This document shows positions 1 through 64,000 of a stretch of DNA of 64,000 nucleotides, piece by piece. Under the pieces are notes generated by a model that saw nothing but the letters and a program-made list of their open reading frames with translations, was not told where the DNA came from and ran no database searches. The stretch is from an uncultured Methylomirabilota bacterium (GTDB taxonomy: Bacteria; Methylomirabilota; Methylomirabilia; Methylomirabilales; 2-02-FULL-66-22). Both the position numbers and the translations under genes were made by a program. How positions within the stretch are numbered: position 1 is the first letter of the stretch; each line of letters starts with the position of its first letter. The stretch is taken from positions 2,400,001 to 2,464,000 of the forward strand of contig OY970067.1 in NCBI GenBank assembly GCA_963705305.1. The letters are read 5' to 3'.

Positions 1-570
1 AGAAGAGCCAGATCCAAGCGCTCGACCGCACCCAACCCGGCCTCCCGCTGAAGAAGGGCCGGTGCGGCACCCTGACCCACGACTACAAGCGGAACGGCAC
101 GACCACGCTCTTCGCCGCCCTGGGGCTCGTGACGGGCCAGCTCATCGGCACGTGCCTGCCCAAGCATCGGCACCAGGAGTGGCTCCGGTTCCTCCGGCTG
201 ATCGACGCGCAGACCCCGCCCGACCTGGACCTCCACCTGATCGTGGACAACTACGCCACCCATAAACACCCTGCGGTCCAGCGCTGGCTCGCCCGCCACC
301 CACGCTTCCACATGCACTTCATTCCGACCAGCAGCTCGTGGTTGAATCTCATCGAGCGGTGGTTCCGGGAGCTCACGACCAAGCGGCTCCGCCGGGGCGT
401 CTTCAAGAGCGTCGCCGACCTCATCGCCGCCATTGAGGCCTTCATCGCACACCACAACCGCCACCCCCGGTCGTTCACCTGGACGGCCAAGGTGGAGGAC
501 ATCCTGGCGAAAGTCGAGCGGGCTCGAGCAGTGCTGCATAAGATGGCATCTGTGTGACACGGTAGACTAG
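1..570 (+). mobile_element. IS630-family element, 3' part (transposase C-terminus ending at 557, plus right end)
   Basis: DDE motifs ([21 protein letters not shown]); right end GTGTGACACGGTAGACTAG; appears identical to 36950-37519. Confidence 0.95.
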
Positions 571-692
571 GACCGGGGCAAGCGCGCCTCGGACCGGGGG
601 CGGGGGGAGCGGCCGCCGACCGGAGCTGGCAGGGACGGTCTTCCGCTCGCCAGAGGACATCGCCGGGTGGCCGGCAAAGGGGGTTCGGGACC

Positions 693-1004
693 ATGGGGAC
701 GAGGCTGTACGTTGGGAATCTGCCGTTTAGCACCGACGAGGCGCAGCTCCGCGAACTGTTCCAGGAAGGCGGGCGCCAAGTCACCGAAGTCAAGATCATC
801 ACCGATCGGGACACCGGTCGGCCTCGGGGCTTCGCCTTCGTGGAGATGGCCAACCAGGCGGACGCCGACGGGGCGGTGAACGCGCTGAACGGCCGGGAGT
901 TCGGCGGTCGGGCGCTGACGGTGAACGAGGCGCGCGAGCAGGCTCCGCGCCGGGGCGGCGGCGGCGGCGGATTCGGCGGCGGCCGCGGTCGTCGGGAGTT
1001 CTGA
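693..1004 (+). CDS. RRM-domain RNA-binding protein
   Basis: RNP2 LYVGNL, RNP1 RGFAFVEM, Gly/Arg-rich tail. Confidence 0.95.
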   Translation: MGTRLYVGNLPFSTDEAQLRELFQEGGRQVTEVKIITDRDTGRPRGFAFVEMANQADADGAVNALNGREFGGRALTVNEAREQAPRRGGGGGGFGGGRGRREF

Positions 1005-1093
1005 GCAGCCGGGAGAATTCGCACCATCGCTGTCAGGCCGTCCGGCTCTCACCCCCTGCCTCTGCGATCGCGTCGTCTTGAGGGGGAGGGGCC

Positions 1094-1609
1094 ATGGCGT
1101 GCGTGTTTTGCGAGATCCGGGACGGCAGGCTGCCGTGCGTTCCGGTGGCCGGGAACGACTGTGCGTTCGGGATCATGGACATCAACCCGCTGGCCGAGGG
1201 GCACGTCCTGATCCTGGGCAGAGTTCATGCCCGGACCCTCTTCGACATCCCGGAGGGGGATCTGGCGGACACGGCGTGACTGGCCCAGCGGGCGGCCCTC
1301 GCCATCCGGAGCGCGCTCCAGCCGGACGGTCTGACCGTGGTGCAGGCCAATGACGCGGTGGCCCTCCAGACCATCCCACACTCTCACATCCATCGGATTC
1401 CCCGTTGGGTTGGAGACGGCAGGGGTGGGGGCTGGGACCGGGTTCCGGGCCACGCGGTGGCCCTCCAGACCATCCCACACTCTCACATCCATCGGATTCC
1501 CCGTTGGGTTGGAGACGGCAGGGGCTTCGACTGGGACCGGGTTCCGGGCGATGCCGACCGGCTTCACCTCGTGGCGGAACGGATCCGGGCAGCCCTCGGC
1601 CGGACTTGA
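1094..1609 (+). pseudogene. HIT-family hydrolase, disrupted
   Basis: N-terminal CVFC and HxHxH-like HSHIHRIPR; in-frame TGA at 1277-1279 and an internal 99-bp duplication. Confidence 0.85.
1353..1550 (+). repeat. 99-bp tandem duplication (2 copies) inside the HIT gene
   Basis: 1353-1451 and 1452-1550 are near-identical and both encode [30 protein letters not shown]. Confidence 0.95.
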
Positions 1610-1659
1610 CACGAGTCCGGGATCGGGCTAGGGTAGCCCGGCGGCCGCGGGGGAAACCT

Positions 1660-2523
1660 ATGGCGTGGTTCAAGAAAGAGCCCCTCGTCAGCTCCAAGGA
1701 AGGCCGGGCCCGGATGCCCGAAGGGCTCTGGATCAAGTGCGACGAGTGTAAGGAGATCATCTACAAACAGGAGCTGGAGCGGAACGCCAACGTCTGTCCG
1801 CGCTGCCAGCATCACTTCCGCCTCGGCGCCTGGGCCCGGGTCGAATTGCTGGCGGATCCCGGGAGCTTCCAGGAGCAGGACGCCGCTCTCCATTCGGTCG
1901 ACCCCCTCGGCTTCAAGGATCAAAAGAGCTATCCTGATCGCATCAAGGCCGCCCAGAAGGCCACCGGGATGCTGGAGGCCATCGTGGCGGGGCTGGCCAC
2001 GCTGGGCGGGCATCCGGTGAGCCTCTGCGCCCTGGAGTTCGGCTTCCTGGGGGGCAGTATGGGATCGGTCGTCGGGGAGAAGATCACGCGGGCGATCGAG
2101 CGGGCCCTGGAGCGGCGGATCCCATTTATCGCCGTCTCCTGCTCCGGCGGGGCGCGCATGCAGGAGAGCGCCCTCTCCCTCATGCAGATGGCCAAGACCA
2201 GCGCGGCCCTGGGCCGCCTGGCGCAGGCCGGACTGCCGTACATCTCGGTCCTGACGGATCCCACCACGGGCGGCGTGACGGCGAGCTACGCCATGCTGGG
2301 CGACGTGCTGATCGCCGAGCCCAGGGCCCTCATCGGGTTCGCCGGACCGCGGGTCATCCAGGACACCATCCGGCAAGAGCTTCCGCCGGGTTTTCAGCGC
2401 GCGGAGTTCCTGCTGGAGCATGGCTTCGTGGACATGATCGTGGAGCGCAGGAATATGCGAACGGTGCTGATCCAGCTCCTCGATTTCTTTGCCGGAACGC
2501 CGGCCCAGCCGGCGGACCGGTAG
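1660..2523 (+). CDS. accD: Acetyl-CoA carboxylase carboxyltransferase beta subunit
   Basis: LWIKCDEC...CPRC zinc finger, [28 protein letters not shown]. Confidence 0.97.
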
Positions 2524-2601
2524 GGCCCTCCGCCTCGACCGCCCGCAGATGATGCCGCCCTCCGGCTTCCGGGGACCCCGCCAGCATCCAGGACCACGCG
2601 C

Positions 2602-3924
2602 GTGACCTACGCCGAGGCAACCCGTTACCTGTTCGGCCTGCGACGCTTTGGATGGCGCCCGGGGCTCGGGACCATCCGGCGCCTGATGGAGCTCTTGGGC
2701 GATCCCCAGGCCGGCCTCCCCTGCGTCCACGTCGGCGGGACCAACGGCAAGGGCTCCACGTCGGCCATGCTGAGCGCGATTCTCCAGGCCGGCGGGTACC
2801 GGACCGGCCTGTACACCTCGCCCCACCTGCTGAGCTTCACGGAACGGATCCGGGTGAACGGGGAGCCCATCGGGGAGGCGGAGGTGGCCCGGCTGACGAC
2901 CGAGATCACCGCGCTGTGCAGCGCGCATTTCGCGGCGGAGACCGTTCCCCCCCTCCCGCCGAGCAGCTGCCCCATCCGACGTTCTTCGAGTTGACCACGG
3001 CCATGGCGTTCCAGCACTTCGCCCGGCGCGGCGTGGAGGCGGCGGTGATCGAGGTGGGCCTGGGGGGCCGGCTGGACGCCACCAATGTCATCAGGCCGCG
3101 CGCCGTGGTCATCACCAACGTGTCCCTGGAGCACGAAGAGTACCTGGGCCGGACGCTGCCCGAGATTGCGGCCGAGAAGGCGGGCATCATCAAGCCCGGC
3201 GTTCCCGTGTTCACCGGGGCGGGCGGGGACGCCCTGGGGGTGATCCGGCAGGCGGCCGCGCGCGTCGGGGCGCCGCTGACCGAGATCGCCCTGCGCTGCC
3301 GCTGGACCGTTCGGGAGTCCGGGCTCGCCGGCCAGACTTTCGACCTGTGGAGCCCCAACCGGCAGTATGCGGCCCTCCACATCCCCCTGGCCGGCCGCCA
3401 CCAGATCGAGAACGCGGCCGCCGCCGTCGTCGTCGCCGAAGCCCTGGAGGTCCAGGGCTTCCGGCTGGACGAAGCGGCGATTCGCCGCGGCCTCTCCGAG
3501 ACCCGCTGGCCCGGCCGGATTCAAGTCATTCCCGGTCGTCCGCGAATCCTCCTGGACGGCGCCCACAATCCGGCCGGGGTCCAGGCCCTGGCGGGTTTCC
3601 TGGCGGAGCAGCGGGCCGGCCTCCATCGCCTCATCCTGGTCTTCGGCGTCCTGCGGGACAAGGACTGGAGGGCCATGCTGGCGCTCCTGACGCCCTTGGC
3701 GGACCAGGTCATCCTGACCCAGCCGCCGGCAGAGCGGGGGGCCGATCCCCGCGCGCTGGTGACCGCCGATCCGTCACTGGCCAGGGCAACCGTGGCCGCG
3801 GATCCTGCCGAGGGGCTGGCCGCGGCCCGGGCCGCGGCGGGCCCCGAGGACACCATCCTGGTTACGGGGTCCCTCTACACGGTCGGGGCCGCGTTGCGGG
3901 CGCTCGAACGTCGCAGTCGCCTAA
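2602..3924 (+). CDS. folC: Folylpolyglutamate synthase/dihydrofolate synthase (frameshift near 2950; 3' end uncertain)
   Basis: HVGGTNGKGS, YTSPHL, then in the next frame EVGLGGRLDATN, RWPGR, LDGAHN, TGSLY. Confidence 0.92.
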
Positions 3925-4058
3925 TCCCCGCCGCCGGCCGGCCCCTCCCAGACCGGGAAACTCCTTTTGTCCCCCCGGGCGGTATGGTAACATCCAACGG
4001 CACGCCGGGCGGAACATGGCATGTCCGGCCCGGCTCGTGCCGGCAGCAGGAGGAGCGC

Positions 4059-5489
4059 ATGGCTCCGCGACAGACCGCACCGCACCCCACGAATTTCCGC
4101 GACCTCTGCGCCGTCGTGATGGCGGCCGGGCAGGGCACCCGGATGCGCTCCGACCTCGTCAAGGTGCTCCATCCTCTGGGAGGTCTGCCCATGGTCGGCC
4201 ATGTCCTGGACCTCCTGCGCCGGAAAGGGGTCAAGCGGACGCTGGTCGTGATCGGCCATCAGGCCGAGCGGGTCCGGCAGGCCCTGGCCCCGCTGGCCGA
4301 CGGGATCGAGTTCGTCCTCCAGGCGGACCAGCGGGGGACCGCGCACGCCGTCCTCCAGACGGAGGCGGCCCTGCGGGGGTTCGAGGGAGATGTCCTGGTC
4401 CTCAACGGGGACGTGCCGCTCTTGACCGATGCTCTGCTGGATCGGCTGGTGGCCACCCACCGCCAGAGCCGGGCTCGGGCCACGATCGTGACCACCCGGC
4501 TGAAGGATCCGCAGGGATACGGGCGGGTGCTGCGGGACCGACGGAGGGCCTTCCGCGCCATCGTGGAGGAGGCCGAGGCCACGGCGGCCCAGCGGCGCGT
4601 GGCGGAGATCAACGCAGGAATCTACTGCTTCCGGGGGCCGCAGCTGTTCGCCGCCCTGCAGCGCGTCAAGCCCTCCGCCGTGAAGGGCGAGCTGTACTTG
4701 CCCGAGGTGCTGCCGATCCTCCGTCGGGGCGACGGACGGATCGCCACGGTCCTGGCGGAGGATCCCCGGGAGGCGCTGGGCATCAACACGCGGGCCGAGC
4801 TGGCGGAGGCTATCGACGTGCTGCGCCGGCGCGTCGTCGAGCGCCTCATGTGCGAGGGGGTGACCTGCCTGGATCCGGCCACCACCTACGTATCGGTCTT
4901 GGCCGCCGTGGGGCAGGACACGACCCTGTACCCGCATGTGCAGATCGAGGGCCGCACGACGATCGGCCGGGGCTGCGTCGTCCACGCCGGCAGCCGCATC
5001 CGCGACTCCTGGCTGGGCGACCGCGTGGCGGTGCTGGATGGCTGCATCGTCCTGGACAGCGAGGTGGCCGACGACTGCGTCCTGGGGCCGTACGCCCATC
5101 TGCGCCCCCAGAGCCGGGTGCGCAAGAAGGCCAAGGTGGGCAACTTCGTCGAGGTCAAGAAGTCGGTGATCGGGGAAGGATCGAAGGTCCCGCACCTGAC
5201 CTACGTGGGGGATGCCACCGTCGGCGAGCGGGTTAACATCGGGGCCGGGACGATCACCTGCAACTACGACGGCTTTGCCAAGCACCAGACCGTCATCGAG
5301 GACGGCGCCTTCATCGGCAGCAATGCCAGTCTGGTGGCCCCGGTCAGGATCGGCCGGGGGGCCATCGTCGCCGCCGGCTCCACGATCACCCAGGAGGTGG
5401 GGCCGGACGACCTGGCCCTGGGGCGGGCCCAGCAGGTGAACAAGCCGGGCCGGGCGGCGGAGTGGCGAAAGCAGCGGGGCCGGGGCTGA
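4059..5489 (+). CDS. glmU: Bifunctional UDP-GlcNAc pyrophosphorylase/glucosamine-1-phosphate acetyltransferase
   Basis: MAAGQGTRMRS, GYGR, hexapeptide repeats, GNFVEVKKS, ITCNYDG; RBS AGGAGGAG. Confidence 0.97.
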   Translation: MAPRQTAPHPTNFRDLCAVVMAAGQGTRMRSDLVKVLHPLGGLPMVGHVLDLLRRKGVKRTLVVIGHQAERVRQALAPLADGIEFVLQADQRGTAHAVLQTEAALRGFEGDVLVLNGDVPLLTDALLDRLVATHRQSRARATIVTTRLKDPQGYGRVLRDRRRAFRAIVEEAEATAAQRRVAEINAGIYCFRGPQLFAALQRVKPSAVKGELYLPEVLPILRRGDGRIATVLAEDPREALGINTRAELAEAIDVLRRRVVERLMCEGVTCLDPATTYVSVLAAVGQDTTLYPHVQIEGRTTIGRGCVVHAGSRIRDSWLGDRVAVLDGCIVLDSEVADDCVLGPYAHLRPQSRVRKKAKVGNFVEVKKSVIGEGSKVPHLTYVGDATVGERVNIGAGTITCNYDGFAKHQTVIEDGAFIGSNASLVAPVRIGRGAIVAAGSTITQEVGPDDLALGRAQQVNKPGRAAEWRKQRGRG

Positions 5490-5518
5490 ACGGGACGTCG
5501 GGTGGATCCTTCGGAAAC

Positions 5519-6523
5519 ATGCCCAGGATCGTGACCCTGGGGGGACGATCGGGCCCCTCGCTGGTCGTGCAGGGGTTTCAAGACTCCGGGTGGTCGGTGA
5601 CCGCCCTGGTGGCCACGACCGATTCCGGCAGCAGCACCGGGGTCATCCGCGAGCAGTTCGGCATCCCGGCCCCGGGAGATATCCGGAGCGTCCTGGCCGG
5701 TGCGGCGGCCCCCTCCCCAGATCTCCGGCCGCTGGCGGACCTGTTTGAGTACCGCTTCCGTCCCGCCCGGGACAGCAGCCTCCGCAACATGGCACTGGGG
5801 AATCTCATCCTCGCGGCTCTGACCGAGGTGTGCGGGGGTTTCGAGGCGGCCGTCGAGGCGGCGGCCCGGATGCTGGGATGCTGGGTCCGGGTGCTGCCGG
5901 TTCCCTCGACGCCCACCATCCTGTCGGCCCGGCTGGCGGACGGCTCGACGGTGCGGGGAGAGGCCCACGTCCGGGCCACAGGCAAGCCGCCGATCGCCGA
6001 GGTGTTCTTGGAGCCGCGGGAGGTGCGGGTGGCGGAGGCTTGCCTCCGGGCCCTCGCGGAGGCGGACCTGGTGGTCTTCGGGCCGGGCGGGCTGTACTGC
6101 AGCGTGCTGCCCAGCCTCTTGCCGGCCCCCGTGCGGGAAGCCATCCGGGACACCCGGGCCAAGACGGCCTACATCTGCAACACCACGACGCAGCCCGGCC
6201 AGACGGACGGCTTCGACCCGGTCGCCCACGTGCGGGAGATCCTGCGGTACCTGGGCGCAGGCCATCTGGATTACGCACTGCTGAACATCCAGATTCCTCC
6301 AGAGGATATGGTGGCGACGTACCGGGCGGAGGAGGTGCACTTCATGGGCGTCTCGCCCGAGGACATCGAGCGGGTCCGGGCGCTGGGCCCCGTTCCGGTC
6401 GTGGGGAACTTTGTGGAGGAGGGCTGGCAGGGCAGGCGGACGCTCCACAAGCTGGACACGATCCGCCACGACCCGAAGAAGGTGGCCGCCGCCCTGCAGG
6501 GGCTGGTGACCGGCAAGAGCTAA
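5519..6523 (+). CDS. yvcK: YvcK/GlmR (CofD-like) UDP-GlcNAc-binding protein
   Basis: [43 protein letters not shown]. Confidence 0.85.
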
Positions 6524-6588
6524 CGCTATTCAATTTCGAAATTCGAATTTCTCTTGGCGTCATGGCGGTTCAGGGGGAGGGGAATCCC

Positions 6589-7599
6589 ATGCGATATCGC
6601 AGATTTGGGGGGATCGACCTGGAGGCCTCGGAGGTGGGCTTCGGGGTCTGGACGGTCGGGACGCCCATGTGGGGAATCACGGACGAGGCGATGGGGATCC
6701 GGCTGTTGCAGCGGGCCCTCGACCTGGGGATCACCTTCTACGATACGGCCGACGTCTACGGCGACGGCCTGGGCGAGACCCTCTTGGCCAGGGCCTTTCA
6801 GGGGCGGCGCGACCTGGTCGTCTACTCGACCAAGTTCGGATATGATTTCACCACGCATCCCGGCGTGCAGCCGGGGCAGCGCGAGCGGCCGCAGGATTGG
6901 AGCCCGGCCTACCTGCGCCGGGCCTGCGAGGCCAGTCTCCGTCGCCTCCAGACGGATCGGGTCGACCTGTACCAGCTGCATAACCCGCGAATCGATACCC
7001 TGCGGCGGGATGACCTGTTCGAAGAGCTGGACCGGCTGAAGGGTGAGGGGAAGGTCGGCCACTACGGCGCGACGCTGGGTCCGGCCATCGACCTGCGCCA
7101 GGCCGAGGAAGGCCGCGTATGTGTGGCAGAGCGGCGGATGACCACGCAGATCATCTACAACATGCTGGAGCAGCAGATCGGGCGGCCGCTGGTCCCCCTG
7201 GCCAAGCAGCATGGCGTCGGCCTGATGGTGCGCGTGCCCCACTCCTCGGGCCTGCTGGAGGGGCGCTATTCGCGGGAGACGACCTTCGGCAAGGACGACC
7301 ACCGTTTCTTCCGGGTGAACACGGACGAGCGCAAGCGGGCCTGGCTGGATCAGGGCCTCCGGAAGGTGGCGAGGCTGGAATTCCTCACCCGCGGCACGGG
7401 GCGGACGATGGCCCAGGCGGCCATCCGCTGGATTCTGGCCGAGCCGTGCTTTGCCTGCGTTTTGCCCAACATCTACAGCGAGGAGCAGCTGGTCGAATTT
7501 GCCGGGGCCTCCGATGTTCCGGACCTTACCTCGGACGAGCTGGGGCAGGTGGCCGACCTGTACGAGCGGGACTTCGACCTGGCGGAGCAAAGGGCATAG
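6589..7599 (+). CDS. Aldo/keto reductase
   Basis: [32 protein letters not shown]. Confidence 0.93.
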
Positions 7600-7653
7600 G
7601 GCAAAGAGCCAAGGGCAAGGAGCCAAGGGCAAAGAGCCAAGGGCAAAGAGCAG
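7584..7653 (+). repeat. Heptamer tandem repeat, about 10 units of RG(G/A)GC(A/C)A
   Basis: ggagcaa agggcat agggcaa agagcca agggcaa ggagcca agggcaa agagcca agggcaa agagcag. Confidence 0.9.
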
Positions 7654-7707
7654 AGGGGCCTCTGCGCCACGCCCTTCGCGCCATGCCTCACAGACAAGGG
7701 GTGCGTG

Positions 7708-9544
<1,837 letters not shown>

Positions 9545-9673
9545 CGGGACAGCGCCGCCGCCGGCATCCGTGAACAGTGGGTTAACGACCAGATCATGAG
9601 CAAAAGTCCGTGAGGAAAATGGGTGACACTCCGACACCGAGGTTCCCAGGAGGAACCGAAAGGAGTGTGACCC

Positions 9674-10000
9674 ATGGAGAGGATCGGCAAGGCAGGAGGG
9701 AAACGGAAGCAGAGCCGGGGGCCGCGGAAGGCAACGCGGCGGGCTGGTGGGGCGCACCCCCACGTCCACCCGTTCGAGGTCCGGCGCAAAGCGGTGCAGC
9801 TCTGCCTGGAGGAAGGCTTCCCCGTCGACCAGGGGGCCCGTGAACTCGGAGTCGGCTTTAGTACGCTAGGGGCGTGGGTGCGCAGGTATCGCGCCCAGGG
9901 GGAAGCGGGCCTGCAGGCGAAGCCGACCGGGCGGGGAACGGGCGCCGCGGGCGCGCGCGCTCGATCCGGGCCGCGGCCTTGTGCCGGCTGGCCGCAATGA
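9674..10000 (+). pseudogene. Transposase N-terminal HTH fragment (IS481/IS3-like), truncated
   Basis: RKAVQLCLEEG...ARELGVGFSTLGAWVRRYRAQGEAGL; RBS AAGGAG; no DDE domain follows. Confidence 0.75.
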
Positions 10001-10867
10001 ACCGGGCCGATCGGTGCTGCACGTCGGCGCGCGACCGGTGCGTGACCCGGGCTCAGACCTTCGCCTGCCAGCGGCCGTTGCAGTTCTCGATGGCGGCCTG
10101 GAACCCCGTCTCCCGCGGCGGGACGAAGACGGGGATCACCCCGAGGCTCAGGCAGAGGCGGGGGACTTGACCGAGCGTGTCCGGGTGCACCTGGGCCCCC
10201 TGGAAGCCGGGGTTGTTATCGAACTGCGCGTAGGTCGGCAGCCCAACGTCCCGCCAGTGCGCGACGAGGGCCTCCACCGTGCCGGCGGCGGTGATCGCCG
10301 CCCGGGGCCACGCCGCCCCCAGCCCCCCGTGCAGCGAGAGCCCCGTGAGGGCCTCGACGGCTACCCCGCCCTGGATCACGAGCCCCTCGATGGTGTCGAA
10401 GGCGTCCAGCTCGGCCTGCGCGGCTGCGAGGTCAGGCAGGGATCCCAGCCCGGTGGGGGCGCCGGATGCCGCCGGCGGTGCCGGCCATCGAGCGCCCCCC
10501 GGCGGGCCAGGATCCGGCCGAGGGTGCGCACCGAGGGCACCGCGGGGCCCCCACGCTCCCGCAAGGCCGCCTGGATGGCGGGCGCACCGAACTCGCCGAG
10601 GTCGCTGGCCTGCTGGAGCTCGACGCGCAGCCGGAGGACGACGTCCTCCAGCGCCCGGGGGACCCGATTCCCCGGCGTCCGCGGGCCGCGGGGGCGATCC
10701 GTCCAGGCCACGCGGGCCAACCGAGCGGTCCCGGCGCGCCGCGTCCAGAAGAGGACCGTGGATGGGGCGACTTGAAATTCCCGCGCGACTTCTCGAAGCG
10801 GGGTCCCGCGCCGCACCCCTGCCACCATTTGCCGACGACGCTTCTCAGTGTTGGTTTTTTTGATCAT
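9940..10867 (-). pseudogene. IS481-like integrase-core transposase, frameshifted and with a nonsense codon
   Basis: HTH (LREVAREFQVAPSTV), then PSVRTLGRIL and in another frame AQFDN, FVPPRETGFQAAIENCNG. Confidence 0.8.
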
Positions 10868-10914
10868 GGCAGTCTCCCTAGCCAGTGGCTGACCGCCATG
10901 CTACTCACATCGCT

Positions 10915-10955
10915 ACTGTTCGACAATTGCTGGCACTCAACTGTTCGATATTTGC
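10915..10955. repeat. Direct repeats in the transposon end (ACTGTTCGAYAWTTGC x2, 25-bp period)
   Basis: actgttcgacaattgc at 10915 and actgttcgatatttgc at 10940, upstream of the minus-strand transposase. Confidence 0.7.
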
Positions 10956-11218
10956 CGCCACTTGGCCCATTATATGTCAAATGTTTCCATCGACACCACC
11001 ACGGAGTCCTGGCGACCCACCGGAGAAATCCTTGCAGCTCATGCCAAAGTGGCCCGGCGCTCCAGACCTGGCAGGATCACGCCGTGGACGGCTTGCAGGC
11101 CATGACGTTCTGCTTAGCGGAGCGTGGCGAGGCGGACGGGGGAGGATGTGAGAGGTATTGCAGCGGACTGTGTCAGTCAAGACGAAAGAATGGGGAGCCG
11201 GGTTGGGGCAGCGGTCGA

Positions 11219-11533
11219 TTAGGCGGCGGCCACATCCACGGTCAGCTTCAAACCTGCTTCATCCACCAATTCCTGAAGGGCCAGCCGGACGAACTGGGGC
11301 TCCGAGCGGCCCAGGATCCTGGCGAAGCGGGCCGCGCGCTCGGGGCTGACCACCTTCCGCCCCTTCTCGATGTCGCATAGGTGGGAGGCGGAGATCCGGA
11401 GCTTCCTCGCAAACTCGGCCTGGGACATCTCCTCTCCGAGGCGAATGGACTCCAGCAGTCCCCCCAACGTCAGGGGGCGGCCCGCGGCATTCTCCAGAAA
11501 CTTCATCGTGTCGCTCTTCGGCCTAGTACGCAT
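11219..11533 (-). CDS. Xre/HigA-like HTH antitoxin
   Basis: MSQAEFARKLRISASHLCDIEKGRK; overlaps the toxin stop codon. Confidence 0.88.
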   Translation of the reverse strand: MRTRPKSDTMKFLENAAGRPLTLGGLLESIRLGEEMSQAEFARKLRISASHLCDIEKGRKVVSPERAARFARILGRSEPQFVRLALQELVDEAGLKLTVDVAAA

Positions 11534-11804
11534 GTTTCGAGATCTCCTCGATCAATAGGAAGCGGGCGGCGCGTTCGCCCTCCACGGTGTAGATGGCCCG
11601 ATACGAACGGCTCAGCCGGATGGATCGTTGGCCCTGGCGATCTCCGTGCAGCGGCTCGTCGTGGTACCCGGGAACCTTCCTTGCCTCTTCAAGCCCGCGG
11701 GTCTCAACGTCGTCCACCCAAGCTGCCAAGTTCTCCACGATGTGGCGAGGGGTCTTCTTGAGCTGCTTCCGGACCAGGCCGCTCAGTTCCACACGTCTTA
11801 TCAT
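11523..11804 (-). CDS. RelE/HigB-like mRNA interferase toxin
   Basis: GYHDEPLHGDRQGQRSIRLSRSYRAIY. Confidence 0.88.
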   Translation of the reverse strand: MIRRVELSGLVRKQLKKTPRHIVENLAAWVDDVETRGLEEARKVPGYHDEPLHGDRQGQRSIRLSRSYRAIYTVEGERAARFLLIEEISKHAY

Positions 11805-11812
11805 GGGGATTG

Positions 11813-11841
11813 AGAATACACCTATCAGGTGAAGTCGTCAA
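11813..11841 (-). promoter_or_regulatory. Sigma70 promoter with operator palindrome for TA operon 1
   Basis: TTGACG-17nt-TATTCT on the minus strand; CACCT-atc-AGGTG in the spacer; ATG 8 nt downstream. Confidence 0.75.
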
Positions 11842-12059
11842 CCATACTTATTGCCGAGCTTGGCGACCCGAGAAGACAATAGGGGACGTTGTGGCCTAAT
11901 TGTCCTGCTTCGTGGCGGAGCGCAAACGCGGTAACCGTGCCCGCCTGGCAGGGCGGGCCGAAGGGGAAATCACCGATGACGCCCGGCTGGCGATGCGGCT
12001 GGCGCAGGAGAGCCTCGGAGGGGCAGGTGACGCCTCCCCTGGATTGGTGGAGGCCGCGC

Positions 12060-12087
12060 TTGACTGTATACCGGGATTCGGTATACT
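12060..12087 (+). promoter_or_regulatory. Sigma70 promoter with operator palindrome for higBA
   Basis: TTGACT-16nt-TATACT; GTATACCG-ggatt-CGGTATAC overlaps the spacer and -10; ATG 7 nt downstream. Confidence 0.8.
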
Positions 12088-12094
12088 GCGGGCG

Positions 12095-12373
12095 ATGATC
12101 AAGTCCTTCGGCGACAAACGAACCGAGCGGCTCTTCCGGGATGCTGTCGTGCCGGAGTTCCAGGGGGTCGCGCGACGGGCGAAACGCAAGCTCGAGGCGC
12201 TGCACGCCGCGTCACGTTTGCAGGACCTTCGGGTGCCGCCTTCGAACCAGCTGGAGAAGCTGCGTGGGGATCTGCACGAATATCATTCGATCCGGATCAA
12301 TGATCAGTGGCGGGTCATCTTCAAATGGATTGACAACAACGGCCACGACGTTGCGATTTGCGACTATCACTGA
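12095..12373 (+). CDS. higB: HigB toxin (RelE superfamily)
   Basis: MIKSFGDK, PPSNQLEKLRGD, SIRINDQWRVIFKW, DYH C-terminus. Confidence 0.93.
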   Translation: MIKSFGDKRTERLFRDAVVPEFQGVARRAKRKLEALHAASRLQDLRVPPSNQLEKLRGDLHEYHSIRINDQWRVIFKWIDNNGHDVAICDYH

Positions 12374-12383
12374 GGAGCGGAGA

Positions 12384-12686
12384 ATGACACGGGTAGAGTT
12401 CGCCCCCGTCACACCGGGGGAGATGCTGAAGGAGGAGTTCCTGGCCGAGTACGGGCTGTCCCAGAACCAGCTGGCGAAAGCCATCGGGATCTCGCCGAAT
12501 CGCATCGCCGAGATCGTGAATAATCGACGCCGCATCACAGCGGACACGGCGCTTCGTCTCGGGCTCTATTTTGGTAACAGTCCGGAGTTCTGGATGAACC
12601 TCCAGGCCCACTATGACCTCAAGGTGGCGAAGCAGAACCTCCGCCCAGAGGATGCCAAGCGGATCAAGGCCCGCCGGGCTGCATAG
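12384..12686 (+). CDS. higA: HigA antitoxin
   Basis: PGEMLKEEFL, RRITADTALRL, SPEFWMNLQ. Confidence 0.93.
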   Translation: MTRVEFAPVTPGEMLKEEFLAEYGLSQNQLAKAIGISPNRIAEIVNNRRRITADTALRLGLYFGNSPEFWMNLQAHYDLKVAKQNLRPEDAKRIKARRAA

Positions 12687-12824
12687 GCGATTTGGCCGGC
12701 TTCCGATGGCAGAGCCCCGTTTACCAGCGTCCCTTTTGTCCGCTCCCGCGCGCGACGGGCAAGGCGACGAATCCCCGCATGCCTGATCGCGGAGACGGAG
12801 CGGGTCGAATCGCCGCTCTTCTTC

Positions 12825-13871
12825 CTACGCCATCTCCACCAGGACCTTGATCGTATTGTCGCCGCGGGCGTGCGCTGTGCCGAAGGCGTCGGCGGCCTTC
12901 TCGAGCGGGAACCGGTCGGTGACGAACCGCGCCAGCCGCTCGCGTCGCCGGACGGATACGTCGATGCCCAGCGGGAACAGATTGGCGTACCGGAAGAGGG
13001 TCTCGATCCGCACCCCCGAGCGTACAATGGCCGTGTAGTCGATGGCCATGGTCGGCTCGTCGATGAAGCCCACCGCGACATAGGTGGCGCCTTTCGCGGC
13101 CGCCCTGAACGCCACCGTGATTGCCGGAGGCGCGCCGGTTGCTTCCATGATCACATCGGGGCCGCCGCCCGTCACACGCTTGAGCTCCTGAGCAACGTCG
13201 GTTCCGCGGGCATTGATGACCTGCGCGCCCAGCTCCTTTGCGAGGGCGAGGCGCTTCTCCATCACATCGATGACCCAGATATGTTCGGCCCCGTGGGACA
13301 GCGCCGCCTCCAGGCACACCAGCCCGATCATCCCCGCGCCGAAAATGGCGACCAAACTGTCCGGGCCAACCCGCCCGTGAGCCGCCGCCTGCAGCCCGAC
13401 CACCATCGGCTCCACCGTCGCGCCGGCCGAAAAGTCAAGCGCATCCGGCATCGGATACACCCACTGCGCCGGCGCGACCACATATTCCGCCATGCAACCA
13501 TGGTTCGGAGGCACACCCACGAATCGCACCGAGCCACAGAGGTTGTACCGGCCACTACGGCACATCTTGCAATGGCCGCACGCGAATCCGGGCTCCAGGA
13601 CAACGTGCTGCCCCGCCTGCAGGGTGGTCACGCCGCTCCCCACGGCAGCGATCTCTCCGCTCATTTCATGACCGGGCACGTGCGGATCTTGAAGCACGAT
13701 GGGCCCGAGACGGCCGGTGTCGTACAGGTGCATGTCCGATCCGCAGATCCCGGCTGCGCGGACGCGGATCAGGACCTCGCCGGGTCCGGCCGTCGGCCGC
13801 GGCAGCTCGCAGATCTCGATCTGCTCGGGCCTCACCAGCATCGCCGCTTTCATCGAGGCATTCGAGGGCAT
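12825..13871 (-). CDS. Zn-dependent alcohol/polyol dehydrogenase (sorbitol dehydrogenase-like)
   Basis: GICGSD, GHE, CGHCKMCRSGRYNLC, GAGMIG. Confidence 0.93.
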   Translation of the reverse strand: MPSNASMKAAMLVRPEQIEICELPRPTAGPGEVLIRVRAAGICGSDMHLYDTGRLGPIVLQDPHVPGHEMSGEIAAVGSGVTTLQAGQHVVLEPGFACGHCKMCRSGRYNLCGSVRFVGVPPNHGCMAEYVVAPAQWVYPMPDALDFSAGATVEPMVVGLQAAAHGRVGPDSLVAIFGAGMIGLVCLEAALSHGAEHIWVIDVMEKRLALAKELGAQVINARGTDVAQELKRVTGGGPDVIMEATGAPPAITVAFRAAAKGATYVAVGFIDEPTMAIDYTAIVRSGVRIETLFRYANLFPLGIDVSVRRRERLARFVTDRFPLEKAADAFGTAHARGDNTIKVLVEMA

Positions 13872-14164
13872 GCTCTTCCTCCTGGGCGTCATGATGCCTT
13901 GTGAATTTCCGCTACAGCATATCGTACTTGTCGCGCAGGGCCTGCCAGCCCGCAACCTGGTTGACCGCATTGTATATCAGGGGACGTGGCAACATTAATT
14001 ACTTTGTTTGACGCCGGACAGTTTGTCTGGGGGCGGTGCGCGAACACGTGGAGTGTGCCTGGCTGACTGGGGCAAAACGAATCCCCTCGCGCGGCGACGG
14101 TCTCCTTGACCGGGGCCAGCTCTTTCTCGAGGCGATCCATGAATAGGGGACCCGGCCGTTTCTG

Positions 14165-15780
14165 CGGTGTCAAGGCGGATCCCTCCTCTGGATGCCGACG
14201 CATCCGGCGTGGTGTCCTGCCTGCCTCCCCCGGGACCGCTCCCGGGTGATCTCTCCCGCCCCAGCGTAGTCGTGGCATCCGGCCTGCTCGCTGCCTGAGC
14301 GGCCCACCCGGCCGTGTCCGAGCTGCGGAGAGCGGGAGCGGCGCGCCAGGGTCCCCCGGCGGTCCCGGGGGGGCCGCCACGTTGCAGGAATCGCGCTGCC
14401 AGCTCCCCGGGGAAACCAGGATCTGCTACCCCTCAGCGGGCCGCCCGGCAGAGCCCGCCGGTCCGCCGCGGGTCGTAGGGGGTCCCGCGCCGCCACACGC
14501 CCCAGACGATCCGGAGGAGCTTCGCCGCCAGCTCCACGGTGGCCGTGAAGCCGGCGGCGCGGTCGCCCTGGCGCTTCGCCTGCAGCACCGCGAGCCGGGC
14601 CCGGCCGCTCGCCGTCCGCGTGACCCCCCGCGCCGCCTGGGACCAGGGCCCAGCGGAGGAGGCCGCGCCCGCCCTTCGAGATCCGCATCTGTCCCGCGTA
14701 CCGCCCGGACTGGACCTGGCAGATGTCGAGGCCGGCGAGCTTCCGGAGCTGGGAGAACTGCGTGAACCAGGCGATGTCGCCGATCTCGGCGAGGAGGGTC
14801 GCGGCCACCGTGGGCCCGACCCCCGGGATGGTCCGGAGGCCGGAAGCCGCTCGGCGACCGGCGTGCACGCCGCCTCGAGCGCGGCGATCCGGGCCTGCAC
14901 GGCCTCGACCTGGGCCCCGAGGTCGGCACAGGCGGTGGCGAGGCCGAGCGGGAGGCGGCCTTTCGCGACCGCCGGGCGGCCCGGGGCCACCCGCTCCCAG
15001 GCCTGGAGGACCATCGGGAGCTCGACCTGCAGGCGATTCGGGAGCGGGGCTCCCGCCGGGGCCAGACTGGGGCGGAGGGTGGTGCGCCAGCGCGCCTTGC
15101 AGGCGGCGAGCTCACTCCGGGCCCGGCGGAGGCACTTCACCAGGGGGCGCAACTCGGCGAGCGGGCCGGCGGGCCGCGAGTAGAAGAGCACCTTCCCCTG
15201 CTCCAGGAGATCGGCGCAGTTCGCGGCGTCCTTCCGGTCGGACTTGTCCCAGGTCCCGTCCTGGGTCCGGCGGTTCCAGTAGGCCACGCTGCTGGAGAGC
15301 AGCAGGACATCCGCCCCGTGCTGCTCCAGGAAGCTCGCCACCGCCTGGTGGTAGGTCCCGGTGGGCTCCAGGCCGCACCCGACCCCCCGGTCCCCGGTGC
15401 TCCGCTGCGCCGACTGGATCCGGGCCCAGAGCGTGGCGAAGCCCCGGGGGGTGTTCGGGATGGTGAGCGTCGGGACCACCACCCGCGTGTGCGCGTGCCG
15501 GAGGTGCCCCACGTGGGCGGCTTGGGCGACGTCGATCCCGACGAGGAGCCGCGATCGATCCGTCCACAGGGTAGCCTTGAGCGCCCGGAAGCGCTTGACA
15601 CGGGTGGCATTGTCACGGAGGGTAGCCATGGGGTTCTTCCTCCTCTGTGCGGGGCGAGTGGATGGCTCTCTGCACACCCCTACCAATAGCGAGGAAGGAC
15701 CCCTTTTTGAAGCTGCCTTTTTCATGAGAAAGGGGTCACACTCAGGGAGTCTGGCCTGCGCTGGCTCATTCATGCAGGTA
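14165..15780 (-). mobile_element. IS110-family element; transposase 15629-14433 with two frameshifts; ends approximate
   Basis: DEDD RuvC-like motifs (VGIDVA, LEPTGTY, KSDRKDA), IPGVGPTVAATLLAEIGD, SKGGRGLLR; ~265-nt 3' non-coding region ending CTTGACA. Confidence 0.85.
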
Positions 15781-16177
15781 ATACTACGTTGCGACTTTAT
15801 TGACATTATTAGATGCCGGGGCATAGAGAAGGGACGATGCCCCTTCGTGTTCCGCGCTCCCACAGACTCCGAGCGGGGATGCGGGCAGGGCCTGCAACAC
15901 GCCGAGGTCGGGGTGGGCGGCGAATTGAAGACGGCGAGGGCGATGAGGCGCGCGCCCTGGGCGCTGGGGCGGGGCTCGAGGCAGGGATGAGCCAGGGTCA
16001 ATTCATAGCTGCGCCGCGTCCCTGATGATACGTTCCGGAGGACTATGGAAGCCCGCGAGACGCCAGGAGTGTCAGGATGCAACGTCTCCTAGGCGACGAA
16101 TGAGGTGACGGCAACGAAGGAGGTAGCGGGAGGATCCACGGGCGGGACCCGGCCCGCCCGTGGGAGTGCGTAGCGCC

Positions 16178-17929
16178 CTAGGTCCGTGCTGCGGCTGGCC
16201 GCAGGGCGCGCGCCCTGCCAAACGCCCGCAGGGCGTCGTACGCCAGGAACAGCGCGAGGATCACCAGCGTGATGCCGATGGCCGCGGCGATCAGGTTCCC
16301 GAAGACGAACGGCGCCTTCAGGTTCGGTGCGAAGGCGGCCTGGAACGAGATCACCGCCGTCACCACCAACGCGGCAATCGTCGTGACATACAGGAATAGA
16401 GCCGGCCAGAGCGTCCACTGGTACGACTTGCCGGTCTGGGCTAGCCAGATGCTGACCAACATCAGCGACAAGCTGGCCAAGAGCTGGTTCGATCCGCCAA
16501 ACAGAATCCAGAGCCGGGACCAGAATCCGGTCCAGAAGAGTACCAGTGTGAGCGCGAGGCCGACGATCGAGCCGAAGTGGACGTTCTTGAAGGCGGGGAC
16601 CGCATCACCGACCAACTCCCCGCCGGCGATGCGCAGGAAGCGCAGGTTCAACTGCATCACCGTCAGTGCCATGATCACCAGGAATGCCGCACCGAATGCG
16701 CCCCCGAAGGCCTTGGGGATGCCGAGCACGTTCAGGTACTCAGCCATCCCGCCGGCAAACACCGCGCCCGGGCCGCCTCCCTTGGTGAGCTTGTCCATGT
16801 ACCCGGCGAAGCCGCCGAACGCCGTCACCGCGAACAGGACGGACACGATGGCCAGCACCGATTCCATGAACATCGCGCCGGCACCGACCGGGAGGGCGTC
16901 CGTCTCCTTCTCGAGCTGGCGCGCGGTCCCGGAACTGGATACCAGGCTGTGCCATCCGGACACCGCACCGCAGGCGACCGTCACGAACAAGATCGGCCAG
17001 AGCGGCGTGTCGAATCCCGGGGCGATAATCCCCTTGGCGGTGAACCCGGTAAACGCGGGGAAGTCCCCGAAGCTGGGCATGCGGAGGAAGATCCCGATAA
17101 CGGACCCCAGGATGCCCAAGAAGACGAGCCAGAATGCGATATAGTTCACCGGCTGGGCGAACCGCCAAATCGGGAGGACAGATCCGAGATAGCAGAATCC
17201 CAGGGCGACGATGCCCCAGAAAAATACGGACCACTTCATCGGCCCATACGGCGTGGCATACAAGACGAAGGAGTCCTTGCCGCCGTTGATCGCATCCACG
17301 ATCGCCCGGAAGGGCCCCGTGGTCCCGAGCCAGACCCCGATGATTCCGATTGCCACGCAGACCACCGTCGTCAGCAACAAGTCCTTCCGCCACTTGTACG
17401 TCATCTGGCCGGCCAGCATACCGGCCAGCGTCAGGATGATGAACCCGAGCGGCACGTTCGGGTTCGAGAAGATGCCCGCCACAATGGCCGAGAACGCGCC
17501 CAGGATCAGCAAGAGGTAGAAGTAAAGGAACGACAGGAGAATCGCCCGCGCCCGCGGCGAGATGAGCTTGTAGCTCAGGCCGCCCATCGTCAGCCCATCG
17601 TTGCGCATGGCCAGGACGGCCGCCGTGTAATCCTGGACCCAGCCGAGAAAGGTGACGCCCAGGACGAGCCAGATCAACGCCGGGGCGTAGCCCCACTGCA
17701 CGGCAACGATCGGACCGACGATCGGCCCCAATGCCGCGATGGACTTGAACTGGTATCCGAACAGGACGCTCGAGCTGGCTGGCATGAAATCGACGCCATC
17801 ATTGTACAGCTTGGCGGGTGTCGCCTTCGCGGGATCCGCGCCGATCACCGAGCGGTCGATGCCGCCCGAGTAGTACTTGTACCCGAGCCAATAAGCCACG
17901 ATCGCGACGAGAACGACGATGCCTCCCAT
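16178..17929 (-). CDS. cstA: Carbon starvation CstA-family transporter
   Basis: TPAKLYNDGVDF, FKSIAALGPIVGP, WPILFVTVACGAVSGWHSLVSSSGT, FGGSNQLLA. Confidence 0.92.
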   Translation of the reverse strand: MGGIVVLVAIVAYWLGYKYYSGGIDRSVIGADPAKATPAKLYNDGVDFMPASSSVLFGYQFKSIAALGPIVGPIVAVQWGYAPALIWLVLGVTFLGWVQDYTAAVLAMRNDGLTMGGLSYKLISPRARAILLSFLYFYLLLILGAFSAIVAGIFSNPNVPLGFIILTLAGMLAGQMTYKWRKDLLLTTVVCVAIGIIGVWLGTTGPFRAIVDAINGGKDSFVLYATPYGPMKWSVFFWGIVALGFCYLGSVLPIWRFAQPVNYIAFWLVFLGILGSVIGIFLRMPSFGDFPAFTGFTAKGIIAPGFDTPLWPILFVTVACGAVSGWHSLVSSSGTARQLEKETDALPVGAGAMFMESVLAIVSVLFAVTAFGGFAGYMDKLTKGGGPGAVFAGGMAEYLNVLGIPKAFGGAFGAAFLVIMALTVMQLNLRFLRIAGGELVGDAVPAFKNVHFGSIVGLALTLVLFWTGFWSRLWILFGGSNQLLASLSLMLVSIWLAQTGKSYQWTLWPALFLYVTTIAALVVTAVISFQAAFAPNLKAPFVFGNLIAAAIGITLVILALFLAYDALRAFGRARALRPAAART

Positions 17930-18190
17930 ACCGGCCTCCTTCCCCGACTGTTGAAAAGGGCGGACGGGACACCGCAACGCACCCTGACGATTCGGCTATC
18001 CGGGCCTCACCTCCCTTCGCGTTCACGGTTACTGCGTTCCGAAGAGGATGGAACCGCCACGCGGTTCGGTGCGCCACGTGTGCGATTTCGAGAGCTATGT
18101 ATCGAGGCTCAAGTCGACAGGCTAGCCGGTGTGGGCCGGGGCCTTACCGGCTAGGATCATGCGGAGTGTGGCAGTTAACGAAACCCATAG

Positions 18191-18219
18191 AGCCTACCGC
18201 CGCCGTTCGCAGAAGTCAA
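18191..18219 (-). promoter_or_regulatory. Putative sigma70 promoter for cstA, implying a ~250-nt leader
   Basis: TTGACT-17nt-TAGGCT on the minus strand. Confidence 0.5.
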
Positions 18220-18610
18220 GCCTCATGTTCGTTAGAAATATTCGTTAGAAAGGGACGTAGGCTCTAAAACAACGTGCTGAATTCCACCCTGCTCAAGGAC
18301 GTGGATCGTGCCTCGCTGGTATTGAATTCCTGCCGATACGAGGCCATAATTTCCTCAGGCAATCGGGACGAAGTAAGAAGGGTACCGGACGCCTTGTGAG
18401 CTGTAAGCGGTTGATTTTCATGAACTGAGATTGCTATTCTTTGCACGGGAGCAACCAGGCAGGTAGGGGTGCGGGCGTCGAGGAAGCGTTTCCGTGCCTC
18501 CGCACATTCAAGTACTTGGAGCCTAAAAATATCCAGTACCCTTTTTGTGACGAAGAGCCACTGGACCGAGCGGAGCGAGGCGCACCGAGCGAAGGCACGG
18601 GAGGTCTCCG

Positions 18611-19447
18611 GTGAGTGTCGATTACTCGCGCGAGAACGTGATGACCCTGGATCCCACGACGTTGAAAGCCATGATCACAGAGCGGGGGCATCACACGGTC
18701 GAAATTCAGCTGTATGAGGCGCTGGCCAAAGGGGGCGCGCTCGGGCCGACCGTCGGAAACGTCGTGCGGGAGCTGCTCGCAGTGTGGAGGGAGCGCGGAC
18801 TCCCCTCGGACAGCGGGGATCTGGCCTGGGTCCGTCGCCTCCTCGCCATGGCGGAAGCCGTCCAGAAGGGCGGGACGCTGGATTTGGCAGAGTTTGCCGG
18901 CACGCCGCTGGATGCGCGGGACCGGCAGGTTGTCGAGCGGCTGCTCTTCGAGCGGCGTTCGGTGCGCTACTGGACCGAGGAGGAGGTGCCCGATTGGATG
19001 ATCGACGAGATCATGCGGGCGGGCCTCTGGGCGGCCCATGGATGCAACCTCAACTCCCTGCGCTTTCTCGTGGTCCGGGAACGGAACGAGCCCGGCCTGT
19101 TTCGCGGCTCCGATATCCCCGGGGGCCCCGTGCACATCGTCGCCTGCCAGGACCGGCGCGTGTACTCGATCCAGCCGGGGTATGTGCAATACCCGGACAT
19201 GCTGGAGAAGAACCGCCTGCTGGACTGCGGGGCGGCGATGGAGAACATGGTGCTCATGGCCCACGCCCTGGGGCTGGGGGGCTGTTGGCTGACGTTCCGG
19301 AACGAGATGCTTGCCCGCATCCGGGAGCGATTCCACCTCCCCGCCCACATCGAGATCGTCACCTATGTCGACGTGGGCTTTCCCAAGCAAACGCCGATGC
19401 CCCCCGGCCGCATTGCCGTCCAGGATGCCGTCCTCGTCAGGCGGTAA
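18611..19447 (+). CDS. Nitroreductase-family protein with N-terminal extension
   Basis: ERRSVRYW, AAMENMVLMAHALGLGGCW. Confidence 0.88.
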   Translation: MSVDYSRENVMTLDPTTLKAMITERGHHTVEIQLYEALAKGGALGPTVGNVVRELLAVWRERGLPSDSGDLAWVRRLLAMAEAVQKGGTLDLAEFAGTPLDARDRQVVERLLFERRSVRYWTEEEVPDWMIDEIMRAGLWAAHGCNLNSLRFLVVRERNEPGLFRGSDIPGGPVHIVACQDRRVYSIQPGYVQYPDMLEKNRLLDCGAAMENMVLMAHALGLGGCWLTFRNEMLARIRERFHLPAHIEIVTYVDVGFPKQTPMPPGRIAVQDAVLVRR

Positions 19448-19507
19448 CGGTGGCCGCCCGCCTGGGACAGGTGACGTAGAATACGGGACGTTGCGACATT
19501 ATTGACT

Positions 19508-19800
19508 TTATGCCACCGGGCCTGCCCGTAAGGGGCCTGGAAGCCTAACTCCGGGCCTCCGCCCCCTGCCCGGCACGCCAGGCGCTTCCAGCCAACTAGG
19601 TGATCCCGCCATTCGTCCCGGCGATCGGTCCTGACCGGGTCCCCCCCTTCCGGGCGTGAAGGCCGGGGCGATCACTTGACAGGCGATACCGGGGGCGCTA
19701 GGTTGCCGGTAAAGATCGGGGCCGGGGCCCTCCTCGCAGCAGGCCACCACCGGCCCGTCGGGATGCAAGGTCGCCAAAAGCGGCGAATCCGGCGGGACTC
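19508..19800 (-). pseudogene. Degenerate IS110 transposase remnant
   Basis: VACCEEGPGPDLYRQPSAPGIACQVIAPAFTP resembles the IS110 N-terminal YEAGP..GY.LYR...C.VIAP segment. Confidence 0.6.
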
Positions 19801-19909
19801 GGTCGGGATCGAACGGGATGACGGCCCGGACGATGTTCTCCTCTCCGACCGGGAGACGGATTCGCCAGGATCCGACCAAACCGTTTCACCCTTGGTTCGA
19901 ACGGGCAAC

Positions 19910-21163
19910 ATGCATACTTCTGCGGTGGAGACCCATCACGCGCTCCTGCGGATGCTTCTGTTTGAACCGCAGAAGGCAAGGGGCTTTCTGTTCGAGCATA
20001 ACGCCGAGACGGCGCCGTCCGTGCCCGTTCCCGACTGGTCCCGTCTTGGCGAAATGGCGGAACAGGAGGGGGTTTCCGCAGTTCTGTTCCATAACATCAA
20101 GAAGCATAACCTGCAACATCTCGTCCCGCCGGAATGCTACAGGGACTTGTCCAACCAGTTCCATGTCAACCTGAAGCGCAACCTGCTGGTCATCGGCGCA
20201 TTGCGGCAGGTGCTGGCATCCTTTCAGGAGGCCGGCATTCACTGCATCATCCTGAAGGGCATCGCCCTTGCAGAGCGCGTGTACCCGAATATTGCCATGC
20301 GGGGGATGTCAAACGTCGATATCCTGGTCAGGAAAGCGGATCTCTTCAACGCCGACGAACGTCTGTGCTCCTTAGGATACACTTCGCAAGACAGTACCGC
20401 GACACAGGCGATCCTTAACCCCGCCGGGTATCTCGCCAGCCTGGAATACCGCAAACATGAACCGGCCCCCTTAAGCCTTCACGTTCACTGGCATCCAGTC
20501 AATACGTCGATCCCGGCGGCCATCTTCGCCGAGCGTATCGATATCGACCGGCTCTTGGAACGCGCCACGGCGAGCGTCGTGGCCGACAGCCAGGCCTGGA
20601 TTCTGAGCCCGGAGCATCTGATCATCTACCTTTGCGAACACGCCCTGAGGATCGGCCATTCCTTTGACCGCCTGATTCTCGTCTGCGATATCTTTTACGC
20701 CATAAAGGCCTTTGAAGATACCATCGACTGGGACTTTCTTGTCGAGGAGAGCCGTCGCTTCAACCTCTCCCGGTTCGTGTATCACGGGCTGACCATCGTG
20801 AAATATCATACCTCGTTGAATATCCCGGAAGCGTGCATGGCAAAACTGCGACCGCCCGATATCTCATGGGGGGAAAGGTATTTTCTCACACTCCAGTTCA
20901 ACAACCGGCGAATCAGGGGGAGCAGTTACTTCATCTACCTGACGATGCACAGGGGCTTTTTCGCCAAGATCGCATTCATCGCCCGGACCGTCTTTCCGCC
21001 GGTCCGGATCCTCCGGCAGCGACAGTACCGGAAAGACGTTGCATTCTCAAAATCACTGTATCTCCAGCGAGCCAGGGAGATCATTTCGCACATTTTCCTG
21101 TGGTCCTTTAGCAGGGCGAGCGCTGCTCACGGCAAGAGAAAGATGACGAAGGCCCTTCAGTGA
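19910..21163 (+). CDS. Uncharacterised nucleotidyltransferase family protein (NTP_transf_5-like)
   Basis: ILKGIALAERVYPNIAMRGMSNVDILV, LHVHWH, LILVCDI, IDW. Confidence 0.85.
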   Translation: MHTSAVETHHALLRMLLFEPQKARGFLFEHNAETAPSVPVPDWSRLGEMAEQEGVSAVLFHNIKKHNLQHLVPPECYRDLSNQFHVNLKRNLLVIGALRQVLASFQEAGIHCIILKGIALAERVYPNIAMRGMSNVDILVRKADLFNADERLCSLGYTSQDSTATQAILNPAGYLASLEYRKHEPAPLSLHVHWHPVNTSIPAAIFAERIDIDRLLERATASVVADSQAWILSPEHLIIYLCEHALRIGHSFDRLILVCDIFYAIKAFEDTIDWDFLVEESRRFNLSRFVYHGLTIVKYHTSLNIPEACMAKLRPPDISWGERYFLTLQFNNRRIRGSSYFIYLTMHRGFFAKIAFIARTVFPPVRILRQRQYRKDVAFSKSLYLQRAREIISHIFLWSFSRASAAHGKRKMTKALQ

Positions 21164-22794
21164 CAACCAAGAAAGAACCATCCGGGCTGAATCGAGGGGA
21201 CTGCGGGACTGCTCTGCAGACGGAAGAAGCCACCTTCTTCGAGGAGTGGCTGGCCGCAGGCCAGCCCCCGGAGCAGCTCTCGATCAGCGCCGTCTGCAAC
21301 GCCCGCTGCCTCTTCTGCTCGAACCGGATGAATCCTTTCCCGGTCACGCAAAATGTGTTTCGGGACATTGAAGACGTCAAGCTGCAGCTCTCGTTGAGCT
21401 CCGCCAACCATCAGGGCGATATTCACATGAGCGATTCCCTGCCGGGGCGGATTTCGGAAGGGGAGGCCTTTCTGCACCCCCGGTTTTTTGACATTCTCAC
21501 CCTCGTCCGGGAAAAATTCCTGGCCAATTGCCTGCACTTCACGACCAACGCTTCCCTGCTCGACGAGCGTTTCGTGCAAAAACTCGAACCCTTCCGTCCG
21601 GTCGAAATCAACATTTCCCTGCACTCCACGCAGCCGAAGCTGTGGACCCGGATTTTCCAATCTTCGGAGAGACGAGCCCGGACTGCCTTGAACTCTTTTG
21701 ATCTTCTGAAGAAGCATCACATCGACTTTACGGGAACCATCGTCCCTTTGCCCCGAATTTGCGGGTGGAACGACCTCGAAAACACCTTTGCTTTCCTGGT
21801 GGGCGCGGGGGCCAAATCCATCATTCTGTGGTGGCCTGGGTTCTCGGAAAAAACGCCTGCCGGGTTAAAAAGGGAAATCGAATGCCCCTGGGATGAATTC
21901 GGGGATTTCGTGAAGCACATGCAGGAAAAGTTTCCACGATTTCCGGTGATCCCGCAGCCGAACCCGCTGGAGCCCCGGAGGTTGCCGATCAAGCGGATCA
22001 TGAATTTTACGCTTCAGGGAAACCTGAAGACCTTCGGGGGGGCTTTTCGGCACGTGCTGTGGCTCGTTTCCGAGGCAGCCTATCCGGAAATGTCCAAACT
22101 GGTGGCGGAATTTGCGCAGGATGTCCCCAATGAACACCATGTCTTCCCGGTAAGAAACAGATCTTATGGCGGCAACATCCAGGTCAGCGGGCTGCTGATG
22201 GTCTCAGACTTTCTGGCTGCGGGAACGGAGGCACTGCAGAGGTGGCCAGCCGTCGATCTCGTGCTTGTTCCCAAAATGGCGTTTGACGCCTTCTTTCGCG
22301 ATCTGCAGAAGACGCCTGCCTACAAGATTCCGGAAGGGCTGGGAAGAACTACGTGGTTGGTCTTTGAGAAGGGCTCGTTCCTTTCTCTCAAGGGTCGCGG
22401 GTTCGTCACGCCGGAGAATGATCCCCAAAAGACCCTTGAGAAGTTGCTGAAGGTCATTGACGAATCGATACAGGCGGACAAGCTTGATGTCCTTTCGGCG
22501 ATGGTTGCCGCCTTTCCGATTCCGACCTCGGAAGGCATTCTGAAAGAAGGGGAATTCGGGGACTTTTTGAAGGGGATCAAGAAGGGCCAGTCTCCGACCG
22601 GAGCGTTCGAGAAGCGCGTATTTGAAAAGCTTGACGACCATCGCGTTGTTTGCATGGAAGAGCGGCCGACCGCAGATCCGTCCGAAGCGTCTGCTCGCTG
22701 GGTATTTTTCAGGAGAATAGGAAAGGACTGGAAGCTGGAAATGATTTTCTTTTCGCGCATTTCTGTTGACAGTGGATCAGATGGTTCGCTATGA
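21160..22794 (+). CDS. Radical SAM protein with DUF512-like domain
   Basis: CNARCLFC, GEAFLHP, TTNASLL, VRNRSYGGNIQVSGLLMVSDF; start overlaps the upstream stop. Confidence 0.8.
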   Translation: MTTKKEPSGLNRGDCGTALQTEEATFFEEWLAAGQPPEQLSISAVCNARCLFCSNRMNPFPVTQNVFRDIEDVKLQLSLSSANHQGDIHMSDSLPGRISEGEAFLHPRFFDILTLVREKFLANCLHFTTNASLLDERFVQKLEPFRPVEINISLHSTQPKLWTRIFQSSERRARTALNSFDLLKKHHIDFTGTIVPLPRICGWNDLENTFAFLVGAGAKSIILWWPGFSEKTPAGLKREIECPWDEFGDFVKHMQEKFPRFPVIPQPNPLEPRRLPIKRIMNFTLQGNLKTFGGAFRHVLWLVSEAAYPEMSKLVAEFAQDVPNEHHVFPVRNRSYGGNIQVSGLLMVSDFLAAGTEALQRWPAVDLVLVPKMAFDAFFRDLQKTPAYKIPEGLGRTTWLVFEKGSFLSLKGRGFVTPENDPQKTLEKLLKVIDESIQADKLDVLSAMVAAFPIPTSEGILKEGEFGDFLKGIKKGQSPTGAFEKRVFEKLDDHRVVCMEERPTADPSEASARWVFFRRIGKDWKLEMIFFSRISVDSGSDGSL

Positions 22795-22854
22795 AGGGTG
22801 TATCTTTATTGAACCTATTGAAAAGGATGCCGTAAGCGCAATAGGGGGAGGAAC

Positions 22855-23049
22855 ATGAAAGACGACAGGAAAGAGTGGGTCCCGCCCCAATTGATCGTCC
22901 TGGGCAGGGGAACGCCGGAGGAGAATGTCCTGGGCGGCTGCAAGACCTCAACGCTGACGGGTTCCGGCGCCACGAAGACCAGCTGCAAGAAAAAAACGGG
23001 TTCTACTTGCGCCTCAACCCGGTGCAGCACCATTTCCAAAACGTCTTAG
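22855..23049 (+). CDS. Putative RiPP precursor peptide (64 aa)
   Basis: Strong RBS GGGGGAGG; WxPPxLxxLG leader; C-terminal half with 4 Cys and 18 Ser/Thr; directly upstream of rSAM/SPASM genes and PqqD. Confidence 0.85.
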   Translation: MKDDRKEWVPPQLIVLGRGTPEENVLGGCKTSTLTGSGATKTSCKKKTGSTCASTRCSTISKTS

Positions 23050-23059
23050 GTTTTCGTTC

Positions 23060-25033
23060 TTGGATAGACAAGCGAACCTCAGTAAAAGCGCGAGACGCAT
23101 CCCACGGCTGCCCCTCGAAGGCAACATCGATCTGACCTACCGGTGTAACTGCAACTGCCGCCACTGCTGGCTGTGGCTGCCGGCAAACGACAAAGTCGAG
23201 AAACGGGAGCTTTCATTCGACGACATCGATAGAATTGTGGGTGAAGCCCGGGCGATGGGCTGCCGCAGGTGGCTGATTTCCGGCGGCGAACCCATGCTGC
23301 GTCCCGACTTCGTCGATATTTTCGATATGATCACGCGCCGCTCGCTTTCCTATTCGCTGAATACGAACGGCACGCTGATCACGCCGACCATCGCCCGCCT
23401 GCTGCGAAGAAAAGGCGCGAAGATGGTCGCTCTCTACGGGGCGACCGCGGAAATCCACGATCACATTACGCGGACCCCCGGATCCTTTGCGGCGGTCCTG
23501 CGGGGTTTTGCCTACCTCCGGGAGGCCAGGGCGGGTTTCATCGTCCAGCTCATCCCCATGCGCGACAATTATCATGAGTTCGACGCCATGATGCGGCTCG
23601 CCCGCTCCCTGAGCCCCGTGTACCGCGTGGGCGCACCGTGGCTGTACCTTTCCGCCTGCCGCAGCGCCGTCCGCAACCGCGAAATTTCACGGCAGAGGTT
23701 GGACCCGGCGGATACGATCCGCGTCGAACCGCCCGATGCCGTCGATGACGATGGGCCGATGACCCAGATCGAGGGGGACGGCAAGCCGCCGTCCCGCCTT
23801 CAGCCCGGCGCAGACGGCCGGCTTTTCGAGGCCTGCATCGAAGGATGCCGGGATTTCCACATCGATCCCTACGGCGGTATGACCTTCTGCCCCTTCATCA
23901 AAGACCCTGCGCTGCGCTACAATCTGCGGAAGGGAAGTTTTCGGGAGGCATGGGATGCGTTCATCCCTTCGCTTGCCGAGAAGGTACACGCCGATCCGGA
24001 GTATGAGGAAAACTGCGGCCGCTGCGAAAAACGCGTGGATTGCCGCTGGTGCCCCGCCTATGCCTACCTGGAAGAAGGCCGATACTCGGCGAAGGTCCCG
24101 TACCTGTGCGCTCTTGCGGATGGAACGCGATCTTACAAGGAAAACTGGCTGCGGCATCACCGCCGGTATTTCCGAATTGCCGGCGTAACGATCCGGGTGG
24201 ATTCCGATCTTCCGTTCACGGAAAAGACCTTTGACCCGAAGTTCAAGAAGTTCGAAGCGGAGGGCCCGTCGGAAGATACGATTTCCTTGCGCCATCATTT
24301 TTCGGTCCCGAAATTTGACCGGGACGACACGGGCCAGGAGATGTACCGCCGGGCGCCCTGGGCGATCTACCGCAAGGGCCGATCCTGGATCTATCTGGGC
24401 ATCGGGCCCGGGCGGCGCGATCGATCTATCCACTGCGCGGCCGCATTTAATGAGGGGCATACGCGGGGGCGGATCTACAACCACGGCGAAGCCCGTTTTC
24501 GCCATGGGAACCTGCACGCCCTGACGCTGTTCCCCTCCGATCAGATCCTGCTGGCGCGGGCGCTTGCCGACCGCCAGGCCTGCTTTGTCCACGCCGCGGG
24601 GGTGGACATCGGCGGGAAGGGGCTCCTGCTGGTGGGGCATTCCGGAGCCGGGAAAACCACGGCGGCGAGAATGCTGCGGACGCATGGGGAAGTGCTCTGC
24701 GACGACCGGATCGTCGTGCGCCGCTGGCCGGAGGGGCTCCGCATCCACGGGACCTGGAGCCACGGCGAGCTGCCGGACGTGTCCGCCGGCTCCGCCCCGC
24801 TTTCCGCCATCCTGTTCCTCGAAAAGGCGGATGGAAACCGCCTCGTGCCGGTGACGAGGACCATCGAGATCGCGCGGCTTCTTGCCCAGCATGTGGTGAG
24901 GCCTCTGGTGACGGCCGACTGGTGGGAAAAGATCCTGGCCCTGGTAGACACCGTGGCGCGGGAGGCTCCGGCATACCGACTCGAGTTCGACAAGAGCGGC
25001 CGGATGATTGAGGATGTCGCGAAAATACTGTGA
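23060..25033 (+). CDS. Radical SAM/SPASM protein fused to a C-terminal HPr-kinase-like P-loop domain
   Basis: CNCNCRHC, SGGEP, SPASM CGRC..DCRWCP..YLC; C-terminal HAAGV, GHSGAGKTT, LCDD, HGTW. Confidence 0.9.
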   Translation: MDRQANLSKSARRIPRLPLEGNIDLTYRCNCNCRHCWLWLPANDKVEKRELSFDDIDRIVGEARAMGCRRWLISGGEPMLRPDFVDIFDMITRRSLSYSLNTNGTLITPTIARLLRRKGAKMVALYGATAEIHDHITRTPGSFAAVLRGFAYLREARAGFIVQLIPMRDNYHEFDAMMRLARSLSPVYRVGAPWLYLSACRSAVRNREISRQRLDPADTIRVEPPDAVDDDGPMTQIEGDGKPPSRLQPGADGRLFEACIEGCRDFHIDPYGGMTFCPFIKDPALRYNLRKGSFREAWDAFIPSLAEKVHADPEYEENCGRCEKRVDCRWCPAYAYLEEGRYSAKVPYLCALADGTRSYKENWLRHHRRYFRIAGVTIRVDSDLPFTEKTFDPKFKKFEAEGPSEDTISLRHHFSVPKFDRDDTGQEMYRRAPWAIYRKGRSWIYLGIGPGRRDRSIHCAAAFNEGHTRGRIYNHGEARFRHGNLHALTLFPSDQILLARALADRQACFVHAAGVDIGGKGLLLVGHSGAGKTTAARMLRTHGEVLCDDRIVVRRWPEGLRIHGTWSHGELPDVSAGSAPLSAILFLEKADGNRLVPVTRTIEIARLLAQHVVRPLVTADWWEKILALVDTVAREAPAYRLEFDKSGRMIEDVAKIL

Positions 25034-25060
25034 AACGTCCCCGCCGATCGGGATCACGGC

Positions 25061-26245
25061 ATGACGGAACGCACGTATGTTGATAAGAGGAATATCGGTC
25101 ATGCCCCCCACTGGGGAGGAGAGGGGCCTCCCGCGGTTCATCTCGACATCGAGCTAACGGAGCGCTGCAACAACACCTGCATCCACTGCTGCATCAACAA
25201 ACCGGCTGGGGACAAGCGGAGCCTGGCCCGCGAGCTTGAGACCTCCGCCTGGAAGGACATCCTCCGCCAGGCCGCCGAGCTGGGGGTGATGACGGTCCGT
25301 TTCACCGGCGGCGAGCCGCTGCTCCGGCAGGATTTTTCCGACCTGTACCTGTTTGCGCGCCGCCTCGGGCTGAAGGTGATGCTGTTCACCAACGCCCGGC
25401 TCATCGGGCCGCACATCGCCGCACTGCTGGCCGATGTTCCCCCCCTCGAAGATATCGAGATTTCCGTATACGGCATGAGCAGGGAGTCCTATGAAGCCGT
25501 CACGGGCGTTGACGGTTCTTACGCCGAGTTCCGCAATGGCGTGCAGTGTCTGCTCGACAGAAAGATCCCTTTCGCTGTAAAAGGAGCGCTGCTGCCGCCC
25601 AATAAACATGAAATGGCGGAATTCGCTGCCTGGGCGGCCGCCAACACTCGGATGGATATCCCTCCCACGTACGCCATGTTCTTTGACCTGCGGGGGCGGC
25701 GGGATTCCGCCGCCAAAGACAGCAGGATCAGGCGCCTGCGCGTCTCTCCCGAAGAGGGCCTGCAGATCCTCACCCGGCATCCGGACCGGTACCTGAAGGA
25801 GATGTCCGAATTCTTTGAAAGGTATTCATCGCCTCCCGGTGACCGGCTGTTCACCTGTGGAATCGGACCGGGTTGCGTGGATGCCTACGGTGTTTTCCAG
25901 CCCTGCCTGTCGCTCCGACACCCCGATTTGACTTCTGATTTAAAAAGAGGCGCCCTGAAAGAAGCCCTGGCGTCCGGAGTCACCCGCCTTCGAGAAATGA
26001 AGGCCACGAATCCGCTTTATCTCAAACGATGCGCACGCTGTTTCCTGAGGGGCTTCTGTGAGCAATGCCCGGCCAAGTCATGGTCTGAACACGGCACGCT
26101 GGACAGGCCGGTCGAATACTGCTGCCGGGTGGCCCATGCGCAGGCCCGGTTTCTGGGGCTCGTCATGGAGAAAGAACGGGCATGGGAGGTCCGCGACAGC
26201 GCAGAAAGAATACAGAACCTCAGAAGGAGAGTGGCGGCGACATGA
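25061..26245 (+). CDS. Radical SAM/SPASM maturase
   Basis: CNNTCIHC, TGGEP, CGIG..QPC, CARCFLRGFCEQCP..YCC. Confidence 0.93.
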   Translation: MTERTYVDKRNIGHAPHWGGEGPPAVHLDIELTERCNNTCIHCCINKPAGDKRSLARELETSAWKDILRQAAELGVMTVRFTGGEPLLRQDFSDLYLFARRLGLKVMLFTNARLIGPHIAALLADVPPLEDIEISVYGMSRESYEAVTGVDGSYAEFRNGVQCLLDRKIPFAVKGALLPPNKHEMAEFAAWAAANTRMDIPPTYAMFFDLRGRRDSAAKDSRIRRLRVSPEEGLQILTRHPDRYLKEMSEFFERYSSPPGDRLFTCGIGPGCVDAYGVFQPCLSLRHPDLTSDLKRGALKEALASGVTRLREMKATNPLYLKRCARCFLRGFCEQCPAKSWSEHGTLDRPVEYCCRVAHAQARFLGLVMEKERAWEVRDSAERIQNLRRRVAAT

Positions 26246-26550
26246 AGAAGATACGGATGGACATGGTTTTTTCCCACTCCAGCGATGTGGTGTCGAGGGA
26301 AATTGACGGCGCTTTGATTATCGTCCCCCTCACATCCGGCGTGGGCGATATGGAAGACGACCTGTTTTCCATGAATGAATCCGGTACGGAAATCTGGAGC
26401 ATGCTGGACGGCAAAAAGACCTTGCAAGAGATCGTCGAGGCCCTGGCTCGGCAATACCATGCCGAGCCGGGAGAGATCGAACGGGACGTCGCTGGAATCG
26501 TCGAGGAATTGCTCAAAAGGAGAATGCTTGTCGAAGCGACCGCCGCGTGA
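26242..26550 (+). CDS. PqqD-family protein (RiPP recognition element)
   Basis: VVSREIDG, FSMNESGTEIWSMLDG, IERDV..IVEELLKRRML; ATGA overlap with the upstream gene. Confidence 0.92.
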   Translation: MKKIRMDMVFSHSSDVVSREIDGALIIVPLTSGVGDMEDDLFSMNESGTEIWSMLDGKKTLQEIVEALARQYHAEPGEIERDVAGIVEELLKRRMLVEATAA

Positions 26551-27058
26551 ATACCTGCATCCCGCGATGCGGAAAGTCGGCCTGCCCCTTTCCGGAGAGG
26601 CCCTGATTGCGCTCATGCAGACTGTGCATGGGAAAGGATTCCCCTTCCGATTCAGCGCCGGCGGATACAGCATGACGCCCTTCATCAGGGATGGCGACGT
26701 GATCACCGTCTCTTCCCTGGCTTCGCATGCGCCGCGTCGGGGGGACGTCGTGGCGTTCGTCCACCCGGAAACACAACGGCTTTGCCTGCACCGGGTGCTG
26801 TCCGTCCATGGAGACAGCTTCTTCATCCAGGGCGACAATATGCCTGAAAGACCGGACGGTGTGATTCCGCGAGAGGCGATTCTCGGGCGGGTCACGGGTA
26901 TCGAGCGCGCCGGCAGGAGAGTCAGACTGGGGCTCGGCCCCGAACGCCTGCTGGTCGCCATTCTGAGCCGATGCGGAGGCATGGCCCTGACCCGGCGGTA
27001 TGCCGGCTGGCTCCATGCCTATTTCAGCAGGAGCCACGGATCGTGCGAAAAGCGTTAG
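26528..27058 (+). CDS. S24/S26-family (signal peptidase-like) peptidase; start uncertain
   Basis: GYSMTPFIRDGD, GDVVAF, LHRV, QGDN, ILGRV. Confidence 0.85.
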   Translation: MSKRPPREYLHPAMRKVGLPLSGEALIALMQTVHGKGFPFRFSAGGYSMTPFIRDGDVITVSSLASHAPRRGDVVAFVHPETQRLCLHRVLSVHGDSFFIQGDNMPERPDGVIPREAILGRVTGIERAGRRVRLGLGPERLLVAILSRCGGMALTRRYAGWLHAYFSRSHGSCEKR

Positions 27059-28188
27059 TATCCTATACGAGCCTGCCCGATTTTGCGCTCTGGGATGCAC
27101 TCGGGGACAGGCGGATTCCGCTGTCCTTCGATCTCGAGGTGACCGCCCGCTGCAACAACAATTGCCGTCATTGCTACATCAACCTCCCGCCGGACGATAG
27201 CGCGGCTCTGCGTGATGAACTGACGCTGGAGGAAATCAGCCGCATTGCGGACCAGGCTGTCTCCCTCGGGTCCCTCTGGTGCCTGATAACGGGCGGCGAA
27301 CCTCTTCTCCGAGCAGATTTTCCTGATCTGTACCGGCTGCTGAAGAGCAAGGGCCTGTTGGTTTCCCTTTTTACCAATGCCTGCCTGGTCACGGAGAAGC
27401 ACATACAACTGTTCAGGAGCTATCCCCCGCGGGATATCGAGGTCACCGTGTATGGCGCCACGGGCGAGACGTATGAACGGGTGACCCGTAGTTCCGGCTC
27501 CTATGCGGCGTTCCGCCGCGGCCTGACCCTGCTGCTCGAGGGGGGGGTCAAGGTGAATCTGAAGACCATGGTGCTGCGTTCCAATAAGCATGAACTGCCG
27601 GCTATCGCCCGTTTCTGCCGAGAAAGAACGAAAGGCCCTTTTCGCTTCGATCCCATGCTGCACCTGCGGTTTGACGGAAACGAGCGAAGAAACGATGAAA
27701 TACGCGCAGAGAGGCTGACGGCCGAGGAGATCATCGGGATTGAACAGGCGGATCCGGAGCGGTTGGCGGCCATGGAAAAGAGATGCGGCATGCTGGAGAC
27801 AGCCGCCGCCGAGGCAGGACCGGATTATCGTCTTTTTCAGTGCCAGGCGGGAGGAGAGAGTTTCGCCGTGAGCTGCAACGGTCTCTTCCGTCTCTGCTCG
27901 TCTCTGTGGCAGCCTGACTGTCTCTACGATCTGTGCCAGGGCACGCTGGCCGAAGCCTGGTTCGATTTCACCCCGCGGATACGCGCAATCACCTCGGACA
28001 ACACTGAATATCTCGAGACCTGCCGCCTGTGTCCCCTCATGAATCTGTGCCAATGGTGCCCCGCCCATGCCCATCTGGAGTGCGGCCGCATGGATGAACG
28101 GTGTGGATACTTCTGCCGCGTGACACAGGCACGGGCGGAAGCGTTCGGGAAGCGGGAAAAGGCGGCATCCACATCCGAAGAAAGATGA
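27043..28188 (+). CDS. Radical SAM/SPASM maturase
   Basis: CNNNCRHC, TGGEP, CQAG..RLC, CRLCPLMNLCQWCP..YFC. Confidence 0.93.
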   Translation: MRKALVSYTSLPDFALWDALGDRRIPLSFDLEVTARCNNNCRHCYINLPPDDSAALRDELTLEEISRIADQAVSLGSLWCLITGGEPLLRADFPDLYRLLKSKGLLVSLFTNACLVTEKHIQLFRSYPPRDIEVTVYGATGETYERVTRSSGSYAAFRRGLTLLLEGGVKVNLKTMVLRSNKHELPAIARFCRERTKGPFRFDPMLHLRFDGNERRNDEIRAERLTAEEIIGIEQADPERLAAMEKRCGMLETAAAEAGPDYRLFQCQAGGESFAVSCNGLFRLCSSLWQPDCLYDLCQGTLAEAWFDFTPRIRAITSDNTEYLETCRLCPLMNLCQWCPAHAHLECGRMDERCGYFCRVTQARAEAFGKREKAASTSEER

Positions 28189-28208
28189 AGGGCTTATCCT
28201 GCTCCCAG

Positions 28209-28385
28209 TGAAGTCGACGCCACCCTGACGCTCTGGGGGGATCCCTGGCGCGGAGGTGGCTACGGTCGACAACAGTCCCGAGCCCGTGGAACGCTGGATT
28301 GCCAAGGGCCGAGCGGCGCTCGTGCTCGCCATCCCGAAGGGGGAGACGACAATCGCGGAGGCCGCCCGCCGGCACGGCCTCAGGG
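28209..28385 (+). pseudogene. IS3-like element left end with truncated OrfA (DUF1153-like HTH)
   Basis: TG-start end; [39 protein letters not shown]. Confidence 0.65.
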
Positions 28386-31013
28386 CCGGTCGAGGCGGCC
28401 GACCTGGACAGGCACGCGCGGAAGATCGCCGTCATGGGGGAGGGGCAGGAAATCGGGGCCCCACACCGCCAGCTCCAGCTCGTACCGCCCGGGGGCGGGA
28501 GGCGCGGGGATCACCCAGGCCACGGGAACGGCTTGGCCGGGAAACACGTCGTCCGGGAGGGGGACAAGGTCGGTCGAGACGGGGCGCCCCGCCAGGAGCC
28601 AGCGCGTCCGCAGGATGAAGCATCCGAAGTAGGACCGGGGCGTGGCCAGCCACAGGGCGCTCCGGCCCGCTCCCCAGATCGGCCACTCCGCCCCCAGCTC
28701 GGGCAGGTCCGCCGAGGCATACCAGAGGGCGAGATCGTGAAGCGTGGCGAGCCGTCGGAACGGCATCGCGTCGGCGGTGCCGCGGGCGGTGGGCCGCCAC
28801 GGGACGGCTCCGACATTTCGGACCAGCGCCGACGCCTGGATCGGCTGGCTGACGCCGACCGCCAGCTCCGGGGGCCCGAGCCAGGTCAGCGCCGCGCGGG
28901 GCTCTCCGCTCGAGGACGCTTCCGGGGAGACGAGGACGGGCCGGACCAGGCGGAAGACGTCTCCCCCTATCTCCAGACGGTAACTCCCCGGGGACCGGGG
29001 GGTTTCCAGGGGGAGGGCGGTCAGGTACTGACCCCCCGCCGGCAGGAGCGTCGGGAGGTAGGTCGCGACACGCTCCTCGACCCGGGGGCCGCCGTCCGCT
29101 GGAATCCAGGTCACCCGGACCGGTCGGATCCCGAGGGGGCCGGGGTTGACCCACGGGGCTCCGGATCGTTCCAGGAGGAGGAGCCGGAGCCGGAGCGGGC
29201 GCCCGGCGGGAAGGCCCGCAGGCAGCGATGCCTCCGCATCCAGGCCGGCTGCCCGCCGCGAGGCGGGCGGGATGCGATACAGCTGGATGTCCGGCAAGGC
29301 AAGGATCCGCTCCAAACCCGGGATCGGCGGCGCGCCCTGGCGCCAGGCGGCGCGCGCCGCCTCGGGCAGCGCATCCAGGTGCACCGCCAGTGTCCGAACG
29401 CCCAGGGCGCCCAGCGCCTCCACGACGCGGGGGGACAGCCCTTCGCCGTTCACCAGGGCGGCGATCTCGTAGTAGGAGCCGGGCCGGAATCCGGAATAGC
29501 CGTTGACCAAGGGCGCCCAGTCGCGCGTACTCTGCAGCGCGTAGGTGGCCTCGGTCAGCGGGTCGTAGATGGAAAAGGGGATCTCCAGGACGGCGCCCTC
29601 CGCGGCTCGCTCGCGCAGGATTCGGGTGACCGCAGCGTCGCCGAGGGACACGGGCCGGAGGGGGACGGGGACATGGAGGGCCTCCAGCGTCATGGCCGCC
29701 AGGGCGAGGCCTCCCAGGATGGCGCCGGGCTGCGGCAGCGCCGGCCGTCGCTCCCGCAGGAAGTCGGCGAGGCGGGCGAGACCGGCGGCCGCGAAGAGGG
29801 CCAGGGGGACGAGGGCGAGGAGCGCGAAGCGGGCGGGGACGCGAATGCCGCCGAGCCCCGGCAGGCCAAGGAACAGACCGAGATAGGGGAGCGGCCACTG
29901 GGCCGGGGCGTCGCCCCAGATCAGGATGGGGCCGAGCGCCAGGACCAGGGCCGTCGCGCCCACCAGGGCCAGCGCAGGCGCTGCGGCGGGCCAGGCCGCC
30001 CCCCCGCGCGTGGCGACCCGCCGCCGGGACGCCAGCCCCCAGGCGGCCAGGCCCCAGGGCAGGAGGCCGAAGAAGAGGGCGCTCTCCCAGGGAGCATCCC
30101 GGCGCCGGAACTTGGCCGTGGCGGCCCCGTAGAGCCAGTTGGCCTGGTCGGCGGCAAGAAAGCTGGCCGGCTCGGCGCTGTAGCGCACGAGGTCGCCGAG
30201 GCCACGCTGATAGCCCCACTGGGCTTGCGAGTGGGCATAGGGGAGCGCCACGGGGAGAAAGAGGAGGGCCCCGACGAGCAGGGCGACGGCGAGGTGCGAC
30301 AGGGCCTGCAGGCGAGGCCATCGCCCCCGCTCCTGCCAGGTGCGCACCGCCAGGTAGGGGACGAGGAGAAGCCCTGCCATGATGCCCAGGTAGGCAGAGC
30401 TGAGGAACTGGCACCAGAGCAGACCGCTGGCGGCCACAGCTAGGGTCCACCGCGGCCGCCGGAGCCACGCCTCCACGGCCAGGAAGACCAGGGGAGTCCA
30501 CCAGGCGGACGACAGCTGCAGGTGAACCAGGTGCGGGAAGCGGGGGAGCGCGAACGCGTACACGAACCCCGCCACCAGGGCGGGCCCCCGGCGTCCGAGG
30601 AGGGCCCAGGCCAGCCAGGCCATGCAGAGTCCATTGAGGACGAAGGCGCCCAGCAGGGTCAGATTGCAGGCGAGGATGGGATTCCCCGTCAGAAAGTAGA
30701 GCGGGGCGAAGAGCGGCTGGTCGCCCAGCAGGCTGTCCGAGAAGGCCAGCGCATCGCGGGCCGGGTAGAATATGTTGGCCTGAAAGAGCCGCAGGGGGGC
30801 ATGAGCTAGTGCATGGGCCCCCCAGCTCAGGATGTAGGCGGTGAGAGGGGGGTCGGAGGCGCTGGCGAGGTTTTCGTGGGTGATGAGGTGATCAGTGAGA
30901 TGCGCCGCCAGCGGCCAGGTCAGGCCCACGGCGGTGATCGCGTAGAGGGCGAGAGCGCCAAGGAACAGGCGGGCTGTCGGGCGGCCTGCGGGCGAAGGCC
31001 CGGGCTGAGACAT
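28380..31013 (-). CDS. Large polytopic membrane protein, YfhO/GT-C glycosyltransferase-like, with C-terminal Ig-like (NBR1-type) domain
   Basis: Many TM segments, ANIFYP, RVPARF, PLVNGYSGF, VRNVGAVPW, PPAPGRYEL. Confidence 0.7.
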   Translation of the reverse strand: MSQPGPSPAGRPTARLFLGALALYAITAVGLTWPLAAHLTDHLITHENLASASDPPLTAYILSWGAHALAHAPLRLFQANIFYPARDALAFSDSLLGDQPLFAPLYFLTGNPILACNLTLLGAFVLNGLCMAWLAWALLGRRGPALVAGFVYAFALPRFPHLVHLQLSSAWWTPLVFLAVEAWLRRPRWTLAVAASGLLWCQFLSSAYLGIMAGLLLVPYLAVRTWQERGRWPRLQALSHLAVALLVGALLFLPVALPYAHSQAQWGYQRGLGDLVRYSAEPASFLAADQANWLYGAATAKFRRRDAPWESALFFGLLPWGLAAWGLASRRRVATRGGAAWPAAAPALALVGATALVLALGPILIWGDAPAQWPLPYLGLFLGLPGLGGIRVPARFALLALVPLALFAAAGLARLADFLRERRPALPQPGAILGGLALAAMTLEALHVPVPLRPVSLGDAAVTRILRERAAEGAVLEIPFSIYDPLTEATYALQSTRDWAPLVNGYSGFRPGSYYEIAALVNGEGLSPRVVEALGALGVRTLAVHLDALPEAARAAWRQGAPPIPGLERILALPDIQLYRIPPASRRAAGLDAEASLPAGLPAGRPLRLRLLLLERSGAPWVNPGPLGIRPVRVTWIPADGGPRVEERVATYLPTLLPAGGQYLTALPLETPRSPGSYRLEIGGDVFRLVRPVLVSPEASSSGEPRAALTWLGPPELAVGVSQPIQASALVRNVGAVPWRPTARGTADAMPFRRLATLHDLALWYASADLPELGAEWPIWGAGRSALWLATPRSYFGCFILRTRWLLAGRPVSTDLVPLPDDVFPGQAVPVAWVIPAPPAPGRYELELAVWGPDFLPLPHDGDLPRVPVQVGRLDRP

Positions 31014-31169
31014 GCTCAGGCGTTCCCGCACGGCATCAGCCCGGACATGTCACGTACACCGCGGAGGCGCCAAAGGCGCGGAGACAACGACAGCCTCCTC
31101 GAGCTTGCGGAGGGGGGCCTTGCATCCTCGTGTTCCGTGCTCCCCCATCCGGGGACGGGCAAACGCACG

Positions 31170-31390
31170 GGATCGCGCCGGCGCGATTCCCACAGCTTTA
31201 TCCCTTTCTGGTGAAAGAGGCCGCTTCCCCACGTGGTGCTTCCTCGATATTGGTGAGGGCGTGCAGCAAGCCAGCTGCTCACCCAGCCTGGACGACGAAG
31301 AACCCAGCCGCAACGATGCGGGACAATACCGCACGTGTCAAGCAGTTCCGAAGCCCGGAGGCGGGCTTGTGGATGGGGTAGAGATCAGGT
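31170..31390 (+). pseudogene. Diverged remnant of the IS110 5' region (leader plus first codons)
   Basis: Aligns without gaps to the reverse complement of ~15580-15762; MRDNTARVKQFR versus LRDNATRVKRFR. Confidence 0.8.
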
Positions 31391-31549
31391 CGATTTGGGG
31401 ACGCAGCAGGTCTTGTCAGTGTATTGTGTGTGGGGAGGGTCGCCCGGGAGGACAATGAGGCTGAATTGTCCTGGTCTTGTCGGCCGTCGCCGTCAGAAAC
31501 ACGGAAGCCCCCTGACCCCGGGGGCCAGGAGGCAGTCAGCGTCGTGTCC

Positions 31550-32008
31550 TCAACGGGATGTGGGAGACGGCGACGGACTCGTGGGCGGCGCGGTCGTGGG
31601 TGGGACGACGGTCAGCCAGCCGGAGGGGCATTTCTTGACATAGGGGTAGTAGGCGCGGGAATCCGGGCAGTAGTACCAGTAGATGGGGGGCGGCGCGGGC
31701 TCTTGCTGGAAGTACACGGGTGGAGGCGGCGGAGACGCCACCGGCGGTGCGTAGTAGGGGGAGGCGTAGTCCGGGTACGCGGGTCCCCACCACCACGGAG
31801 CTCCCCACCAGATGTCGGGCCCGATCACGACGCCGCCGTCGCCGCCACCATGCCCATGAAAAACTCTCCCCCCATGCCGGCCGCCCCACGCATGGCGGGC
31901 ACCCCCATGCCCGTGAAAGTTCTCACCCCGCCTCGCGAGCGCCGGCGATGACGCGCCGAACAGGAGGGCTGTCATCAGCAGGACCGCAGGAATGATCTTC
32001 TTCCGCAT
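31550..32008 (-). CDS. Secreted His/Gly- and Pro/Tyr-rich hypothetical protein
   Basis: Signal peptide (ALA), YWYYCPDSRAYYPYVKKCPSGWLTV motif. Confidence 0.8.
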   Translation of the reverse strand: MRKKIIPAVLLMTALLFGASSPALARRGENFHGHGGARHAWGGRHGGRVFHGHGGGDGGVVIGPDIWWGAPWWWGPAYPDYASPYYAPPVASPPPPPVYFQQEPAPPPIYWYYCPDSRAYYPYVKKCPSGWLTVVPPTTAPPTSPSPSPTSR

Positions 32009-32490
32009 CTTCCCTTCCCCTTCGACCTCGCGCTCCTTCGACGAACCTGATCGCAGCCAGCCGGTTTGATGGGAGATGCCGAGCCGCTTTTTTGCACATC
32101 CCTCGAGCTGACTCCGGCGGCAGAGCCCGAGCGGGTCTGTGTAACCGGTATCCAGGGTGGCGGCACGGCAAAAATCCCCGCCACACGACGATAGGTCTAC
32201 GTCTGGTAGTAATATATGACACTGAGCGTCCTGCGGACAGGGTGTGCTGCAAGCCCGCGCCCCTGCCGGGCAACTTGGCAGTGAACCGCGCGCGAAAAAG
32301 GGGGAAATGCGTCTTTGCGCGTTGTTCGGGTGCCCCCCATCCAGATCGCTGGTCTCTGCATCCAGGGTCAGATGGCCTTCAATTCGCTGCCCAAGGGGTG
32401 GATTCCCCGGAGCCGCGCCCGCGCCGGCTGGCCCGGAGCGCATTGGCGGCGTATAATGCCGCGATCATCGTCGAACCGAGAGGAGATCGG

Positions 32491-33669
32491 ATGCAATACC
32501 GTCCGTTTGGCACGACCGGCTTCCAGGTATCCGTCCTGGGGTTCGGTGCAATGCGGCTGCCGCTCCGGGGTCCGGGGGCCGGCGACATCGACCTGCCCCA
32601 GGCCGTGCGCATGCTCCGCACCGCGATCGACGCGGGGGTCAATTACGTCGACACAGCCTTCGGCTATCACGACGGCCGGAGCGAAGCGGTGGTGGGACAG
32701 GCGCTTCGGGACGGCTACCGCCGCCGGACCAAGTTGGCGACCAAGCTTCCCTCCTGGCGGGTCAAGTCCGCCGCCGACTTCGATACGTTCCTGGGCCAGC
32801 AGCTCGACCGCCTGCAGACGGAGGACATCGACTTCTACCTGCTGCACAATCTCAATGCGGCCGACTGGCCCCGGGTGAAGAACCTCGGCATCCTGGAGCG
32901 CGCCGGGCGGGCTCTTCGCGACGGACGGATCGGCGCCCTGGGCTTTTCCTTCCACGATCAGCTCCCGCTGTTCAAGGCGATCGTGGACGCTTACCGCTGG
33001 GATCTGTGTCAGATCCAGTACAACTTCATGGACATCGCGTACCAGGCCGGCCGGGAAGGGCTAGAGTACGCGGCCGGCCGGGGCATCCCCGTGGTTGTGA
33101 TGGAGCCCATCCGCGGCGGCCAGCTCGCCCAAGAGCCGCCGCCGGCCGTGGCGGAGGTCTGGGCCCGCTCCGCCATTCGCACCACGCCCGCGGACCGGGC
33201 GCTGCAATGGCTGTGGGATCAGCCCACGGTCACCACGGTCCTCTCCGGGATGAGCAGCCTGGAGCAGGTGGAGCAGAACCTGGCCAGCGCCGCGCGCAGC
33301 CGGCCCGGCAGCCTGCCGGAGACCGAGCGCGTCCTCTACCTCTATGCCAAGGCCGCGTACGAGGGCCTCAAGCCCATCCCCTGCACGCAGTGCAAGTACT
33401 GCCTGCCCTGCCCAAACGGCGTGGACGTGCCGCGCAACTTCGAGCTGTACAACGACACCGTCATCTACGGCCATGCCGACAAGACCCGGCGCACCTACCG
33501 CATGTTCTTCCCCGCCGAGCACCACGCGGACAAGTGCGAGCGCTGCGGTGAGTGCGAGCCAAAGTGCCCGCAGCACATCCCCATCATGGAATGGCTCCCC
33601 AAGGTCGAGGCGCGCCTGGGCGACCACGGCCGGATCGGGGGGTCCCGCGCCTCAGCCGCGAAGCGGTGA
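32491..33669 (+). CDS. Aldo/keto reductase with C-terminal Fe-S domain
   Basis: LGFGAMRLP, YVDTAFGYH, MEPIRGG, CTQCKYCLPCP, CERCGECEPKCPQ. Confidence 0.93.
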   Translation: MQYRPFGTTGFQVSVLGFGAMRLPLRGPGAGDIDLPQAVRMLRTAIDAGVNYVDTAFGYHDGRSEAVVGQALRDGYRRRTKLATKLPSWRVKSAADFDTFLGQQLDRLQTEDIDFYLLHNLNAADWPRVKNLGILERAGRALRDGRIGALGFSFHDQLPLFKAIVDAYRWDLCQIQYNFMDIAYQAGREGLEYAAGRGIPVVVMEPIRGGQLAQEPPPAVAEVWARSAIRTTPADRALQWLWDQPTVTTVLSGMSSLEQVEQNLASAARSRPGSLPETERVLYLYAKAAYEGLKPIPCTQCKYCLPCPNGVDVPRNFELYNDTVIYGHADKTRRTYRMFFPAEHHADKCERCGECEPKCPQHIPIMEWLPKVEARLGDHGRIGGSRASAAKR

Positions 33670-34025
33670 GGGGGGCCCGACCGTCGAGGGGACGTTGCTT
33701 CTTTGTTCTCCTTGCTCCAGACAGACTGAAGAGGTGCCGGCGTAATCCGCAAACACCCGCCCCGCCCACCGGCTCCGCCGACCCCGCCGGCCCCGTGTCC
33801 CTTGGACAGACAACCGCGCGGCAGGACGTTGCCTATTCAGTAAGGCGGTGAGACACTGCTGAGGGCCGGGGCTGGAAGCGAGGCGATGGCATCTGAGCAC
33901 CGACGGCGGAGAAGCCGTACGACGCCTTGCGGGAGACGATCGATACATCCGAGTTCCTTACCGCGCCCAATGGTCGAGTCCGGGACCCGGAGAGAGGTCC
34001 GGGCGACAGCGAAAGGAGGCTCTCG

Positions 34026-34253
34026 ATGCTCGTGATCAGCGCGAAGGGGATCATCTATGATGTTCCGGAAAAAGTGCTCGAGAAGCATACGTTTCCCCGC
34101 TGGATCGACAAGAAGGACGAGATCCTGAAGATGTTCACCTCCCTGTCCAAGGTCATCAAGGAGTCGAAGACGGGGCTGAAGGGAGATGTCGAGGGGCAGG
34201 GGTGCTGCAACCGCTACGCGAACTGGTGCCCGCCGGGAGGAGCGGACATCTGA
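34026..34253 (+). CDS. Putative RiPP precursor peptide (75 aa)
   Basis: RBS AAAGGAGG; charged helical N-region; C-terminal GDVEGQ-GCCNRYANWCPPGGADI; upstream of two rSAM genes. Confidence 0.8.
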   Translation: MLVISAKGIIYDVPEKVLEKHTFPRWIDKKDEILKMFTSLSKVIKESKTGLKGDVEGQGCCNRYANWCPPGGADI

Positions 34254-34404
34254 GCGATCCGGCCAGCCGGGGCTTCACGATGACACGACGGATGCCGCCA
34301 GCGGATCATTCGGAGGCTGAAGGGTGCCGCCGGCCCATGCGAGGCCCTGTCTGGAAGCGGGAAACCGTTGGCGGGCAGCGGTCCGCTCCTGAAAGGCCCA
34401 GGCC

Positions 34405-35595
34405 ATGAAGAGGGCCCCCGCTCCACAAAAGGGCGTCCTGCGAGACCTTGCCGGTGTCACCGCGTGTCCGCTGACGGCATGCAACCTGAGGTGCTCGTAC
34501 TGCTACCAGGATGCCGAGCAGTTCTCCGGTTCTCCGCAGTACCTGCCGGGCGTGCATGATCCGGTCCGGCTCGCCGCAGGCCTGGCGCGCCTGCTGTCAC
34601 TGTCCCGGAGGCCGAACCATTCCATCGTCCTCTCGGGGGGTGAGCCGCTCCTCCTGCCGGAATCGTGGTACCGCGCCTTCTTTTCGGCCATGGATGGCGG
34701 GATGCCCGCCTCGAAACAGATCCGCTATTCCCTGCAGACCAACATGCTTCGCTGGGACGATGGGGTCATGTCGCTCCTGGCGGAGCGCCGGGCGCACTTC
34801 TCGGTCCATTACGACGGCCCCGGGGGGGACGCTTCGCTCCGCGCCGAGGAGCGACGGGCAAACATCGAGCGGCTGCACGCCAAGGGGTGCTCGATCACCG
34901 CGATCGTGGTGGGAACCCCTCCGGCCCTGGCGGAGCTCTCCGCCACCCTCGAGCTGCTCCGACGCTGCGGGGTCAAGCATTACCACCTGAACTGCGTCTC
35001 CGGGGAAGGGCGGGGGGCCGGATCGCCGCAGCCCGATCCGGCGCGGAGGGCGGAGGCCGAGTTCGAGAGCGCGTTCTTCGCCTCCCAGAGCGACTTCGCG
35101 ACCTGGGACCCCGTCATCATGAACAAATTCGCGAGCCATGCCAGGTGGGCGGCCGGGGGGAGGAAGCAGCCGCCCACGCCGGTCCCCCAGCGGTGCGGCG
35201 CCGGCACCAAAACGGTCGTCATCTCGTCGGACGGGACGATCTTTCCGTGCGGGTTCTTTCCGCGGGCCGCGGGCCCGATGGGGCACATCGCCGGCCTCCC
35301 GGCGCTCGGCGCCGAGGCGGCCCGGTCCATCTCCCGCTGCGGGAAGGCGAGTCCGTTCTTCGAAGAGCGGTGTCCGGAATGTCCGGCCCTTCCGATCTGC
35401 GGGGACTACTGCGCCCTCACGCCGACCGGGGACGGCGGCTTCATGGGCTCGTTCTGCGAATCGCAGCGCCGTCTGATGGCCCTGATGGAGGAGAGTCGGC
35501 GGCTGGCGACTCTGATTGCCAGGCGGTTTCTGGCGTACCGGACCGCCCGCCCGGGCGAGCGGCCGACGACCTGCGGGGTCACGTACGGCGAGTAG
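34405..35595 (+). CDS. Radical SAM/SPASM maturase (anaerobic sulfatase maturase-like fold)
   Basis: CNLRCSYC, SGGEPLL, LQTN, SVHYDG, CGAG..IFPC, CPECPALPICGDYC..FC. Confidence 0.92.
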   Translation: MKRAPAPQKGVLRDLAGVTACPLTACNLRCSYCYQDAEQFSGSPQYLPGVHDPVRLAAGLARLLSLSRRPNHSIVLSGGEPLLLPESWYRAFFSAMDGGMPASKQIRYSLQTNMLRWDDGVMSLLAERRAHFSVHYDGPGGDASLRAEERRANIERLHAKGCSITAIVVGTPPALAELSATLELLRRCGVKHYHLNCVSGEGRGAGSPQPDPARRAEAEFESAFFASQSDFATWDPVIMNKFASHARWAAGGRKQPPTPVPQRCGAGTKTVVISSDGTIFPCGFFPRAAGPMGHIAGLPALGAEAARSISRCGKASPFFEERCPECPALPICGDYCALTPTGDGGFMGSFCESQRRLMALMEESRRLATLIARRFLAYRTARPGERPTTCGVTYGE

Positions 35596-36345
35596 CGGAA
35601 TGGCCCATCGGCGGGCACCCGTCCACCGAGCGGGTCCCGCCGCAACCGGGGGATTGCCCGCCGGCAGGGAGCGCACAGACGAGCCGGGAGGGACGGGTGG
35701 GCGCGTCGCGCCGGGGGTCCGGCACTGTTCTGTATGTCAACTCGGCGCTGCGGGAGAGCGACTGGTTTATCGTTCCGACATCGATCACCACGCTCATGCA
35801 GACGCTGCCGCCGCGCTGGCATCGGCAGGGCGTTTTCGCGTGGGAGCTGACCGATGCCCTGATCCGCTCCGCCTCGGCGATCATCCTCGATTGCCACTGG
35901 TTCACTTCCCTGCCGGAGACCATCGGCCTCGTGCGGTGGGTGCGCGACCTCTGCCCGCAGACGCCGGTCATCCTGGGCGGCTACACGGCCCAGCTCTTCC
36001 ACCGGGAGCTTCTGCCTCTCGTCGGCGCGGCCTATGTCATTCGGGGAGACAACGAGCAGGCCTTCCCGCGCCTGGTGGATGCCCTCTGCCGGGGGGATGT
36101 CGACGAGGCCCGCCGCCTGCCGAACGTTGCCGGCGCGGATTTCGCCAATCCCATCACCTACCGATTCGGGCCGGAGGATTATGCGGGGATTTTATTCGGG
36201 ATCGACTGGTTTCCGTCGTACGCGCGCCGCATCGCCATGATCAACAAGGGGAACTGCCTCGGCATGGACCACGAGTTCTACCGCTATCCGCTCCTGGTCA
36301 TGTCCAAGGGCTGTTCCCAGGATTGCCCGTTCTGCCTGGGGAGCA

Positions 36346-37519
36346 CTAGTCTAGTGTGTCATAAATACGGTGACTTATAGTACGTACTCTGGTATGCTCC
36401 TCGGTGAGGAGGAGCAAGCCATGCGTGTGGCGGTGCCGATTGTGCTGAGCCCGCAGGAACGCACCATCTTGGAACGCTGGGCACGGGGGCGGCGCACCCC
36501 CGCGCGCCTCGTGCGCCGGGCGCAGATCGTCCTGCGCGCGGCGGCGGGGCAGCGGAACGACGAGGTCGCCCGGGCCCTGGACACGGATCGCGAGTGTGTG
36601 GGTCGGTGGCGGACTCGCTTCGCCCAGCAGCGGCTGGCCGGGATCGAGCGGGATGCCCCGCGCCCCGGCCGGACGCCCGCCATCGCCCCGGCGGTCCTGC
36701 AGCGCATCGTCACCCTGACGACAACCAGCGCGCCGCCCGCCGCCACCCACTGGAGCACGCGGACCCTGGCGGCCGCGGTCGGCGTGAGCCCGAAGACCGT
36801 GCACCGGGTCTGGCAGGCCCACGGCCTGAAGCCGCATCGGGTCCGCCCGTTCAAGGTGAGCCGCGACCGGCGGTTCCTCGAGAAGCTGACCGATGTGGTG
36901 GGGCTGTACCTGAATCCCCCTGAGCACGCGTTGGTGCTGTGCGCCGACGAGAAGAGCCAGATCCAAGCGCTCGACCGCACCCAACCCGGCCTCCCGCTGA
37001 AGAAGGGCCGGTGCGGCACCCTGACCCACGACTACAAGCGGAACGGCACGACCACGCTCTTCGCCGCCCTGGGGCTCGTGACGGGCCAGCTCATCGGCAC
37101 GTGCCTGCCCAAGCATCGGCACCAGGAGTGGCTCCGGTTCCTCCGGCTGATCGACGCGCAGACCCCGCCCGACCTGGACCTCCACCTGATCGTGGACAAC
37201 TACGCCACCCATAAACACCCTGCGGTCCAGCGCTGGCTCGCCCGCCACCCACGCTTCCACATGCACTTCATTCCGACCAGCAGCTCGTGGTTGAATCTCA
37301 TCGAGCGGTGGTTCCGGGAGCTCACGACCAAGCGGCTCCGCCGGGGCGTCTTCAAGAGCGTCGCCGACCTCATCGCCGCCATTGAGGCCTTCATCGCACA
37401 CCACAACCGCCACCCCCGGTCGTTCACCTGGACGGCCAAGGTGGAGGACATCCTGGCGAAAGTCGAGCGGGCTCGAGCAGTGCTGCATAAGATGGCATCT
37501 GTGTGACACGGTAGACTAG
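36346..37519 (+). mobile_element. Complete IS630-family element inserted at a CTAG site
   Basis: Imperfect terminal IRs CTAGTCTAgtGTGTCA / TGACACggTAGACTAG; TA at 36347-8 and 37517-8. Confidence 0.95.
36421..37506 (+). CDS. IS630 transposase
   Basis: [52 protein letters not shown]. Confidence 0.96.
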
Positions 37520-38536
37520 GTGCTACAAACGCCTCTTCGACCGCGCCCAGGTTCCCATCCCCTTTCCCCATCTGGAGAAGATCCTCCGCAGGCTGGAAGG
37601 GGACCCCGCGACACCCGCCGCGCATCTCTACTTCAACTGGCCCGTTTCCGAATACCGCTCCTTCTTCGCCCGGCACCGCTTCAGCCTCGACCTCCTGAGC
37701 CAGATCGATGTCCTCCCCGACCTGGAGGACCTGCGGGTCCTGGCAGGCGCGTTTCGCAGCAGCCTCTTTTACGTCGGCCTCGGCCATGCCGTCTACAGCG
37801 ATCGCGCGGACCCGGAGATCGACGTTCGGCGTTATCTCGACGCGTTCGGCCGGCTGAAGTTCTTCGTCTCCCGGGCGCAGTACGACGCGTTGCGGGGCCG
37901 CTACGGCGACCGGCTGCTCTCGACGACCGACACCTGGCGGATCCCCGAGCTCTTCGACGGGTTCGAGAGCTGCCTGAAGAGGGCCGTCGCCTCGGCCAGA
38001 CGGCTCCTCCTGGAGGACCCGCGGGCCTGGGCCTTTCGCCTGATCCTTCGCGACCACCCCGCCTACCGCCGGCGCCTGTTCCGGGCCCTGGGCCTCCGGG
38101 CTCGAGAACGTCCGCGGCAGGGCCATGCACTACAGCCAGGAAGAGTACATCCTGCACCGGAACGCCTGCTAGCGTCGGCGGCGCTGAAGAGGGCGTGGCC
38201 GCCGCCTCGATCCGGGCCATTCGCGCTTCCGATCCATTGCGCCTATTCGCTTGACACGCCTCCCGCTCTGAGACATTCTGTGTCGGCCCGCGGGGGTTGC
38301 GTGCGGCTGTGGCCCGCCATGAACGGGTGTCTGCCCGACCCGCCGCCGGGGGTCTTACGCTTCGCAGCTCCTTGGGCCGCCATTTCCCATCTCCATCTCC
38401 AGGGGCGCCGGTCCGCCAGCGCCGGCGGAAGGCATGGCGCGTGCGGGCGTAAACGTCCCGGAGAGCCGGAGTGCCTATACGGCGTCACTGTCTTGCGCGA
38501 AGGTCCAGATGCGTTGTTCAGAGGAGGATGGTTTCG

Positions 38537-40147
38537 ATGCGACGGATTCTTATGATCGTGGCGGTAGCGCTGTTCATGCTGGGGGCGACGGCGGACGTCG
38601 GCTCGGCGGCCCGCCCGGGGGGGACGTTCAACTTCGTCGTGCCCTACGGCGGGGACGTGTTCACCCTGGATCCGCACCGGACGCCGAACACCAACGACAT
38701 CATCGTGACCATGAACATCAACCGCAGCCTGTACAGCTGGGACGACAACGCCAACCGGCCCAAGCTGGAACTGGGCGAGAAGGCAGAGGTGTCTCCGGAC
38801 GGCCTGGTCTACCGGATCGCGCTCCGGAAGAACGTGAAGTTCCACAACGGCCGCCGGATGACCGCGGACGACATCATCTGGAGTTATGAGCGGATTCTGA
38901 ATCCGAAGATCGCGTCGCCGTCGGCCCGCTTCATCCGGGTGATCAAGGGGGCCCAGGAGTTCGAGGAGGGGAAGGCCACCCATAGCTCCGGCCTCCGGAA
39001 GATCAACGACTTCACACTCGAGATCACCATGGACAAGCCGATCGATCCGGCCTATACGCTGTACGAGGGAGGAACGGCCATCCTGCCGCGCGAAGAGGTG
39101 GAGAAGCGCGGGGACGCCTTCGGGACCGATCCGGTGGGCCTGGGCCCCTTCAAGTTCCTCCGATGGGTGAAGGGCAGCGAGATCGTCCTGGTCAAGAACC
39201 CCGACTATTACGAGAAGGGGAGGCCGTATCTGGACAAGGTGGTGTACAAGGTCATGCCCGAGGGGGCCGCCCGCGACGCCGCCTTCCGCGCCAAGGAGCT
39301 GGACGCGACCGTGGTGGGCGCGGCCCAGTACCCCGCCTACGAGGCGGACCCGGAGATCTCCAAGAACCTGGTGGAGGTGGCCGAGCTGTTCACGCGCCTC
39401 ATCGGCTTCAACCCGAGGTTCGAGCCCTTCGCCAAGAAGGAGGTCCGCCAGGCCATCAACTACGCCATCAACTCCCGCCTGATCATCGATCGCCTACTGA
39501 AGGGCAAGGCCTTCCCGGCGGTGGGCTACCTGCCCACGACCTCGCCGGCGTTCGATCCCAAGGCCAAGGGGTACGAGTATAATGTCGAGAAGGCCAAGGA
39601 GCTGATGAAGAGGGCGGGGTACGAGAATGGCTTCACCTTCGAGTGCATCGGGACCAGCAACGAGTCCTGGGGGATCCCGGTGGTCGAGGCCATCATGCCC
39701 TTCCTGAAGCAGATCAACATCACGGTGAAGCCCCAGCAGCTGGAGGGGGGCACGCTGTCCGACCGGATCCGCAAGATGGAGTACCAGGCCTTCATCTGGT
39801 CGGTATCCAGCGGCGCGGGTGGCGACGCCCTCCAGGCTCTCGCCCGCTGGGGCTCGAAGAATTCGGCCGCGGGCGGGAACTTCGTCGAGTACAGCAACCC
39901 CGAGTTCGACAAGCTGCTGGATCAGGCCGGCAAAGAGCGGGATATCGCCAAACGAAACGAGATCCTGCGCAAGGCCGACGCCGTGTTCCGGGAGGACGCG
40001 CCGGTCTGGTTCTTCAACTACAACAAGGCGGTGATCGCCCACCAGCCGTGGGTCCACGGCATCAAGAAGGCCGCGATCGAGATGATGTTCCAGGACCTGA
40101 CCGATCTCTGGGTGGACGATAGCTCTCCGCGGGCCAACGTCAAGTAG
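38537..40147 (+). CDS. ABC transporter substrate-binding protein, family 5 (peptide/nickel)
   Basis: Signal peptide, LRKNVKFHNG, PVGLGPFKF, VRQAINYAIN, YSNPEFDKLL. Confidence 0.94.
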   Translation: MRRILMIVAVALFMLGATADVGSAARPGGTFNFVVPYGGDVFTLDPHRTPNTNDIIVTMNINRSLYSWDDNANRPKLELGEKAEVSPDGLVYRIALRKNVKFHNGRRMTADDIIWSYERILNPKIASPSARFIRVIKGAQEFEEGKATHSSGLRKINDFTLEITMDKPIDPAYTLYEGGTAILPREEVEKRGDAFGTDPVGLGPFKFLRWVKGSEIVLVKNPDYYEKGRPYLDKVVYKVMPEGAARDAAFRAKELDATVVGAAQYPAYEADPEISKNLVEVAELFTRLIGFNPRFEPFAKKEVRQAINYAINSRLIIDRLLKGKAFPAVGYLPTTSPAFDPKAKGYEYNVEKAKELMKRAGYENGFTFECIGTSNESWGIPVVEAIMPFLKQINITVKPQQLEGGTLSDRIRKMEYQAFIWSVSSGAGGDALQALARWGSKNSAAGGNFVEYSNPEFDKLLDQAGKERDIAKRNEILRKADAVFREDAPVWFFNYNKAVIAHQPWVHGIKKAAIEMMFQDLTDLWVDDSSPRANVK

Positions 40148-40298
40148 GCGCCATCCCCCGGGGAGCGGGGGGCCGCGGAAATCCGAGGGTGTTTGCGGCC
40201 TCGAACCCGGACCCCGTCGCGAGGTTCGGGTTCACGCTGGTGTTTCCGTCAGGGCAGCGGGCGGCCGTTAGGGTCGCCCGCTGCCCATCGGGTTCGCG

Positions 40299-41237
40299 AT
40301 GCTCGCGTACGCACTCAGACGACTGCTGCAATTCGTCCCGACCATCCTGGTCATCTCGCTGATCATGTTCCTGCTGCTCAACGTCTTGCCCGGGAACGCG
40401 GCCCTCGTGGCGGCCGGCCCGCAGGACCGGGGGATGGACGCCCAGTTCGTCGAGCAGATGGTGAAGCAGTGGAACCTGGACAAGCCGCTGCACACCCGTT
40501 ACCTCATCTATCTCAAGAACCTGGCGCGTGGAAACCTGGGGCTGTCCTTCCTTCGCCGCGAGCACGTGACGGACGTGGTGCTGGCGCGGCTGTGGCCGAC
40601 CCTGAAACTGGCGCTGGCGGCCATGCTGATCGCGGTGGGGTGCGGGATTCCGCTGGGCTTCCTCTCCGCCCTGCGTCAGGGGTCCTGGCTGGACGCGGCC
40701 TCCATGGTGGGGGCGGTCTCCGGGGTGTCCATTCCGCAGTTCTGGCTGGGCCTTCTGCTGATGTTCTTCGCCTCGGTGAAGCTGCGCCTGCTGCCCACAT
40801 CGGGCTACGGGCAGGGGGGAGATCTGGCCCACCTGATCCTGCCCGCCGTCACGCTGGGCGTGGGGTACATGGCCCTGCTGGCCCGCACCACCCGGGCGGC
40901 CGTTCTGGAGATCCTGGGGGCCGAGTACGTGCGGACCGCCGAGGCCAAGGGACTGTCGCGCCTGGTGATCCACGGCAAGCATGTCTTCCGGAACGCCCTC
41001 ATCCTCGTCCTCACCACGGCCGGGCTGCAGTTCGGCTCGCTGATCGGGCAGACCGTGATCGTGGAGAAGCTGTTCTCGTGGCCGGGGCTGGGGTCGCTCT
41101 TGGTGGATACCATCTTCCAGCGGGATATCCCGGTGGTCCAGGGCTGCGTGCTGGTGATCATCGTCGTGTTTCTCGTCGTCAACCTGGCCGTGGATCTGCT
41201 GTACGCCCTGATCGACCCCAGGATCGAGTACCGATGA
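40299..41237 (+). CDS. ABC transporter permease (DppB/OppB-like)
   Basis: EYVRTAEAKGL, HVFRNAL, DLLYALIDPRI. Confidence 0.94.
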   Translation: MLAYALRRLLQFVPTILVISLIMFLLLNVLPGNAALVAAGPQDRGMDAQFVEQMVKQWNLDKPLHTRYLIYLKNLARGNLGLSFLRREHVTDVVLARLWPTLKLALAAMLIAVGCGIPLGFLSALRQGSWLDAASMVGAVSGVSIPQFWLGLLLMFFASVKLRLLPTSGYGQGGDLAHLILPAVTLGVGYMALLARTTRAAVLEILGAEYVRTAEAKGLSRLVIHGKHVFRNALILVLTTAGLQFGSLIGQTVIVEKLFSWPGLGSLLVDTIFQRDIPVVQGCVLVIIVVFLVVNLAVDLLYALIDPRIEYR

Positions 41238-42076
41238 ACGGGACTGTGCGGGCCCTCGGCCGGCAGAAGAATCTGATGGTCGGGGGCCTCCTCACGCTGA
41301 TCATCGTCCTCATGGCGGTCCTGGCCCCCGTCCTGGCCCCCTACGATCCGGTCAACCACGCCGATCTCCTCCATTCGGAGGAGCCGCCGAGCCTCACCTT
41401 CCTGTTCGGTACGGACACCCAGGGTCGGGACATCCTGTCGCGGGTCATCTACGGGGCCCGGGTCTCGCTGAGCATCGGCCTGATCACGCAGGCGCTGAAC
41501 AGCCTCATCGGGGTCCTGCTCGGCCTCACGGCGGGATTCTTCGGCCGCTGGTGGGATGATCTGGTGATGGGACTCACCAACATCATGCTCTCCATTCCCG
41601 GAATGATCTTCGCCCTAGCGGTTATGGCCGTCCTGGGACCCGGCCTCTTCAATGTCTTCCTGGCTCTCGGCTTCACCAACTGGTCCTACAGCTGTCGGAT
41701 CACGCGCTCGCAGGTCCTGGCGGCCCGCTCGCTCGATTACGTGGTCGCCGCCCGGGCGCTGGGCCAGGGGGGCCCCCGCATCATGCTGAAGCAGATCCTG
41801 CCGAACATCGTCGGGCCGATCCTGGTCATTGCGACGCTGGGGGTGGCCTATACGATCCTCACGGAAGCGTCGCTCTCCTTCCTGGGCCTGGGCGTACAGC
41901 CCCCCACACCGAGCTGGGGCGGCATGCTCTCCACGGCGCGCGAGCAGCTATTCACGGCCCCTTGGATCTCCATCTTTCCGGGGCTGGCTATCTTCGTCAC
42001 GGTCCTAGGGCTGAATCTGCTGGGAGACGGCTTGCGGGACATCCTGGACCCGCACACGGCCCGGCAGCGGAGATGA
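41234..42076 (+). CDS. ABC transporter permease (DppC/OppC-like)
   Basis: FGTDTQGRDILSR, ASLSFLGLG, PSWG, NLLGDGLRD. Confidence 0.94.
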   Translation: MNGTVRALGRQKNLMVGGLLTLIIVLMAVLAPVLAPYDPVNHADLLHSEEPPSLTFLFGTDTQGRDILSRVIYGARVSLSIGLITQALNSLIGVLLGLTAGFFGRWWDDLVMGLTNIMLSIPGMIFALAVMAVLGPGLFNVFLALGFTNWSYSCRITRSQVLAARSLDYVVAARALGQGGPRIMLKQILPNIVGPILVIATLGVAYTILTEASLSFLGLGVQPPTPSWGGMLSTAREQLFTAPWISIFPGLAIFVTVLGLNLLGDGLRDILDPHTARQRR

Positions 42077-43663
42077 GCATGGACATTGCGATTCTTTCCG
42101 GTCGGATCTTCACCGGCGATCCGGTGCGACCCTGGGCCGAAGCCGTGTGCCTGAGGGAGGGGCGGATCGCCGCCGTGGGCGGCACCGCGGAGGTGCGGGC
42201 GGCGTGCAGCCGGGGGGCGCGGATCTTCGAGCTGCCCGGGCGGCTGGTGACGCCAGGGATCGTGGACGCGCACCTGCACTTCGTGGGCTTCGGACTGTAC
42301 CTCCGTCGGATCGACCTGCGCGGCCTCCCCTCCATCCAGGCCTGCCGGGAGCGGGTGCGGGAGGCGGTGCGGACCCGGGTACCGGGCGAGTGGATCATCG
42401 GCCGCGGCTGGCACGAGCACGACTGGGCGGAGCGGCGCGAAGCGGGCAGACGGGACCTCGACGACATTGCGCCGGATCACCCGGTGATGCTGATCCGCCA
42501 CTGCGGCCACACCGTGTGGGTCAACTCGGCGGCCCTGGCCAGGGCGGGGATCGCCAAGGGGACACCGGACGCCCCGGGGGCCCGCATCGAGCGGGATCCC
42601 AAGACGGGGGAGCCGACGGGTCTGCTGCGGGAGTACCGGAAGATCATCGAGAAGATGATCCCCCCCCACGCTGGAGGAGCGGAAGGACGCGGCGCTGCGC
42701 GCCCAGGCGGAGGCGCTGCGCTTCGGGGTGACGGGGGTGCACTCCTGCGAGACCCTCCTGGAGTGGGAGGCGCTGGCCGCCCTGGAAACGGAGCAGCGGC
42801 TTGTGCTACGCATCCACCACACCCTGCCGCCCGAGGAGCTGGAGCGGGCAAAGGTGCGGGGGATCGAGCCGGGCCGGGGGAGCGACCGGCTCTGGTTCGG
42901 GCAGGTGAAGCTGTTCGCGGACGGGACGCTGGGATCGGGAACAGCCTTGCTCCACCAGCCCTACGCGGACGATCCCTCCACCCGGGGACTCGAGTGCCTC
43001 TCGGCGGCCGAGCTGCAAGAGCGGACCGAGCTGGCCTACCGCTACGGGGGGGACGTGGCCGTCCACGCCATCGGGGATCAGGCCGTGACCAACGTGCTCA
43101 CCGCCGTCGAGGCGGCGCGCAGCCGCCTCCCGGGGCCCCGCCGCGACCGCGTCGAGCATGTCCAACTCGTCCGTCCGGACGACCTCGCCACCTTCCGGCG
43201 CCTGGGGGTGGTCGCCTCGGTGCAGCCGGTGCACCTGCTCACCGACATGCCGGTGGCGGAGCGGAAGTGGGGGATGGGTCGCTGCCGTTTCGCCTACGCC
43301 TGGAAGTCTATGCTCGATGCGGGGATTCGGGTGCAGTTCGGATCGGACGCCCCGGTCGAGTCGATCAACCCGCTGCTGAGCTTCCGCGCGGCGCTGAGCC
43401 GGCAGAGTCTGGCCGGCGGGCCACCGGGAGGGTGGTTCCCCGCCGAGCGGCTGACCCTGGAGGAGACCCTCCGGGGCTTTACCGCCGAGCCCGCTTGGAC
43501 CTCGCGGAAAGAGCATGAACTGGGCGTGCTCGCCCCCGGACGAAGGGCGGATCTCACCGTGTTCGCGGAGGACCTTTTCGGCAGGCCGCCAGGGGACGTG
43601 GCATCGGTCGAGGTGGAGATGACCGTGGTGGATGGCGAGGTGGCGTACCAGCGGGCGACCTAG
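42073..43663 (+). CDS. Amidohydrolase 3 family (YtcJ-like); frameshift in the C-run at ~42660
   Basis: PGIVDAHLH, VKLFADG, VHAIGD, RVEH, FGSDAP, ADLTV. Confidence 0.88.
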
Positions 43664-43913
43664 CCCTGGACTGAAGAAACTTTTGAACCGCCATGGCGCC
43701 AAGGCCCTACAATGAACAGGGTTCGGAGGCTTTGAGTCTTGGCTCCGGGCGCCCCTTCAGGGGACTTGAGGCGATTTCAGCCGCTGTGCGTCCCGTCCAT
43801 TCCAGCTATGCGATTCTTGGCGACTCGGCAGTGAGATGTTTTCGGAATGGGGCTGGCACGCCCTCGGTCGAGGACGGACAAGGTGTCCCCGGCTGTTCCG
43901 GTCTGAGCAGATT

Positions 43914-44795
43914 TCAGCGCCCCTGGCGGAGCTTCTCGTAGAGGGCCTGGACCTCGCCCAGGTCCCGGCGGAAGGGGCCTTCGGCCTCGAGCTTCAGGCT
44001 GGTGACGGCGGCCGCCCAGACCACCGCGTCGGCGGGCGGGGCCGACAGGCGCCGCGACAGATAGGCCGCCGTGCAGGTATCTCCCCGCCCGCTGCGCCCC
44101 CGGATGGCCTGGGGGGCGAACGGCGCCTCGGCGCATTCCTTGCCGCAGCAGACAAGCACCCCCCCCGCATGGGTGAGCAGAACCTCGCGCGGCCCGGAGG
44201 CCGCCAGGCGCTTGGCGGCCTCGTATCGATCGGACTCGCCGGTAATCATCCCCGCCTCGACGGCATCCGTCTTGAGCACGGTGACATGCCGCAGGATCTC
44301 CTCCTTGCCCGGCCAGGCATCGGCAATCAGGAGGCCGTCCTGCACGACGCGGAGGAACCCCTGGACGTCGAGGGCCAGGAATTCCCCGTTGGCGGCCAGC
44401 GCCCGCACCACCTCGGCCGGGACCTCGCCCCGCACGGAGGCGCCGATAACAAATGCCCTGGCCTCCAGCCCCGCAATCTCCTCGAGGGTGAAGGATCCCG
44501 CCGAGCTGGTCAGCTCGATCGTCCGCTCATCCAGGTTGGCCGTCGGGTAGGTCAGCCGCAGGCAGGTGGAGGCGGGGGTAGCCGTGGCGTAGGGGGTCAC
44601 GCCCAGGCGCTCCAGCTCGCGCACGACATGCCAATCCTCGCGGGCGAGCCGGGTGACAACCGCGGTGCGCAACCCCATGCGCGCCGCCACGTGGGCCCCG
44701 TAGTTGAAGGCGCCCCCGTCCACAACACGGGTGACCTGCGGATATACGATGGTATCCTTGGTGTAATGGCCGACGAAGATGATGTCGAACGTCAT
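43914..44795 (-). CDS. PfkB-family carbohydrate kinase
   Basis: GG..Y N-motif, LDVQG, GRSGRGDT. Confidence 0.85.
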   Translation of the reverse strand: MTFDIIFVGHYTKDTIVYPQVTRVVDGGAFNYGAHVAARMGLRTAVVTRLAREDWHVVRELERLGVTPYATATPASTCLRLTYPTANLDERTIELTSSAGSFTLEEIAGLEARAFVIGASVRGEVPAEVVRALAANGEFLALDVQGFLRVVQDGLLIADAWPGKEEILRHVTVLKTDAVEAGMITGESDRYEAAKRLAASGPREVLLTHAGGVLVCCGKECAEAPFAPQAIRGRSGRGDTCTAAYLSRRLSAPPADAVVWAAAVTSLKLEAEGPFRRDLGEVQALYEKLRQGR

Positions 44796-45169
44796 GTCCC
44801 CTCCCACCGAATCACCCACCGTCGCGACCGGCCGCACGCTCTCCCGAGTGCGGTGCGATGCCAGTCGAAATGGAGCTCCGTAAGTCTAGCACAGCATTGG
44901 ATGGTCCGCATCCGATGCCGGAGGCGAGCCCCCGGCCTCCAGTCCGTTGCCCCGCCCCGCTGACCTGCCGGCTGTTGACACCTCCCCGCAAACCTTGATA
45001 GCGTCCTCGCCGGCCGGGATTCGAGTCCGGCATCCAGGGATGCTGGCGGTAGAATAAGAGACGTAGAAAGGAGCATCGGTCCCAAACGCGGGCCGCGAAG
45101 ATCTCCGTCCCCGGGTCCACGTCCAACCGACGGACTGCCGAGGAGGGCCGGCAGAAAGGAGATGCACGC

Positions 45170-46192
45170 ATGTCGCCAGTGGGGGTTGCGGTTGCAGGCG
45201 GCGGGATGATCGCCGGGGTGCATGTGGCGGCCCTGCGGGAGGTCGCCGACGCCCGGGTGGTCGGGGCCTGGAGCCGGTCGGCCGAGCGCGCCAGACGCTT
45301 CGCCGAACAGCACGGAGTCCACGCCTACGGAAGCTTCGAGGAGCTGCTGGCGGATCCCGCGGTGGAGGCGGTGAGCATCTGCCTCCCGGCGAGCTGGCAC
45401 GCCGAATACGGGATCCGGGCCGCCGCGGCGGGCAAGCACGTCATCGTCGAGAAGCCGATCGATATCACGGAGGAGAAGGCCGAGAGGCTGATCGAGGCCT
45501 GCCGGCAGCACCGGCGGACGCTGGCTGTCATCTTCCAGAACCGGTACACGCCGGCGGCCCGCCGGCTGCGGCAGGCGCTGGACCAGGGGCTGCTCGGCCG
45601 GCCGATCCTGGGGGATGCCTACATCAAGTGGTTCCGCTCCACGGAGTACTACCGGAGCAGCCCGTGGCGAGGCACCAAGGCCGGGGACGGCGGCGGCGCC
45701 CTCATCACGCAAGCCATCCACACCATCGATCTGCTCCAGTGGTTCATGGGTGGGGCCAGGCGCGTCTGCGGGATGGTCCGGACTTCCACGCATGCCATCG
45801 AGTCCGAGGATCTGGGGGTGGCCGTGGTGGAGTTCGCGGAAGGGGCCATGGGAGTGATCGAGGGTGCGACGGCCGTCCAGCCGGGCTTCAAGGAGCGGAT
45901 CGAGATCCACGGCCAGCGGGGATCGGTGATCCTGGAGGGGGGCAACATCCGGGAGTGGAAGGTGGAGGGCTGCACCGAGGCGGACTACGTGGATGCCCGG
46001 ACGGTGACTTACGGGTCCACCAACTCGCCCGCCATCTCGCACGTCAATCACACGGCCCAGTTCGAGGAGATCATCGGCGCCATTCAGGCCGGCCGCGATC
46101 CCCTGGTGAGCGGCGAGGAGGGCCTCAAGGCCCTTCGGATCGTCCTCGGCATCTACGAATCGTCGGCCGCGCGCAGGTGGGTCGACCTGTAG
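45170..46192 (+). CDS. Gfo/Idh/MocA-family oxidoreductase
   Basis: GKHVIVEKP, FQNRY, GGGALITQAIHTIDL. Confidence 0.93.
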   Translation: MSPVGVAVAGGGMIAGVHVAALREVADARVVGAWSRSAERARRFAEQHGVHAYGSFEELLADPAVEAVSICLPASWHAEYGIRAAAAGKHVIVEKPIDITEEKAERLIEACRQHRRTLAVIFQNRYTPAARRLRQALDQGLLGRPILGDAYIKWFRSTEYYRSSPWRGTKAGDGGGALITQAIHTIDLLQWFMGGARRVCGMVRTSTHAIESEDLGVAVVEFAEGAMGVIEGATAVQPGFKERIEIHGQRGSVILEGGNIREWKVEGCTEADYVDARTVTYGSTNSPAISHVNHTAQFEEIIGAIQAGRDPLVSGEEGLKALRIVLGIYESSAARRWVDL

Positions 46193-46240
46193 GGCGCGCG
46201 ACGCGAACAGGCGGCGCGAGGCGCCTGGAGGGGGTACACC

Positions 46241-46750
46241 ATGAGCCTGAGCTTGTTCTTCTTGCGGCACGGCCAGGCCGCCAGCCGGAGCGACTGGACG
46301 GGGGACGACGCCGCGCGGCCGCTCACCGCCGAGGGGAAGGAGCGCATGCAGCGGGAGGCGGATGCGATCGCGGCGCTGAAGCTTCCCCTGGATCTGATCA
46401 TCAGCAGTCCGCTGGTGCGCGCCATGCAGACGGCGGAGATCGTCGCCGGGGCGCAGGCCGGCGCGCCCCGCGTGATCGCGGATGGACGGGTGGGGCCAGG
46501 CTTCGGCGCGGACCACCTGGCCGCCATTCTGGCGGAGCATCGGAGGGCGGGGGCGGTGATGCTGGTGGGCCACGAGCCGGATTTCAGCTGGACGATCGGC
46601 CGCCTGATAGGCGGCGGTCGGCTGGTCATGAAAAAGGGCGGATTGGCCTGCGTCGAGCTGGAGGATCCGGCTTCCCTGCGGGGGGCGCTGGCGTGGCTCG
46701 TGCCGCCGGCGATCCTGGAACGGGGTCAGCGCGGGAGGAGGAAGGCATAA
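46241..46750 (+). CDS. sixA: Phosphohistidine phosphatase SixA
   Basis: LRHG, SSPLVRAMQTA, LVGHEP. Confidence 0.88.
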   Translation: MSLSLFFLRHGQAASRSDWTGDDAARPLTAEGKERMQREADAIAALKLPLDLIISSPLVRAMQTAEIVAGAQAGAPRVIADGRVGPGFGADHLAAILAEHRRAGAVMLVGHEPDFSWTIGRLIGGGRLVMKKGGLACVELEDPASLRGALAWLVPPAILERGQRGRRKA

Positions 46751-47622
46751 CCCAGGAGGCGGTACACCAGCTTGGCGGCCAGGAAATCGGGCGCGACGAT
46801 GCCCGGCAGGGGCGCCAACTCGACGACGTCGAAGCCCACGATGCGCTTCGCCCTGGCCACCTCGCGAAGCACCGCCAGCAGGCGGTACCAGTCCAGACCC
46901 CCAGGCTCGGGGGTGCCGGTGGCGGGCATGATCCCCGGGTCCAGCACGTCCAGGTCCACCGTGATGTACACCTCGTCCGGCAGCGCTGCCAGCACCCGAC
47001 CAATCCACTGGTCCAATGGATCGGCCGCCGCCTCGGGTGCGAAGACGGTGCAGATGCCCCGCCGGCGGATGAGCGCCTGCTCCTCCGCGGTGAGCGAGCG
47101 GATGCCGATCTGAGCCAGCGGTGCGCCGTCATCGACGATCCGATGCATGACGCAGGCGTGGTTGTGAGGGGAGCCCTCGAAGGTATCCCGCAGGTCGGCA
47201 TGGGCGTCCAGCTGCAGCACGCCGAGCCCGGGGTGGCGGGTGCGCGCCGCCCGCACCAGCGGAGCGGCCACCGAATGCTCGCCGCCGAGCCCGACCAGGA
47301 AGCGACCCGCCGCGACCACCTCGCGCGCGATGCGCTCGACCCGCGCCAGGGTGGCGGCGGGCCCTGCCGTGTCGGGCGCGATCGGGGCGAGGGTCGTGAT
47401 CCCGACCTCCTCCCACGTGTCCGCGCCCAGCTCTTCGTCGTATGTCTCGAGGTGGGTGGAGGCCTCCAAGATCGCCAGGGGACCCCGCCGCGCGCCCGGT
47501 TGGTAGGAGGCGGTGAGATCGTAGGGAATGGGGAGGAGGGCGGCCCGGGGCTCCCGCGCGGGCTTCATTCCTTCGGGGATGCCGAGAAACTCCTGGTACG
47601 GCGCGTACCGCTCGTCACTCAC
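46726..47622 (-). CDS. speB: Agmatinase/ureohydrolase
   Basis: [26 protein letters not shown]. Confidence 0.92.
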
Positions 47623-48727
47623 TGCGAGTCTTCCGCTTCAGCGCCACGTAATCCCCCTGCAGGCGCTTGAGCAACTCTTCCCGCCGGTCGTACAGCCGCT
47701 TGGGCGTCCGGGACGCCCGTCTGGCCAGCGTGTAGGCGGTCAGCAGCGGCAGCGCGATGGTCGAGTCGGCGTACACCACCACGGCGCTGGGCAGCCGCTC
47801 CGGGTCGATCTTTCCCCAGGAGACGGCTTCCGAGGGCGTGGCCCCCGACAAGCCCCCGGTGTCGGGGCGGGCGTCGGTGACCTGGAGGAAGTAGTCGTGG
47901 CCCTTCTCCTCCAGCCCCAGGATCTCTTGAATCTGCGGCTCGGTCTGGAGCAGGAAGTTCTTCGGGCTGCCGCCGCCCAGGATCACCACAGCGCTCTTGC
48001 CGCCGGCCTGCTTGACGTCATAGACGATGGCCGCGGTCTCGTTGACATCCAGGTTCGGATCGATGGTGCCCTGGCAGCCCAGGAGGGACATCGCGGCCAG
48101 GTTCATCCCGATGGAGGAGTCGCCCGGGGAGGAGGTGTATACCGGCACGGCGGCCCGGTGGCAGGCGGCCAGGAGCGAGTGCCCCTGGGTCCCGAGCACC
48201 CGCTCGCGCTCCGCGACATGGCGGCCGAGCCGGTAGTGGAACTCCGCCGAGGACATGGGATGCTGGAACTCCTCGGCCGCGATGACCTTCACGATATAGG
48301 CATCCGTATCCAAGAGGACCTCTTCGGGAAAGAAGATGTCGTAGATGCGGATGATCCGATCCCGCCGCAACTCGACATCGGAGACGAAGGGGGAGCCGTG
48401 GTGCATCGGCATCCCGAGGCCGTAGTGCAAATCGTGATAGAGGTTCGCGCCCGTGGAGACGATCCAGTCCACGAACCCGGCCTCGACCAGGGGAATCAGG
48501 CAGGAGACACCGTACCCTCCCGGCGTGAGGGCCCCCGTCAGCGAGAGGCCGACGGTGACGTCCGGCTCCAGCATTTTCTCTGCGAAGAGCCGCGCCCCCT
48601 CCCGCAGCCGCGCCGCATTGTAGGCGGAAAATGCCTGCTCGACAAGCTCCGCCGCCGTCATGTTCCCGCGGACACGGGGAGGCAGGATTCTTCCACCGTG
48701 CAGGAAGGCGCTGTCGCGCTCGACCAT
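47615..48727 (-). CDS. Deoxyhypusine synthase-like protein (homospermidine biosynthesis)
   Basis: [41 protein letters not shown]. Confidence 0.9.
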
Positions 48728-48737
48728 CGGACCTCCG

Positions 48738-49289
48738 TTAGTCGAAGAGCAAGACCGCCACGGCGATCGCCGTCGTCCACTTGCCGCCGCGGCCCACCAC
48801 GGCGGATTGGGTGACGTTGCGGGTGACCACGATCTTGTTCGAGATCTTCCAGATCTGGCGCTTCTCATCCCAGGACTGATCCTCGTCGAAATCCACGCCG
48901 ATCGTGGACGCCAGCATGGCGGCCGCCAGGTCCTCGGCGTAGTCCCCCGCCTCCTTCCCGGTCTGGCCGAAGGCGTGGTGCTCGGAGAGGTAGCCGAACA
49001 TGCGCCGGTCCCGCGGCACCGCCACCCCGATCGAGGCGGCGATCATGCGGTGGGGCTCGTTGGACTCGGCGCGGCTCATGACCACAAACGTGATCTGGCC
49101 GGGCTCCAGCCGCTCCTCGCCCTTGGCCCGGGTGATGAACCTGCATCCCGGGGGGTAGATGGAGGACACCGAGACCAGGTTGAGGGAGGCGATGCCGGCG
49201 TGGCGGAGCGCCAGCTCGAAGGACTGCAATTTCTCCGCGTGGACACCCACCCCGTTCGTGAGGTAGAGCTTCTTGGGGACGAAAGCCAT
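48738..49289 (-). CDS. Pyruvoyl-dependent arginine decarboxylase
   Basis: [25 protein letters not shown] (self-cleavage Ser-Ser), GYLSEHH. Confidence 0.92.
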
Positions 49290-49501
49290 GGTCGCCTTCC
49301 CCTCCTCGTCAGATACGGCCCCCGAGCGGTCCGAGGTGTTCCGGCCGTTTCCTGCCCAGGGCTCCGCCCGTGGCAGGGCCCCGGCGTCGGCCGGCAATTC
49401 AACAAAGTACCGTACCCGATGTCATGATGTTAATCAAGCAAGAAGCCGCAGAATTGAGAGAGCGCGGCTCCCGACTCACGAGTCGCGGCCGTCGTCTCGC
49501 G

Positions 49502-51271
49502 CTATTTTTCCGGGCCGGCCCGATGCAGCGCCGATCCGGCTTCCGGGTACTCGAGAGTATTCTCCACCGCGGCAATGTGCTCCGGAGGGAAGTTGGGGAA
49601 AGGCAGCTTCTGCGTCTGCCGCCACGCCTGCACCGTGGCAACCGCCGCCTGGGCCTTGGCGGCATTCAATCCCGAGTCCCTGGCAACGTAGAGCGTGCTG
49701 GAGGGGAAGGCGACGCCCGTTCCGCTGGCCTCGATGATGTCCATGATGCGCAGCAGCAAGTCCTCCTGGATTTCGACGAAGGTCCCATAGTCGGCGGTGA
49801 GGATGTAGGAGAAGATCTCGAGGTCCAGCGAGGAGCCGCCGAATCGCACAAACCGGATGCGGGCCGAGCCGGTCTCGACCTTGGGGTGGGCGTACAGCAG
49901 CTTTCGGATCTCGGCCAGGATGTAGCGAAGCTGGTCGGCGGAGGTCTCGTAGCGCACCCCGATCGTGGGATGAAACCAGATCTTGTCCCGGACGGCGAAA
50001 TTTTCCACGTTCATGGCCGCCAGCTGGCCGTTGGGGATGCTCAACATCGTCCGATCGAGTGTCCGGATGCGGGTGGAGCGCAGACCAACGTCTTCCACCG
50101 TCCCCACGTAGTCTCCGATGCGGCAGAAGTCGCCGACCCGCACGGGCCGATCGGTGATGATCATGATCCCCCCGAACAGGTTCTCCAGCGTCTTCTGGGC
50201 GGCGAAGGCAATGGCCAGGCCGCCGATCCCCAGGCCGGCCAGCGCGGCGGTCAGATCGATATTGGCCAGGTAGAGAAAGGTAAGAGTTGCCAGAATGATC
50301 ATGGCGGCTGCGGCCAGCCGACGGAGCAGATGGGTGAGGGCGATCTGGTCCTTCCGATTGACGCGCTGGAGATGTGCGACCGTCAGCTCGGCGACGACAT
50401 CGACCGTGCGGAGAACCAGCCATGTCACGGCCAGAATGACCAGGGCGCTCGCCACACGTATCCAGAAATAGCGTGCCAGCAAAGGCAGGTCGATCAGCCA
50501 GGTCCCGATCACGATGGCCATCGCCAGGGAAAGCAGGCGGACCGGGAGGATGATCTTCCGGAGCCTGGGGTCGTCGGGCTCACCGGTAAGCCGGTGGATG
50601 ATTCGACGGAGCAGCGAGACGACGACGGACGTGAACACCCGGACGAAGAGGATGACAAACGGGATGGCGAGCACGACCGCGAGCCAGGCCCAGAGCGGGA
50701 AATTGAGGATCCGGATTTCCCGCAAGGGCTTCCACATGAATTTCTGGAACCACGGGGCCTTGATCTCCTCATAGATGGCCGGGACGCCGCGCAGGGTCTC
50801 GGGCGAAACGAGCCAGATGGGCGGTCCCTGACTCTGCGGAACCCGCAAAAGCAGGACGTTCAGTTTCGCCGAGCCGACCGTGGCCACCCCGAGCAACTCC
50901 TGGTCCGGCGGTAACCCGTCCTGCATGTTTCCCTGGGGATTCGCGCTGAGGGTGCTCAGGTCTTCGGTCGGCAGGCCGTTGTCCAGCGTCACCTTGAGCT
51001 GGCGCGCGAGCTCTTCGGCCGCCTTGGGGGAGAGCGAGGTGTCAAGGTACTGGACCGCCCGCGGCCAGTTCTGGTCCTGGGCCGCCCTGATGAAGCCGAG
51101 GACGGTGCCCTGAGGGGTGGTCCGCCCGAGGGGGTCCTGGCCGACGGATGGGGGTGCGGCCTGGGTCCGCCCGGGCCTGCCGGGGGAGAGGAAGGCCGCA
51201 GCCCGGGCGGATGCCGGGAATGCCGGCAGTGAGCAGAGCACGAGCAGGCACAGGACGCTAATCCTTCTCAT
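49502..51271 (-). CDS. MscS-family mechanosensitive channel with periplasmic N-domain
   Basis: GLGIGGLAIAFAAQKTLENLFGG, GTVEDVGLRSTRIRT, AFPS. Confidence 0.93.
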   Translation of the reverse strand: MRRISVLCLLVLCSLPAFPASARAAAFLSPGRPGRTQAAPPSVGQDPLGRTTPQGTVLGFIRAAQDQNWPRAVQYLDTSLSPKAAEELARQLKVTLDNGLPTEDLSTLSANPQGNMQDGLPPDQELLGVATVGSAKLNVLLLRVPQSQGPPIWLVSPETLRGVPAIYEEIKAPWFQKFMWKPLREIRILNFPLWAWLAVVLAIPFVILFVRVFTSVVVSLLRRIIHRLTGEPDDPRLRKIILPVRLLSLAMAIVIGTWLIDLPLLARYFWIRVASALVILAVTWLVLRTVDVVAELTVAHLQRVNRKDQIALTHLLRRLAAAAMIILATLTFLYLANIDLTAALAGLGIGGLAIAFAAQKTLENLFGGIMIITDRPVRVGDFCRIGDYVGTVEDVGLRSTRIRTLDRTMLSIPNGQLAAMNVENFAVRDKIWFHPTIGVRYETSADQLRYILAEIRKLLYAHPKVETGSARIRFVRFGGSSLDLEIFSYILTADYGTFVEIQEDLLLRIMDIIEASGTGVAFPSSTLYVARDSGLNAAKAQAAVATVQAWRQTQKLPFPNFPPEHIAAVENTLEYPEAGSALHRAGPEK

Positions 51272-51924
51272 AGGTGCCTCCATGGCGTTCCGTTCGACTA
51301 TTGACCTTGGGCCGAAACGGGAAGTTGAGATAAAACCATTCTGCCAGTAGGGATAACCGGAAGCGAGGGACTGTTTCGCGGGGCCGCGTGGCATCGCCGG
51401 AGGGAATTCATGTCCGAGGCGGCCGCCCGTCCCCTTGCCCCCGTCCGGCCTGCCGGGTCCATTGCGGCTCCCAGGATACCACGCTTAGGGCCGGACCGCT
51501 CCCCGGCCCGATGGTAAGCGCGTTCCCACCCAGAACGAATTGGCCATCGCCCGATTCCAGGGGCGCCACGTTGCCGAAATCGCCGCCAAGCTGGTGCGCG
51601 GCTCCCTCTGAGCAGCCCCCTCCACGGAGGGCCCGGAGCCGGCCCACCCACGCAGGGGGGGCGGCTCCATGCGCATGGGCCCCGGGCAGCCCACGCGCTG
51701 GAGATCTCTCGGCCCACGGGTCTGCTGGCTGGCTCCCGCCCGCCCACCTCTTTCCCGTCCCCGTCCGGCGCCTTCGCATCTGCGGCAATCCGTTTCCCCG
51801 GGCCGCGGGATTGTTCTTGATCCGAGACGTTTCCACGGGATGCGCTTGCCTGGCATGGCCGTTGGAGGGATGGTGTGGCTGGCAGCGTTCCGGCGAGTCG
51901 CGCCGCCGCGGAAAGGGGAAGATC

Positions 51925-52692
51925 ATGAGAGGCTATCGTCTGGTGGACCTGAGCCTGCCACTCATGAACGGAGGCGGCTTCGGGATGCCGGCCCAGATGC
52001 GTTTCACGGGCCATGCGGCTCGCGGCAAGGGCCTGGCCGAGCGGCACGGGCTCGATCCGGCCCTCCTGGGCGGCGCGGCCAACGCCATGGAGGAGTTCAC
52101 CTTCCTGAACTGCCACACGGGCACGCACTTCGATGCGCCCTGGCACTACGTCCCGACCACCCGCGGCCGCCCCGCCCTGACCGTCGATCAGATTCCCCTG
52201 GAATGGTGCTCCGGCGACGGGGTATGGCTCGACCTCAGCCACAAGCCGGCCGGCCACGACATCACCGCCGAGGATCTCCAGCGTGCGGTGGGCACGATGG
52301 ACTACCGCATCAAGCCGATGGATATTGTGCTCATCAAGACCGGGGCATCCGCCTTTTACGGCCGGCCGGGCTGCGACAACATGAACGCCGGGGTGACAGG
52401 GGGGGCCACCTTCTGGCTGGCCGATCGTGGGGTCAAGCTGGCAAGCATCGACGCCGGCTGCTGGGACCGCCCCCCGCAGCTCCAGCTGGAGTCGCTGCAG
52501 CGGGGGGAGCGCATAGGGCAGTACATGCAGGGCCATCGAGCCGCCGGGGAGCGCGGCATGTGCATCCTGGAGTGGCTCACCAATCTGGACCTGCTGCCCC
52601 ACAGCGGGTTCACCGTCGTTGCCTTCCCCGTCAAGGTGGAGCGGGGAACGGCGGGGTGGGTGCGCGTGGTGGCCATGGTGCCGGACACGTAG
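51925..52692 (+). CDS. Cyclase-family metal hydrolase (kynurenine formamidase-like)
   Basis: HTGTHFDAPWH, EWLTNLDLLP, RVVA. Confidence 0.9.
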   Translation: MRGYRLVDLSLPLMNGGGFGMPAQMRFTGHAARGKGLAERHGLDPALLGGAANAMEEFTFLNCHTGTHFDAPWHYVPTTRGRPALTVDQIPLEWCSGDGVWLDLSHKPAGHDITAEDLQRAVGTMDYRIKPMDIVLIKTGASAFYGRPGCDNMNAGVTGGATFWLADRGVKLASIDAGCWDRPPQLQLESLQRGERIGQYMQGHRAAGERGMCILEWLTNLDLLPHSGFTVVAFPVKVERGTAGWVRVVAMVPDT

Positions 52693-52826
52693 GGCGCACC
52701 CGCCGAGCGCGCGCGCTGCGCGAGGGGCCGCCGGCCCGACTCTCCCGGCGACCGAATATCACCCGAAGAGTTCAGACGGTCGCTTCCGCCCCGGCGGGGC
52801 GACGCGTGCGGCCAGGAGGATCCTGC

Positions 52827-53870
52827 GTGAACGTCCGGGAGCGCATTCTGACGGCCATGAACTGGGGGGAGCCGGATCGGGTCCCACTCACGGTTTACGA
52901 CTGGATGCTGCCCCGCGGCCTGACCGAGCGCGGGCTGCGCGAGGCCGGCGTCGGCCTGATCACCCGCCTTCCGGCGCACCGGGCGACCTACCGGCAGGTC
53001 CAGATCACCACGCGGGAGTACTGGGAGAACGGACAGCCCTTCGTCCGCCGAACCATCCACACCCCGGTGGGCGAGGTGTGGCAGCGGCTGCAGCCCGACC
53101 CGGCTTACGGCACCTCCAACTGGATCCACGCCCATTTCATCAAGGGTCCCGAGGACTACCGGGTGATGGAGTACTACGTGCGGGATGCCGTCTACCACGA
53201 CAATTACGAGCTCATCCGCGAGACGCGGCGGCGGATGGGGGACGACGGGATCGTCTTCGTGCGGGTGGCCAAGGCCCCCATCCAGGAGATGCTCTACCAG
53301 ATGCTGGGGATGGAGCAGTTCGCCGAGGATTACCATACGCGGCGGGACCTGTTCGACTCGCTGCACGCCGCCATGGTGCGGCGGTACGCCGAGCTGTATG
53401 ACCTGGCGGCCGGGGCCCCGGTGGAGATCCTCCAGCTGGGCGACAACATCACGAGCGACGTGGTCGGCAAGGAGCGTTTTCAGGCCTACCTCATGCCGGA
53501 GTACGCGAAGCTGCATCGGCGGCTGGCGGGGACCGGGAAGAAGCTGGCGGTCCACATGGACGGGATGCTGAAATCGCTCACCACGGAGATCGGGACTGCC
53601 GAGTTTGACATCGTGGAGGCGATTACCCCCCCGCCGATGGGTGACGTGTCGGTCCGGGAGGCCCGCCAGGCCTGGCCGGGCAAGGCTCTCTGGATCAATT
53701 TCACCAGCTCGATGCACATCGAGCCCCCGCATGTGATCGAGGCCCACACGCGCCAGCTCCTGGCGGAGGCCGGAAGCAAGCGCGGCTTTGCCATCAGCGT
53801 GACCGAGGACGCCCCGGTGGAGGCGCTGGAGAAGAGCCTAGCCGTTATCGCCCGCGTGCTGCAAGAGTGA
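52827..53870 (+). CDS. Uroporphyrinogen decarboxylase/MtaA-like family protein
   Basis: RERILTA..PDRVP, LGDN, VHMDG, PPPMGD. Confidence 0.8.
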   Translation: MNVRERILTAMNWGEPDRVPLTVYDWMLPRGLTERGLREAGVGLITRLPAHRATYRQVQITTREYWENGQPFVRRTIHTPVGEVWQRLQPDPAYGTSNWIHAHFIKGPEDYRVMEYYVRDAVYHDNYELIRETRRRMGDDGIVFVRVAKAPIQEMLYQMLGMEQFAEDYHTRRDLFDSLHAAMVRRYAELYDLAAGAPVEILQLGDNITSDVVGKERFQAYLMPEYAKLHRRLAGTGKKLAVHMDGMLKSLTTEIGTAEFDIVEAITPPPMGDVSVREARQAWPGKALWINFTSSMHIEPPHVIEAHTRQLLAEAGSKRGFAISVTEDAPVEALEKSLAVIARVLQE

Positions 53871-54380
53871 CGGGCCACCCACGGTCTGGTGACGGAGGTT
53901 CGGGCTTTCCGTCGAGAGATTTCCTTGCGTCCGGCATCGGAGAGCTGCGTCGGCGGGGCGACACGATGCGATGAGCGCGCCCCCTACGCTCCACAGGCCG
54001 GCTCTCCTTCACGTCTCGCCCCTCGGAGGCGGCTGCCCAGGGGGGCCGGCCAGATTCGCCGATCGGAACAATTCAGGACAATTCGGGACAATCGGCTTGA
54101 CGGTTGGGGCGGGCCTGTGGCTAAAATGTCCTACAAGCAGGACCCGACCCGAGATCCATCCGGGGGCCAGGCGGTAGTTTCTGCCTGTCCGGTCCGGCGT
54201 ACCGTTCCGTCTGCGGGGATCCGACGGCCCCGACAGGGGCCTTTGGGCCGGCGAGGGCAGGCGACGCTCCCGGTCGTCCCGCGGAGGGGGTCGTAGTCGA
54301 CGAATCACTCCCACCAGAGGTGCCATCTCCCGCTAATCTGCCGGCTGGAGTTTCCCGCCGGCTCCAACGAAAGGGGAGCG

Positions 54381-56915
54381 ATGATGCCACTGACATTGGG
54401 ACCGCGGCGTGGGGTTTCCTTGAATGTCACCGAGACACAGGGGGGCGGGGAGGACCTCCTGCGGCCCGGTGAGCTGGAGAACTTCGAAAAGCTGGATCTC
54501 ATCTACCGTTCCCTCTGCGCCCTCTGCTACAACTTCGTGCCCCTGTCCGGGCATCCCGGCGGCTCGATCTCGGCCGGCCGCATCATGGCGGCGCTCCTGT
54601 TCAACACCATGGACTACGATCTGTCGAGCCCGGACCGGGAGGATGCGGACATCATCTCGTTCGCAGCCGGGCACAAGGCCATGGGGCTGTATTCGCTGTG
54701 GGCGATTCGGGATGAGATTGCCCGGCTGGGGGCGGCGCACCTGCTCCCGCGGGAGGCCAAATTCCGGCTGCGGCTGGAAGATCTGTTGGGGTTCCGGCGG
54801 AATCCCATCACCAAAACGCCGCTGTTCCGAAAGTTCGGGGCCAAGGCGCTGGACGGCCACCCCACCCCGGCGACGCCGTTCATCCGGCTGTCCACCGGGG
54901 CCTCGGGTGTGGGGGTGGCCAGCTCGCTCGGGCTGGCATTCGGCGCCCGGGACTACTTCGGAGAGGCCGCCCCGCGCGTGCACATAGTCGAAGGCGAAGG
55001 GGGGCTGACGCCCGGGCGGGCGGCGGAGGCTCTGGCTGCCGCCGGCACCGCGTCCCTGGGAAATGCCATCATGCACCTGGACTGGAACCAGGCCTCCATC
55101 GACTCCAACCGGGTCTGCCCCGAGGACGGGAAGCCGGGCGACTACGTGCAGTGGACGCCGATGGAGCTGTTTCAGCTGCACGACTGGAACGTGATCTACG
55201 TTCCGGACGGGAAGGACCTTCGCCAGGTCCTGGCCGCCCAGCGGGCCGCCCTGGGAATGCGGAACGGGCAGCCCACCGCCGTCGTCTACCGGACCGTCAA
55301 GGGCTGGCAGTACGGGATGGAGGGCCGAGCCTCGCACGGGGCCGGCCACAAGCTCTGCTCCGACGGGTTCTGCCAGGCACTGGCGGGGCTGACCGGGGAA
55401 GCAGGCATCATGATTCCCACCTGCGAGGCCGGCAAGCAGCGATGCCAGGCGCCCGGTGTGGATACGCCGGCCATCATGGAAGAGTGCCTGTGGGAGTCCC
55501 TCCAGCTCGTCCGCAAGGTCATCGAGGACAGCCGGCCGATGGTGGACGGCCTGGCGGCCCGGCTGGTCGCGGCCCGCGACCGGCTCGACACCCTGCACCG
55601 GCAGCCGCGGCCCGGGGCGCCGCGCGTGGAGGCCGTGTTCGAGCTGGCCTCGCAGGATACGCGGACGCCCGAACCGCTCCAGCTGACTCCCGGGACGGTC
55701 ACGACGCTGCGGGCCGAGCTGGGCCGCGCCCTCCAGCACTACAACAAGGTCTCCGGAGGCGGAGTCCTTGCCGGATCGGCCGATCTCCTCGGCTCGACCA
55801 GCCTGAGCGTGGCGGGGACGGGCTTCCCGGCGGGCTACTGGAACGCGAGCACCAACCCGGAAGCCCGCCTCCTGTCGGTCGGCGGGATCTGCGAGGATGC
55901 CATGGCCGGGATTCTGTCCGGCCTGACCACATTCGGGCACCACGTCGGAGTCGGCTCGTCCTACGGGGCCTTCATCGCGCCGCTGAGCCATATCGCCAGC
56001 CGCCTGCATGCCATCGGGGCGCAGGCGCGGCACGCCCTCACCGGCCAGCCCTACCGGCCCATGATCATCGTCTGCGCGCATGCCGGCCTGAAAACCGGCG
56101 AAGATGGCCCCACCCATGCCGACCCGCAGCCCCTGCAGGTCCTCCAGGAAAACTTCCCGCAGGGAACGCTGATCAGCCTCACCCCCTGGGATCCCCGGGA
56201 GATCTGGCCGCTCCTGGCCGCCGCGCTGAGAAAGCGGCCCGCGGTCATCGTCCCCTTCGTGACGCGCCCCAACGAGACGGTGCTCGACCGGGCCGCGCTA
56301 GGGCTGGCGCCCGTGGAGGACGCCGTCCAGGGTGCGTACCTGCTGCGCAAGCCGCGGGGCGAGGGCCGGGGGACCATCGTCCTCCAGGAGAGCGCCGCGA
56401 CCTATGCCTTCGTGGAAGATGCCCTGCCGCTTATCGAAAAAGATGGGCTGGATCCGTGGGTCTACTACGTGTCCAGCGCGGAATTGTTCGATCTGCTCCC
56501 CGTGGTGCGGCAGCGCCAGATCTTCCCGGCGGAGCGGGCGCTGGAAGCCATGGGTGTCACCGGATTCACCCTGCCGACAATGTTCCGGTGGGTGCTGTCG
56601 GACCTCGGTCGCTCCATGACGCTGCATCCCTTCAGGAAGGGCCATTTCCTCGGCAGCGGGCAGGGGGAGGTGGTCCTGGCCGAGGCGGGTCTCGACGGCC
56701 GGAGCCAGTACCGCGCCGTCAAGAGCTACCTGGATGCCCTGGCGCGGCAGGAACGGGTTGTGAGGCCAAAGGTGGGCAGCGCGGCCAAGGCGGCCGGTAA
56801 GGCTGCACCCAAAGCCCGGGCGAAGGCCAAGGCCAAGGCGAAAGTCGCCTCCAAGGTCAGGACGGCCAAAACGACGCCCAAGCCGAAGGCCAAGGCCCGG
56901 GGGCGCCGGCGGTAG
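54381..56915 (+). CDS. Transketolase-like ThDP enzyme with Lys/Ala-rich C-terminal tail
   Basis: SGHPGGS, AGHK, LDGHP, GSADL, GICED, TGEDGPTH. Confidence 0.88.
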   Translation: MMPLTLGPRRGVSLNVTETQGGGEDLLRPGELENFEKLDLIYRSLCALCYNFVPLSGHPGGSISAGRIMAALLFNTMDYDLSSPDREDADIISFAAGHKAMGLYSLWAIRDEIARLGAAHLLPREAKFRLRLEDLLGFRRNPITKTPLFRKFGAKALDGHPTPATPFIRLSTGASGVGVASSLGLAFGARDYFGEAAPRVHIVEGEGGLTPGRAAEALAAAGTASLGNAIMHLDWNQASIDSNRVCPEDGKPGDYVQWTPMELFQLHDWNVIYVPDGKDLRQVLAAQRAALGMRNGQPTAVVYRTVKGWQYGMEGRASHGAGHKLCSDGFCQALAGLTGEAGIMIPTCEAGKQRCQAPGVDTPAIMEECLWESLQLVRKVIEDSRPMVDGLAARLVAARDRLDTLHRQPRPGAPRVEAVFELASQDTRTPEPLQLTPGTVTTLRAELGRALQHYNKVSGGGVLAGSADLLGSTSLSVAGTGFPAGYWNASTNPEARLLSVGGICEDAMAGILSGLTTFGHHVGVGSSYGAFIAPLSHIASRLHAIGAQARHALTGQPYRPMIIVCAHAGLKTGEDGPTHADPQPLQVLQENFPQGTLISLTPWDPREIWPLLAAALRKRPAVIVPFVTRPNETVLDRAALGLAPVEDAVQGAYLLRKPRGEGRGTIVLQESAATYAFVEDALPLIEKDGLDPWVYYVSSAELFDLLPVVRQRQIFPAERALEAMGVTGFTLPTMFRWVLSDLGRSMTLHPFRKGHFLGSGQGEVVLAEAGLDGRSQYRAVKSYLDALARQERVVRPKVGSAAKAAGKAAPKARAKAKAKAKVASKVRTAKTTPKPKAKARGRRR

Positions 56916-56953
56916 GAACGGCCCTGGGACCGGCGCAGCGCGCCACACGTCCG

Positions 56954-56991
56954 CGGGCGGGAGGACTCTCGAGGCCTCCCGCCCGTTTTTT
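56954..56991 (+). terminator. Rho-independent terminator
   Basis: CGGGCGGGAGG / CCTCCCGCCCG stem followed by TTTTTT. Confidence 0.85.
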
Positions 56992-57124
56992 CGATGGCAG
57001 TTTGATCCGAGCCGTCCCAGGGTCCGGCGCTTTTGTGTATTGCGGCCTCTTCCATCTGATCTATAATCAAAAATCTTCGGCGGACAGGCCGGGCGCGCCC
57101 GCCGCAGGGGGCAATGTCGCGACT

Positions 57125-59371
57125 ATGCTCACGGATCCCATTCTCGACGATCTGAATCCGCCCCAGCAGGAGGCGGTGCTGCACGGCGACGGGCCGCTTT
57201 TGATCCTGGCCGGCGCCGGCTCGGGGAAGACCCGCGTCATCACGCGCCGCATCGCCTATCTGATCGCCCGGCGGGGCATCCAGCCCTGGCAGATCTTGGC
57301 CGTGACCTTCACCAACAAGGCGGCGGAGGAGATGCGCAAGCGCGTGGGGCAGCTCTTGGGGGTGCGCGGCCTCAACGTCTCCCTGGGGACGTTTCACTCC
57401 ACCTGCGTCAAGATCCTCCGCAAGTACCACCGCGAGCTGGGGCTCCGCAGCAGCTTCGTGATCTACGACGAGGCGGACCAGCTCGGCCTGGTGAAGGATT
57501 GTTTGAAGGCGCTGGATCTCAGCGAGCGGGTGATGAACCCGCGGGGAGTGGCGGCGCGGATCAGCCGGGCCAAGAACGAGCTGCTCACCCCGGGGGAGTA
57601 TGCCGCGGTGGCGAACGACTTCACGGAGGAGCGGACGGCCAAGCTCTACAGCCTCTACCAGGATCGACTGCGCGCCTGCCAGGCTGTCGATTTCGACGAT
57701 CTGCTGATGCTCACCGTGCTCCTCTTCCGCGACGTACCGCACGCGCTGGAGTACTACCAGAACCTCTGGCGGTACGTGATGGTGGACGAGTACCAGGACA
57801 CCAACCACGCGCAGTACCAGATCGTCAACTTCCTCACGCGGCGGCACGGGAACCTCGCCGTGGTCGGCGACGATGACCAGTCCATCTACCGGTGGCGAGG
57901 GGCCGACCTCAACAACATCCTGGACTTCGAGCGGGACCACCCGGGCTGCGCGGTCATCAAGCTGGAGCAGAACTACCGCTCCACCCAGACGGTTTTGGAC
58001 GCCGCCGGCGGGGTGGTGGCCCACAATGTGGGGCGCAAGGGAAAGACCCTCTGGACCGAGAATGCCGAAGGCGATCCGGTCGTCCTCTACCAGGCGCGGG
58101 ACGAGCAGGCCGAAGCGGACTTCGTGGTTCGCACCATCCGGCAGCTGTCCGCCGAGCATGGCTATTCGCTGAACGACTTTGCCGTGTTCTACCGGACGAA
58201 CGCCCAGTCCCGGGTCCTGGAGGATGCCTTGCGGCGCGACGTGACCCCCTACGCGATCGTCGGCGGGCTCCGATTCTACGAGCGGAAAGAGATCAAGGAC
58301 ATCTTGGCCTACCTGCGCCTGGTGGCCAACCCGGATGACGCCCAGAGCTTCAAGCGCATCGTCAACGTTCCGCCGCGGGGGATCGGCCAGGCCACGCTGG
58401 ATAAGCTGGAGGGGCTGGCGGTCGGCGAGCGGGTCTCCCTGTGGGAGGCCTGCCGGCGGATCGGCGAACGCAAAATCCTGGGCCCCAAAGTCCTCAAGGC
58501 GCTGGGGGAGCTGATTGCGCTGATCGAGCGGCTGCGGGCCCGGATGGAAGTGGTGGCGGTCCCGGAGCTGATCCTGGAGATCCTTGAGGCCACGGGATAC
58601 GTGGCCGACCTGAGAAACGAGGGGACGATCGAGGCCGAGTCCCGCCTCGAGAACCTGGAGGAGTTGGTCTCGGCCGCGCGGGAGTTCATGGAGCGGAGCG
58701 AAGACCAGAGCCTGCAGGCCTTCCTGGACAGCGTGGCGCTGATTGCCGACATCGACCTGCTGGGGGAAGGCACGGGCACGGTCACCCTCATGACGCTGCA
58801 CTCGGCCAAGGGGCTGGAGTTTCCGGTGGTCTTCATGACCGGGATGGAGGAGGGGGTCTTCCCCCACGCCCGCTCACTGATCGAAGAGGACGAGCTGGAG
58901 GAAGAGCGGCGGCTCTGCTACGTCGGGATGACCCGGGCCAAGGAGCGGCTGTTCGTCTCGGCGGCCCTTTCCCGGCGGATGTACAACAGCGACAACTACA
59001 ACCTCCCCTCCCGCTTCCTGGACGAGTTGCCCGCCCGTCTGGTCGAGCAGATGAACGGCCTGGGCCTCCGGGGACAATCGGGCTCCCCCCGCATCGCGGC
59101 CTCCGCCTCGACCCGGGAGCGGCAGGAGGGATGGAGCGGAGAGGCTGCCGGCCGGGGTGCCCCGGGGTGGCCGCACGCCGAGAAGGACGAGGCGGAAGAG
59201 CCCTTCGTGGACCACCTTGCCGTCGGGATGCGGGTGCGCCACCCGGAATGGGGGGTCGGGACGATTCGCGAGCGGATCGGCGAGGGGGCGGACCTGAAGG
59301 TGGTCGTGACGTTTGCGGGGGTCGGGCGGAAGAAGCTGGCGGCGCACCAGGCGCAGCTCGAGCAATTGTAA
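57125..59371 (+). CDS. pcrA: ATP-dependent DNA helicase PcrA/UvrD
   Basis: AGAGSGKT, VDEYQD, VGDDDQSIY, LEQNYRS, TLHSAKGLEF, C-terminal Tudor-like domain. Confidence 0.96.
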   Translation: MLTDPILDDLNPPQQEAVLHGDGPLLILAGAGSGKTRVITRRIAYLIARRGIQPWQILAVTFTNKAAEEMRKRVGQLLGVRGLNVSLGTFHSTCVKILRKYHRELGLRSSFVIYDEADQLGLVKDCLKALDLSERVMNPRGVAARISRAKNELLTPGEYAAVANDFTEERTAKLYSLYQDRLRACQAVDFDDLLMLTVLLFRDVPHALEYYQNLWRYVMVDEYQDTNHAQYQIVNFLTRRHGNLAVVGDDDQSIYRWRGADLNNILDFERDHPGCAVIKLEQNYRSTQTVLDAAGGVVAHNVGRKGKTLWTENAEGDPVVLYQARDEQAEADFVVRTIRQLSAEHGYSLNDFAVFYRTNAQSRVLEDALRRDVTPYAIVGGLRFYERKEIKDILAYLRLVANPDDAQSFKRIVNVPPRGIGQATLDKLEGLAVGERVSLWEACRRIGERKILGPKVLKALGELIALIERLRARMEVVAVPELILEILEATGYVADLRNEGTIEAESRLENLEELVSAAREFMERSEDQSLQAFLDSVALIADIDLLGEGTGTVTLMTLHSAKGLEFPVVFMTGMEEGVFPHARSLIEEDELEEERRLCYVGMTRAKERLFVSAALSRRMYNSDNYNLPSRFLDELPARLVEQMNGLGLRGQSGSPRIAASASTRERQEGWSGEAAGRGAPGWPHAEKDEAEEPFVDHLAVGMRVRHPEWGVGTIRERIGEGADLKVVVTFAGVGRKKLAAHQAQLEQL

Positions 59372-59424
59372 GCGGGGGGTGGCGGACCGCATTCGTCTGG
59401 GCGATCGGAGGTAGGGAGGCTGAA

Positions 59425-59718
59425 GTGGCCAAGATCACGCGGGCGGAAGTCGAGCAGGTGGCGCGGCTGGCGCGCCTGGAGTTGACGGAGGAGGAGAAGG
59501 GACGGATAACGGCGGAGCTGGACGCCATCCTGGGCTACATGGAGACGCTGAATGCCCTGGACACCACCGGCGTGGCGCCGACGACGACCGTGATCCCCAT
59601 GACCAGCGTGATGCGCGAGGACGAGGTGCGGCCGGGACTCAGCCAGGAGCAGGCCCTGGCCAACGCGCCGGACCGGCAGGACATCTTCTTCCGCGTGCCG
59701 CGGATCATCGAGGACTGA
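59425..59718 (+). CDS. gatC: Asp/Glu-tRNA amidotransferase subunit C
   Basis: [22 protein letters not shown]. Confidence 0.95.
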
Positions 59719-59743
59719 GCGGCACAGCAACGGAGACGGCGGC

Positions 59744-61204
59744 GTGGACCTCTATCGGCTGACCATTCACGAGACGCGGGACCTCATCCGGAAGGGCGAG
59801 ATCTCGCCGGCGGAGGTGGTGCGGAGCTACCTGGCGCGGATCGAGGCGCTGGAGGGCCGCATCCAGGCCTATAACACCCTGACCGGCGAGAGCGCGCTGA
59901 AGGCCGCCGAACGGCTCGGCAAGCGGCGGACGGCCGGCGAGCCTCTCCCTTCCCTGGCGGGGATCCCGCTGGCGATCAAGGATGTCATTTGCACCCGGGA
60001 TGTTCCCACCACCTGCTCGTCCAGGATCCTGGCCAATTTCATCCCGCCCTACAGTGCCACGGTGATCAACCGGCTGGACCGGGCGGGTGCGCTCACACTC
60101 GGGAAGACCAACATGGACGAGTTCGCCATGGGGTCCTCCACCGAGAACTCGGCCTTCAAGGCGACGCGCAATCCCTGGAACCTGGACTGCGTGCCCGGCG
60201 GCTCCAGCGGGGGCTCGGCCGCCGCCGTAAGTGCCGACCTGTGCGCGGGGGCGCTGGGAACCGACACAGGCGGCTCCATCCGCCAGCCGGGCGGTTTCTG
60301 CGGGATCGCAGCCCTGAAGCCGACCTACGGACGCGTGTCCCGGTACGGCCTGGTGGCCTACGCCTCCTCCCTCGACCAAATCGGTCCGCTGGGCAAGGAT
60401 GTGCGGGACGTTGCCATCCTGCTCGGCGCCATCGCCGGACACGACCCCCTCGACTCGACCTCTGCCGACGTGCCGGTGCCGGACTACGAAGCGGCGCTGA
60501 CCGGCGACATCCGCGGTCTGCGCATCGGGATTCCCGCCGAGTACTTCATCCCCGGGATGGACCCGCAGGTGGAGGTGGCGGTCTGGGAGGCGATCCAGGT
60601 CCTGGAGGGCCTGGGAGCTGTCCGGGTGCCCGTGACGCTTCCGCATACGCGGTATGCCATCGCCACCTACTACCTGGTGGCCACCGCCGAGGCCAGCTCC
60701 AACCTCGGACGGTATGACGGGGTGAAGTACGGCTACCGGACGCCGCGGTCGGAGCACCTCATCGACATGTACATGAAGACCCGGCGCGAGGGGTTCGGGG
60801 GCGAGGTGAAGCGGCGCATCATGCTGGGGACCTATGCGCTGAGCGCCGGCTATTACGACGCCTACTATCTGAAAGCGCTCAAGGTGCGGACGCTGATCCG
60901 CCTGGACTTTTCCCGCGCCTTCGAGCAGTGTGACGTGATCCTGACCCCCACCTCGCCGACGGCGGCGTTCCGCCTGGGGGAGAAGACCGACGACCCGCTG
61001 CAAATGTACCTGGCGGATGTCTTCACGATCTCGGTGAATCTGGCCGGGGCGCCGGGGATGAGCGTGAACTGCGGCTTCACGCAGGGGGGGCTCCCCATCG
61101 GCCTCCAGCTGATCGGGAAACCGTTCGGCGAGGAGGCGGTCCTGCGGATCGCACACGCCTACGAACAGGCGACGCCGTGGAGGGCACGGCGGCCCGACAT
61201 GTAG
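59744..61204 (+). CDS. gatA: Asp/Glu-tRNA amidotransferase subunit A
   Basis: [39 protein letters not shown]. Confidence 0.97.
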
Positions 61205-61220
61205 GAAAGGGTGGACGGCC

Positions 61221-61595
61221 ATGCGAAGAGCGGATGGGCTCCGGCTGTACCCGGCGGTTCTAGTCTGTCTGATCCTGGCGGTGCTGGCGGGGTCGGCGGG
61301 CCGAGGGGAAGCGGCCACGAAGAAGGGGGGCGACCTGGTTGTTCTGGATCACGAGCGGTGGCTGGACACGCTGAAGGGGACCCTCAAGAACTTCGGCCCG
61401 ACTCCGGCCCGCGACGTCACCGTGGTCGTCAAGTTTTTCGACAAGAAGAAGAACGCGCTCGGCAGCCAGCGAGTGAGCCTGGGCGACCTGGCGTCGGGCG
61501 AGCAGCGCTCGTGGAGTCTGGCCATCGTGGAACGAAACCGACCCGCCACCCGGTACGAGTTCACCGTGTACGCGATCCGGGGGGGCAAGAAGTGA
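61221..61595 (+). CDS. Exported FxLYD-domain-like hypothetical protein
   Basis: Signal peptide, [26 protein letters not shown]. Confidence 0.7.
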
Positions 61596-61626
61596 GGATT
61601 CGGCGCGATCCTGCCGGGGAGTGAGC

Positions 61627-63066
61627 ATGCCGGAATTCGAAGCCGTTATCGGACTGGAAGTCCACGCGGAGCTGCTGACCAGCTCCAAGATGTTCTGCGG
61701 CTGCAGCACCACGTTCGGGGCGCCGCCGAACACGCAGACCTGCCCCGTCTGCCTGGGAATGCCGGGCGTGCTGCCGGTCATCAACCGGCGGGGGGTGGAA
61801 TTCGCGATCCGAACGGCGCTGGCGCTGCACTGCCAGATCGCGCCCATGTCCCGCTTCGCCCGCAAGAACTACTACTACCCGGACCTGCCCAAGGCCTATC
61901 AGATCTCGCAGTACGAGCTGCCCCTGTCGGAGCTGGGCCACATCACCGTTGCGCTGAACGGCGAGACGAAGCGGGTGGGCATCCGCCGCGTGCACCTCGA
62001 AGAGGACACCGGCAAGCTGGTCCATGCCGGCCTCATGGAGGAGGCGGAGAGCAGCCTGGTGGATTTCAACCGCTGCGGCGTCCCCCTCATGGAGATCGTG
62101 AGCGAGCCGGACATCCGCACGCCCGAGGAGGCGGCAGAGTATCTGCGGCAGCTCCGCGCCATCCTGGTCTACCTGGGGGTGTGCGACGGCAACATGGAGG
62201 AGGGGAGCTTTCGCTGCGATGCCAACGTGTCGGTGCGCCCCCGGGGCGCCGCGGAGTTCGGGACGAAGGTCGAGGTCAAGAACATGAACTCCTTCCGGAA
62301 CGTCCAGCGGGCGCTGGAGTACGAGATCCGGCGCCAGGCGAGGGCGCTCGGGGACGGTGAGGCGCTGGTGCAGGAGACGCGGCTCTGGAACGCCGACCAG
62401 GGGATCACCCTCTCGATGCGCAGCAAGGAGTACGCCCACGACTACCGGTACTTCCCCGACCCGGACCTGGTGCCCTTGGTGGTGGAGCCGGTGTGGGTGG
62501 ACGCGATCCGGGCCGCCCTGCCCGAGCTCCCCGAGGCCAAGCGGCAGCGCTTCGTGGCGGAGTACGGCATCCCGGAATACGATGCGGGCGTCCTCACGGG
62601 GAGCCCGGCCCTGGCGGCCTACTACGAGGCCTGCGTGGCGGTCCACCGGGACGCCAAGACCGTCAGCAACTGGGTCATGGTCGAGCTGCTGGGCCGCCTG
62701 AACAAGGACGGCAAGGACATCGCGCAGAGCCCCATCCCGCCCGAGCGGCTGGGGGCCATGCTGGACCTGCTGGCCCGGGGGATGATCAGCGGCAAGATGG
62801 CCAAGGAGTTCTTCGACGAGATGTACGCGGGCGGCGCCGACCCGGCCGAAATCCTGAAGAAGAAGGGGGGCCAGATCACCGACACCGCGCAGCTGGAGGC
62901 GGTCATCGCGGAGATCGTCGCCGGACATCCCGGACCGGTGGCCGAGTACCGCTCGGGCAAAGAAGGCGCCTTCAACTTCTTCGTCGGCCAGGTGATGCGC
63001 GCCACCAAGGGGAAGGCCAACCCGCGGATGGTCAGCGAGTTGCTGAAGAAGCAGCTGCAAGGGTGA
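61627..63066 (+). CDS. gatB: Asp/Glu-tRNA amidotransferase subunit B
   Basis: [42 protein letters not shown]. Confidence 0.97.
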
Positions 63067-63247
63067 GCCTGCCGGCCCGCGCGGGGGGGTGATCCGCGGT
63101 CCGCCCGCGACGGCGCGAGACGCAGTCCTGCCGCTCCTGGTCGGGCATGCCACGCTCCTCAAGCGCGTCGAATACGCACACAACCGAACAGAGTCTATCG
63201 AGCATCCATCGGGCGGTGCGGGGGAGCGGAAAAGGTAGTTATAGTTA

Positions 63248-64000
63248 ATGTTACAACGTCCCGTCGGTCGATTGGCGGAAGTGGCGGGGTTCTTTCTCAG
63301 GCTGGGCCTCATCGCCTTCGGCGGCCCCGCCGCCCATATCGCCCTGATGCACGACGAAACCGTCAAGCGGCGCCGCTGGCTCACCGACCAGGAGTTCCTC
63401 GATCTGGTGGGCGCCACCAATCTCATCCCCGGACCGAATTCCACCGAGATGGCGATCCACATCGGCTTCCGGCGCGCCGGATGGCGGGGGCTGATTCTGG
63501 GCGGCGCCTGCTTCATCCTCCCGGCCGTGCTGATCGTCCTGCTGCTGGCCTGGCTCTACGCGCGGGTCGGCGCGACGCCCCAGGCCGGATGGCTGCTGTA
63601 CGGCGTGAAGCCGGTGGTGATCGCCGTCATTGCGCAAGCCCTTTGGAAGCTGGGGCGCACGGCGGTCAAAGGCGCCCTCACCGGGGGCGCGGCCCTGGCG
63701 GTCCTCGCCCTGTCCTTCCTGGGGGTCAACGCAGTCGCCCTGCTGGTGGCCGGGGGGCTGGCGGTGATGCTGCTGGCGAAGCTCCGGCCCATTCAGCGGC
63801 GGGGGCTGGGGGCCGTGCTGCTTTCGATGGGAGGGGTGGGCGCGCTGTCGCAGGCCGCCGTGGCCTTCAGCCTCCCCGTCCTGTTCCTGACGTTTCTCAA
63901 GATCGGTTCGGTGCTGTACGGAAGCGGCTACGTCCTGCTGGCCTTCCTGCGGGCCGACCTGGTGGTCCGCCTCGGCTGGCTCACCGACCGGCAATTGCTC
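63248..64000 (+). CDS. chrA: Chromate efflux transporter (partial, runs off the window)
   Basis: FLRLGLIAFGGPAAHIA, LIPGPNSTEMAIH, FLKIGSVLYGSGY. Confidence 0.92.
   Translation, partial: MLQRPVGRLAEVAGFFLRLGLIAFGGPAAHIALMHDETVKRRRWLTDQEFLDLVGATNLIPGPNSTEMAIHIGFRRAGWRGLILGGACFILPAVLIVLLLAWLYARVGATPQAGWLLYGVKPVVIAVIAQALWKLGRTAVKGALTGGAALAVLALSFLGVNAVALLVAGGLAVMLLAKLRPIQRRGLGAVLLSMGGVGALSQAAVAFSLPVLFLTFLKIGSVLYGSGYVLLAFLRADLVVRLGWLTDRQLL

What the first reader, a model, noticed from the sequence alone, without database searches (positions are those of the whole stretch)
19910..28188. RiPP cluster with four radical SAM enzymes, a lasso-type leader, kinase, RRE, S26 peptidase and nucleotidyltransferase, but no lasso cyclase
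Seen: eight co-oriented, tightly packed or overlapping genes in the order NTase, rSAM/DUF512-like, 64-aa peptide, rSAM-SPASM::kinase, rSAM-SPASM, PqqD, S24/S26 peptidase, rSAM-SPASM. Known: PqqD/RRE plus SPASM rSAMs next to a short ORF is a RiPP signature. HPr-kinase-like and nucleotidyltransferase genes accompany paeninodin-type lasso clusters. The SynChlorMet cassette also pairs PqqD, a kinase-like protein and two SPASM enzymes. Inference: three SPASM paralogues replace the lasso cyclase and the S26 protein replaces the transglutaminase-like leader peptidase, giving a multiply cross-linked, possibly phosphorylated or nucleotidylated peptide class.
Basis: partly seen in the sequence, partly recalled or inferred. 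Interest (0 to 1): 0.9.

Follow-up and report, generated by a model that had tools for sequence, protein, structure and literature searches.

The report
Radical-SAM phosphopeptide gene island
This is a real, horizontally acquired eight-gene island for making a small cross-linked and probably phosphorylated peptide; it belongs to a widespread family of such clusters whose product nobody has yet characterised.

Summary
The eight co-oriented genes are real and have the stated domains. They form a discrete 8.3-kb low-GC island, window 19896-28194. It recurs at 85-87% identity in another species of the genus, in a different context.

The 64-aa ORF is a genuine precursor. It has a near-invariant W..P.L leader. 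Of 120 relatives, 116 have a four-Cys core and 113 end in Ser.

- **Conserved core set:** precursor, rSAM-SPASM::kinase fusion, two more SPASM paralogues, PqqD and a soluble Ser/His/Asp S26 peptidase. It occurs in several bacterial phyla and in a methanogen.
- **Fourth radical SAM enzyme:** it folds like Mmp10/DUF512 enzymes, so it is probably a cobalamin-dependent methylase.
- **Closest characterised system:** the LPP pathway of Bacillota (RRE, HprK-like kinase, SpI-like leader peptidase, NTP transferase), not SynChlorMet, whose cut-offs all fail.
- **Lasso genes:** no cyclase gene lies in the window, and the genome has no B2-type protease gene.

The chemistry (thioethers, Ser phosphorylation, methylation) is inferred, not shown. 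I rate this a new variant of a known kind, of moderate to high interest.

The parts
19896..28194 (.). Discrete 8.3-kb low-GC island that carries the whole cluster
   Evidence: blastn of the G013 locus L011 against the 64-kb window matches only 19896-28194, at 83-87% identity; the flanks are unrelated. GC is 0.57-0.62 inside and 0.63-0.73 in the neighbouring 2-kb bins.
19910..21163 (+). NTP_transf_5 nucleotidyltransferase (LppN/PsmN-like), 417 aa
   Evidence: PF14907, E 8.7e-50, 170 bits. It hits the NTase of the LPP cluster L044 at E 8e-13. Asn (AAC, 20312-20314) stands where 9 of 10 aligned homologues, including the G013 orthologue, have the first Asp of the D.D motif.
21160..22794 (+). Radical SAM + DUF512 (Mmp10-like, probably cobalamin-dependent) enzyme with a C-terminal NTF2-like domain, 544 aa
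   Evidence: PF04055 and PF04459 are above their cut-offs. CX3CX2C lies at residue 46. The AF2 model (pLDDT 76.6) best matches Mmp10 7qbs (E 1.9e-10, TMt 0.57) and the DUF512 proteins 9cg1 and 9cg2; the C-terminal part matches AtzH.
22843..22851 (+). Purine-rich Shine-Dalgarno-like run before the precursor ATG
   Evidence: AGGGGGAGG ends 3 nt before ATG 22855.
22855..23049 (+). Precursor peptide, 64 aa: leader about 22855-22938 (W8..P11.L13, ..VLGG), core about 22939-23046 (36 aa, 4 Cys, 10 Thr, 8 Ser, 7 Lys/Arg, no acidic residue, C-terminal Ser)
   Evidence: 84% identical in G013. The profile finds 176 relatives. Of the 120 listed, 113 end in Ser, 116 have 4 core Cys and 117 have a core starting CK.
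23060..25033 (+). Radical SAM-SPASM enzyme (residues 1 to about 360) fused to an HprK/PEPCK-fold P-loop kinase half (residues 367-657)
   Evidence: PF04055 72.9 bits; CX3CX2C at residue 29; SPASM core at residue 319. The fusion is full length in 120 of 120 listed homologues (57-100% identity). GHSGAGKTT, K532, D548, D549 and R550 are invariant in 26 sequences. The AF2 model of the kinase half (pLDDT 89.3) matches PEPCK and HprK/P. ScmC scores 43.3 bits against 125.
25061..26245 (+). Second radical SAM-SPASM paralogue, 394 aa
   Evidence: PF04055 66.8 bits. CX3CX2C at residue 36 and SPASM core at residue 324. Its clade has 100/100 support across loci.
26242..26550 (+). PqqD-type RiPP recognition element, 102 aa
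   Evidence: PF05402 63.2 bits. Complex prediction with the precursor scored 0.43 against a best control of 0.00, which the tool rates as weak support.
26528..27058 (+). Soluble archaeal/ER-type S26 (SpI/LppS-like) peptidase, probably the leader peptidase; an alternative start is ATG 26567
   Evidence: PF10502 and PF00717 are above their cut-offs; TIGR02228 scores 43.1 against 51.85. Ser35 is present in 10 of 11 sequences, His75 and Asp90 are invariant, and Asp97 is present in 10 of 11, in an alignment that includes the LPP peptidase of L044. TTG 26528 is preceded by GGAG.
27043..28188 (+). Third radical SAM-SPASM paralogue, 381 aa from GTG 27043 (the ORF is open from ATG 26971)
   Evidence: PF04055 72.5 bits. 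CX3CX2C at residue 37 and SPASM core at residue 327. Its clade has 97/98 support. GGAG lies 9 nt before the GTG.

Best explanation
An 8.3-kb horizontally acquired island encodes the full maturation pathway of a ribosomal peptide (RiPP). The pathway belongs to an uncharacterised family that joins the LPP/paeninodin accessory set (RRE, HprK-like kinase, SpI-like peptidase, NTP transferase) to radical SAM chemistry.

**Proposed steps**
1. The PqqD protein binds the W..P.L motif of the 28-aa leader and presents the precursor to the enzymes.
2. Three ancient, non-redundant SPASM paralogues each install cross-link(s) on the four invariant Cys of the cationic Thr/Ser/Lys-rich core. Sulfur-to-carbon thioethers are the most likely product.
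3. The kinase half fused to the first SPASM enzyme phosphorylates a Ser. The near-universal C-terminal Ser is the most likely site, as in paeninodin-type lasso peptides. Ser4 of the core is the alternative, by analogy with Ser3 of LPP.
4. The DUF512/Mmp10-like enzyme adds a cobalamin-dependent C-methyl group.
5. The NTP_transf_5 protein may extend the phosphate. In this genome it may be impaired.
6. The soluble Ser/His/Asp S26 peptidase removes the leader in an RRE-dependent way, probably just before the CK that opens the core.

**Shown here:** gene content, domain and fold assignments, catalytic motifs, family-wide conservation of the precursor and of synteny, island boundaries, and homology to an LPP cluster.

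**Inferred:** every chemical step, the order of steps, the phosphosite, the cleavage site and the biological role.
For: - **Domains and motifs:**
- **Island:**. A homologue of the DUF512 gene occurs in only 2 of 251 genomes of the phylum.
- **Precursor family (120 relatives listed):** 113 end in Ser, 116 have 4 core Cys and 117 have a core starting CK, with a near-invariant leader.
- **Core architecture (102 close relatives):** the spacing is C-x14-C in 94, C-x4-C in 85 and a 7-residue tail C-S-x-I-S-x-T-S in 91. The C2-C3 loop is hypervariable.
- **Synteny:** precursor, fusion, two SPASM genes, PqqD and S26 occur together in loci labelled Leptolinea, Methanoregula, Desulfobulbaceae, Actinomycetes, Omnitrophota and Desulfobacterales.
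- **Paralogues:** each SPASM paralogue forms its own clade (100/100, 100/100, 97/98).
- **Single-rSAM relatives:** all 16 precursors that I read end in Ser, and 15 of 16 have 3 Cys.
- **Kinase:** the P-loop, K532 and D548-D549-R550 are invariant in 26 sequences. The fold is PEPCK/HprK-P-like.
- **S26 triad:** conserved, and aligned with the peptidase of a bona fide LPP cluster, L044, whose precursor reads YQRPLVLTHQPIVFETAQS.
- **Homology to LPP:** the window's kinase, S26 and NTase hit L044's at E 8e-10, 8e-6 and 8e-13.
- **LPP experiments:** LppK polyphosphorylates Ser3; LppS is the RRE-dependent leader peptidase with S29/H68/D93 (Popov 2026, sections read).
- **Lasso kinases:** they phosphorylate the conserved C-terminal Ser of the precursor (review passages).
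- **DUF512:** Mmp10-like fold; DUF512 is a cobalamin-binding domain (abstract).
- **RRE and precursor:** complex score 0.43 against a best control of 0.00. The tool rates this as weak support: 116 of 157 solved complexes and 2 of 215 mismatched pairs reached the mark, but only 18 of those 157 did so at 0.60 or under. Runs agree in at least 95% of contacts; partner pLDDT is about 49.
Against: - No step of the chemistry was observed.
- No SPASM or sactipeptide equivalog model is reached: StsB 84 bits against 625, AlbA 51 against 850, SkfB 43.5 against 300. The reaction type is therefore open.
- The four precursors of the Methanoregula locus do not end in Ser, although their fused kinase keeps the motifs. 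In all, 7 of 120 relatives lack the terminal Ser.
- In LPP the phosphosite is near the N-terminus of the core, not at the C-terminus.
- Hpr_kinase_C is below the Pfam cut-off.
- The window's NTase has Asn at the first Asp of the D.D motif. LppN showed no activity in the LPP study.
- The island has no exporter, whereas the Leptolinea and Desulfobulbaceae loci have an ABC transporter.
- No sigma-70-like promoter or convincing terminator was found at the island ends.
- Residue -1 before the core Cys is variable (G, A, S, N, Q, F, H, D, V), so the cleavage site is uncertain.
Confidence: 0.7

Rival explanations
1. The cluster is a member of the SynChlorMet (SCM) cassette (ScmC, ScmD, ScmE, ScmF) and makes whatever that cassette makes.
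For: The best NCBIfam hit of the kinase half is ScmC (E 2.8e-11). ScmD, ScmE and ScmF are among the hits of the PqqD and SPASM proteins. The gene repertoire (kinase-like, PqqD, SPASM enzymes) is similar.
Against: All four scores are far below the curated cut-offs: ScmC 43.3/40.8 against 125, ScmD 30.5 against 100, ScmE at best 83.6 against 400, ScmF at best 90.0 against 400. This cluster has three SPASM enzymes, one of them fused to the kinase, plus S26, NTase and DUF512. The SCM product is itself unknown (recalled), so membership would explain little.
Confidence: 0.04
2. It is a lasso-peptide cluster of the paeninodin type, and its cyclase and B2 protease are encoded elsewhere.
For: The leader has a [W]xxPxL motif. 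[quoted passage not shown]
Against: PF13471 (B2 protease) has 0 matches in the 98.9%-complete genome. The nearest of 6 PF00733 matches lies about 157 kb before the window. Related loci in other phyla also lack these genes within the 9-kb flanks, except for one Asn-synthase gene on the opposite strand in L028. The core starts with Cys-Lys and has no conserved acidic residue to close a ring; D and E make up 0.2% of the core residues.
Confidence: 0.02
3. The SPASM enzymes do not make Cys thioethers. They catalyse other radical chemistry, such as C-C or C-N/O cross-links, epimerisation or Cys/Ser oxidation, and the Cys residues serve as disulfides or metal ligands.
For: No sactipeptide or ranthipeptide equivalog model is reached. 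The best NCBIfam hits include heme and PQQ enzymes, and the best PDB match by sequence is the decarboxylase BlsE. SPASM enzymes are chemically diverse (established knowledge). Thr, Ser and Lys positions are also highly conserved.
Against: The four Cys are the most invariant core positions and have fixed spacings. The number of Cys tracks the cluster type: 4 Cys with three SPASM enzymes, 3 Cys with one.
Confidence: 0.3
4. In this genome the island is a decaying passenger that makes no mature product.
For: The NTase has Asn at the conserved Asp. There is no exporter or regulator in the island. The orthologous island in G013 shows split rSAM::kinase and third-rSAM genes in its assembly.
Against: All eight ORFs are intact in the window, with translational coupling and SD-like sequences. 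All catalytic Cys, P-loop and triad motifs are kept. The G013 breaks may be assembly errors in a 70-contig genome.
Confidence: 0.12

Closest known systems
Linear polyphosphorylated peptide (LPP) pathway of Bacillota, LppA/K/B/S/D/N (Popov et al., Nat Commun 2026, PMC13381572; sections 6, 7, 11 and 12 read)
   Same: [quoted passage not shown] Both have a [Y/W]xxP leader and no cyclase. The window's kinase, S26 and NTase are detectably homologous to those of an LPP cluster (L044).
   Different: - Four radical SAM enzymes are added, and the kinase is fused to one of them.
- The leader is W..P.L.VL...PEE.VL..CK, not YxxPxVLxHQxIxFETxxS.
- The core is short, has four Cys and ends in Ser.
- The window has no MsbA-like exporter.
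- The family occurs in many phyla and in archaea rather than in Bacillota.
- The paper's main text never mentions radical SAM. 'Radical_SAM' appears only as one of 834 column heads in a supplementary domain matrix.
Phosphorylated lasso peptides of the paeninodin/pseudomycoidin type (PadeK, ThcoK, PsmK, PsmN; review PMC9266682, passages read)
   Same: The leader motif, the PqqD-type RRE, the HprK-like kinase, the NTP_transf_5 protein and the strongly conserved C-terminal Ser of the precursor, which is the known phosphosite there.
   Different: There is no lasso cyclase, no B2 cysteine protease and no acidic ring-closing residue. Radical SAM enzymes and an S26 peptidase stand in their place.
SynChlorMet cassette (NCBIfam TIGR04248-TIGR04251; its description beyond the model names is recalled)
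   Same: It pairs a PqqD-like protein, an HPr-kinase-like protein and SPASM radical SAM enzymes. ScmC is the best NCBIfam hit of the kinase half.
   Different: All four curated cut-offs are missed by a factor of 3 to 5. This cluster has three SPASM paralogues, not two, a fusion, and additional S26, NTase and DUF512 genes.
Sactipeptide and ranthipeptide maturases (AlbA, SkfB, StsB and the like)
   Same: A radical SAM core plus a C-terminal SPASM Cys motif, a Cys-bearing precursor and dependence on an RRE.
   Different: These proteins score far below every equivalog cut-off. The RRE is a separate protein. Three paralogous enzymes act on one four-Cys peptide. The product linkages are unknown.
Mmp10 and other DUF512 cobalamin-binding radical SAM enzymes (PDB 7qbs, 9cg1, 9cg2; PMC11659888, abstract read)
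   Same: Radical SAM core followed by DUF512. These are the best fold matches (E 1.9e-10 to 1.9e-9).
   Different: Sequence identity is only 14-20%. There is an extra C-terminal NTF2-like domain of about 120 aa. The gene sits in a RiPP cluster. Cobalamin binding and methyl transfer were not tested.

Membership tests
RRE-dependent RiPP biosynthetic gene cluster (generic) | Short precursor gene beside the modifying enzymes, with a conserved leader and a more variable core | tested here: met
   A 64-aa ORF lies 10 nt upstream of the rSAM::kinase gene. In 120 relatives the leader is nearly invariant and the C2-C3 loop is hypervariable.
RRE-dependent RiPP biosynthetic gene cluster (generic) | PqqD-type RiPP recognition element | tested here: met
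   PF05402 scores 63.2 bits against a cut-off of 23.4.
SynChlorMet cassette | ScmC (TIGR04249) at or above 125 bits | tested here: not met
   43.3 bits. In the whole-genome scan it is the only match, at 40.8 bits.
SynChlorMet cassette | ScmD (TIGR04248) at or above 100 bits | tested here: not met
   30.5 bits.
SynChlorMet cassette | ScmE and ScmF (TIGR04250, TIGR04251) at or above 400 bits | tested here: not met
   The best ScmE score is 83.6 bits and the best ScmF score is 90.0 bits.
LPP pathway (Popov 2026) | Archaeal-type SpI-like peptidase with a Ser/His/Asp triad, encoded beside a discrete RRE | tested here: met
   Ser35 (10 of 11), His75 and Asp90 (invariant) and Asp97 (10 of 11) align with the L044 LPP peptidase. 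The best NCBIfam model is sigpep_I_arch. The PqqD gene is adjacent.
LPP pathway (Popov 2026) | HprK-like kinase and NTP_transf_5 transferase | tested here: met
   The kinase is a fused domain. PF14907 has E 8.7e-50, but with Asn at the first Asp of D.D.
LPP pathway (Popov 2026) | Precursor motif YxxPxVLxHQxIxFETxxS | tested here: not met
   The window's leader is KEWVPPQLIVLGRGTPEENVLGG followed by CKTS. Only the [Y/W]xxPx[L/V] part is shared.
LPP pathway (Popov 2026) | MsbA-like exporter in the core gene set | tested here: not met
   There is none among the eight island genes. ABC exporters are present in the related loci L023 and L028.
LPP pathway (Popov 2026) | Linear product: phosphorylation is the primary modification and there are no other core-modifying enzymes | tested here: not met
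   Four radical SAM enzymes are encoded in the island.
Lasso peptide cluster | Asn-synthase-like macrolactam cyclase (PF00733) in the cluster | tested here: not met
   The genome has 6 PF00733 matches and none lies within the window.
Lasso peptide cluster | Transglutaminase-core B2 leader protease (PF13471) | tested here: not met
   0 matches in the genome, which is 98.9% complete.
Sactipeptide/ranthipeptide | Radical SAM maturase with CX3CX2C and a SPASM auxiliary-cluster motif | tested here: met
   Three enzymes have CX3CX2C and CX2CX5CX2C.
Sactipeptide/ranthipeptide | Cys sulfur-to-carbon thioether in the product | not testable with these tools
   This needs MS/MS and NMR of the product.
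Sactipeptide/ranthipeptide | Score above a curated maturase model (StsB, AlbA, SkfB) | tested here: not met
   84 bits against 625, 51.3 against 850 and 43.5 against 300.
DUF512/Mmp10-type cobalamin radical SAM enzymes | Radical SAM core plus a DUF512 domain, and a fold like Mmp10 | tested here: met
   PF04459 scores 32.0 bits against 25. Foldseek gives 7qbs at E 1.9e-10 and TMt 0.57 over 370 columns, and also 9cg1 and 9cg2.
DUF512/Mmp10-type cobalamin radical SAM enzymes | Binds cobalamin and transfers methyl | not testable with these tools
   This needs purified protein.

The most novel reading that the evidence does not exclude
The family is a new RiPP class. Three anciently diverged SPASM enzymes build a defined polycyclic thioether scaffold on a strongly cationic four-Cys peptide. 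The terminal Ser of that peptide carries a (poly)phosphate handle made by a kinase that is physically fused to the first cyclase. Accessory enzymes (NTP transferase, B12-type methylases, GNAT) extend the handle, possibly to couple the peptide to cell-envelope glycans rather than to release it as a free antibiotic.
Probability: 0.2. Interest if true: 0.85.

Novelty: new variant of a known kind. Interest (0 to 1): 0.62.

Why it matters
- **Link between two lines of work.** The family ties the newly described LPP and phosphorylated-lasso machinery (RRE, HprK-like kinase, SpI-like leader peptidase, NTP transferase) to radical SAM cross-linking. It shows that this accessory module is far older and more widespread than the Bacillota to which it has been assigned: it occurs in several bacterial phyla and in methanogens.
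- **Ready for experiment.** This report gives a substrate (precursor, leader motif, four fixed Cys, terminal Ser) for three uncharacterised SPASM enzymes, for a kinase fusion and for a DUF512 enzyme. DUF512 enzymes have hardly any known substrates.
- **Possible ecological role.** The hypervariable C2-C3 loop on a fixed scaffold, together with island-like transfer, suggests a role in microbial conflict or recognition.

Tried and rejected
- **SynChlorMet membership:** rejected on curated cut-offs.
- **Hidden lasso genes:** none found.
- **PDB sequence searches** with the fusion, the third rSAM and the DUF512 protein gave only remote radical SAM hits (best E 1e-9, BlsE). They do not show the reaction type.
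- **Terminal repeats, promoter or terminator at the island ends:** nothing above chance. One promoter-like site was found against 2.3 expected, and 12 terminator-like sites against 8.9 expected. No flanking repeat was convincing.
- **Empty-site test:** the upstream nitroreductase has no match at E<=1e-40 in the 20 other genomes of the genus. The downstream 883-aa protein matches in only 2 of them. No uninterrupted site could therefore be shown.
- **Expression:** no RNA holder was listed for window 21100-25100. Two metagenome runs hold only 0.20 and 0.12 of the sampled words, and I did not lay them.
- **Second precursor copy in the genome:** none found. The only other hit has E 8.4.
- **Literature.** Five full-text searches found no paper that describes this combination:
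  - 'HPr kinase' + 'radical SAM' + RiPP + PqqD: 0 papers.
  - 'HPr kinase' + 'radical SAM' + 'precursor peptide': 1 paper, a 2014 genome-mining survey seen only in the listing.
  - radical SAM + RiPP + kinase + 'signal peptidase' + SPASM: 2 unrelated papers.
  - HprK + 'radical SAM' + RiPP: 0 papers.
  - SynChlorMet: 0 papers.
  - Subscription journals are mostly not covered by these searches.
- **Haft and Basu 2011** (recalled) could not be read.
- **PMC13692751** (CrpC of Methanococcus; abstract read) concerns a different system.
- **Earlier notes of this scan:** 'place' and 'sequence' look-ups returned nothing.

Full report
**Observation**

Pfam and NCBIfam confirm the domains.

| Gene | Window coordinates | Assignment |
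|---|---|---|
| 1 | 19910-21163 | NTP_transf_5, E 8.7e-50 |
| 2 | 21160-22794 | Radical_SAM + DUF512 |
| 3 | 22855-23049 | 64-aa ORF, no family |
| 4 | 23060-25033 | Radical_SAM plus a weak Hpr_kinase_C match |
| 5 | 25061-26245 | Radical_SAM |
| 6 | 26242-26550 | PqqD |
| 7 | ends 27058 | S24/S26 peptidase |
| 8 | ends 28188 | Radical_SAM |

- All four radical SAM proteins carry CX3CX2C. Three also carry the SPASM core CX2CX5CX2C.
- Comparison with the orthologous cluster, and the SD-like sequences, move two starts. The peptidase most likely starts at TTG 26528. The last enzyme most likely starts at GTG 27043.
- No NCBIfam equivalog cut-off is reached by any of the eight proteins.

**A discrete, transferred island**

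- GC is 0.57-0.62 across 20-28 kb and 0.63-0.73 in the neighbouring bins.
- A second species of the same genus, G013, carries the same eight genes at 75-89% protein identity.
- At the DNA level G013 matches the window only between 19896 and 28194. The flanks are unrelated.
- The DUF512 gene has a homologue in only 2 of 251 genomes of the phylum, G000 and G013.
- The closest relatives of the fusion and of the DUF512 protein in the large protein collection carry names such as Deltaproteobacteria, Thermodesulfobacteriota, Desulfobacteraceae and Syntrophales.
- I found no terminal repeats and could not find an empty site.

**The precursor**

The 64-aa ORF has a purine-rich SD-like run just upstream. 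It is 84% identical in G013. A profile of 12 precursors from related loci found 176 small proteins. All are unnamed or 'hypothetical', apart from one evidently mis-assigned source label, and none has a Pfam domain.

Of the 120 listed relatives:
- 113 end in Ser.
- 116 have exactly four Cys after the leader.
- 117 begin the core with CK.
- The leader (KKW..PQLIVLGRGTPEENVL..) is almost invariant.

In 102 close relatives the core has a fixed frame:
- C-x14-C in 94.
- C-x4-C in 85.
- A 7-residue tail C-S-x-I-S-x-T-S in 91.
- A C2-C3 loop of variable length and sequence.
- A composition of 17.5% Lys, 16% Ser, 16% Thr and almost no acidic residues.

This is the classic RiPP pattern. The window's core is CKTSTLTGSGATKTSCKKKTGSTCASTRCSTISKTS.

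**The family**

- The rSAM::kinase fusion is full length in all 120 best homologues, at 57-100% identity.
- Named genome contigs with the fusion also encode the second and third SPASM paralogues, PqqD, the S26 peptidase and one to four W..P precursors. Their labels are Leptolinea, Methanoregula, Desulfobulbaceae, Actinomycetes, Omnitrophota, Desulfobacterales and two unclassified bacteria.
- A maximum-likelihood tree puts each paralogue in its own clade across these loci (100/100, 100/100, 97/98). The triplication is therefore old and the three enzymes are not redundant.
- A simpler relative has one SPASM enzyme, a separate kinase, PqqD and often an NTase. It occurs in the window's own genus and in Acidobacteriota.
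  - Its 16 precursors that I read have a Y..P leader and all end in Ser.
  - Fifteen of the 16 have three Cys.

Accessory genes differ between loci:

| Locus | Accessory genes |
|---|---|
| L023 | ABC exporter and NTase, next to Wzz and UDP-glucose dehydrogenase genes |
| L028 | ABC exporter and a second kinase |
| L024 | GNAT fused to the peptidase |
| L022 | Classical B12-binding radical SAM enzyme |

The DUF512 enzyme is absent from those distant loci. It does accompany the fusion in the window's close subfamily. Thirteen contig lengths are shared between the first 53 hits of each list. This is a proxy for co-location, not a proof.

**The individual enzymes**

- *Kinase half.* The P-loop GHSGAGKTT, K532 and D548-D549-R550 are invariant in 26 fused homologues. 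The AF2 model (pLDDT 89.3) matches PEP carboxykinases and HprK/P. The best NCBIfam model is ScmC, at 43.3 bits against a cut-off of 125.
- *Peptidase.* It lacks a membrane anchor and keeps Ser, His and Asp in an alignment that includes an LPP peptidase.
- *NTase.* It is a clear PF14907 member. It has Asn (AAC 20312-20314) where 9 of 10 homologues, including the G013 orthologue, have the first Asp of the D.D motif.
- *DUF512 protein.* The model (pLDDT 76.6) best matches the cobalamin-dependent methylase Mmp10 (E 1.9e-10, TMt 0.57) and two DUF512 structures. An extra C-terminal domain resembles AtzH. DUF512 has been shown to be a cobalamin-binding domain (PMC11659888, abstract only). The protein-atlas search pointed the same way, as a lead only.
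- *RRE and precursor.* The complex prediction scored 0.43 against 0.00 for the best control. The tool rates this as weak support, and such pairs may pass by likeness to solved RRE-leader complexes.

**Comparison with what is known**

The closest characterised system is the LPP pathway (Popov et al. 2026). I read sections 6, 7, 11 and 12 and searched the text and the supplements. There:
- An HprK-like kinase polyphosphorylates Ser3 of the core.
- An archaeal-type SpI-like peptidase (S29/H68/D93) removes the leader, and only when the RRE presents it.
- An NTP transferase had no detectable activity.

Locus L044 (Peribacillus kribbensis) is such a cluster. Its precursor reads YQRPLVLTHQPIVFETAQS. 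The window's kinase, peptidase and NTase hit its counterparts at E 8e-10, 8e-6 and 8e-13.

Paeninodin-type lasso kinases phosphorylate the conserved C-terminal Ser of their precursors, and PsmN adds hexose to the phosphate (review PMC9266682, passages only).

The window's cluster differs from both systems. It has radical SAM enzymes, a fused kinase, a different leader and core, and no exporter. It lacks a lasso cyclase and a B2 protease. SynChlorMet membership fails on all four models. The LPP paper's main text does not mention radical SAM. The word occurs once, as a column head in a supplementary domain matrix. Five full-text searches found no description of this combination.

Earlier unchecked notes of this scan describe the same family in other genomes and pointed me to the LPP paper.

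**Most likely mechanism (inferred)**

1. PqqD binds the W..P.L leader.
2. The three SPASM enzymes cross-link the four Cys, most likely as thioethers.
3. The fused kinase phosphorylates a Ser, most likely the terminal one.
4. The DUF512 enzyme C-methylates the peptide.
5. The NTase may extend the phosphate.
6. The S26 peptidase, helped by PqqD, cuts before CK. This places Leu at -3, as Phe-3 is placed in LPP.

**Evidence against parts of this reading**

- The Methanoregula precursors lack the terminal Ser.
- The LPP phosphosite is N-terminal in the core.
- No thioether-specific model is reached.
- The NTase may be impaired.
- No exporter, promoter or expression data were found.

**Verdict**

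The reading is largely right but needs the corrections above. This is a new variant of a known kind: an LPP/lasso-type accessory module joined to radical SAM chemistry. The family is widespread and experimentally untouched.

Noticed in passing
window 20312-20314: The NTP_transf_5 gene has AAC (Asn) where 9 of 10 aligned homologues, including the G013 orthologue, have the first Asp of the D.D metal-binding motif. The enzyme may be impaired in this genome.
   Followed up: partly
L011 (G013:C10) 3282-4721, 6402-8721, 10730-11876: In the orthologous island of G013 the NTase carries an in-frame insertion of about 68 aa of low complexity. The rSAM::kinase gene and the third rSAM gene are each split into two ORFs. 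This may be real decay or an assembly error.
   Followed up: partly
L024 (Methanoregula) 7714-8628, 12375-13897, 14349-15344: The archaeal member has four tandem precursors that do not end in Ser, an S24-like peptidase fused to a GNAT acetyltransferase, and an extra small radical SAM gene upstream.
   Followed up: partly
L022 (Omnitrophota) 2128-5302: A 735-aa B12-binding-domain radical SAM enzyme sits between two W..P precursors. It is a second, independent route to a cobalamin-type radical SAM enzyme in this family.
   Followed up: no
L023 (Leptolinea) 5466-6038 and 12752-19376: The cluster is preceded by a NusG paralogue. It is followed by an ABC exporter, NTP_transf_5, a Wzz/tyrosine-kinase-like gene and UDP-glucose dehydrogenase. 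This echoes the polysaccharide-locus setting reported for LPP.
   Followed up: no
L028 (Desulfobulbaceae) 13134-17827: An ABC transporter, a second stand-alone HprK-like gene and, on the opposite strand, an Asn-synthase/GATase gene follow the cluster. This may be a neighbouring lasso-type or ordinary AsnB gene.
   Followed up: no
L032 11074-18774, L034 11120-19174, L035 11101-19086, L036 11401-20046: In Acidobacteriota the single-rSAM clusters are followed by giant ORFs of about 2,570-2,880 aa that contain an S26-like stretch.
   Followed up: no
window 22420-22794 (residues about 420-535 of the DUF512 protein): The C-terminal part of about 120 aa folds like the NTF2-like protein AtzH (TMt 0.66 over 126 columns). 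It may be a peptide-binding add-on.
   Followed up: partly
window 28380-31031 (- strand): An 883-aa predicted membrane protein has no Pfam hit at 1e-4. It is 55% identical in only 2 of 20 other genomes of the genus. The long overlapping + strand ORFs here look like high-GC artefacts.
   Followed up: partly
window 18611-19447: A nitroreductase-family gene with an N-terminal extension of about 90 aa lies just upstream of the island. It has no match at E<=1e-40 in the 20 other genomes of the genus and is not part of the island.
   Followed up: partly

Follow-up and report, generated by a model that had tools for sequence, protein, structure and literature searches.

A conserved radical SAM peptide cluster of an uncultured Methylomirabilota bacterium whose precursor cysteines track its SPASM enzymes

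Gene cluster and surroundings

The window analyzed here is a 64,000-nucleotide stretch (contig OY970067.1, positions 2,400,001 to 2,464,000, assembly GCA_963705305.1) from an uncultured Methylomirabilota bacterium. It carries a same-strand run of eight genes on the forward strand, with four overlapping junctions, in the order nucleotidyltransferase, DUF512 radical SAM, precursor, rSAM1-kinase fusion, rSAM2, RRE, SipW-type peptidase and rSAM3. A short ORF at 22855-23049 is the precursor of this conserved eight-gene RiPP operon. It is preceded by a strong ribosome-binding site (AGGGGGAGG, 22843-22851) three bases before the ATG, and is single-copy in the genome.

Two accessory genes lie upstream of the precursor. 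The first encodes a PsmN/LppN-like NTP_transf_5 nucleotidyltransferase (19910-21163, 417 aa from the ATG at 19910; PF14907, 169.5 bits), with a homologue in 31 of the 62 related loci that we classified. The second, whose start overlaps the nucleotidyltransferase stop, encodes a 544-aa radical SAM/DUF512 protein (21160-22794; PF04055 and PF04459) found in 8 of the 62 loci, seven of them belonging to the window's own subfamily. A search at E<=1e-20 gave 240 homologues of this protein, which accompanies the Ser/Thr/Lys-rich precursor subfamily and whose C-terminal part is unmatched in Pfam.

Downstream of the precursor is a 657-aa fusion protein. Its N-terminal part is the radical SAM/SPASM enzyme rSAM1 (23060-24145; PF04055; the TTG start is uncertain), and exactly seven SPASM cysteines are present in all 21 rSAM1 orthologues. 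The remainder is an HprK-like kinase domain (24146-25033) with a weak PF07475 match and 43 bits to TIGR04249 (cut-off 125). Its motifs, H511, the Walker A residues K532-T533 and D548-D549, are invariant in 7/7 aligned sequences, and in many relatives the kinase is a stand-alone gene. Next come rSAM2 (25061-26245, 394 aa), recognized as a radical SAM/SPASM enzyme by domain searches and alignment, and a 102-aa stand-alone RRE of the PqqD family (26242-26550; PF05402, 62.5 bits), whose best natural PDB match is the lasso RRE TbiB1 (E=1.4e-6). They are followed by a 176-aa S24/S26 archaeal-type signal peptidase (26528-27058, start taken from the alignment; TIGR02228, 42.9 bits, cut-off 51.85) with the motifs G-x-S48-M-x-P, H88, D103 and D110, predicted to be the leader peptidase. 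The last gene encodes the radical SAM/SPASM enzyme rSAM3 (27043-28188, 381 aa), the sole SPASM enzyme left in the smallest cassettes. Alignments demonstrated that catalytic motifs are intact in the SPASM enzymes, kinase and peptidase; 75% of rSAM2 and 88% of rSAM3 orthologues have a candidate eighth SPASM Cys. No exporter was found in the cluster, and an MsbA-like exporter is present in some relatives. Promoter and terminator scans of the cluster gave results at chance level.

Related cassettes were used to delimit the cluster. The upstream nitroreductase-family gene (18611-19447) was excluded because it has no homologue in the classified loci. The flanks also hold an IS110 transposase (14433-16082) and an 883-aa membrane protein (28380-31031) without Pfam or NCBIfam match; neither the nitroreductase nor the membrane protein is conserved beside related cassettes. 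A second small radical SAM cluster lies in the window at 33927-36380 and 36370-37506. It includes a 108-aa ORF ending in a Cys-rich tail and a radical SAM protein (34405-35595) of the PapB/anSME-like group, below cut-off; the following gene is apparently cut by an IS630-type transposase.

The precursor is conserved beside homologous radical SAM genes, as the precursor reading of a first-pass annotation of this DNA requires. A leader match was present at 44 of 51 loci retrieved by their enzymes ("enzyme-first" loci), against 0/35 control loci with distant radical SAMs, and all seven loci without a match are on contigs of 10.3 kb or less. Gene order is kept in 8/9 genome loci (Desulfonema, Desulfobacteraceae, Thermodesulfobacteriota and Deltaproteobacteria) and is rearranged in an Actinomycetes MAG. 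In three class samples centred on known carriers, rSAM3 orthologues occurred in 21/301, 19/251 and 14/201 genomes. Only 1/20 other genomes of the window's genus has the precursor, and the cluster has 59% GC against 66%, in the lowest 3% of windows compared; together these suggest that the cluster was gained horizontally.

The precursor peptide family

Translation yields the peptide described in the first-pass annotation: 64 aa, with Cys at 29, 44, 52 and 57 and 18 of the last 36 residues Ser or Thr. Residues 1-28 (22855-22938) form the leader, in which the [YW]xxPxL lasso-type motif begins at W8 and is followed by RGxPEExVLxx; the cut probably falls after G28. The core (residues 29-64 plus stop, 22939-23049) starts with C29-K30 and ends with S64. 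The ORF is not a chance one, because all 134 candidate close homologues have E<=0.1 and the best 120 of these 134 are 48-83% identical. In the alignment of the best 120, W8, P11, L13, E22-L26, C29, K30, C44 and C57 are invariant. A profile of the 120 close homologues recovered an unnamed superfamily of 2,255 clusters at 50% identity (E<=0.001), with the wider consensus WxxPxLIVLxRGxPEExVLxxCK...C...C...S. The precursor has no match and no family model in Pfam or NCBIfam 20.0; a lasso model is matched weakly by at most 15/131 family members, with a best E of 0.0037. The L-A-G-C of the precursor resembles a lipobox motif, a reading set aside since the leader has no hydrophobic stretch.

More distant members were drawn from the best 150 of the 2,255 profile matches, 148 of which were new proteins. 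The Trp-to-Cys distance is 21 residues in 144 of the 148, and these 144 form the distant set. Lys follows the first Cys in 142/144, the last Cys lies six residues before the end in 130/144 (mostly seven in the window's subfamily), and the peptide ends in Ser or Thr in 139/144, compared with 17% Ser/Thr at internal positions. Because the distant matches came from a profile that includes the core, the terminal-residue count was repeated with a leader-only profile at enzyme-first loci, giving terminal Ser/Thr in 33/33 and 47/50 precursors. The gap between first and second Cys is variable, mostly 13-20 residues, and Cys29 stands at a fixed distance from the leader. Only two residues keep a fixed spacing to a Cys, namely the Lys directly after the first (+1) and the terminal Ser six residues past the last (+6). 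Around the second and third Cys no acceptor side chain recurs at a constant distance, and the close-homologue and wider core comparison revealed no conserved aromatic or other target residue.

The core had also been described as Ser/Thr-rich and free of Asp/Glu, which is true of this peptide (none occurs after residue 23) and does not hold as a family trait. Mean core Ser/Thr is 31% among the 120 close homologues (50% at most) and 19% among the 144 distant ones, 124 of which have Asp or Glu in the core. A 50% Ser/Thr, Asp/Glu-free core is thus confined to the window's subfamily. This composition, 18 Ser/Thr with four Cys in 36 core residues, would suit a lanthipeptide-like route in which many Ser/Thr are phosphorylated by the kinase and converted by elimination into dehydro residues, to which the Cys then add. 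We regard that route as extremely improbable: Ser/Thr richness is not conserved in the wider family, no lyase or cyclase family is represented among the cluster proteins, and the characterized HprK-like peptide kinases modify one residue. A genome search with PF05147 (LanC-type cyclase) gave no match, as did its control.

Cysteines and SPASM enzymes

The number of core cysteines was compared with the number of SPASM enzymes in 62 loci, classified by hand with the locus data already seen, on locus content and an rSAM1 search across 45 genomes. For each of the 35 one- and two-enzyme genomes the rSAM1 check covered the whole genome, and the three-enzyme call of four loci drew on evidence at genome level. 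Loci were left out if they were truncated, frameshifted, duplicated or ambiguous (L005/L136, L009-L011, L014, L018, L020, L025-L027, L030-L038, L050-L056, L058, L060, L063, L080, L118, L124, L137, L138, L140, L146, L149, L153, L157 and L163). The modal Cys count is two where rSAM3 is alone (7/11 loci), three with rSAM2 and rSAM3 (20/24) and four with all three enzymes (25/27), with the qualification that most genomes are incomplete MAGs in which enzyme absence is uncertain and rSAM2 was detected only near the search threshold. Individual positions follow individual enzymes. The penultimate Cys (C52 here) is present in 25/27 loci with rSAM1 and 1/35 without, and a third or later Cys five to eight residues from the end (C57 here) in 50/51 loci with rSAM2 and 3/11 without. 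Several rSAM3-only loci have T, S or A seven from the end where their relatives have Cys.

Since kin are not independent, pairs were also compared on a tree built from a concatenation of four cassette proteins (57 rows, with no usable rSAM3 in five loci). On this tree rSAM1 changes state at least six times, and 5/5 independent pairs on supported branches agree between rSAM1 and the penultimate Cys, at p=0.0625, which is not below 0.05. For rSAM2 and the last Cys, the commonest pairing gives agreement in 2/4 pairs and no difference in the other two, without any reversal. A tree built on rSAM3 alone left only three supported pairs. We conclude that rSAM1 tracks the penultimate Cys strongly and that rSAM2 tracks the last Cys more weakly.

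There are exceptions. One kinase-less clade contributes four two-enzyme loci with five Cys, and four one-enzyme loci have 1, 3, 4 and 5 Cys, at least two of them truncated or degenerate. Nor does the rule hold for five sister cassettes, which have a single, more distant radical SAM and three-Cys peptides. The five-Cys clade (L144, L145, L147 and L148) has neither kinase nor rSAM1, and its two extra Cys may form a disulfide.

The match between Cys count and enzyme count lends comparative support to the earlier proposal that the Cys are radical SAM substrates, which is likely because they come and go with particular enzymes. The established outcome for SPASM enzymes acting on Cys is a thioether (PMC6231123, in the part available), and one thioether per SPASM enzyme is likely on this sequence comparison. 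An alternative is that the Cys stay free, pair in disulfides, or act as ligands of a metal or of an auxiliary Fe-S cluster, with the enzymes making C-C or C-O links or epimerizing other residues. The auxiliary clusters of rSAM2 and rSAM3 are possibly fully ligated, Cys number equals enzyme number plus one so that at least one Cys is likely not a donor, and in the structure of CteB Aux I is bound by a substrate Cys that does not react (available part of PMC6231123). We nevertheless rate this alternative as quite improbable, given the appearance and loss of individual Cys with individual enzymes, the absence of a conserved target residue in the cores, and the frequency of odd Cys numbers (three in 43/144 distant cores), which simple disulfide pairing does not explain.

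The linkages themselves may be of several kinds. We favour alpha-carbon (sactionine-type) links, since no side chain that could act as acceptor is conserved with a constant offset. The seven-Cys SPASM set of rSAM1 is the pattern linked to an open site in CteB and AlbA (PMC6231123, part available). The eighth Cys in rSAM2 and rSAM3 could fill that site as in SuiB and anSME, and this optional residue makes the chemistry of these two enzymes less certain. Neither sequence nor fold searches point specifically to a thioether-forming enzyme. The top family and fold matches of the SPASM enzymes (AhbD, StsB, ScmE, BlsE and PqqE) are all far below cut-off, and a fold model of rSAM2 (pLDDT 70) matches BlsE, PqqE, SkfB, SuiB and CteB about equally. 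ESM Atlas matches are 'hypothetical protein' clusters only (0.92-0.93). Other Cys chemistry, namely ranthionine side-chain thioethers, or oxidative decarboxylation of the terminal Ser/Thr by rSAM2 (as by MftC on Tyr) with closure of an aminovinyl-type ring by the last Cys, is in our judgment unlikely. It would account for the fixed distance from last Cys to terminus, for the Lys adjoining Cys29 and for the high rank of the decarboxylases AhbD, MftC and BlsE among the weak matches. It is opposed by the lack of an acceptor side chain conserved at a set spacing from the second or third Cys, by the terminal Ser kept in 9/11 loci without rSAM2, and by the fact that none of the 25 best models shown for rSAM1-3 is that of a ranthipeptide maturase.

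On these comparisons we lean toward a pathway in which each of the three SPASM paralogues links the sulfur of one core Cys to another residue's carbon, and Ser64 is phosphorylated by the HprK-like kinase. By precedent from LPP and lasso systems, the RRE would first bind the WxxPxL leader. rSAM3 would then act on the Cys29-Lys30/Cys44 unit, a pairing seen in their co-occurrence, with Cys44 most likely the sulfur donor and Cys29 or Lys30 the putative acceptor or anchor. The spare Cys is most likely Cys29, because its distance from the leader is fixed while the gap to the second Cys varies. rSAM1 would use Cys52 and rSAM2 Cys57, pairings that co-occurrence shows strongly for rSAM1 and more weakly for rSAM2, and rSAM2 would probably close a small ring from Cys57 onto the C-terminal residues.

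In the next step, modelled on PadeK and PsmK/PsmN, the kinase would (poly)phosphorylate the terminal Ser, and the nucleotidyltransferase may decorate the phosphate. The terminal Ser/Thr is indeed the best candidate site for the kinase, in agreement with the first-pass annotation. PadeK-type kinases act on a C-terminal Ser (available part of PMC9266682), and the His/Lys/Asp-Asp set that matters in these enzymes and in BsfK (parts available of PMC9266682 and PMC10368454) is spaced here as in BsfK H148/K169/D186-D187 (PMC10368454). In the available parts of PMC13381572, PMC9266682 and PMC10368454, the sites of HprK-like peptide kinases are the terminal Ser or core Ser3, one residue per peptide. 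We also considered that the rings form as proposed and the kinase modifies Thr31 (core position 3), with the terminal Ser only a ring acceptor. Thr31 is present in 106/120 close homologues, the SipW-using LPP system phosphorylates Ser3 (PMC13381572, part available), LppK and BsfK modify Ser3, and the precursors of four related genomes without kinase, which form the kinase-less clade, still end in Ser. Modification of Thr31 appears very improbable to us, as position 3 is Ser/Thr in only 45/144 distant and 17/50 enzyme-first precursors, far fewer than have a Ser/Thr terminus; the terminal Ser persists where rSAM2 is missing and the kinase kept; and Thr is not accepted by LppK (available part of PMC13381572). 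In the one genome with neither kinase nor rSAM2 the precursor ends in Phe. The terminal residue may thus serve both kinase and rSAM2, as judged from few lineages.

Following phosphorylation of Ser64, the SipW-type peptidase would remove the leader before Cys29, as LppS cleaves an RRE-presented leader (PMC13381572, part available). Cleavage at this position would fit the drop in conservation after C29-K30 and the intact peptidase. A complex prediction of RRE, peptidase and precursor residues 1-40 scored 0.60, against 0.67 for the control.

Known systems and novelty

The lasso-type leader motif noted earlier is present together with a stand-alone RRE. That the product is not a lasso peptide also holds, on other grounds than the missing Asp/Glu first given. 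No macrolactam cyclase occurs among the cluster proteins (the six PF00733 matches in the genome are all outside the window), and the B2 transglutaminase-like protease PF13471 has no match in the 98.9% complete genome, a model that was matched in 2/14 controls. Lasso systems of the paeninodin/pseudomycoidin type (PadeK, PsmK/PsmN) share the WxxPxL leader, terminal Ser, His-Lys-Asp-Asp kinase and nucleotidyltransferase; in place of the cyclase and B2 protease, the present cluster has SPASM enzymes and an S26 peptidase.

The LPP system (lppAKBSDN), in the parts of PMC13381572 available, shares the stand-alone RRE, archaeal-type signal peptidase, HprK-like kinase, NTP transferase and [YW]xxP leader, and likewise has no lasso cyclase. 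As with LPP, many relatives of the window's cluster adjoin polysaccharide genes and ABC exporters. LPP differs in its leader (YxxPxVLxHQxIxFETxxS), in phosphorylation at core Ser3, in its MsbA-like exporter, a feature lacking from the window's cluster, and in having no radical SAM among its core genes as described in those parts; a term search of the available supplement found Radical_SAM once, as a column head. The leader of the window's family, in contrast, reads WxxP...EExVLxx and runs into CK; its cores hold 2-4 conserved Cys and finish with Ser, and its cassettes encode one to three SPASM enzymes.

The uncharacterized SynChlorMet cassette (TIGR04248-04251) shares the RRE, two SPASM enzymes and the HprK-like ScmC, and true Scm loci also carry S26, nucleotidyltransferase and ABC genes. 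None of its four models comes anywhere near cut-off in the window's cluster (30/100, 43/125, at most 84/400 and at most 90/400), whereas 9/301 genomes elsewhere have members over cut-off. Small ORFs of Scm loci do not match the window's leader profile, and the family was rejected as the source of the missing SynChlorMet precursor. Candidate SynChlorMet precursors with YxxP leaders and Cys/Gly-rich, often repeated cores were seen in six of the nine loci fetched (L108:5797-6033, L109:5774-6034, L111:14432-14644, L113:6455-6607, L114:1995-2372 and L115:362-658).

Sactipeptide and ranthipeptide systems (AlbA, SkfB, StsB; CteB, PapB) share the Cys-rich core, RRE and seven-Cys SPASM enzymes, and the CxxxCxxC and auxiliary-cluster Cys that sactipeptide maturases need are intact here. 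No maturase model reaches cut-off, and AlbA, SkfB and StsB all stay far below it (StsB 84/625, AlbA 51/850). In well-known systems of this kind one enzyme serves several Cys of a peptide, whereas here separate paralogues track separate Cys and a kinase/peptidase module is added. By analogy, the cluster appears to resemble LPP and paeninodin in leader handling and phosphorylation and sactipeptides in ring closure. By the features tested, it belongs to none of lasso, LPP or SynChlorMet.

Further variants were observed among the related loci. Behind the three-Cys cassettes of L013, L015 and L019 lie genes for a LynF/TruF/PatF-like prenyltransferase (PF19156; about 113 bits to TIGR04445, whose cut-off is 140) and for a geranylgeranyl-reductase-like flavoprotein (L013:5660-7684, L015:9131-11223 and L019:2303-4471), which suggests lipidated peptides outside the cyanobactin setting; L014, L016 and L018 have ORFs of the same size as these genes. 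Eleven leader matches, nine with four Cys, surround one three-enzyme cassette at L028:3964-11599, a natural peptide library. L040, L042, L045, L048 and L052 are sister cassettes that encode one radical SAM each and peptides with a YxxP leader and three Cys. Two others, L081:6204-6350 and L082:2307-2441, combine an LPP-like YxxP...FET leader with Cys and a terminal Ser, a possible bridge between LPP and the window's family.

No description of this system was found in the full-text literature searched, which left subscription papers mostly outside, so that an unseen report is possible; the daptide paper PMC10036551 does not cover this cluster in its available part. We interpret the cluster, from its gene content and comparisons, as a new variant of RRE-dependent radical-SAM peptides with an apparent one-enzyme-one-cysteine rule. 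More tentatively, and with some doubt, it may stand for a new class: a modular line of paralogues, each SPASM enzyme owning one Cys and one ring, with ring number readable from gene count and a terminal Ser that is both part of the last ring and phosphorylated or phosphoglycosylated. If true, thousands of hypervariable cores in anaerobes, with up to 11 leader matches per locus, would pass through this line. The proposal makes specific predictions for a very large family, namely which enzyme owns which Cys, where the phosphate sits and where the leader is cut. It would link the LPP platform and the orphan SynChlorMet cassette to radical-SAM macrocyclization in sulfate-reducer relatives and other uncultured bacteria, and its site-dedicated, core-tolerant cross-linking enzymes would serve peptide engineering.

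Follow-up and report, generated by a model that had tools for sequence, protein, structure and literature searches.

Closest Described Systems

Several groups of radical-SAM/SPASM enzymes modify small peptides or proteins. PapB-type ranthipeptide maturases (NF047865), QhpD, and the SCIFF maturase CteB form Cys thioethers and are short, RRE-less enzymes encoded beside small Cys-containing precursors. The triceptide enzymes, including ChlB, XyeB, YhhB, FxsB, GrrM/OscB, and AmcB, are likewise RRE-less SPASM proteins and form three-residue cyclophanes on aromatic-X-X motifs, with YSK, HAS, and FTK among those described (PMC12912966). ChlB, according to the title of its PDB entry, was crystallized with its substrate's leader, which it binds directly. 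Further relatives are the anaerobic sulfatase-maturating enzyme anSME (TIGR03942; PDB 4K36-4K39) and the "cobopeptide" enzyme CbpB (TIGR04163), whose family name we take to denote a peptide-modifying SPASM enzyme and for which no publication was found in the literature. Cobalamin-dependent (class B) radical-SAM methyltransferases of RiPP pathways (TsrM, TokK, CysS, MgmA; TIGR03975) form a separate group in which an N-terminal B12-type Rossmann domain precedes the CX3CX2C motif.

The cassette described here lies in a window of 64,000 nucleotides from an uncultured Methylomirabilota bacterium and encodes a short peptide, an RRE-less radical-SAM/SPASM enzyme, and an interrupted B12-domain radical-SAM enzyme (Table 1). 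It probably represents a RiPP family that is neither curated nor, as far as found, published.

Table 1. Features of the cassette, with positions counted from the first nucleotide of the window.
Feature	Position	Strand	Basis
Ribosome-binding site AGGAGG	34014..34019	+	Read from sequence; 6 nt 5′ of precursor ATG
Precursor leader, residues 1-58	34026..34199	+	Alignment of 24 distinct precursors
Precursor core and follower (GCCNRYANWCPPGGADI) with stop codon	34200..34253	+	Alignment of 24 distinct precursors
Radical-SAM/SPASM peptide maturase, 396 aa, RRE-less	34405..35595	+	PF04055, TIGR04085
B12-binding-domain/radical-SAM gene, 5′ part	35697..36348	+	GTG start with RBS; 81% identical to intact same-genus ortholog
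IS630-family insertion sequence, 1168 bp	36349..37516	+	NF033545; ends read from sequence
IS630 transposase ORF	36370-37506	+	NF033545, 271.7 bits (cut-off 100)
B12-type gene, 3′ part	37517..38172	+	tblastn against intact ortholog, 74% identity

Precursor Peptide and Its Pairing with the Maturase

The precursor ORF (34026-34253, ATG at 34026, stop codon at 34251-34253) encodes 75 aa with the C-terminal end LKGDVEGQGCCNRYANWCPPGGADI, and the strong ribosome-binding site claimed for it in the first-pass annotation is present. Among 24 distinct precursors, the leader begins with the motif ML..G...DVPE, in which M1, L2, G8, D12, V13, and P14 are invariant, and the core has the consensus C-C-x-x-[Y/F]-x-N-[Y/W]-C-P, kept across Methylomirabilales-type and Desulfobacterota genomes. 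Core residues C60, C61, N66, C68, and P69 are invariant and residue 67 is aromatic in 24 of 24, with residue 64 being Y or F in 23 and L in one; the residues singled out earlier from the window alone (C60, C61, N66, W67, C68, P69) are all among the invariant or nearly invariant ones. Overall identity between the window precursor and those of Desulfobacterota is 27-39%, and such invariant ends, leader motif and core, around a variable middle make a pattern that, judged from the alignment, is typical of RiPP precursors. The annotation had proposed testing homologous peptides for conservation of DVEGQ and the Y/N/W/C core; the core is family-wide, but DVEGQ, within the leader end KGDVEGQ, is confined to the Methylomirabilales-type clade.

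A co-oriented short ORF lies directly 5′ of the enzyme gene at 29 of 31 homologous loci, which was the test named in the same annotation; at the other two, the available sequence ends 88 and 134 nt upstream, so that every locus with enough DNA carries the peptide. The pair also occurs in the same-genus genome G162, spans two bacterial phyla (Methylomirabilales-type and Desulfobacterota genomes), and is present in 3 of the 201 genomes of the phylum that were sampled. By sequence comparison the enzyme group is small and discrete: a search of 1.84 billion representatives yields 11 proteins at E ≤ 1e-30, after which the next match falls to 118.7 bits. No publication on this maturase family was found in the literature, which agrees with the initial impression that the combination was not a described family.

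The Radical-SAM/SPASM Maturase

The maturase scores 50.9 bits on the Pfam Radical_SAM model PF04055 (cut-off 29.5) and 35.6 bits on the SPASM domain model TIGR04085 (cut-off 27). Cysteines invariant over 21 full-length homologs comprise C26/C30/C33 of the CX3CX2C motif, seven in the SPASM domain (C264, C282, C323, C326, C332, C336, C351), and C390 in a conserved C-terminal tail. Because CX3CX2C begins at residue 26, there is no room for an N-terminal RRE, and the original description of a SPASM enzyme with no obvious RRE stands.

Against the NCBIfam equivalog models, no curated family cut-off was reached; RiPP maturases and anSME come closest, yet each falls far short: PapB at 57.7 bits (cut-off 340), AmcB at 49.6 (425), YhhB at 46.2 (445), anSME at 46.1 (349), and CbpB at 41.1 (375). 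Profile comparison with the PDB gave ChlB at 46 bits, anSME at 44.2, and CteB at 42.3. The likeness to PapB and CteB in these searches extends to the arrangement of a short enzyme beside a Cys-containing peptide, but the core here lacks CX3D/E and has Asn as its invariant polar residue, the leader family is unrelated, and a B12-type radical-SAM partner is present. The core shares aromatic-X-X motifs with triceptide substrates, namely Y-x-N and W-C-P, yet it is a single motif block without repeats, and triceptides have no counterpart to its three invariant cysteines. The maturase is like anSME in total length and in the order of its domains, and the two align over the full length (query 25-356 to chain 14-353); it differs in having a dedicated small precursor, no sulfatase, and the additional tail with C390. 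CbpB aligns over nearly its full length (residues 17-336 to model 65-387), although about 65 extra N-terminal positions of the model are absent from the maturase.

The B12-Type Gene and Its Insertion

The third gene had been described as a B12-dependent radical-SAM gene interrupted by an insertion sequence and running to 38555; both gene and element are there, but the gene ends at 38172 and is frameshifted besides. The 5′ part stops inside the codons after CPFCLGST, and the frame resumes beyond the element (..CLGST, then RCYKRLFDR..), the uninterrupted junction at a homologous locus, L008, reading CLGSTRCY. The IS630 element has imperfect terminal inverted repeats (GTCTAGTGTGTCA / GTCTACCGTGTCA), is flanked by a TA duplication (36347-8 and 37517-8), and occurs in nine copies of 100% identity in the genome; it is recently active, and the B12-type gene is inactivated in the window genome. 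A +1 frameshift lies near 38120-38125 (DNA alignment; the last residues in tblastn fall in frame +2 of the subject) and could be an assembly error, the site not being covered by public reads. In the next frame after it lies the C-terminus ..HYSQEEYILHRNAC with its stop codon, conserved in 9 of 11 family members, and the high-GC stretch 38173-38555, reached past the frameshift, spuriously extends the frame.

The window-type B12 enzyme is about 430 aa long, with 11 detected proteins in its family, and carries the radical-SAM motif CSQDCPFC. The intact G162 ortholog was modeled (pLDDT 80.9), and its best fold matches are TsrM, TokK, CysS, MgmA, AprD4, and OxsB (top E 5e-10, TMq 0.52); the third gene product is thus predicted to fold as cobalamin-dependent radical-SAM enzymes do. 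It has the domain order of the class B methyltransferases but is short and matches TIGR03975 with just 12.7 bits. Because the B12-binding match is sub-threshold (PF02310 27.8 bits, threshold 32.1) and AprD4, a structural neighbor, is presumably a diol dehydratase that functions without cobalamin, neither use of this cofactor nor methylation can be taken for granted.

Partner Genes in Relatives

A B12-domain radical-SAM gene accompanies the precursor-enzyme pair in both clades, although BLASTP detects no homology between the two types (E 0.5 and 1.1). Among Methylomirabilales-type loci, the window type occurs in all four whose downstream sequence exceeds 1 kb; among Desulfobacterota loci, a TIGR03975-like type (142-166 bits, under the cut-off of 281.85) occurs in 15 of the 19 whose downstream sequence is 2.1 kb or longer. 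No B12-type gene lies within reach at four Desulfobacterota loci, of which two are copies of the same contig, and the B12 step is therefore not obligatory for the family. Three of these (L013 and L015 = L026) carry a different extra radical-SAM gene, to which the fourth, L011, has only a partial match, on the opposite strand. Of the 22 Desulfobacterota loci with 400 nt or more of sequence past the enzyme gene, 21 have an MFS exporter gene following it, so the early remark that neither a protease nor an exporter is adjacent holds in the window but not in these relatives. A partial annotation of the flanks of homologous loci showed no sulfatase genes, the neighborhood named beforehand as an argument against a peptide maturase.

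Proposed Pathway and Competing Explanations

On balance, the most convincing reading is a RiPP cassette consisting of a precursor, an RRE-less radical-SAM/SPASM cross-linker, and a B12-domain radical-SAM modifier. The 75-aa peptide would be the substrate; the maturase would bind the invariant leader segment ML..G...DVPE directly and form at least one intramolecular cross-link in the core, and the B12-domain enzyme would then modify the product further, most likely by C-methylation. Given that the B12-type gene is broken by IS630 and the frameshift, at most a cross-linked, unmethylated peptide would be made in the window genome. Predicted complexes of enzyme and precursor scored 0.59, against 0.02 for the best of three controls, with contact agreement between runs of at least 25% and partner pLDDT of at least 36. 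Among solved complexes, 116 of 157 pass the mark for such predictions, as do 2 of 215 mismatched pairs; at a score of 0.60 or below, just 18 of those 157 pass it, together with both of the passing mismatches (rough counts, with own alignments and riding ligands); the prediction weakly supports binding.

As to the cross-link, the balance tips somewhat toward a Cys-derived thioether and away from a three-residue aromatic cyclophane on Y-x-N or W-C-P. Thioether- and cyclophane-forming relatives are not told apart by comparison of sequences, profiles, or folds, and the core lacks the acidic acceptor (Asp or Glu) of PapB/QhpD-type enzymes. It is rather doubtful, though worth serious weight, that the SPASM enzyme of the same cassette is a triceptide-type synthase forming a C-C bond between the Y/F64 aromatic ring and the N66 beta-carbon, between W/Y67 and P69, or both, with the invariant cysteines doing other work such as disulfide formation or metal binding. 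Two motifs of omega1-X2-X3 type, [Y/W]-C-P in all 24 precursors and [Y/F]-x-N in 23 of them, and the precedents YSK, HAS, and FTK (PMC12912966) speak for such a cyclophane, as do ChlB, the best PDB profile match (E 3e-11) and itself RRE-less, and the weak NCBIfam matches to AmcB, YhhB, FxsB, GrrM, and XyeB. The ChlB match, however, spans just query positions 23-147 in the N-terminal radical-SAM region and does not surpass those of anSME or CteB, and the five NCBIfam matches miss their cut-offs widely (49.6/425, 46.2/445, 39.8/370, 27.8/310, and 24/450). A cyclophane also leaves three invariant cysteines without a reason, and the Leu64 of one precursor makes it less likely that a Y-x-N cyclophane is common to the whole family.

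An improbable alternative makes the product a conserved, Cys-rich peptide that binds metal, or a cofactor derived from a peptide, following the logic of methanobactin, PQQ, or mycofactocin, rather than an antibiotic-type peptide, and has it exported by the MFS pump in Desulfobacterota. Bacteriocin-type cores are usually variable, whereas this one is unusually constant over two phyla, with 5 of 10 positions invariant and two more nearly so. It has three invariant cysteines, or five in a variant (CGCCC) whose positions -2 and +3 changed together twice, separately, on the enzyme tree, but two events are the whole of this covariation. The MFS exporters match the enterobactin exporter EntS at 66 bits, under the cut-off, a likeness generic to MFS pumps, and the same proteins match macrolide pumps equally. 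Hosts are, from record titles, sediment or groundwater anaerobes or microaerophiles, where thiophilic metals may be scarce, yet no metal-related gene consistently adjoins the loci inspected, and the patchy distribution (3 of 201) would be expected of an accessory natural product more than of a cofactor. It is scarcely credible that the enzyme is an anSME-like protein modifier and the short ORF a chance reading frame. Although spurious long ORFs are common in a genome of 68% GC and anSME is the top match both in the single-sequence PDB search (E 7.2e-7) and in Foldseek (E 1.2e-7, from a poor model of pLDDT 62.6), the short ORF is conserved as protein at 29 of 31 loci, including genomes of 47-58% GC where chance ORFs are rare, and this contradicts that explanation. 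The TIGR03942 score, the strong ribosome-binding site, and annotated neighbors without a sulfatase gene argue the same way.

Leader Processing and Paralogous Precursors

For the RiPP cassette in the window lineage, the leader probably ends at GDVEGQ, a motif assigned as cleavage site by analogy only. The cleaving protease would be encoded at another locus, and the subtilisin-like protease at a paralogous precursor is a candidate. This leader end is common to the window precursor and two paralogous precursors of the same genome, and the three occurrences of DVEGQG in the six-frame genome translation all fall in short ORFs adjoining radical-SAM/SPASM genes. A degenerate DNA search for DVEGQG over 201 genomes of the phylum returned mostly chance matches, and of 30 loci inspected, only the window locus and its G162 ortholog are precursors. 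One paralogous locus encodes a QhpE-like subtilisin, an ABC exporter, a methyltransferase, and a B12-type radical-SAM gene, and the GDVEGQ of its precursor is retained in orthologs from two other genomes.

The precursor gene and its conservation

The cassette comprises a gene for a 75-amino-acid precursor, a radical-SAM/SPASM maturase gene, and a B12-type radical-SAM gene. The short open reading frame with a strong ribosome-binding site named in the first-pass annotation is present as claimed, with a six-base spacer between AGGAGG and the ATG. The precursor and maturase genes are separated by 151 nt, with no terminator-like site between them. An attenuator was sought in the spacer, taken as a 166-nt stretch whose folding did not surpass that of shuffled sequences (z = -0.01); the single promoter-like match there is a consensus match only.

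Features of the cassette and its surroundings (positions in the window)
Feature	Position	Strand	Remarks
Ribosome-binding site AGGAGG	34014-34019	+	read from sequence
Precursor ORF, 75 aa	34026-34253	+	ATG at 34026; reads MLVISAKGIIYDVPEK...LKGDVEGQGCCNRYANWCPPGGADI; stop at 34253
Promoter-like match in spacer	34280-34309		consensus match
Radical-SAM/SPASM maturase, 396 aa	34405-35595	+	Pfam PF04055 and TIGR04085
B12-type radical-SAM gene	35697 (GTG)-38172	+	ribosome-binding site GGGAGG; split by IS630, frameshifted
IS630-family element	36349-37516	+	transposase NF033545, 271.7 bits (cut-off 100)
Additional IS630 copy overlapping the window start	1-571		genome 2399399-2400571
Separate radical-SAM cluster	19676-28185		lower third-position GC than surroundings
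Radical-SAM/SPASM-like gene of that cluster	23060-25030		
Radical-SAM/SPASM-like gene of that cluster	25061-26242		
Radical-SAM/SPASM-like gene of that cluster	26971-28185		

Homologous loci were collected by scans of genome and metagenome contigs (14 and 17 loci, respectively), with some contigs present in both collections (L015 is L026, L017 is L034, and L033 is L037) and one pair, L027 and L028, nearly identical. Similar short ORFs had been predicted upstream of the enzyme homologues, and a co-oriented one lies directly 5′ of the enzyme gene at 29 of these 31 loci; at the two loci lacking it, L024 and L030, no more than 88 and 134 nt of sequence precede the enzyme gene. The maturase orthologue of G162, another genome of the same genus, is also preceded by a short ORF. 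Its presence even at a genomic GC content of 47-63% rules out a chance reading frame.

Alignment of 24 distinct precursors revealed invariant residues at both ends (M1, L2, G8, D12, V13, P14, C60, C61, N66, C68, and P69) and a variable middle, with peptides of the distant clade 27-39% identical to that of the window. Residue 67 is tyrosine or tryptophan in all 24, and residue 64 is tyrosine or phenylalanine in 23 and leucine in one, giving a core of C-C-x-x-[Y/F]-x-N-[Y/W]-C-P from C60. Judged from the alignment, this conservation pattern is that of a putative leader-plus-core RiPP precursor. The proposed conservation of the motifs thus held for the core residues and failed for DVEGQ, which is not family-wide and lies inside an insertion specific to Methylomirabilales-type precursors. 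Five precursors carry CGCCC in place of xGCCN, placing cysteines two residues before the CC pair and at the residue after it. The enzyme tree accounts for this form by two events, one gain and one reversal, with both positions altered together each time, which hints that they act as a pair, for example by forming a disulfide, binding a metal, or carrying paired cross-links.

The maturase and the limits of its family

The maturase matches the Pfam Radical_SAM domain PF04055 (50.9 bits, cut-off 29.5) and the SPASM domain TIGR04085 (35.6 bits, cut-off 27). Its CX3CX2C motif (C26/C30/C33, invariant in 21 homologues) begins at residue 26 and leaves no room for an N-terminal RiPP recognition element, in agreement with the original description of a SPASM enzyme without an obvious one. 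The seven-cysteine SPASM motif for two auxiliary clusters (C264, C282, C323, C326, C332, C336, and C351) is invariant in the 21 full-length homologues, all of which also share an eighth auxiliary-region cysteine, C390, within a P-x-x-C-G motif. This residue belongs to a conserved C-terminal tail beyond the SPASM motif (residues 352-396) with R374, P383, P387, C390, and G391 invariant in the 21 homologues from both clades; the tail could supply another cluster ligand or contribute to the leader-binding surface.

A word-based search with the maturase returned 15 other proteins at E ≤ 1e-5, of which 13 are 65-80% identical, including three fragments covering 74-84% of the query. The remaining two are a protein with 42% identity and one with 34% identity over 36% of the query, the latter being no more than a remote member of the radical-SAM enzymes. 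When 1.84 billion representatives were searched exhaustively with a profile, 11 scored at E ≤ 1e-30, followed by a drop to 118.7 bits, and the 40 next-nearest representatives had no family assignment either (their best match, to the DynA model, has E 5.7e-51). An ESM Atlas look-up returned generic radical-SAM clusters only.

The family had been proposed as undescribed, and neither the enzyme nor the precursor reached any family-level NCBIfam or Pfam model. The maturase fell far short of the models for the PapB family ranthipeptide maturase (NF047865; 57.7 bits against a cut-off of 340), AmcB (49.6 against 425), YhhB (46.2 against 445), FxsB (39.8 against 370), GrrM/OscB (27.8 against 310), XyeB (24 against 450), and the CbpB peptide-modifying radical-SAM enzyme (TIGR04163; 41.1 against 375). 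The anSME model (TIGR03942) was likewise missed, with 46.1 bits against 349.45, and no sulfatase gene was seen among the neighbors of related loci in their partial annotation. Full-text search located the core and leader strings in no paper of the library searched, and supplementary tables of radical-SAM RiPP mining papers may list the family. Searches on TIGR04163/cobopep, or on Syntrophorhabdus with radical SAM and precursor peptide, found nothing, and the accessible parts of the literature on RiPPs in Methylomirabilota or Rokubacteria hold nothing specific.

A B12-type gene interrupted by a recent insertion

The third gene had been read as a cobalamin-binding radical-SAM enzyme. Its radical-SAM motif, CSQDCPFC in the window and immediately 5′ of the insertion element, has its cysteines at the positions of C198/C202/C205, which follow the putative B12 domain and are invariant in 11 family members; the match to the B12-binding domain itself stays below the PF02310 cut-off of 32.1 (27.8 bits for the window fragment and 28.5 bits for the intact orthologue). 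The intact orthologue from G162, modeled at pLDDT 80.9, has its best fold matches in the cobalamin-dependent radical-SAM enzymes TsrM, TokK, CysS, MgmA, and OxsB, and also in AprD4, with the top match at E 5e-10 and TMq 0.52 and matches to TsrM, TokK, CysS, and OxsB ranging from E 5e-10 to 3.6e-6 and TMq 0.41-0.53. The 11 proteins detected in this enzyme family include several on maturase-bearing contigs, and the N-terminal part of the window type scores 12.7 bits against a cut-off of 281.85 for the RiPP C-methyltransferase subfamily TIGR03975.

The IS630-family element is flanked by TA on each side and has imperfect terminal inverted repeats that match at 11 of 13 positions. Reading across it gives ...CPFCLGST/RCYKRLFDR... 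(slash at the insertion), which agrees with ...CAFCLGSTRCYSRLFDR... in the uninterrupted relative L008, a locus on another contig, so the insertion is clean. It is also recent, because nine copies of the element, 100% identical, are present in the genome, and the element is evidently active in its host. The two parts of the split gene are 81% and 74% identical to the intact orthologue (L069:6869-8212, in G162).

The presence of the insertion was recognized in the first-pass annotation, which placed the end of the gene at 38555, a position explained by chance extension of the open frame in 68% GC DNA. One extra base near 38120-38125 shifts the final conserved residues, ...HYSQEEYILHRNAC, into the following frame, and since the C-terminus ...YSQEEYILH.NAC is common to 9 of the 11 family members, the gene ends at 38172. 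The frameshift may reflect either a true mutation or a fault of the assembly. Public sequencing runs, the best of which contained 38% of the words, gave short contigs that ended before the frameshift site and reached at most 3 letters past the IS-gene junctions, and no contig joined across the IS. With the first two genes intact and the third broken, the product made in this genome would at best be a cross-linked, otherwise unfinished peptide, and the locus offers a natural experiment in which the B12 step was knocked out by a very recent insertion.

Clades, distribution, and accessory genes

A maximum-likelihood tree of 25 enzymes resolves two clades with 100/100 support. The Methylomirabilales-type clade contains the enzymes of the window, G162, L008 (Candidatus Methylomirabilales by record title), L022, and L023, and the other 20 rows make up the Thermodesulfobacteriota clade, with Syntrophorhabdus, Syntrophobacter, Desulfatitalea, and Desulfobacteraceae among them according to record titles. 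Within the window's phylum, the maturase is found in 3 of 201 sampled genomes, all three in the window's genus (2 of its 14 other members). The cassette is rare and accessory.

Partners of the two core genes differ between the clades. The window-type B12 gene lies 3′ of the maturase at all four Methylomirabilales-type loci with more than 1 kb of downstream sequence (the window, L008, L023, and L069). In Desulfobacterota, an MFS transporter gene comes next after the maturase at 21 of the 22 loci that extend 400 nt or more downstream, and a convergent B12-radical-SAM gene of 470-620 amino acids then follows at 15 of the 19 that extend 2.1 kb or more. The latter enzymes score 142-166 bits with TIGR03975, below its cut-off of 281.85, and the orthology expected between them and the window type was not detectable (BLASTP E 0.5 and 1.1). 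The two clades have each added a B12-type radical-SAM step, but with different enzymes. Four Desulfobacterota loci have no B12-type gene: L013, L015 (the same contig as L026), and L011. Both L013 and L015 have another radical-SAM gene upstream (388 aa, L013:4306-5469), whereas L011 has only a partial match to such a gene, on the opposite strand; L013 also encodes a downstream 895-aa protein (L013:8626-11310) with no Pfam or NCBIfam match. As accessory genes vary between loci, the constant unit is the precursor with the SPASM enzyme.

Two further observations concern individual loci. L013 and L015 belong to a Syntrophorhabdaceae subclade with the CGCCC core and without a B12-radical-SAM gene. 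L008, the most divergent Methylomirabilales-type locus, carries an extra 342-aa radical-SAM protein between the SPASM and B12-type genes (L008:1415-2443; CLNACRHC; PF04055 31.5 bits), which is absent from the window and G162.

Predicted precursor recognition and cross-link chemistry

Radical-SAM/SPASM enzymes paired with small precursors, often together with a B12-radical-SAM methyltransferase, are a well-known kind of system and a repeated source of new cross-link chemistry and useful peptide scaffolds. The family profile aligns among solved structures with ChlB (46 bits), anSME (44.2 bits), and the thioether synthase CteB (42.3 bits). An AlphaFold model of the maturase built from 12 sequences has a mean pLDDT of 62.6 and a poorly modeled SPASM region, so that its Foldseek ranking of anSME, ChlB, TigE, CteB, SuiB, and SkfB is a rough guide only. 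These comparisons put the maturase with the peptide- and protein-modifying SPASM enzymes, without separating thioether-forming from cyclophane-forming relatives. Prediction of a complex of enzyme, precursor, SAM, and three clusters scored 0.59 (best of three controls, 0.02), with runs agreeing in at least 25% of contacts and partner pLDDT of at least 36. Of 157 solved complexes, 116 pass the score mark, as do 2 of 215 mismatched pairs; only 18 of the 157, together with both passing mismatches, do so at 0.60 or under; these counts are rough here owing to the use of own alignments and riding ligands. The predicted complex lends weak support to precursor-maturase contact.

Formation of a thioether is the leading candidate at somewhat under an even chance, in keeping with three invariant cysteines, an invariant asparagine, and the lack of any further evident pattern of radical acceptors in the core. 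PapB-type precursors carry Cys-X3-Asp/Glu acceptor motifs. In contrast, none of the 24 precursors has Asp or Glu from C60 onward, and their invariant polar residue is N66. A cyclophane is a more doubtful prospect, suggested by similarity to ChlB, a cyclophane synthase according to the reference list of PMC12912966, and by omega1-X2-X3-type tripeptides in the core, namely [Y/F]-x-N (such as Y-x-N) in 23 of 24 precursors and [Y/W]-C-P (such as W-C-P) in all 24, although tripeptides are short and could be present for other reasons. Some chemistry other than these two is unlikely, taking the share of probability that thioether and cyclophane leave.

A wider reading is improbable: the peptide would be a new cysteine-rich cross-linked type whose core, CC..Y.N[Y/W]CP, is a metal-binding or redox unit, serving as a metallophore or peptide-derived cofactor common to Methylomirabilales-type bacteria and syntrophic Desulfobacterota. 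The SPASM enzyme would recognize the leader without a recognition element and make an uncatalogued cross-link, for example from Cys-S to Asn or an aromatic residue, with the B12-radical-SAM step recruited twice independently. The metal-binding reading is kept alive partly by the paired CGCCC changes. A conserved metallophore or cofactor would raise the interest of the product, which is otherwise moderate for RiPP enzymology. The system is a well-defined target, with a minimal two-gene core, a sharply conserved ten-residue motif, 24 precursor variants found in nature, B12-radical-SAM partners of two independent types, and intact orthologues for expression.

The GDVEGQ leader end and related loci

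Neither a protease nor an exporter adjoins the cassette, as had been noted from the start; it is bordered upstream by an Fe-S aldo-keto reductase and downstream by a peptide ABC uptake system. The sequence DVEGQG occurs three times in the six-frame translation of the genome, each time near the C-terminus of a short ORF adjoining radical-SAM/SPASM genes; the first of these ORFs is the precursor of the window. The second precursor, at ~3.79 Mb (C1:~3791100-3792430 in the genome; L006:8126-9427), ends ...KKRSDVEGQGAQDFFDHGCINRCSR and is followed by a 331-aa radical-SAM enzyme that resembles TIGR04463 (158 bits, cut-off 525) without the N-terminal part of the model; third-position GC at this locus is low, at 0.58. 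The third, of 67/68 aa at ~4.17 Mb (C1:~4169300-4179640; L007:4310-14638), ends ...KKKKGDVEGQGCGFAAIGGVRG and lies with two SPASM enzymes, one PapB/QhpD-like and one TIGR04463-like with an N-terminal extension, in a cluster that also encodes an ABC exporter, a cNMP-binding protein, a GAF protein, a QhpE-like subtilisin, an FkbM methyltransferase, and a PhpK-like B12-type radical-SAM enzyme. Its orthologues in G162 and G163 (2 of 18 same-genus genomes) keep GDVEGQ, with the next residue varying.

The same GDVEGQ end in three otherwise unrelated precursors points to a common lineage-specific leader-processing system; the motif is possibly a shared processing signal served by the QhpE-like subtilisin, and such a system could be exploited for heterologous maturation. 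A degenerate DNA pattern for DVEGQG matched in 79 of 201 genomes of the phylum. Among 30 pattern loci inspected, only the cassette's own locus and its G162 orthologue are short precursors, the others being chance matches in long or out-of-frame ORFs, and the motif is consequently not claimed to be widespread.

The separate cluster at 19.7-28.2 kb, presumably the first RiPP-like cluster implied by the first-pass annotation, was considered as a source of a protease or exporter, and none is evident among its products. Its three radical-SAM/SPASM-like genes have best matches in AhbD, StsB, and ScmE/F, none of which comes near its cut-off, and two large ORFs in the cluster have no NCBIfam match.
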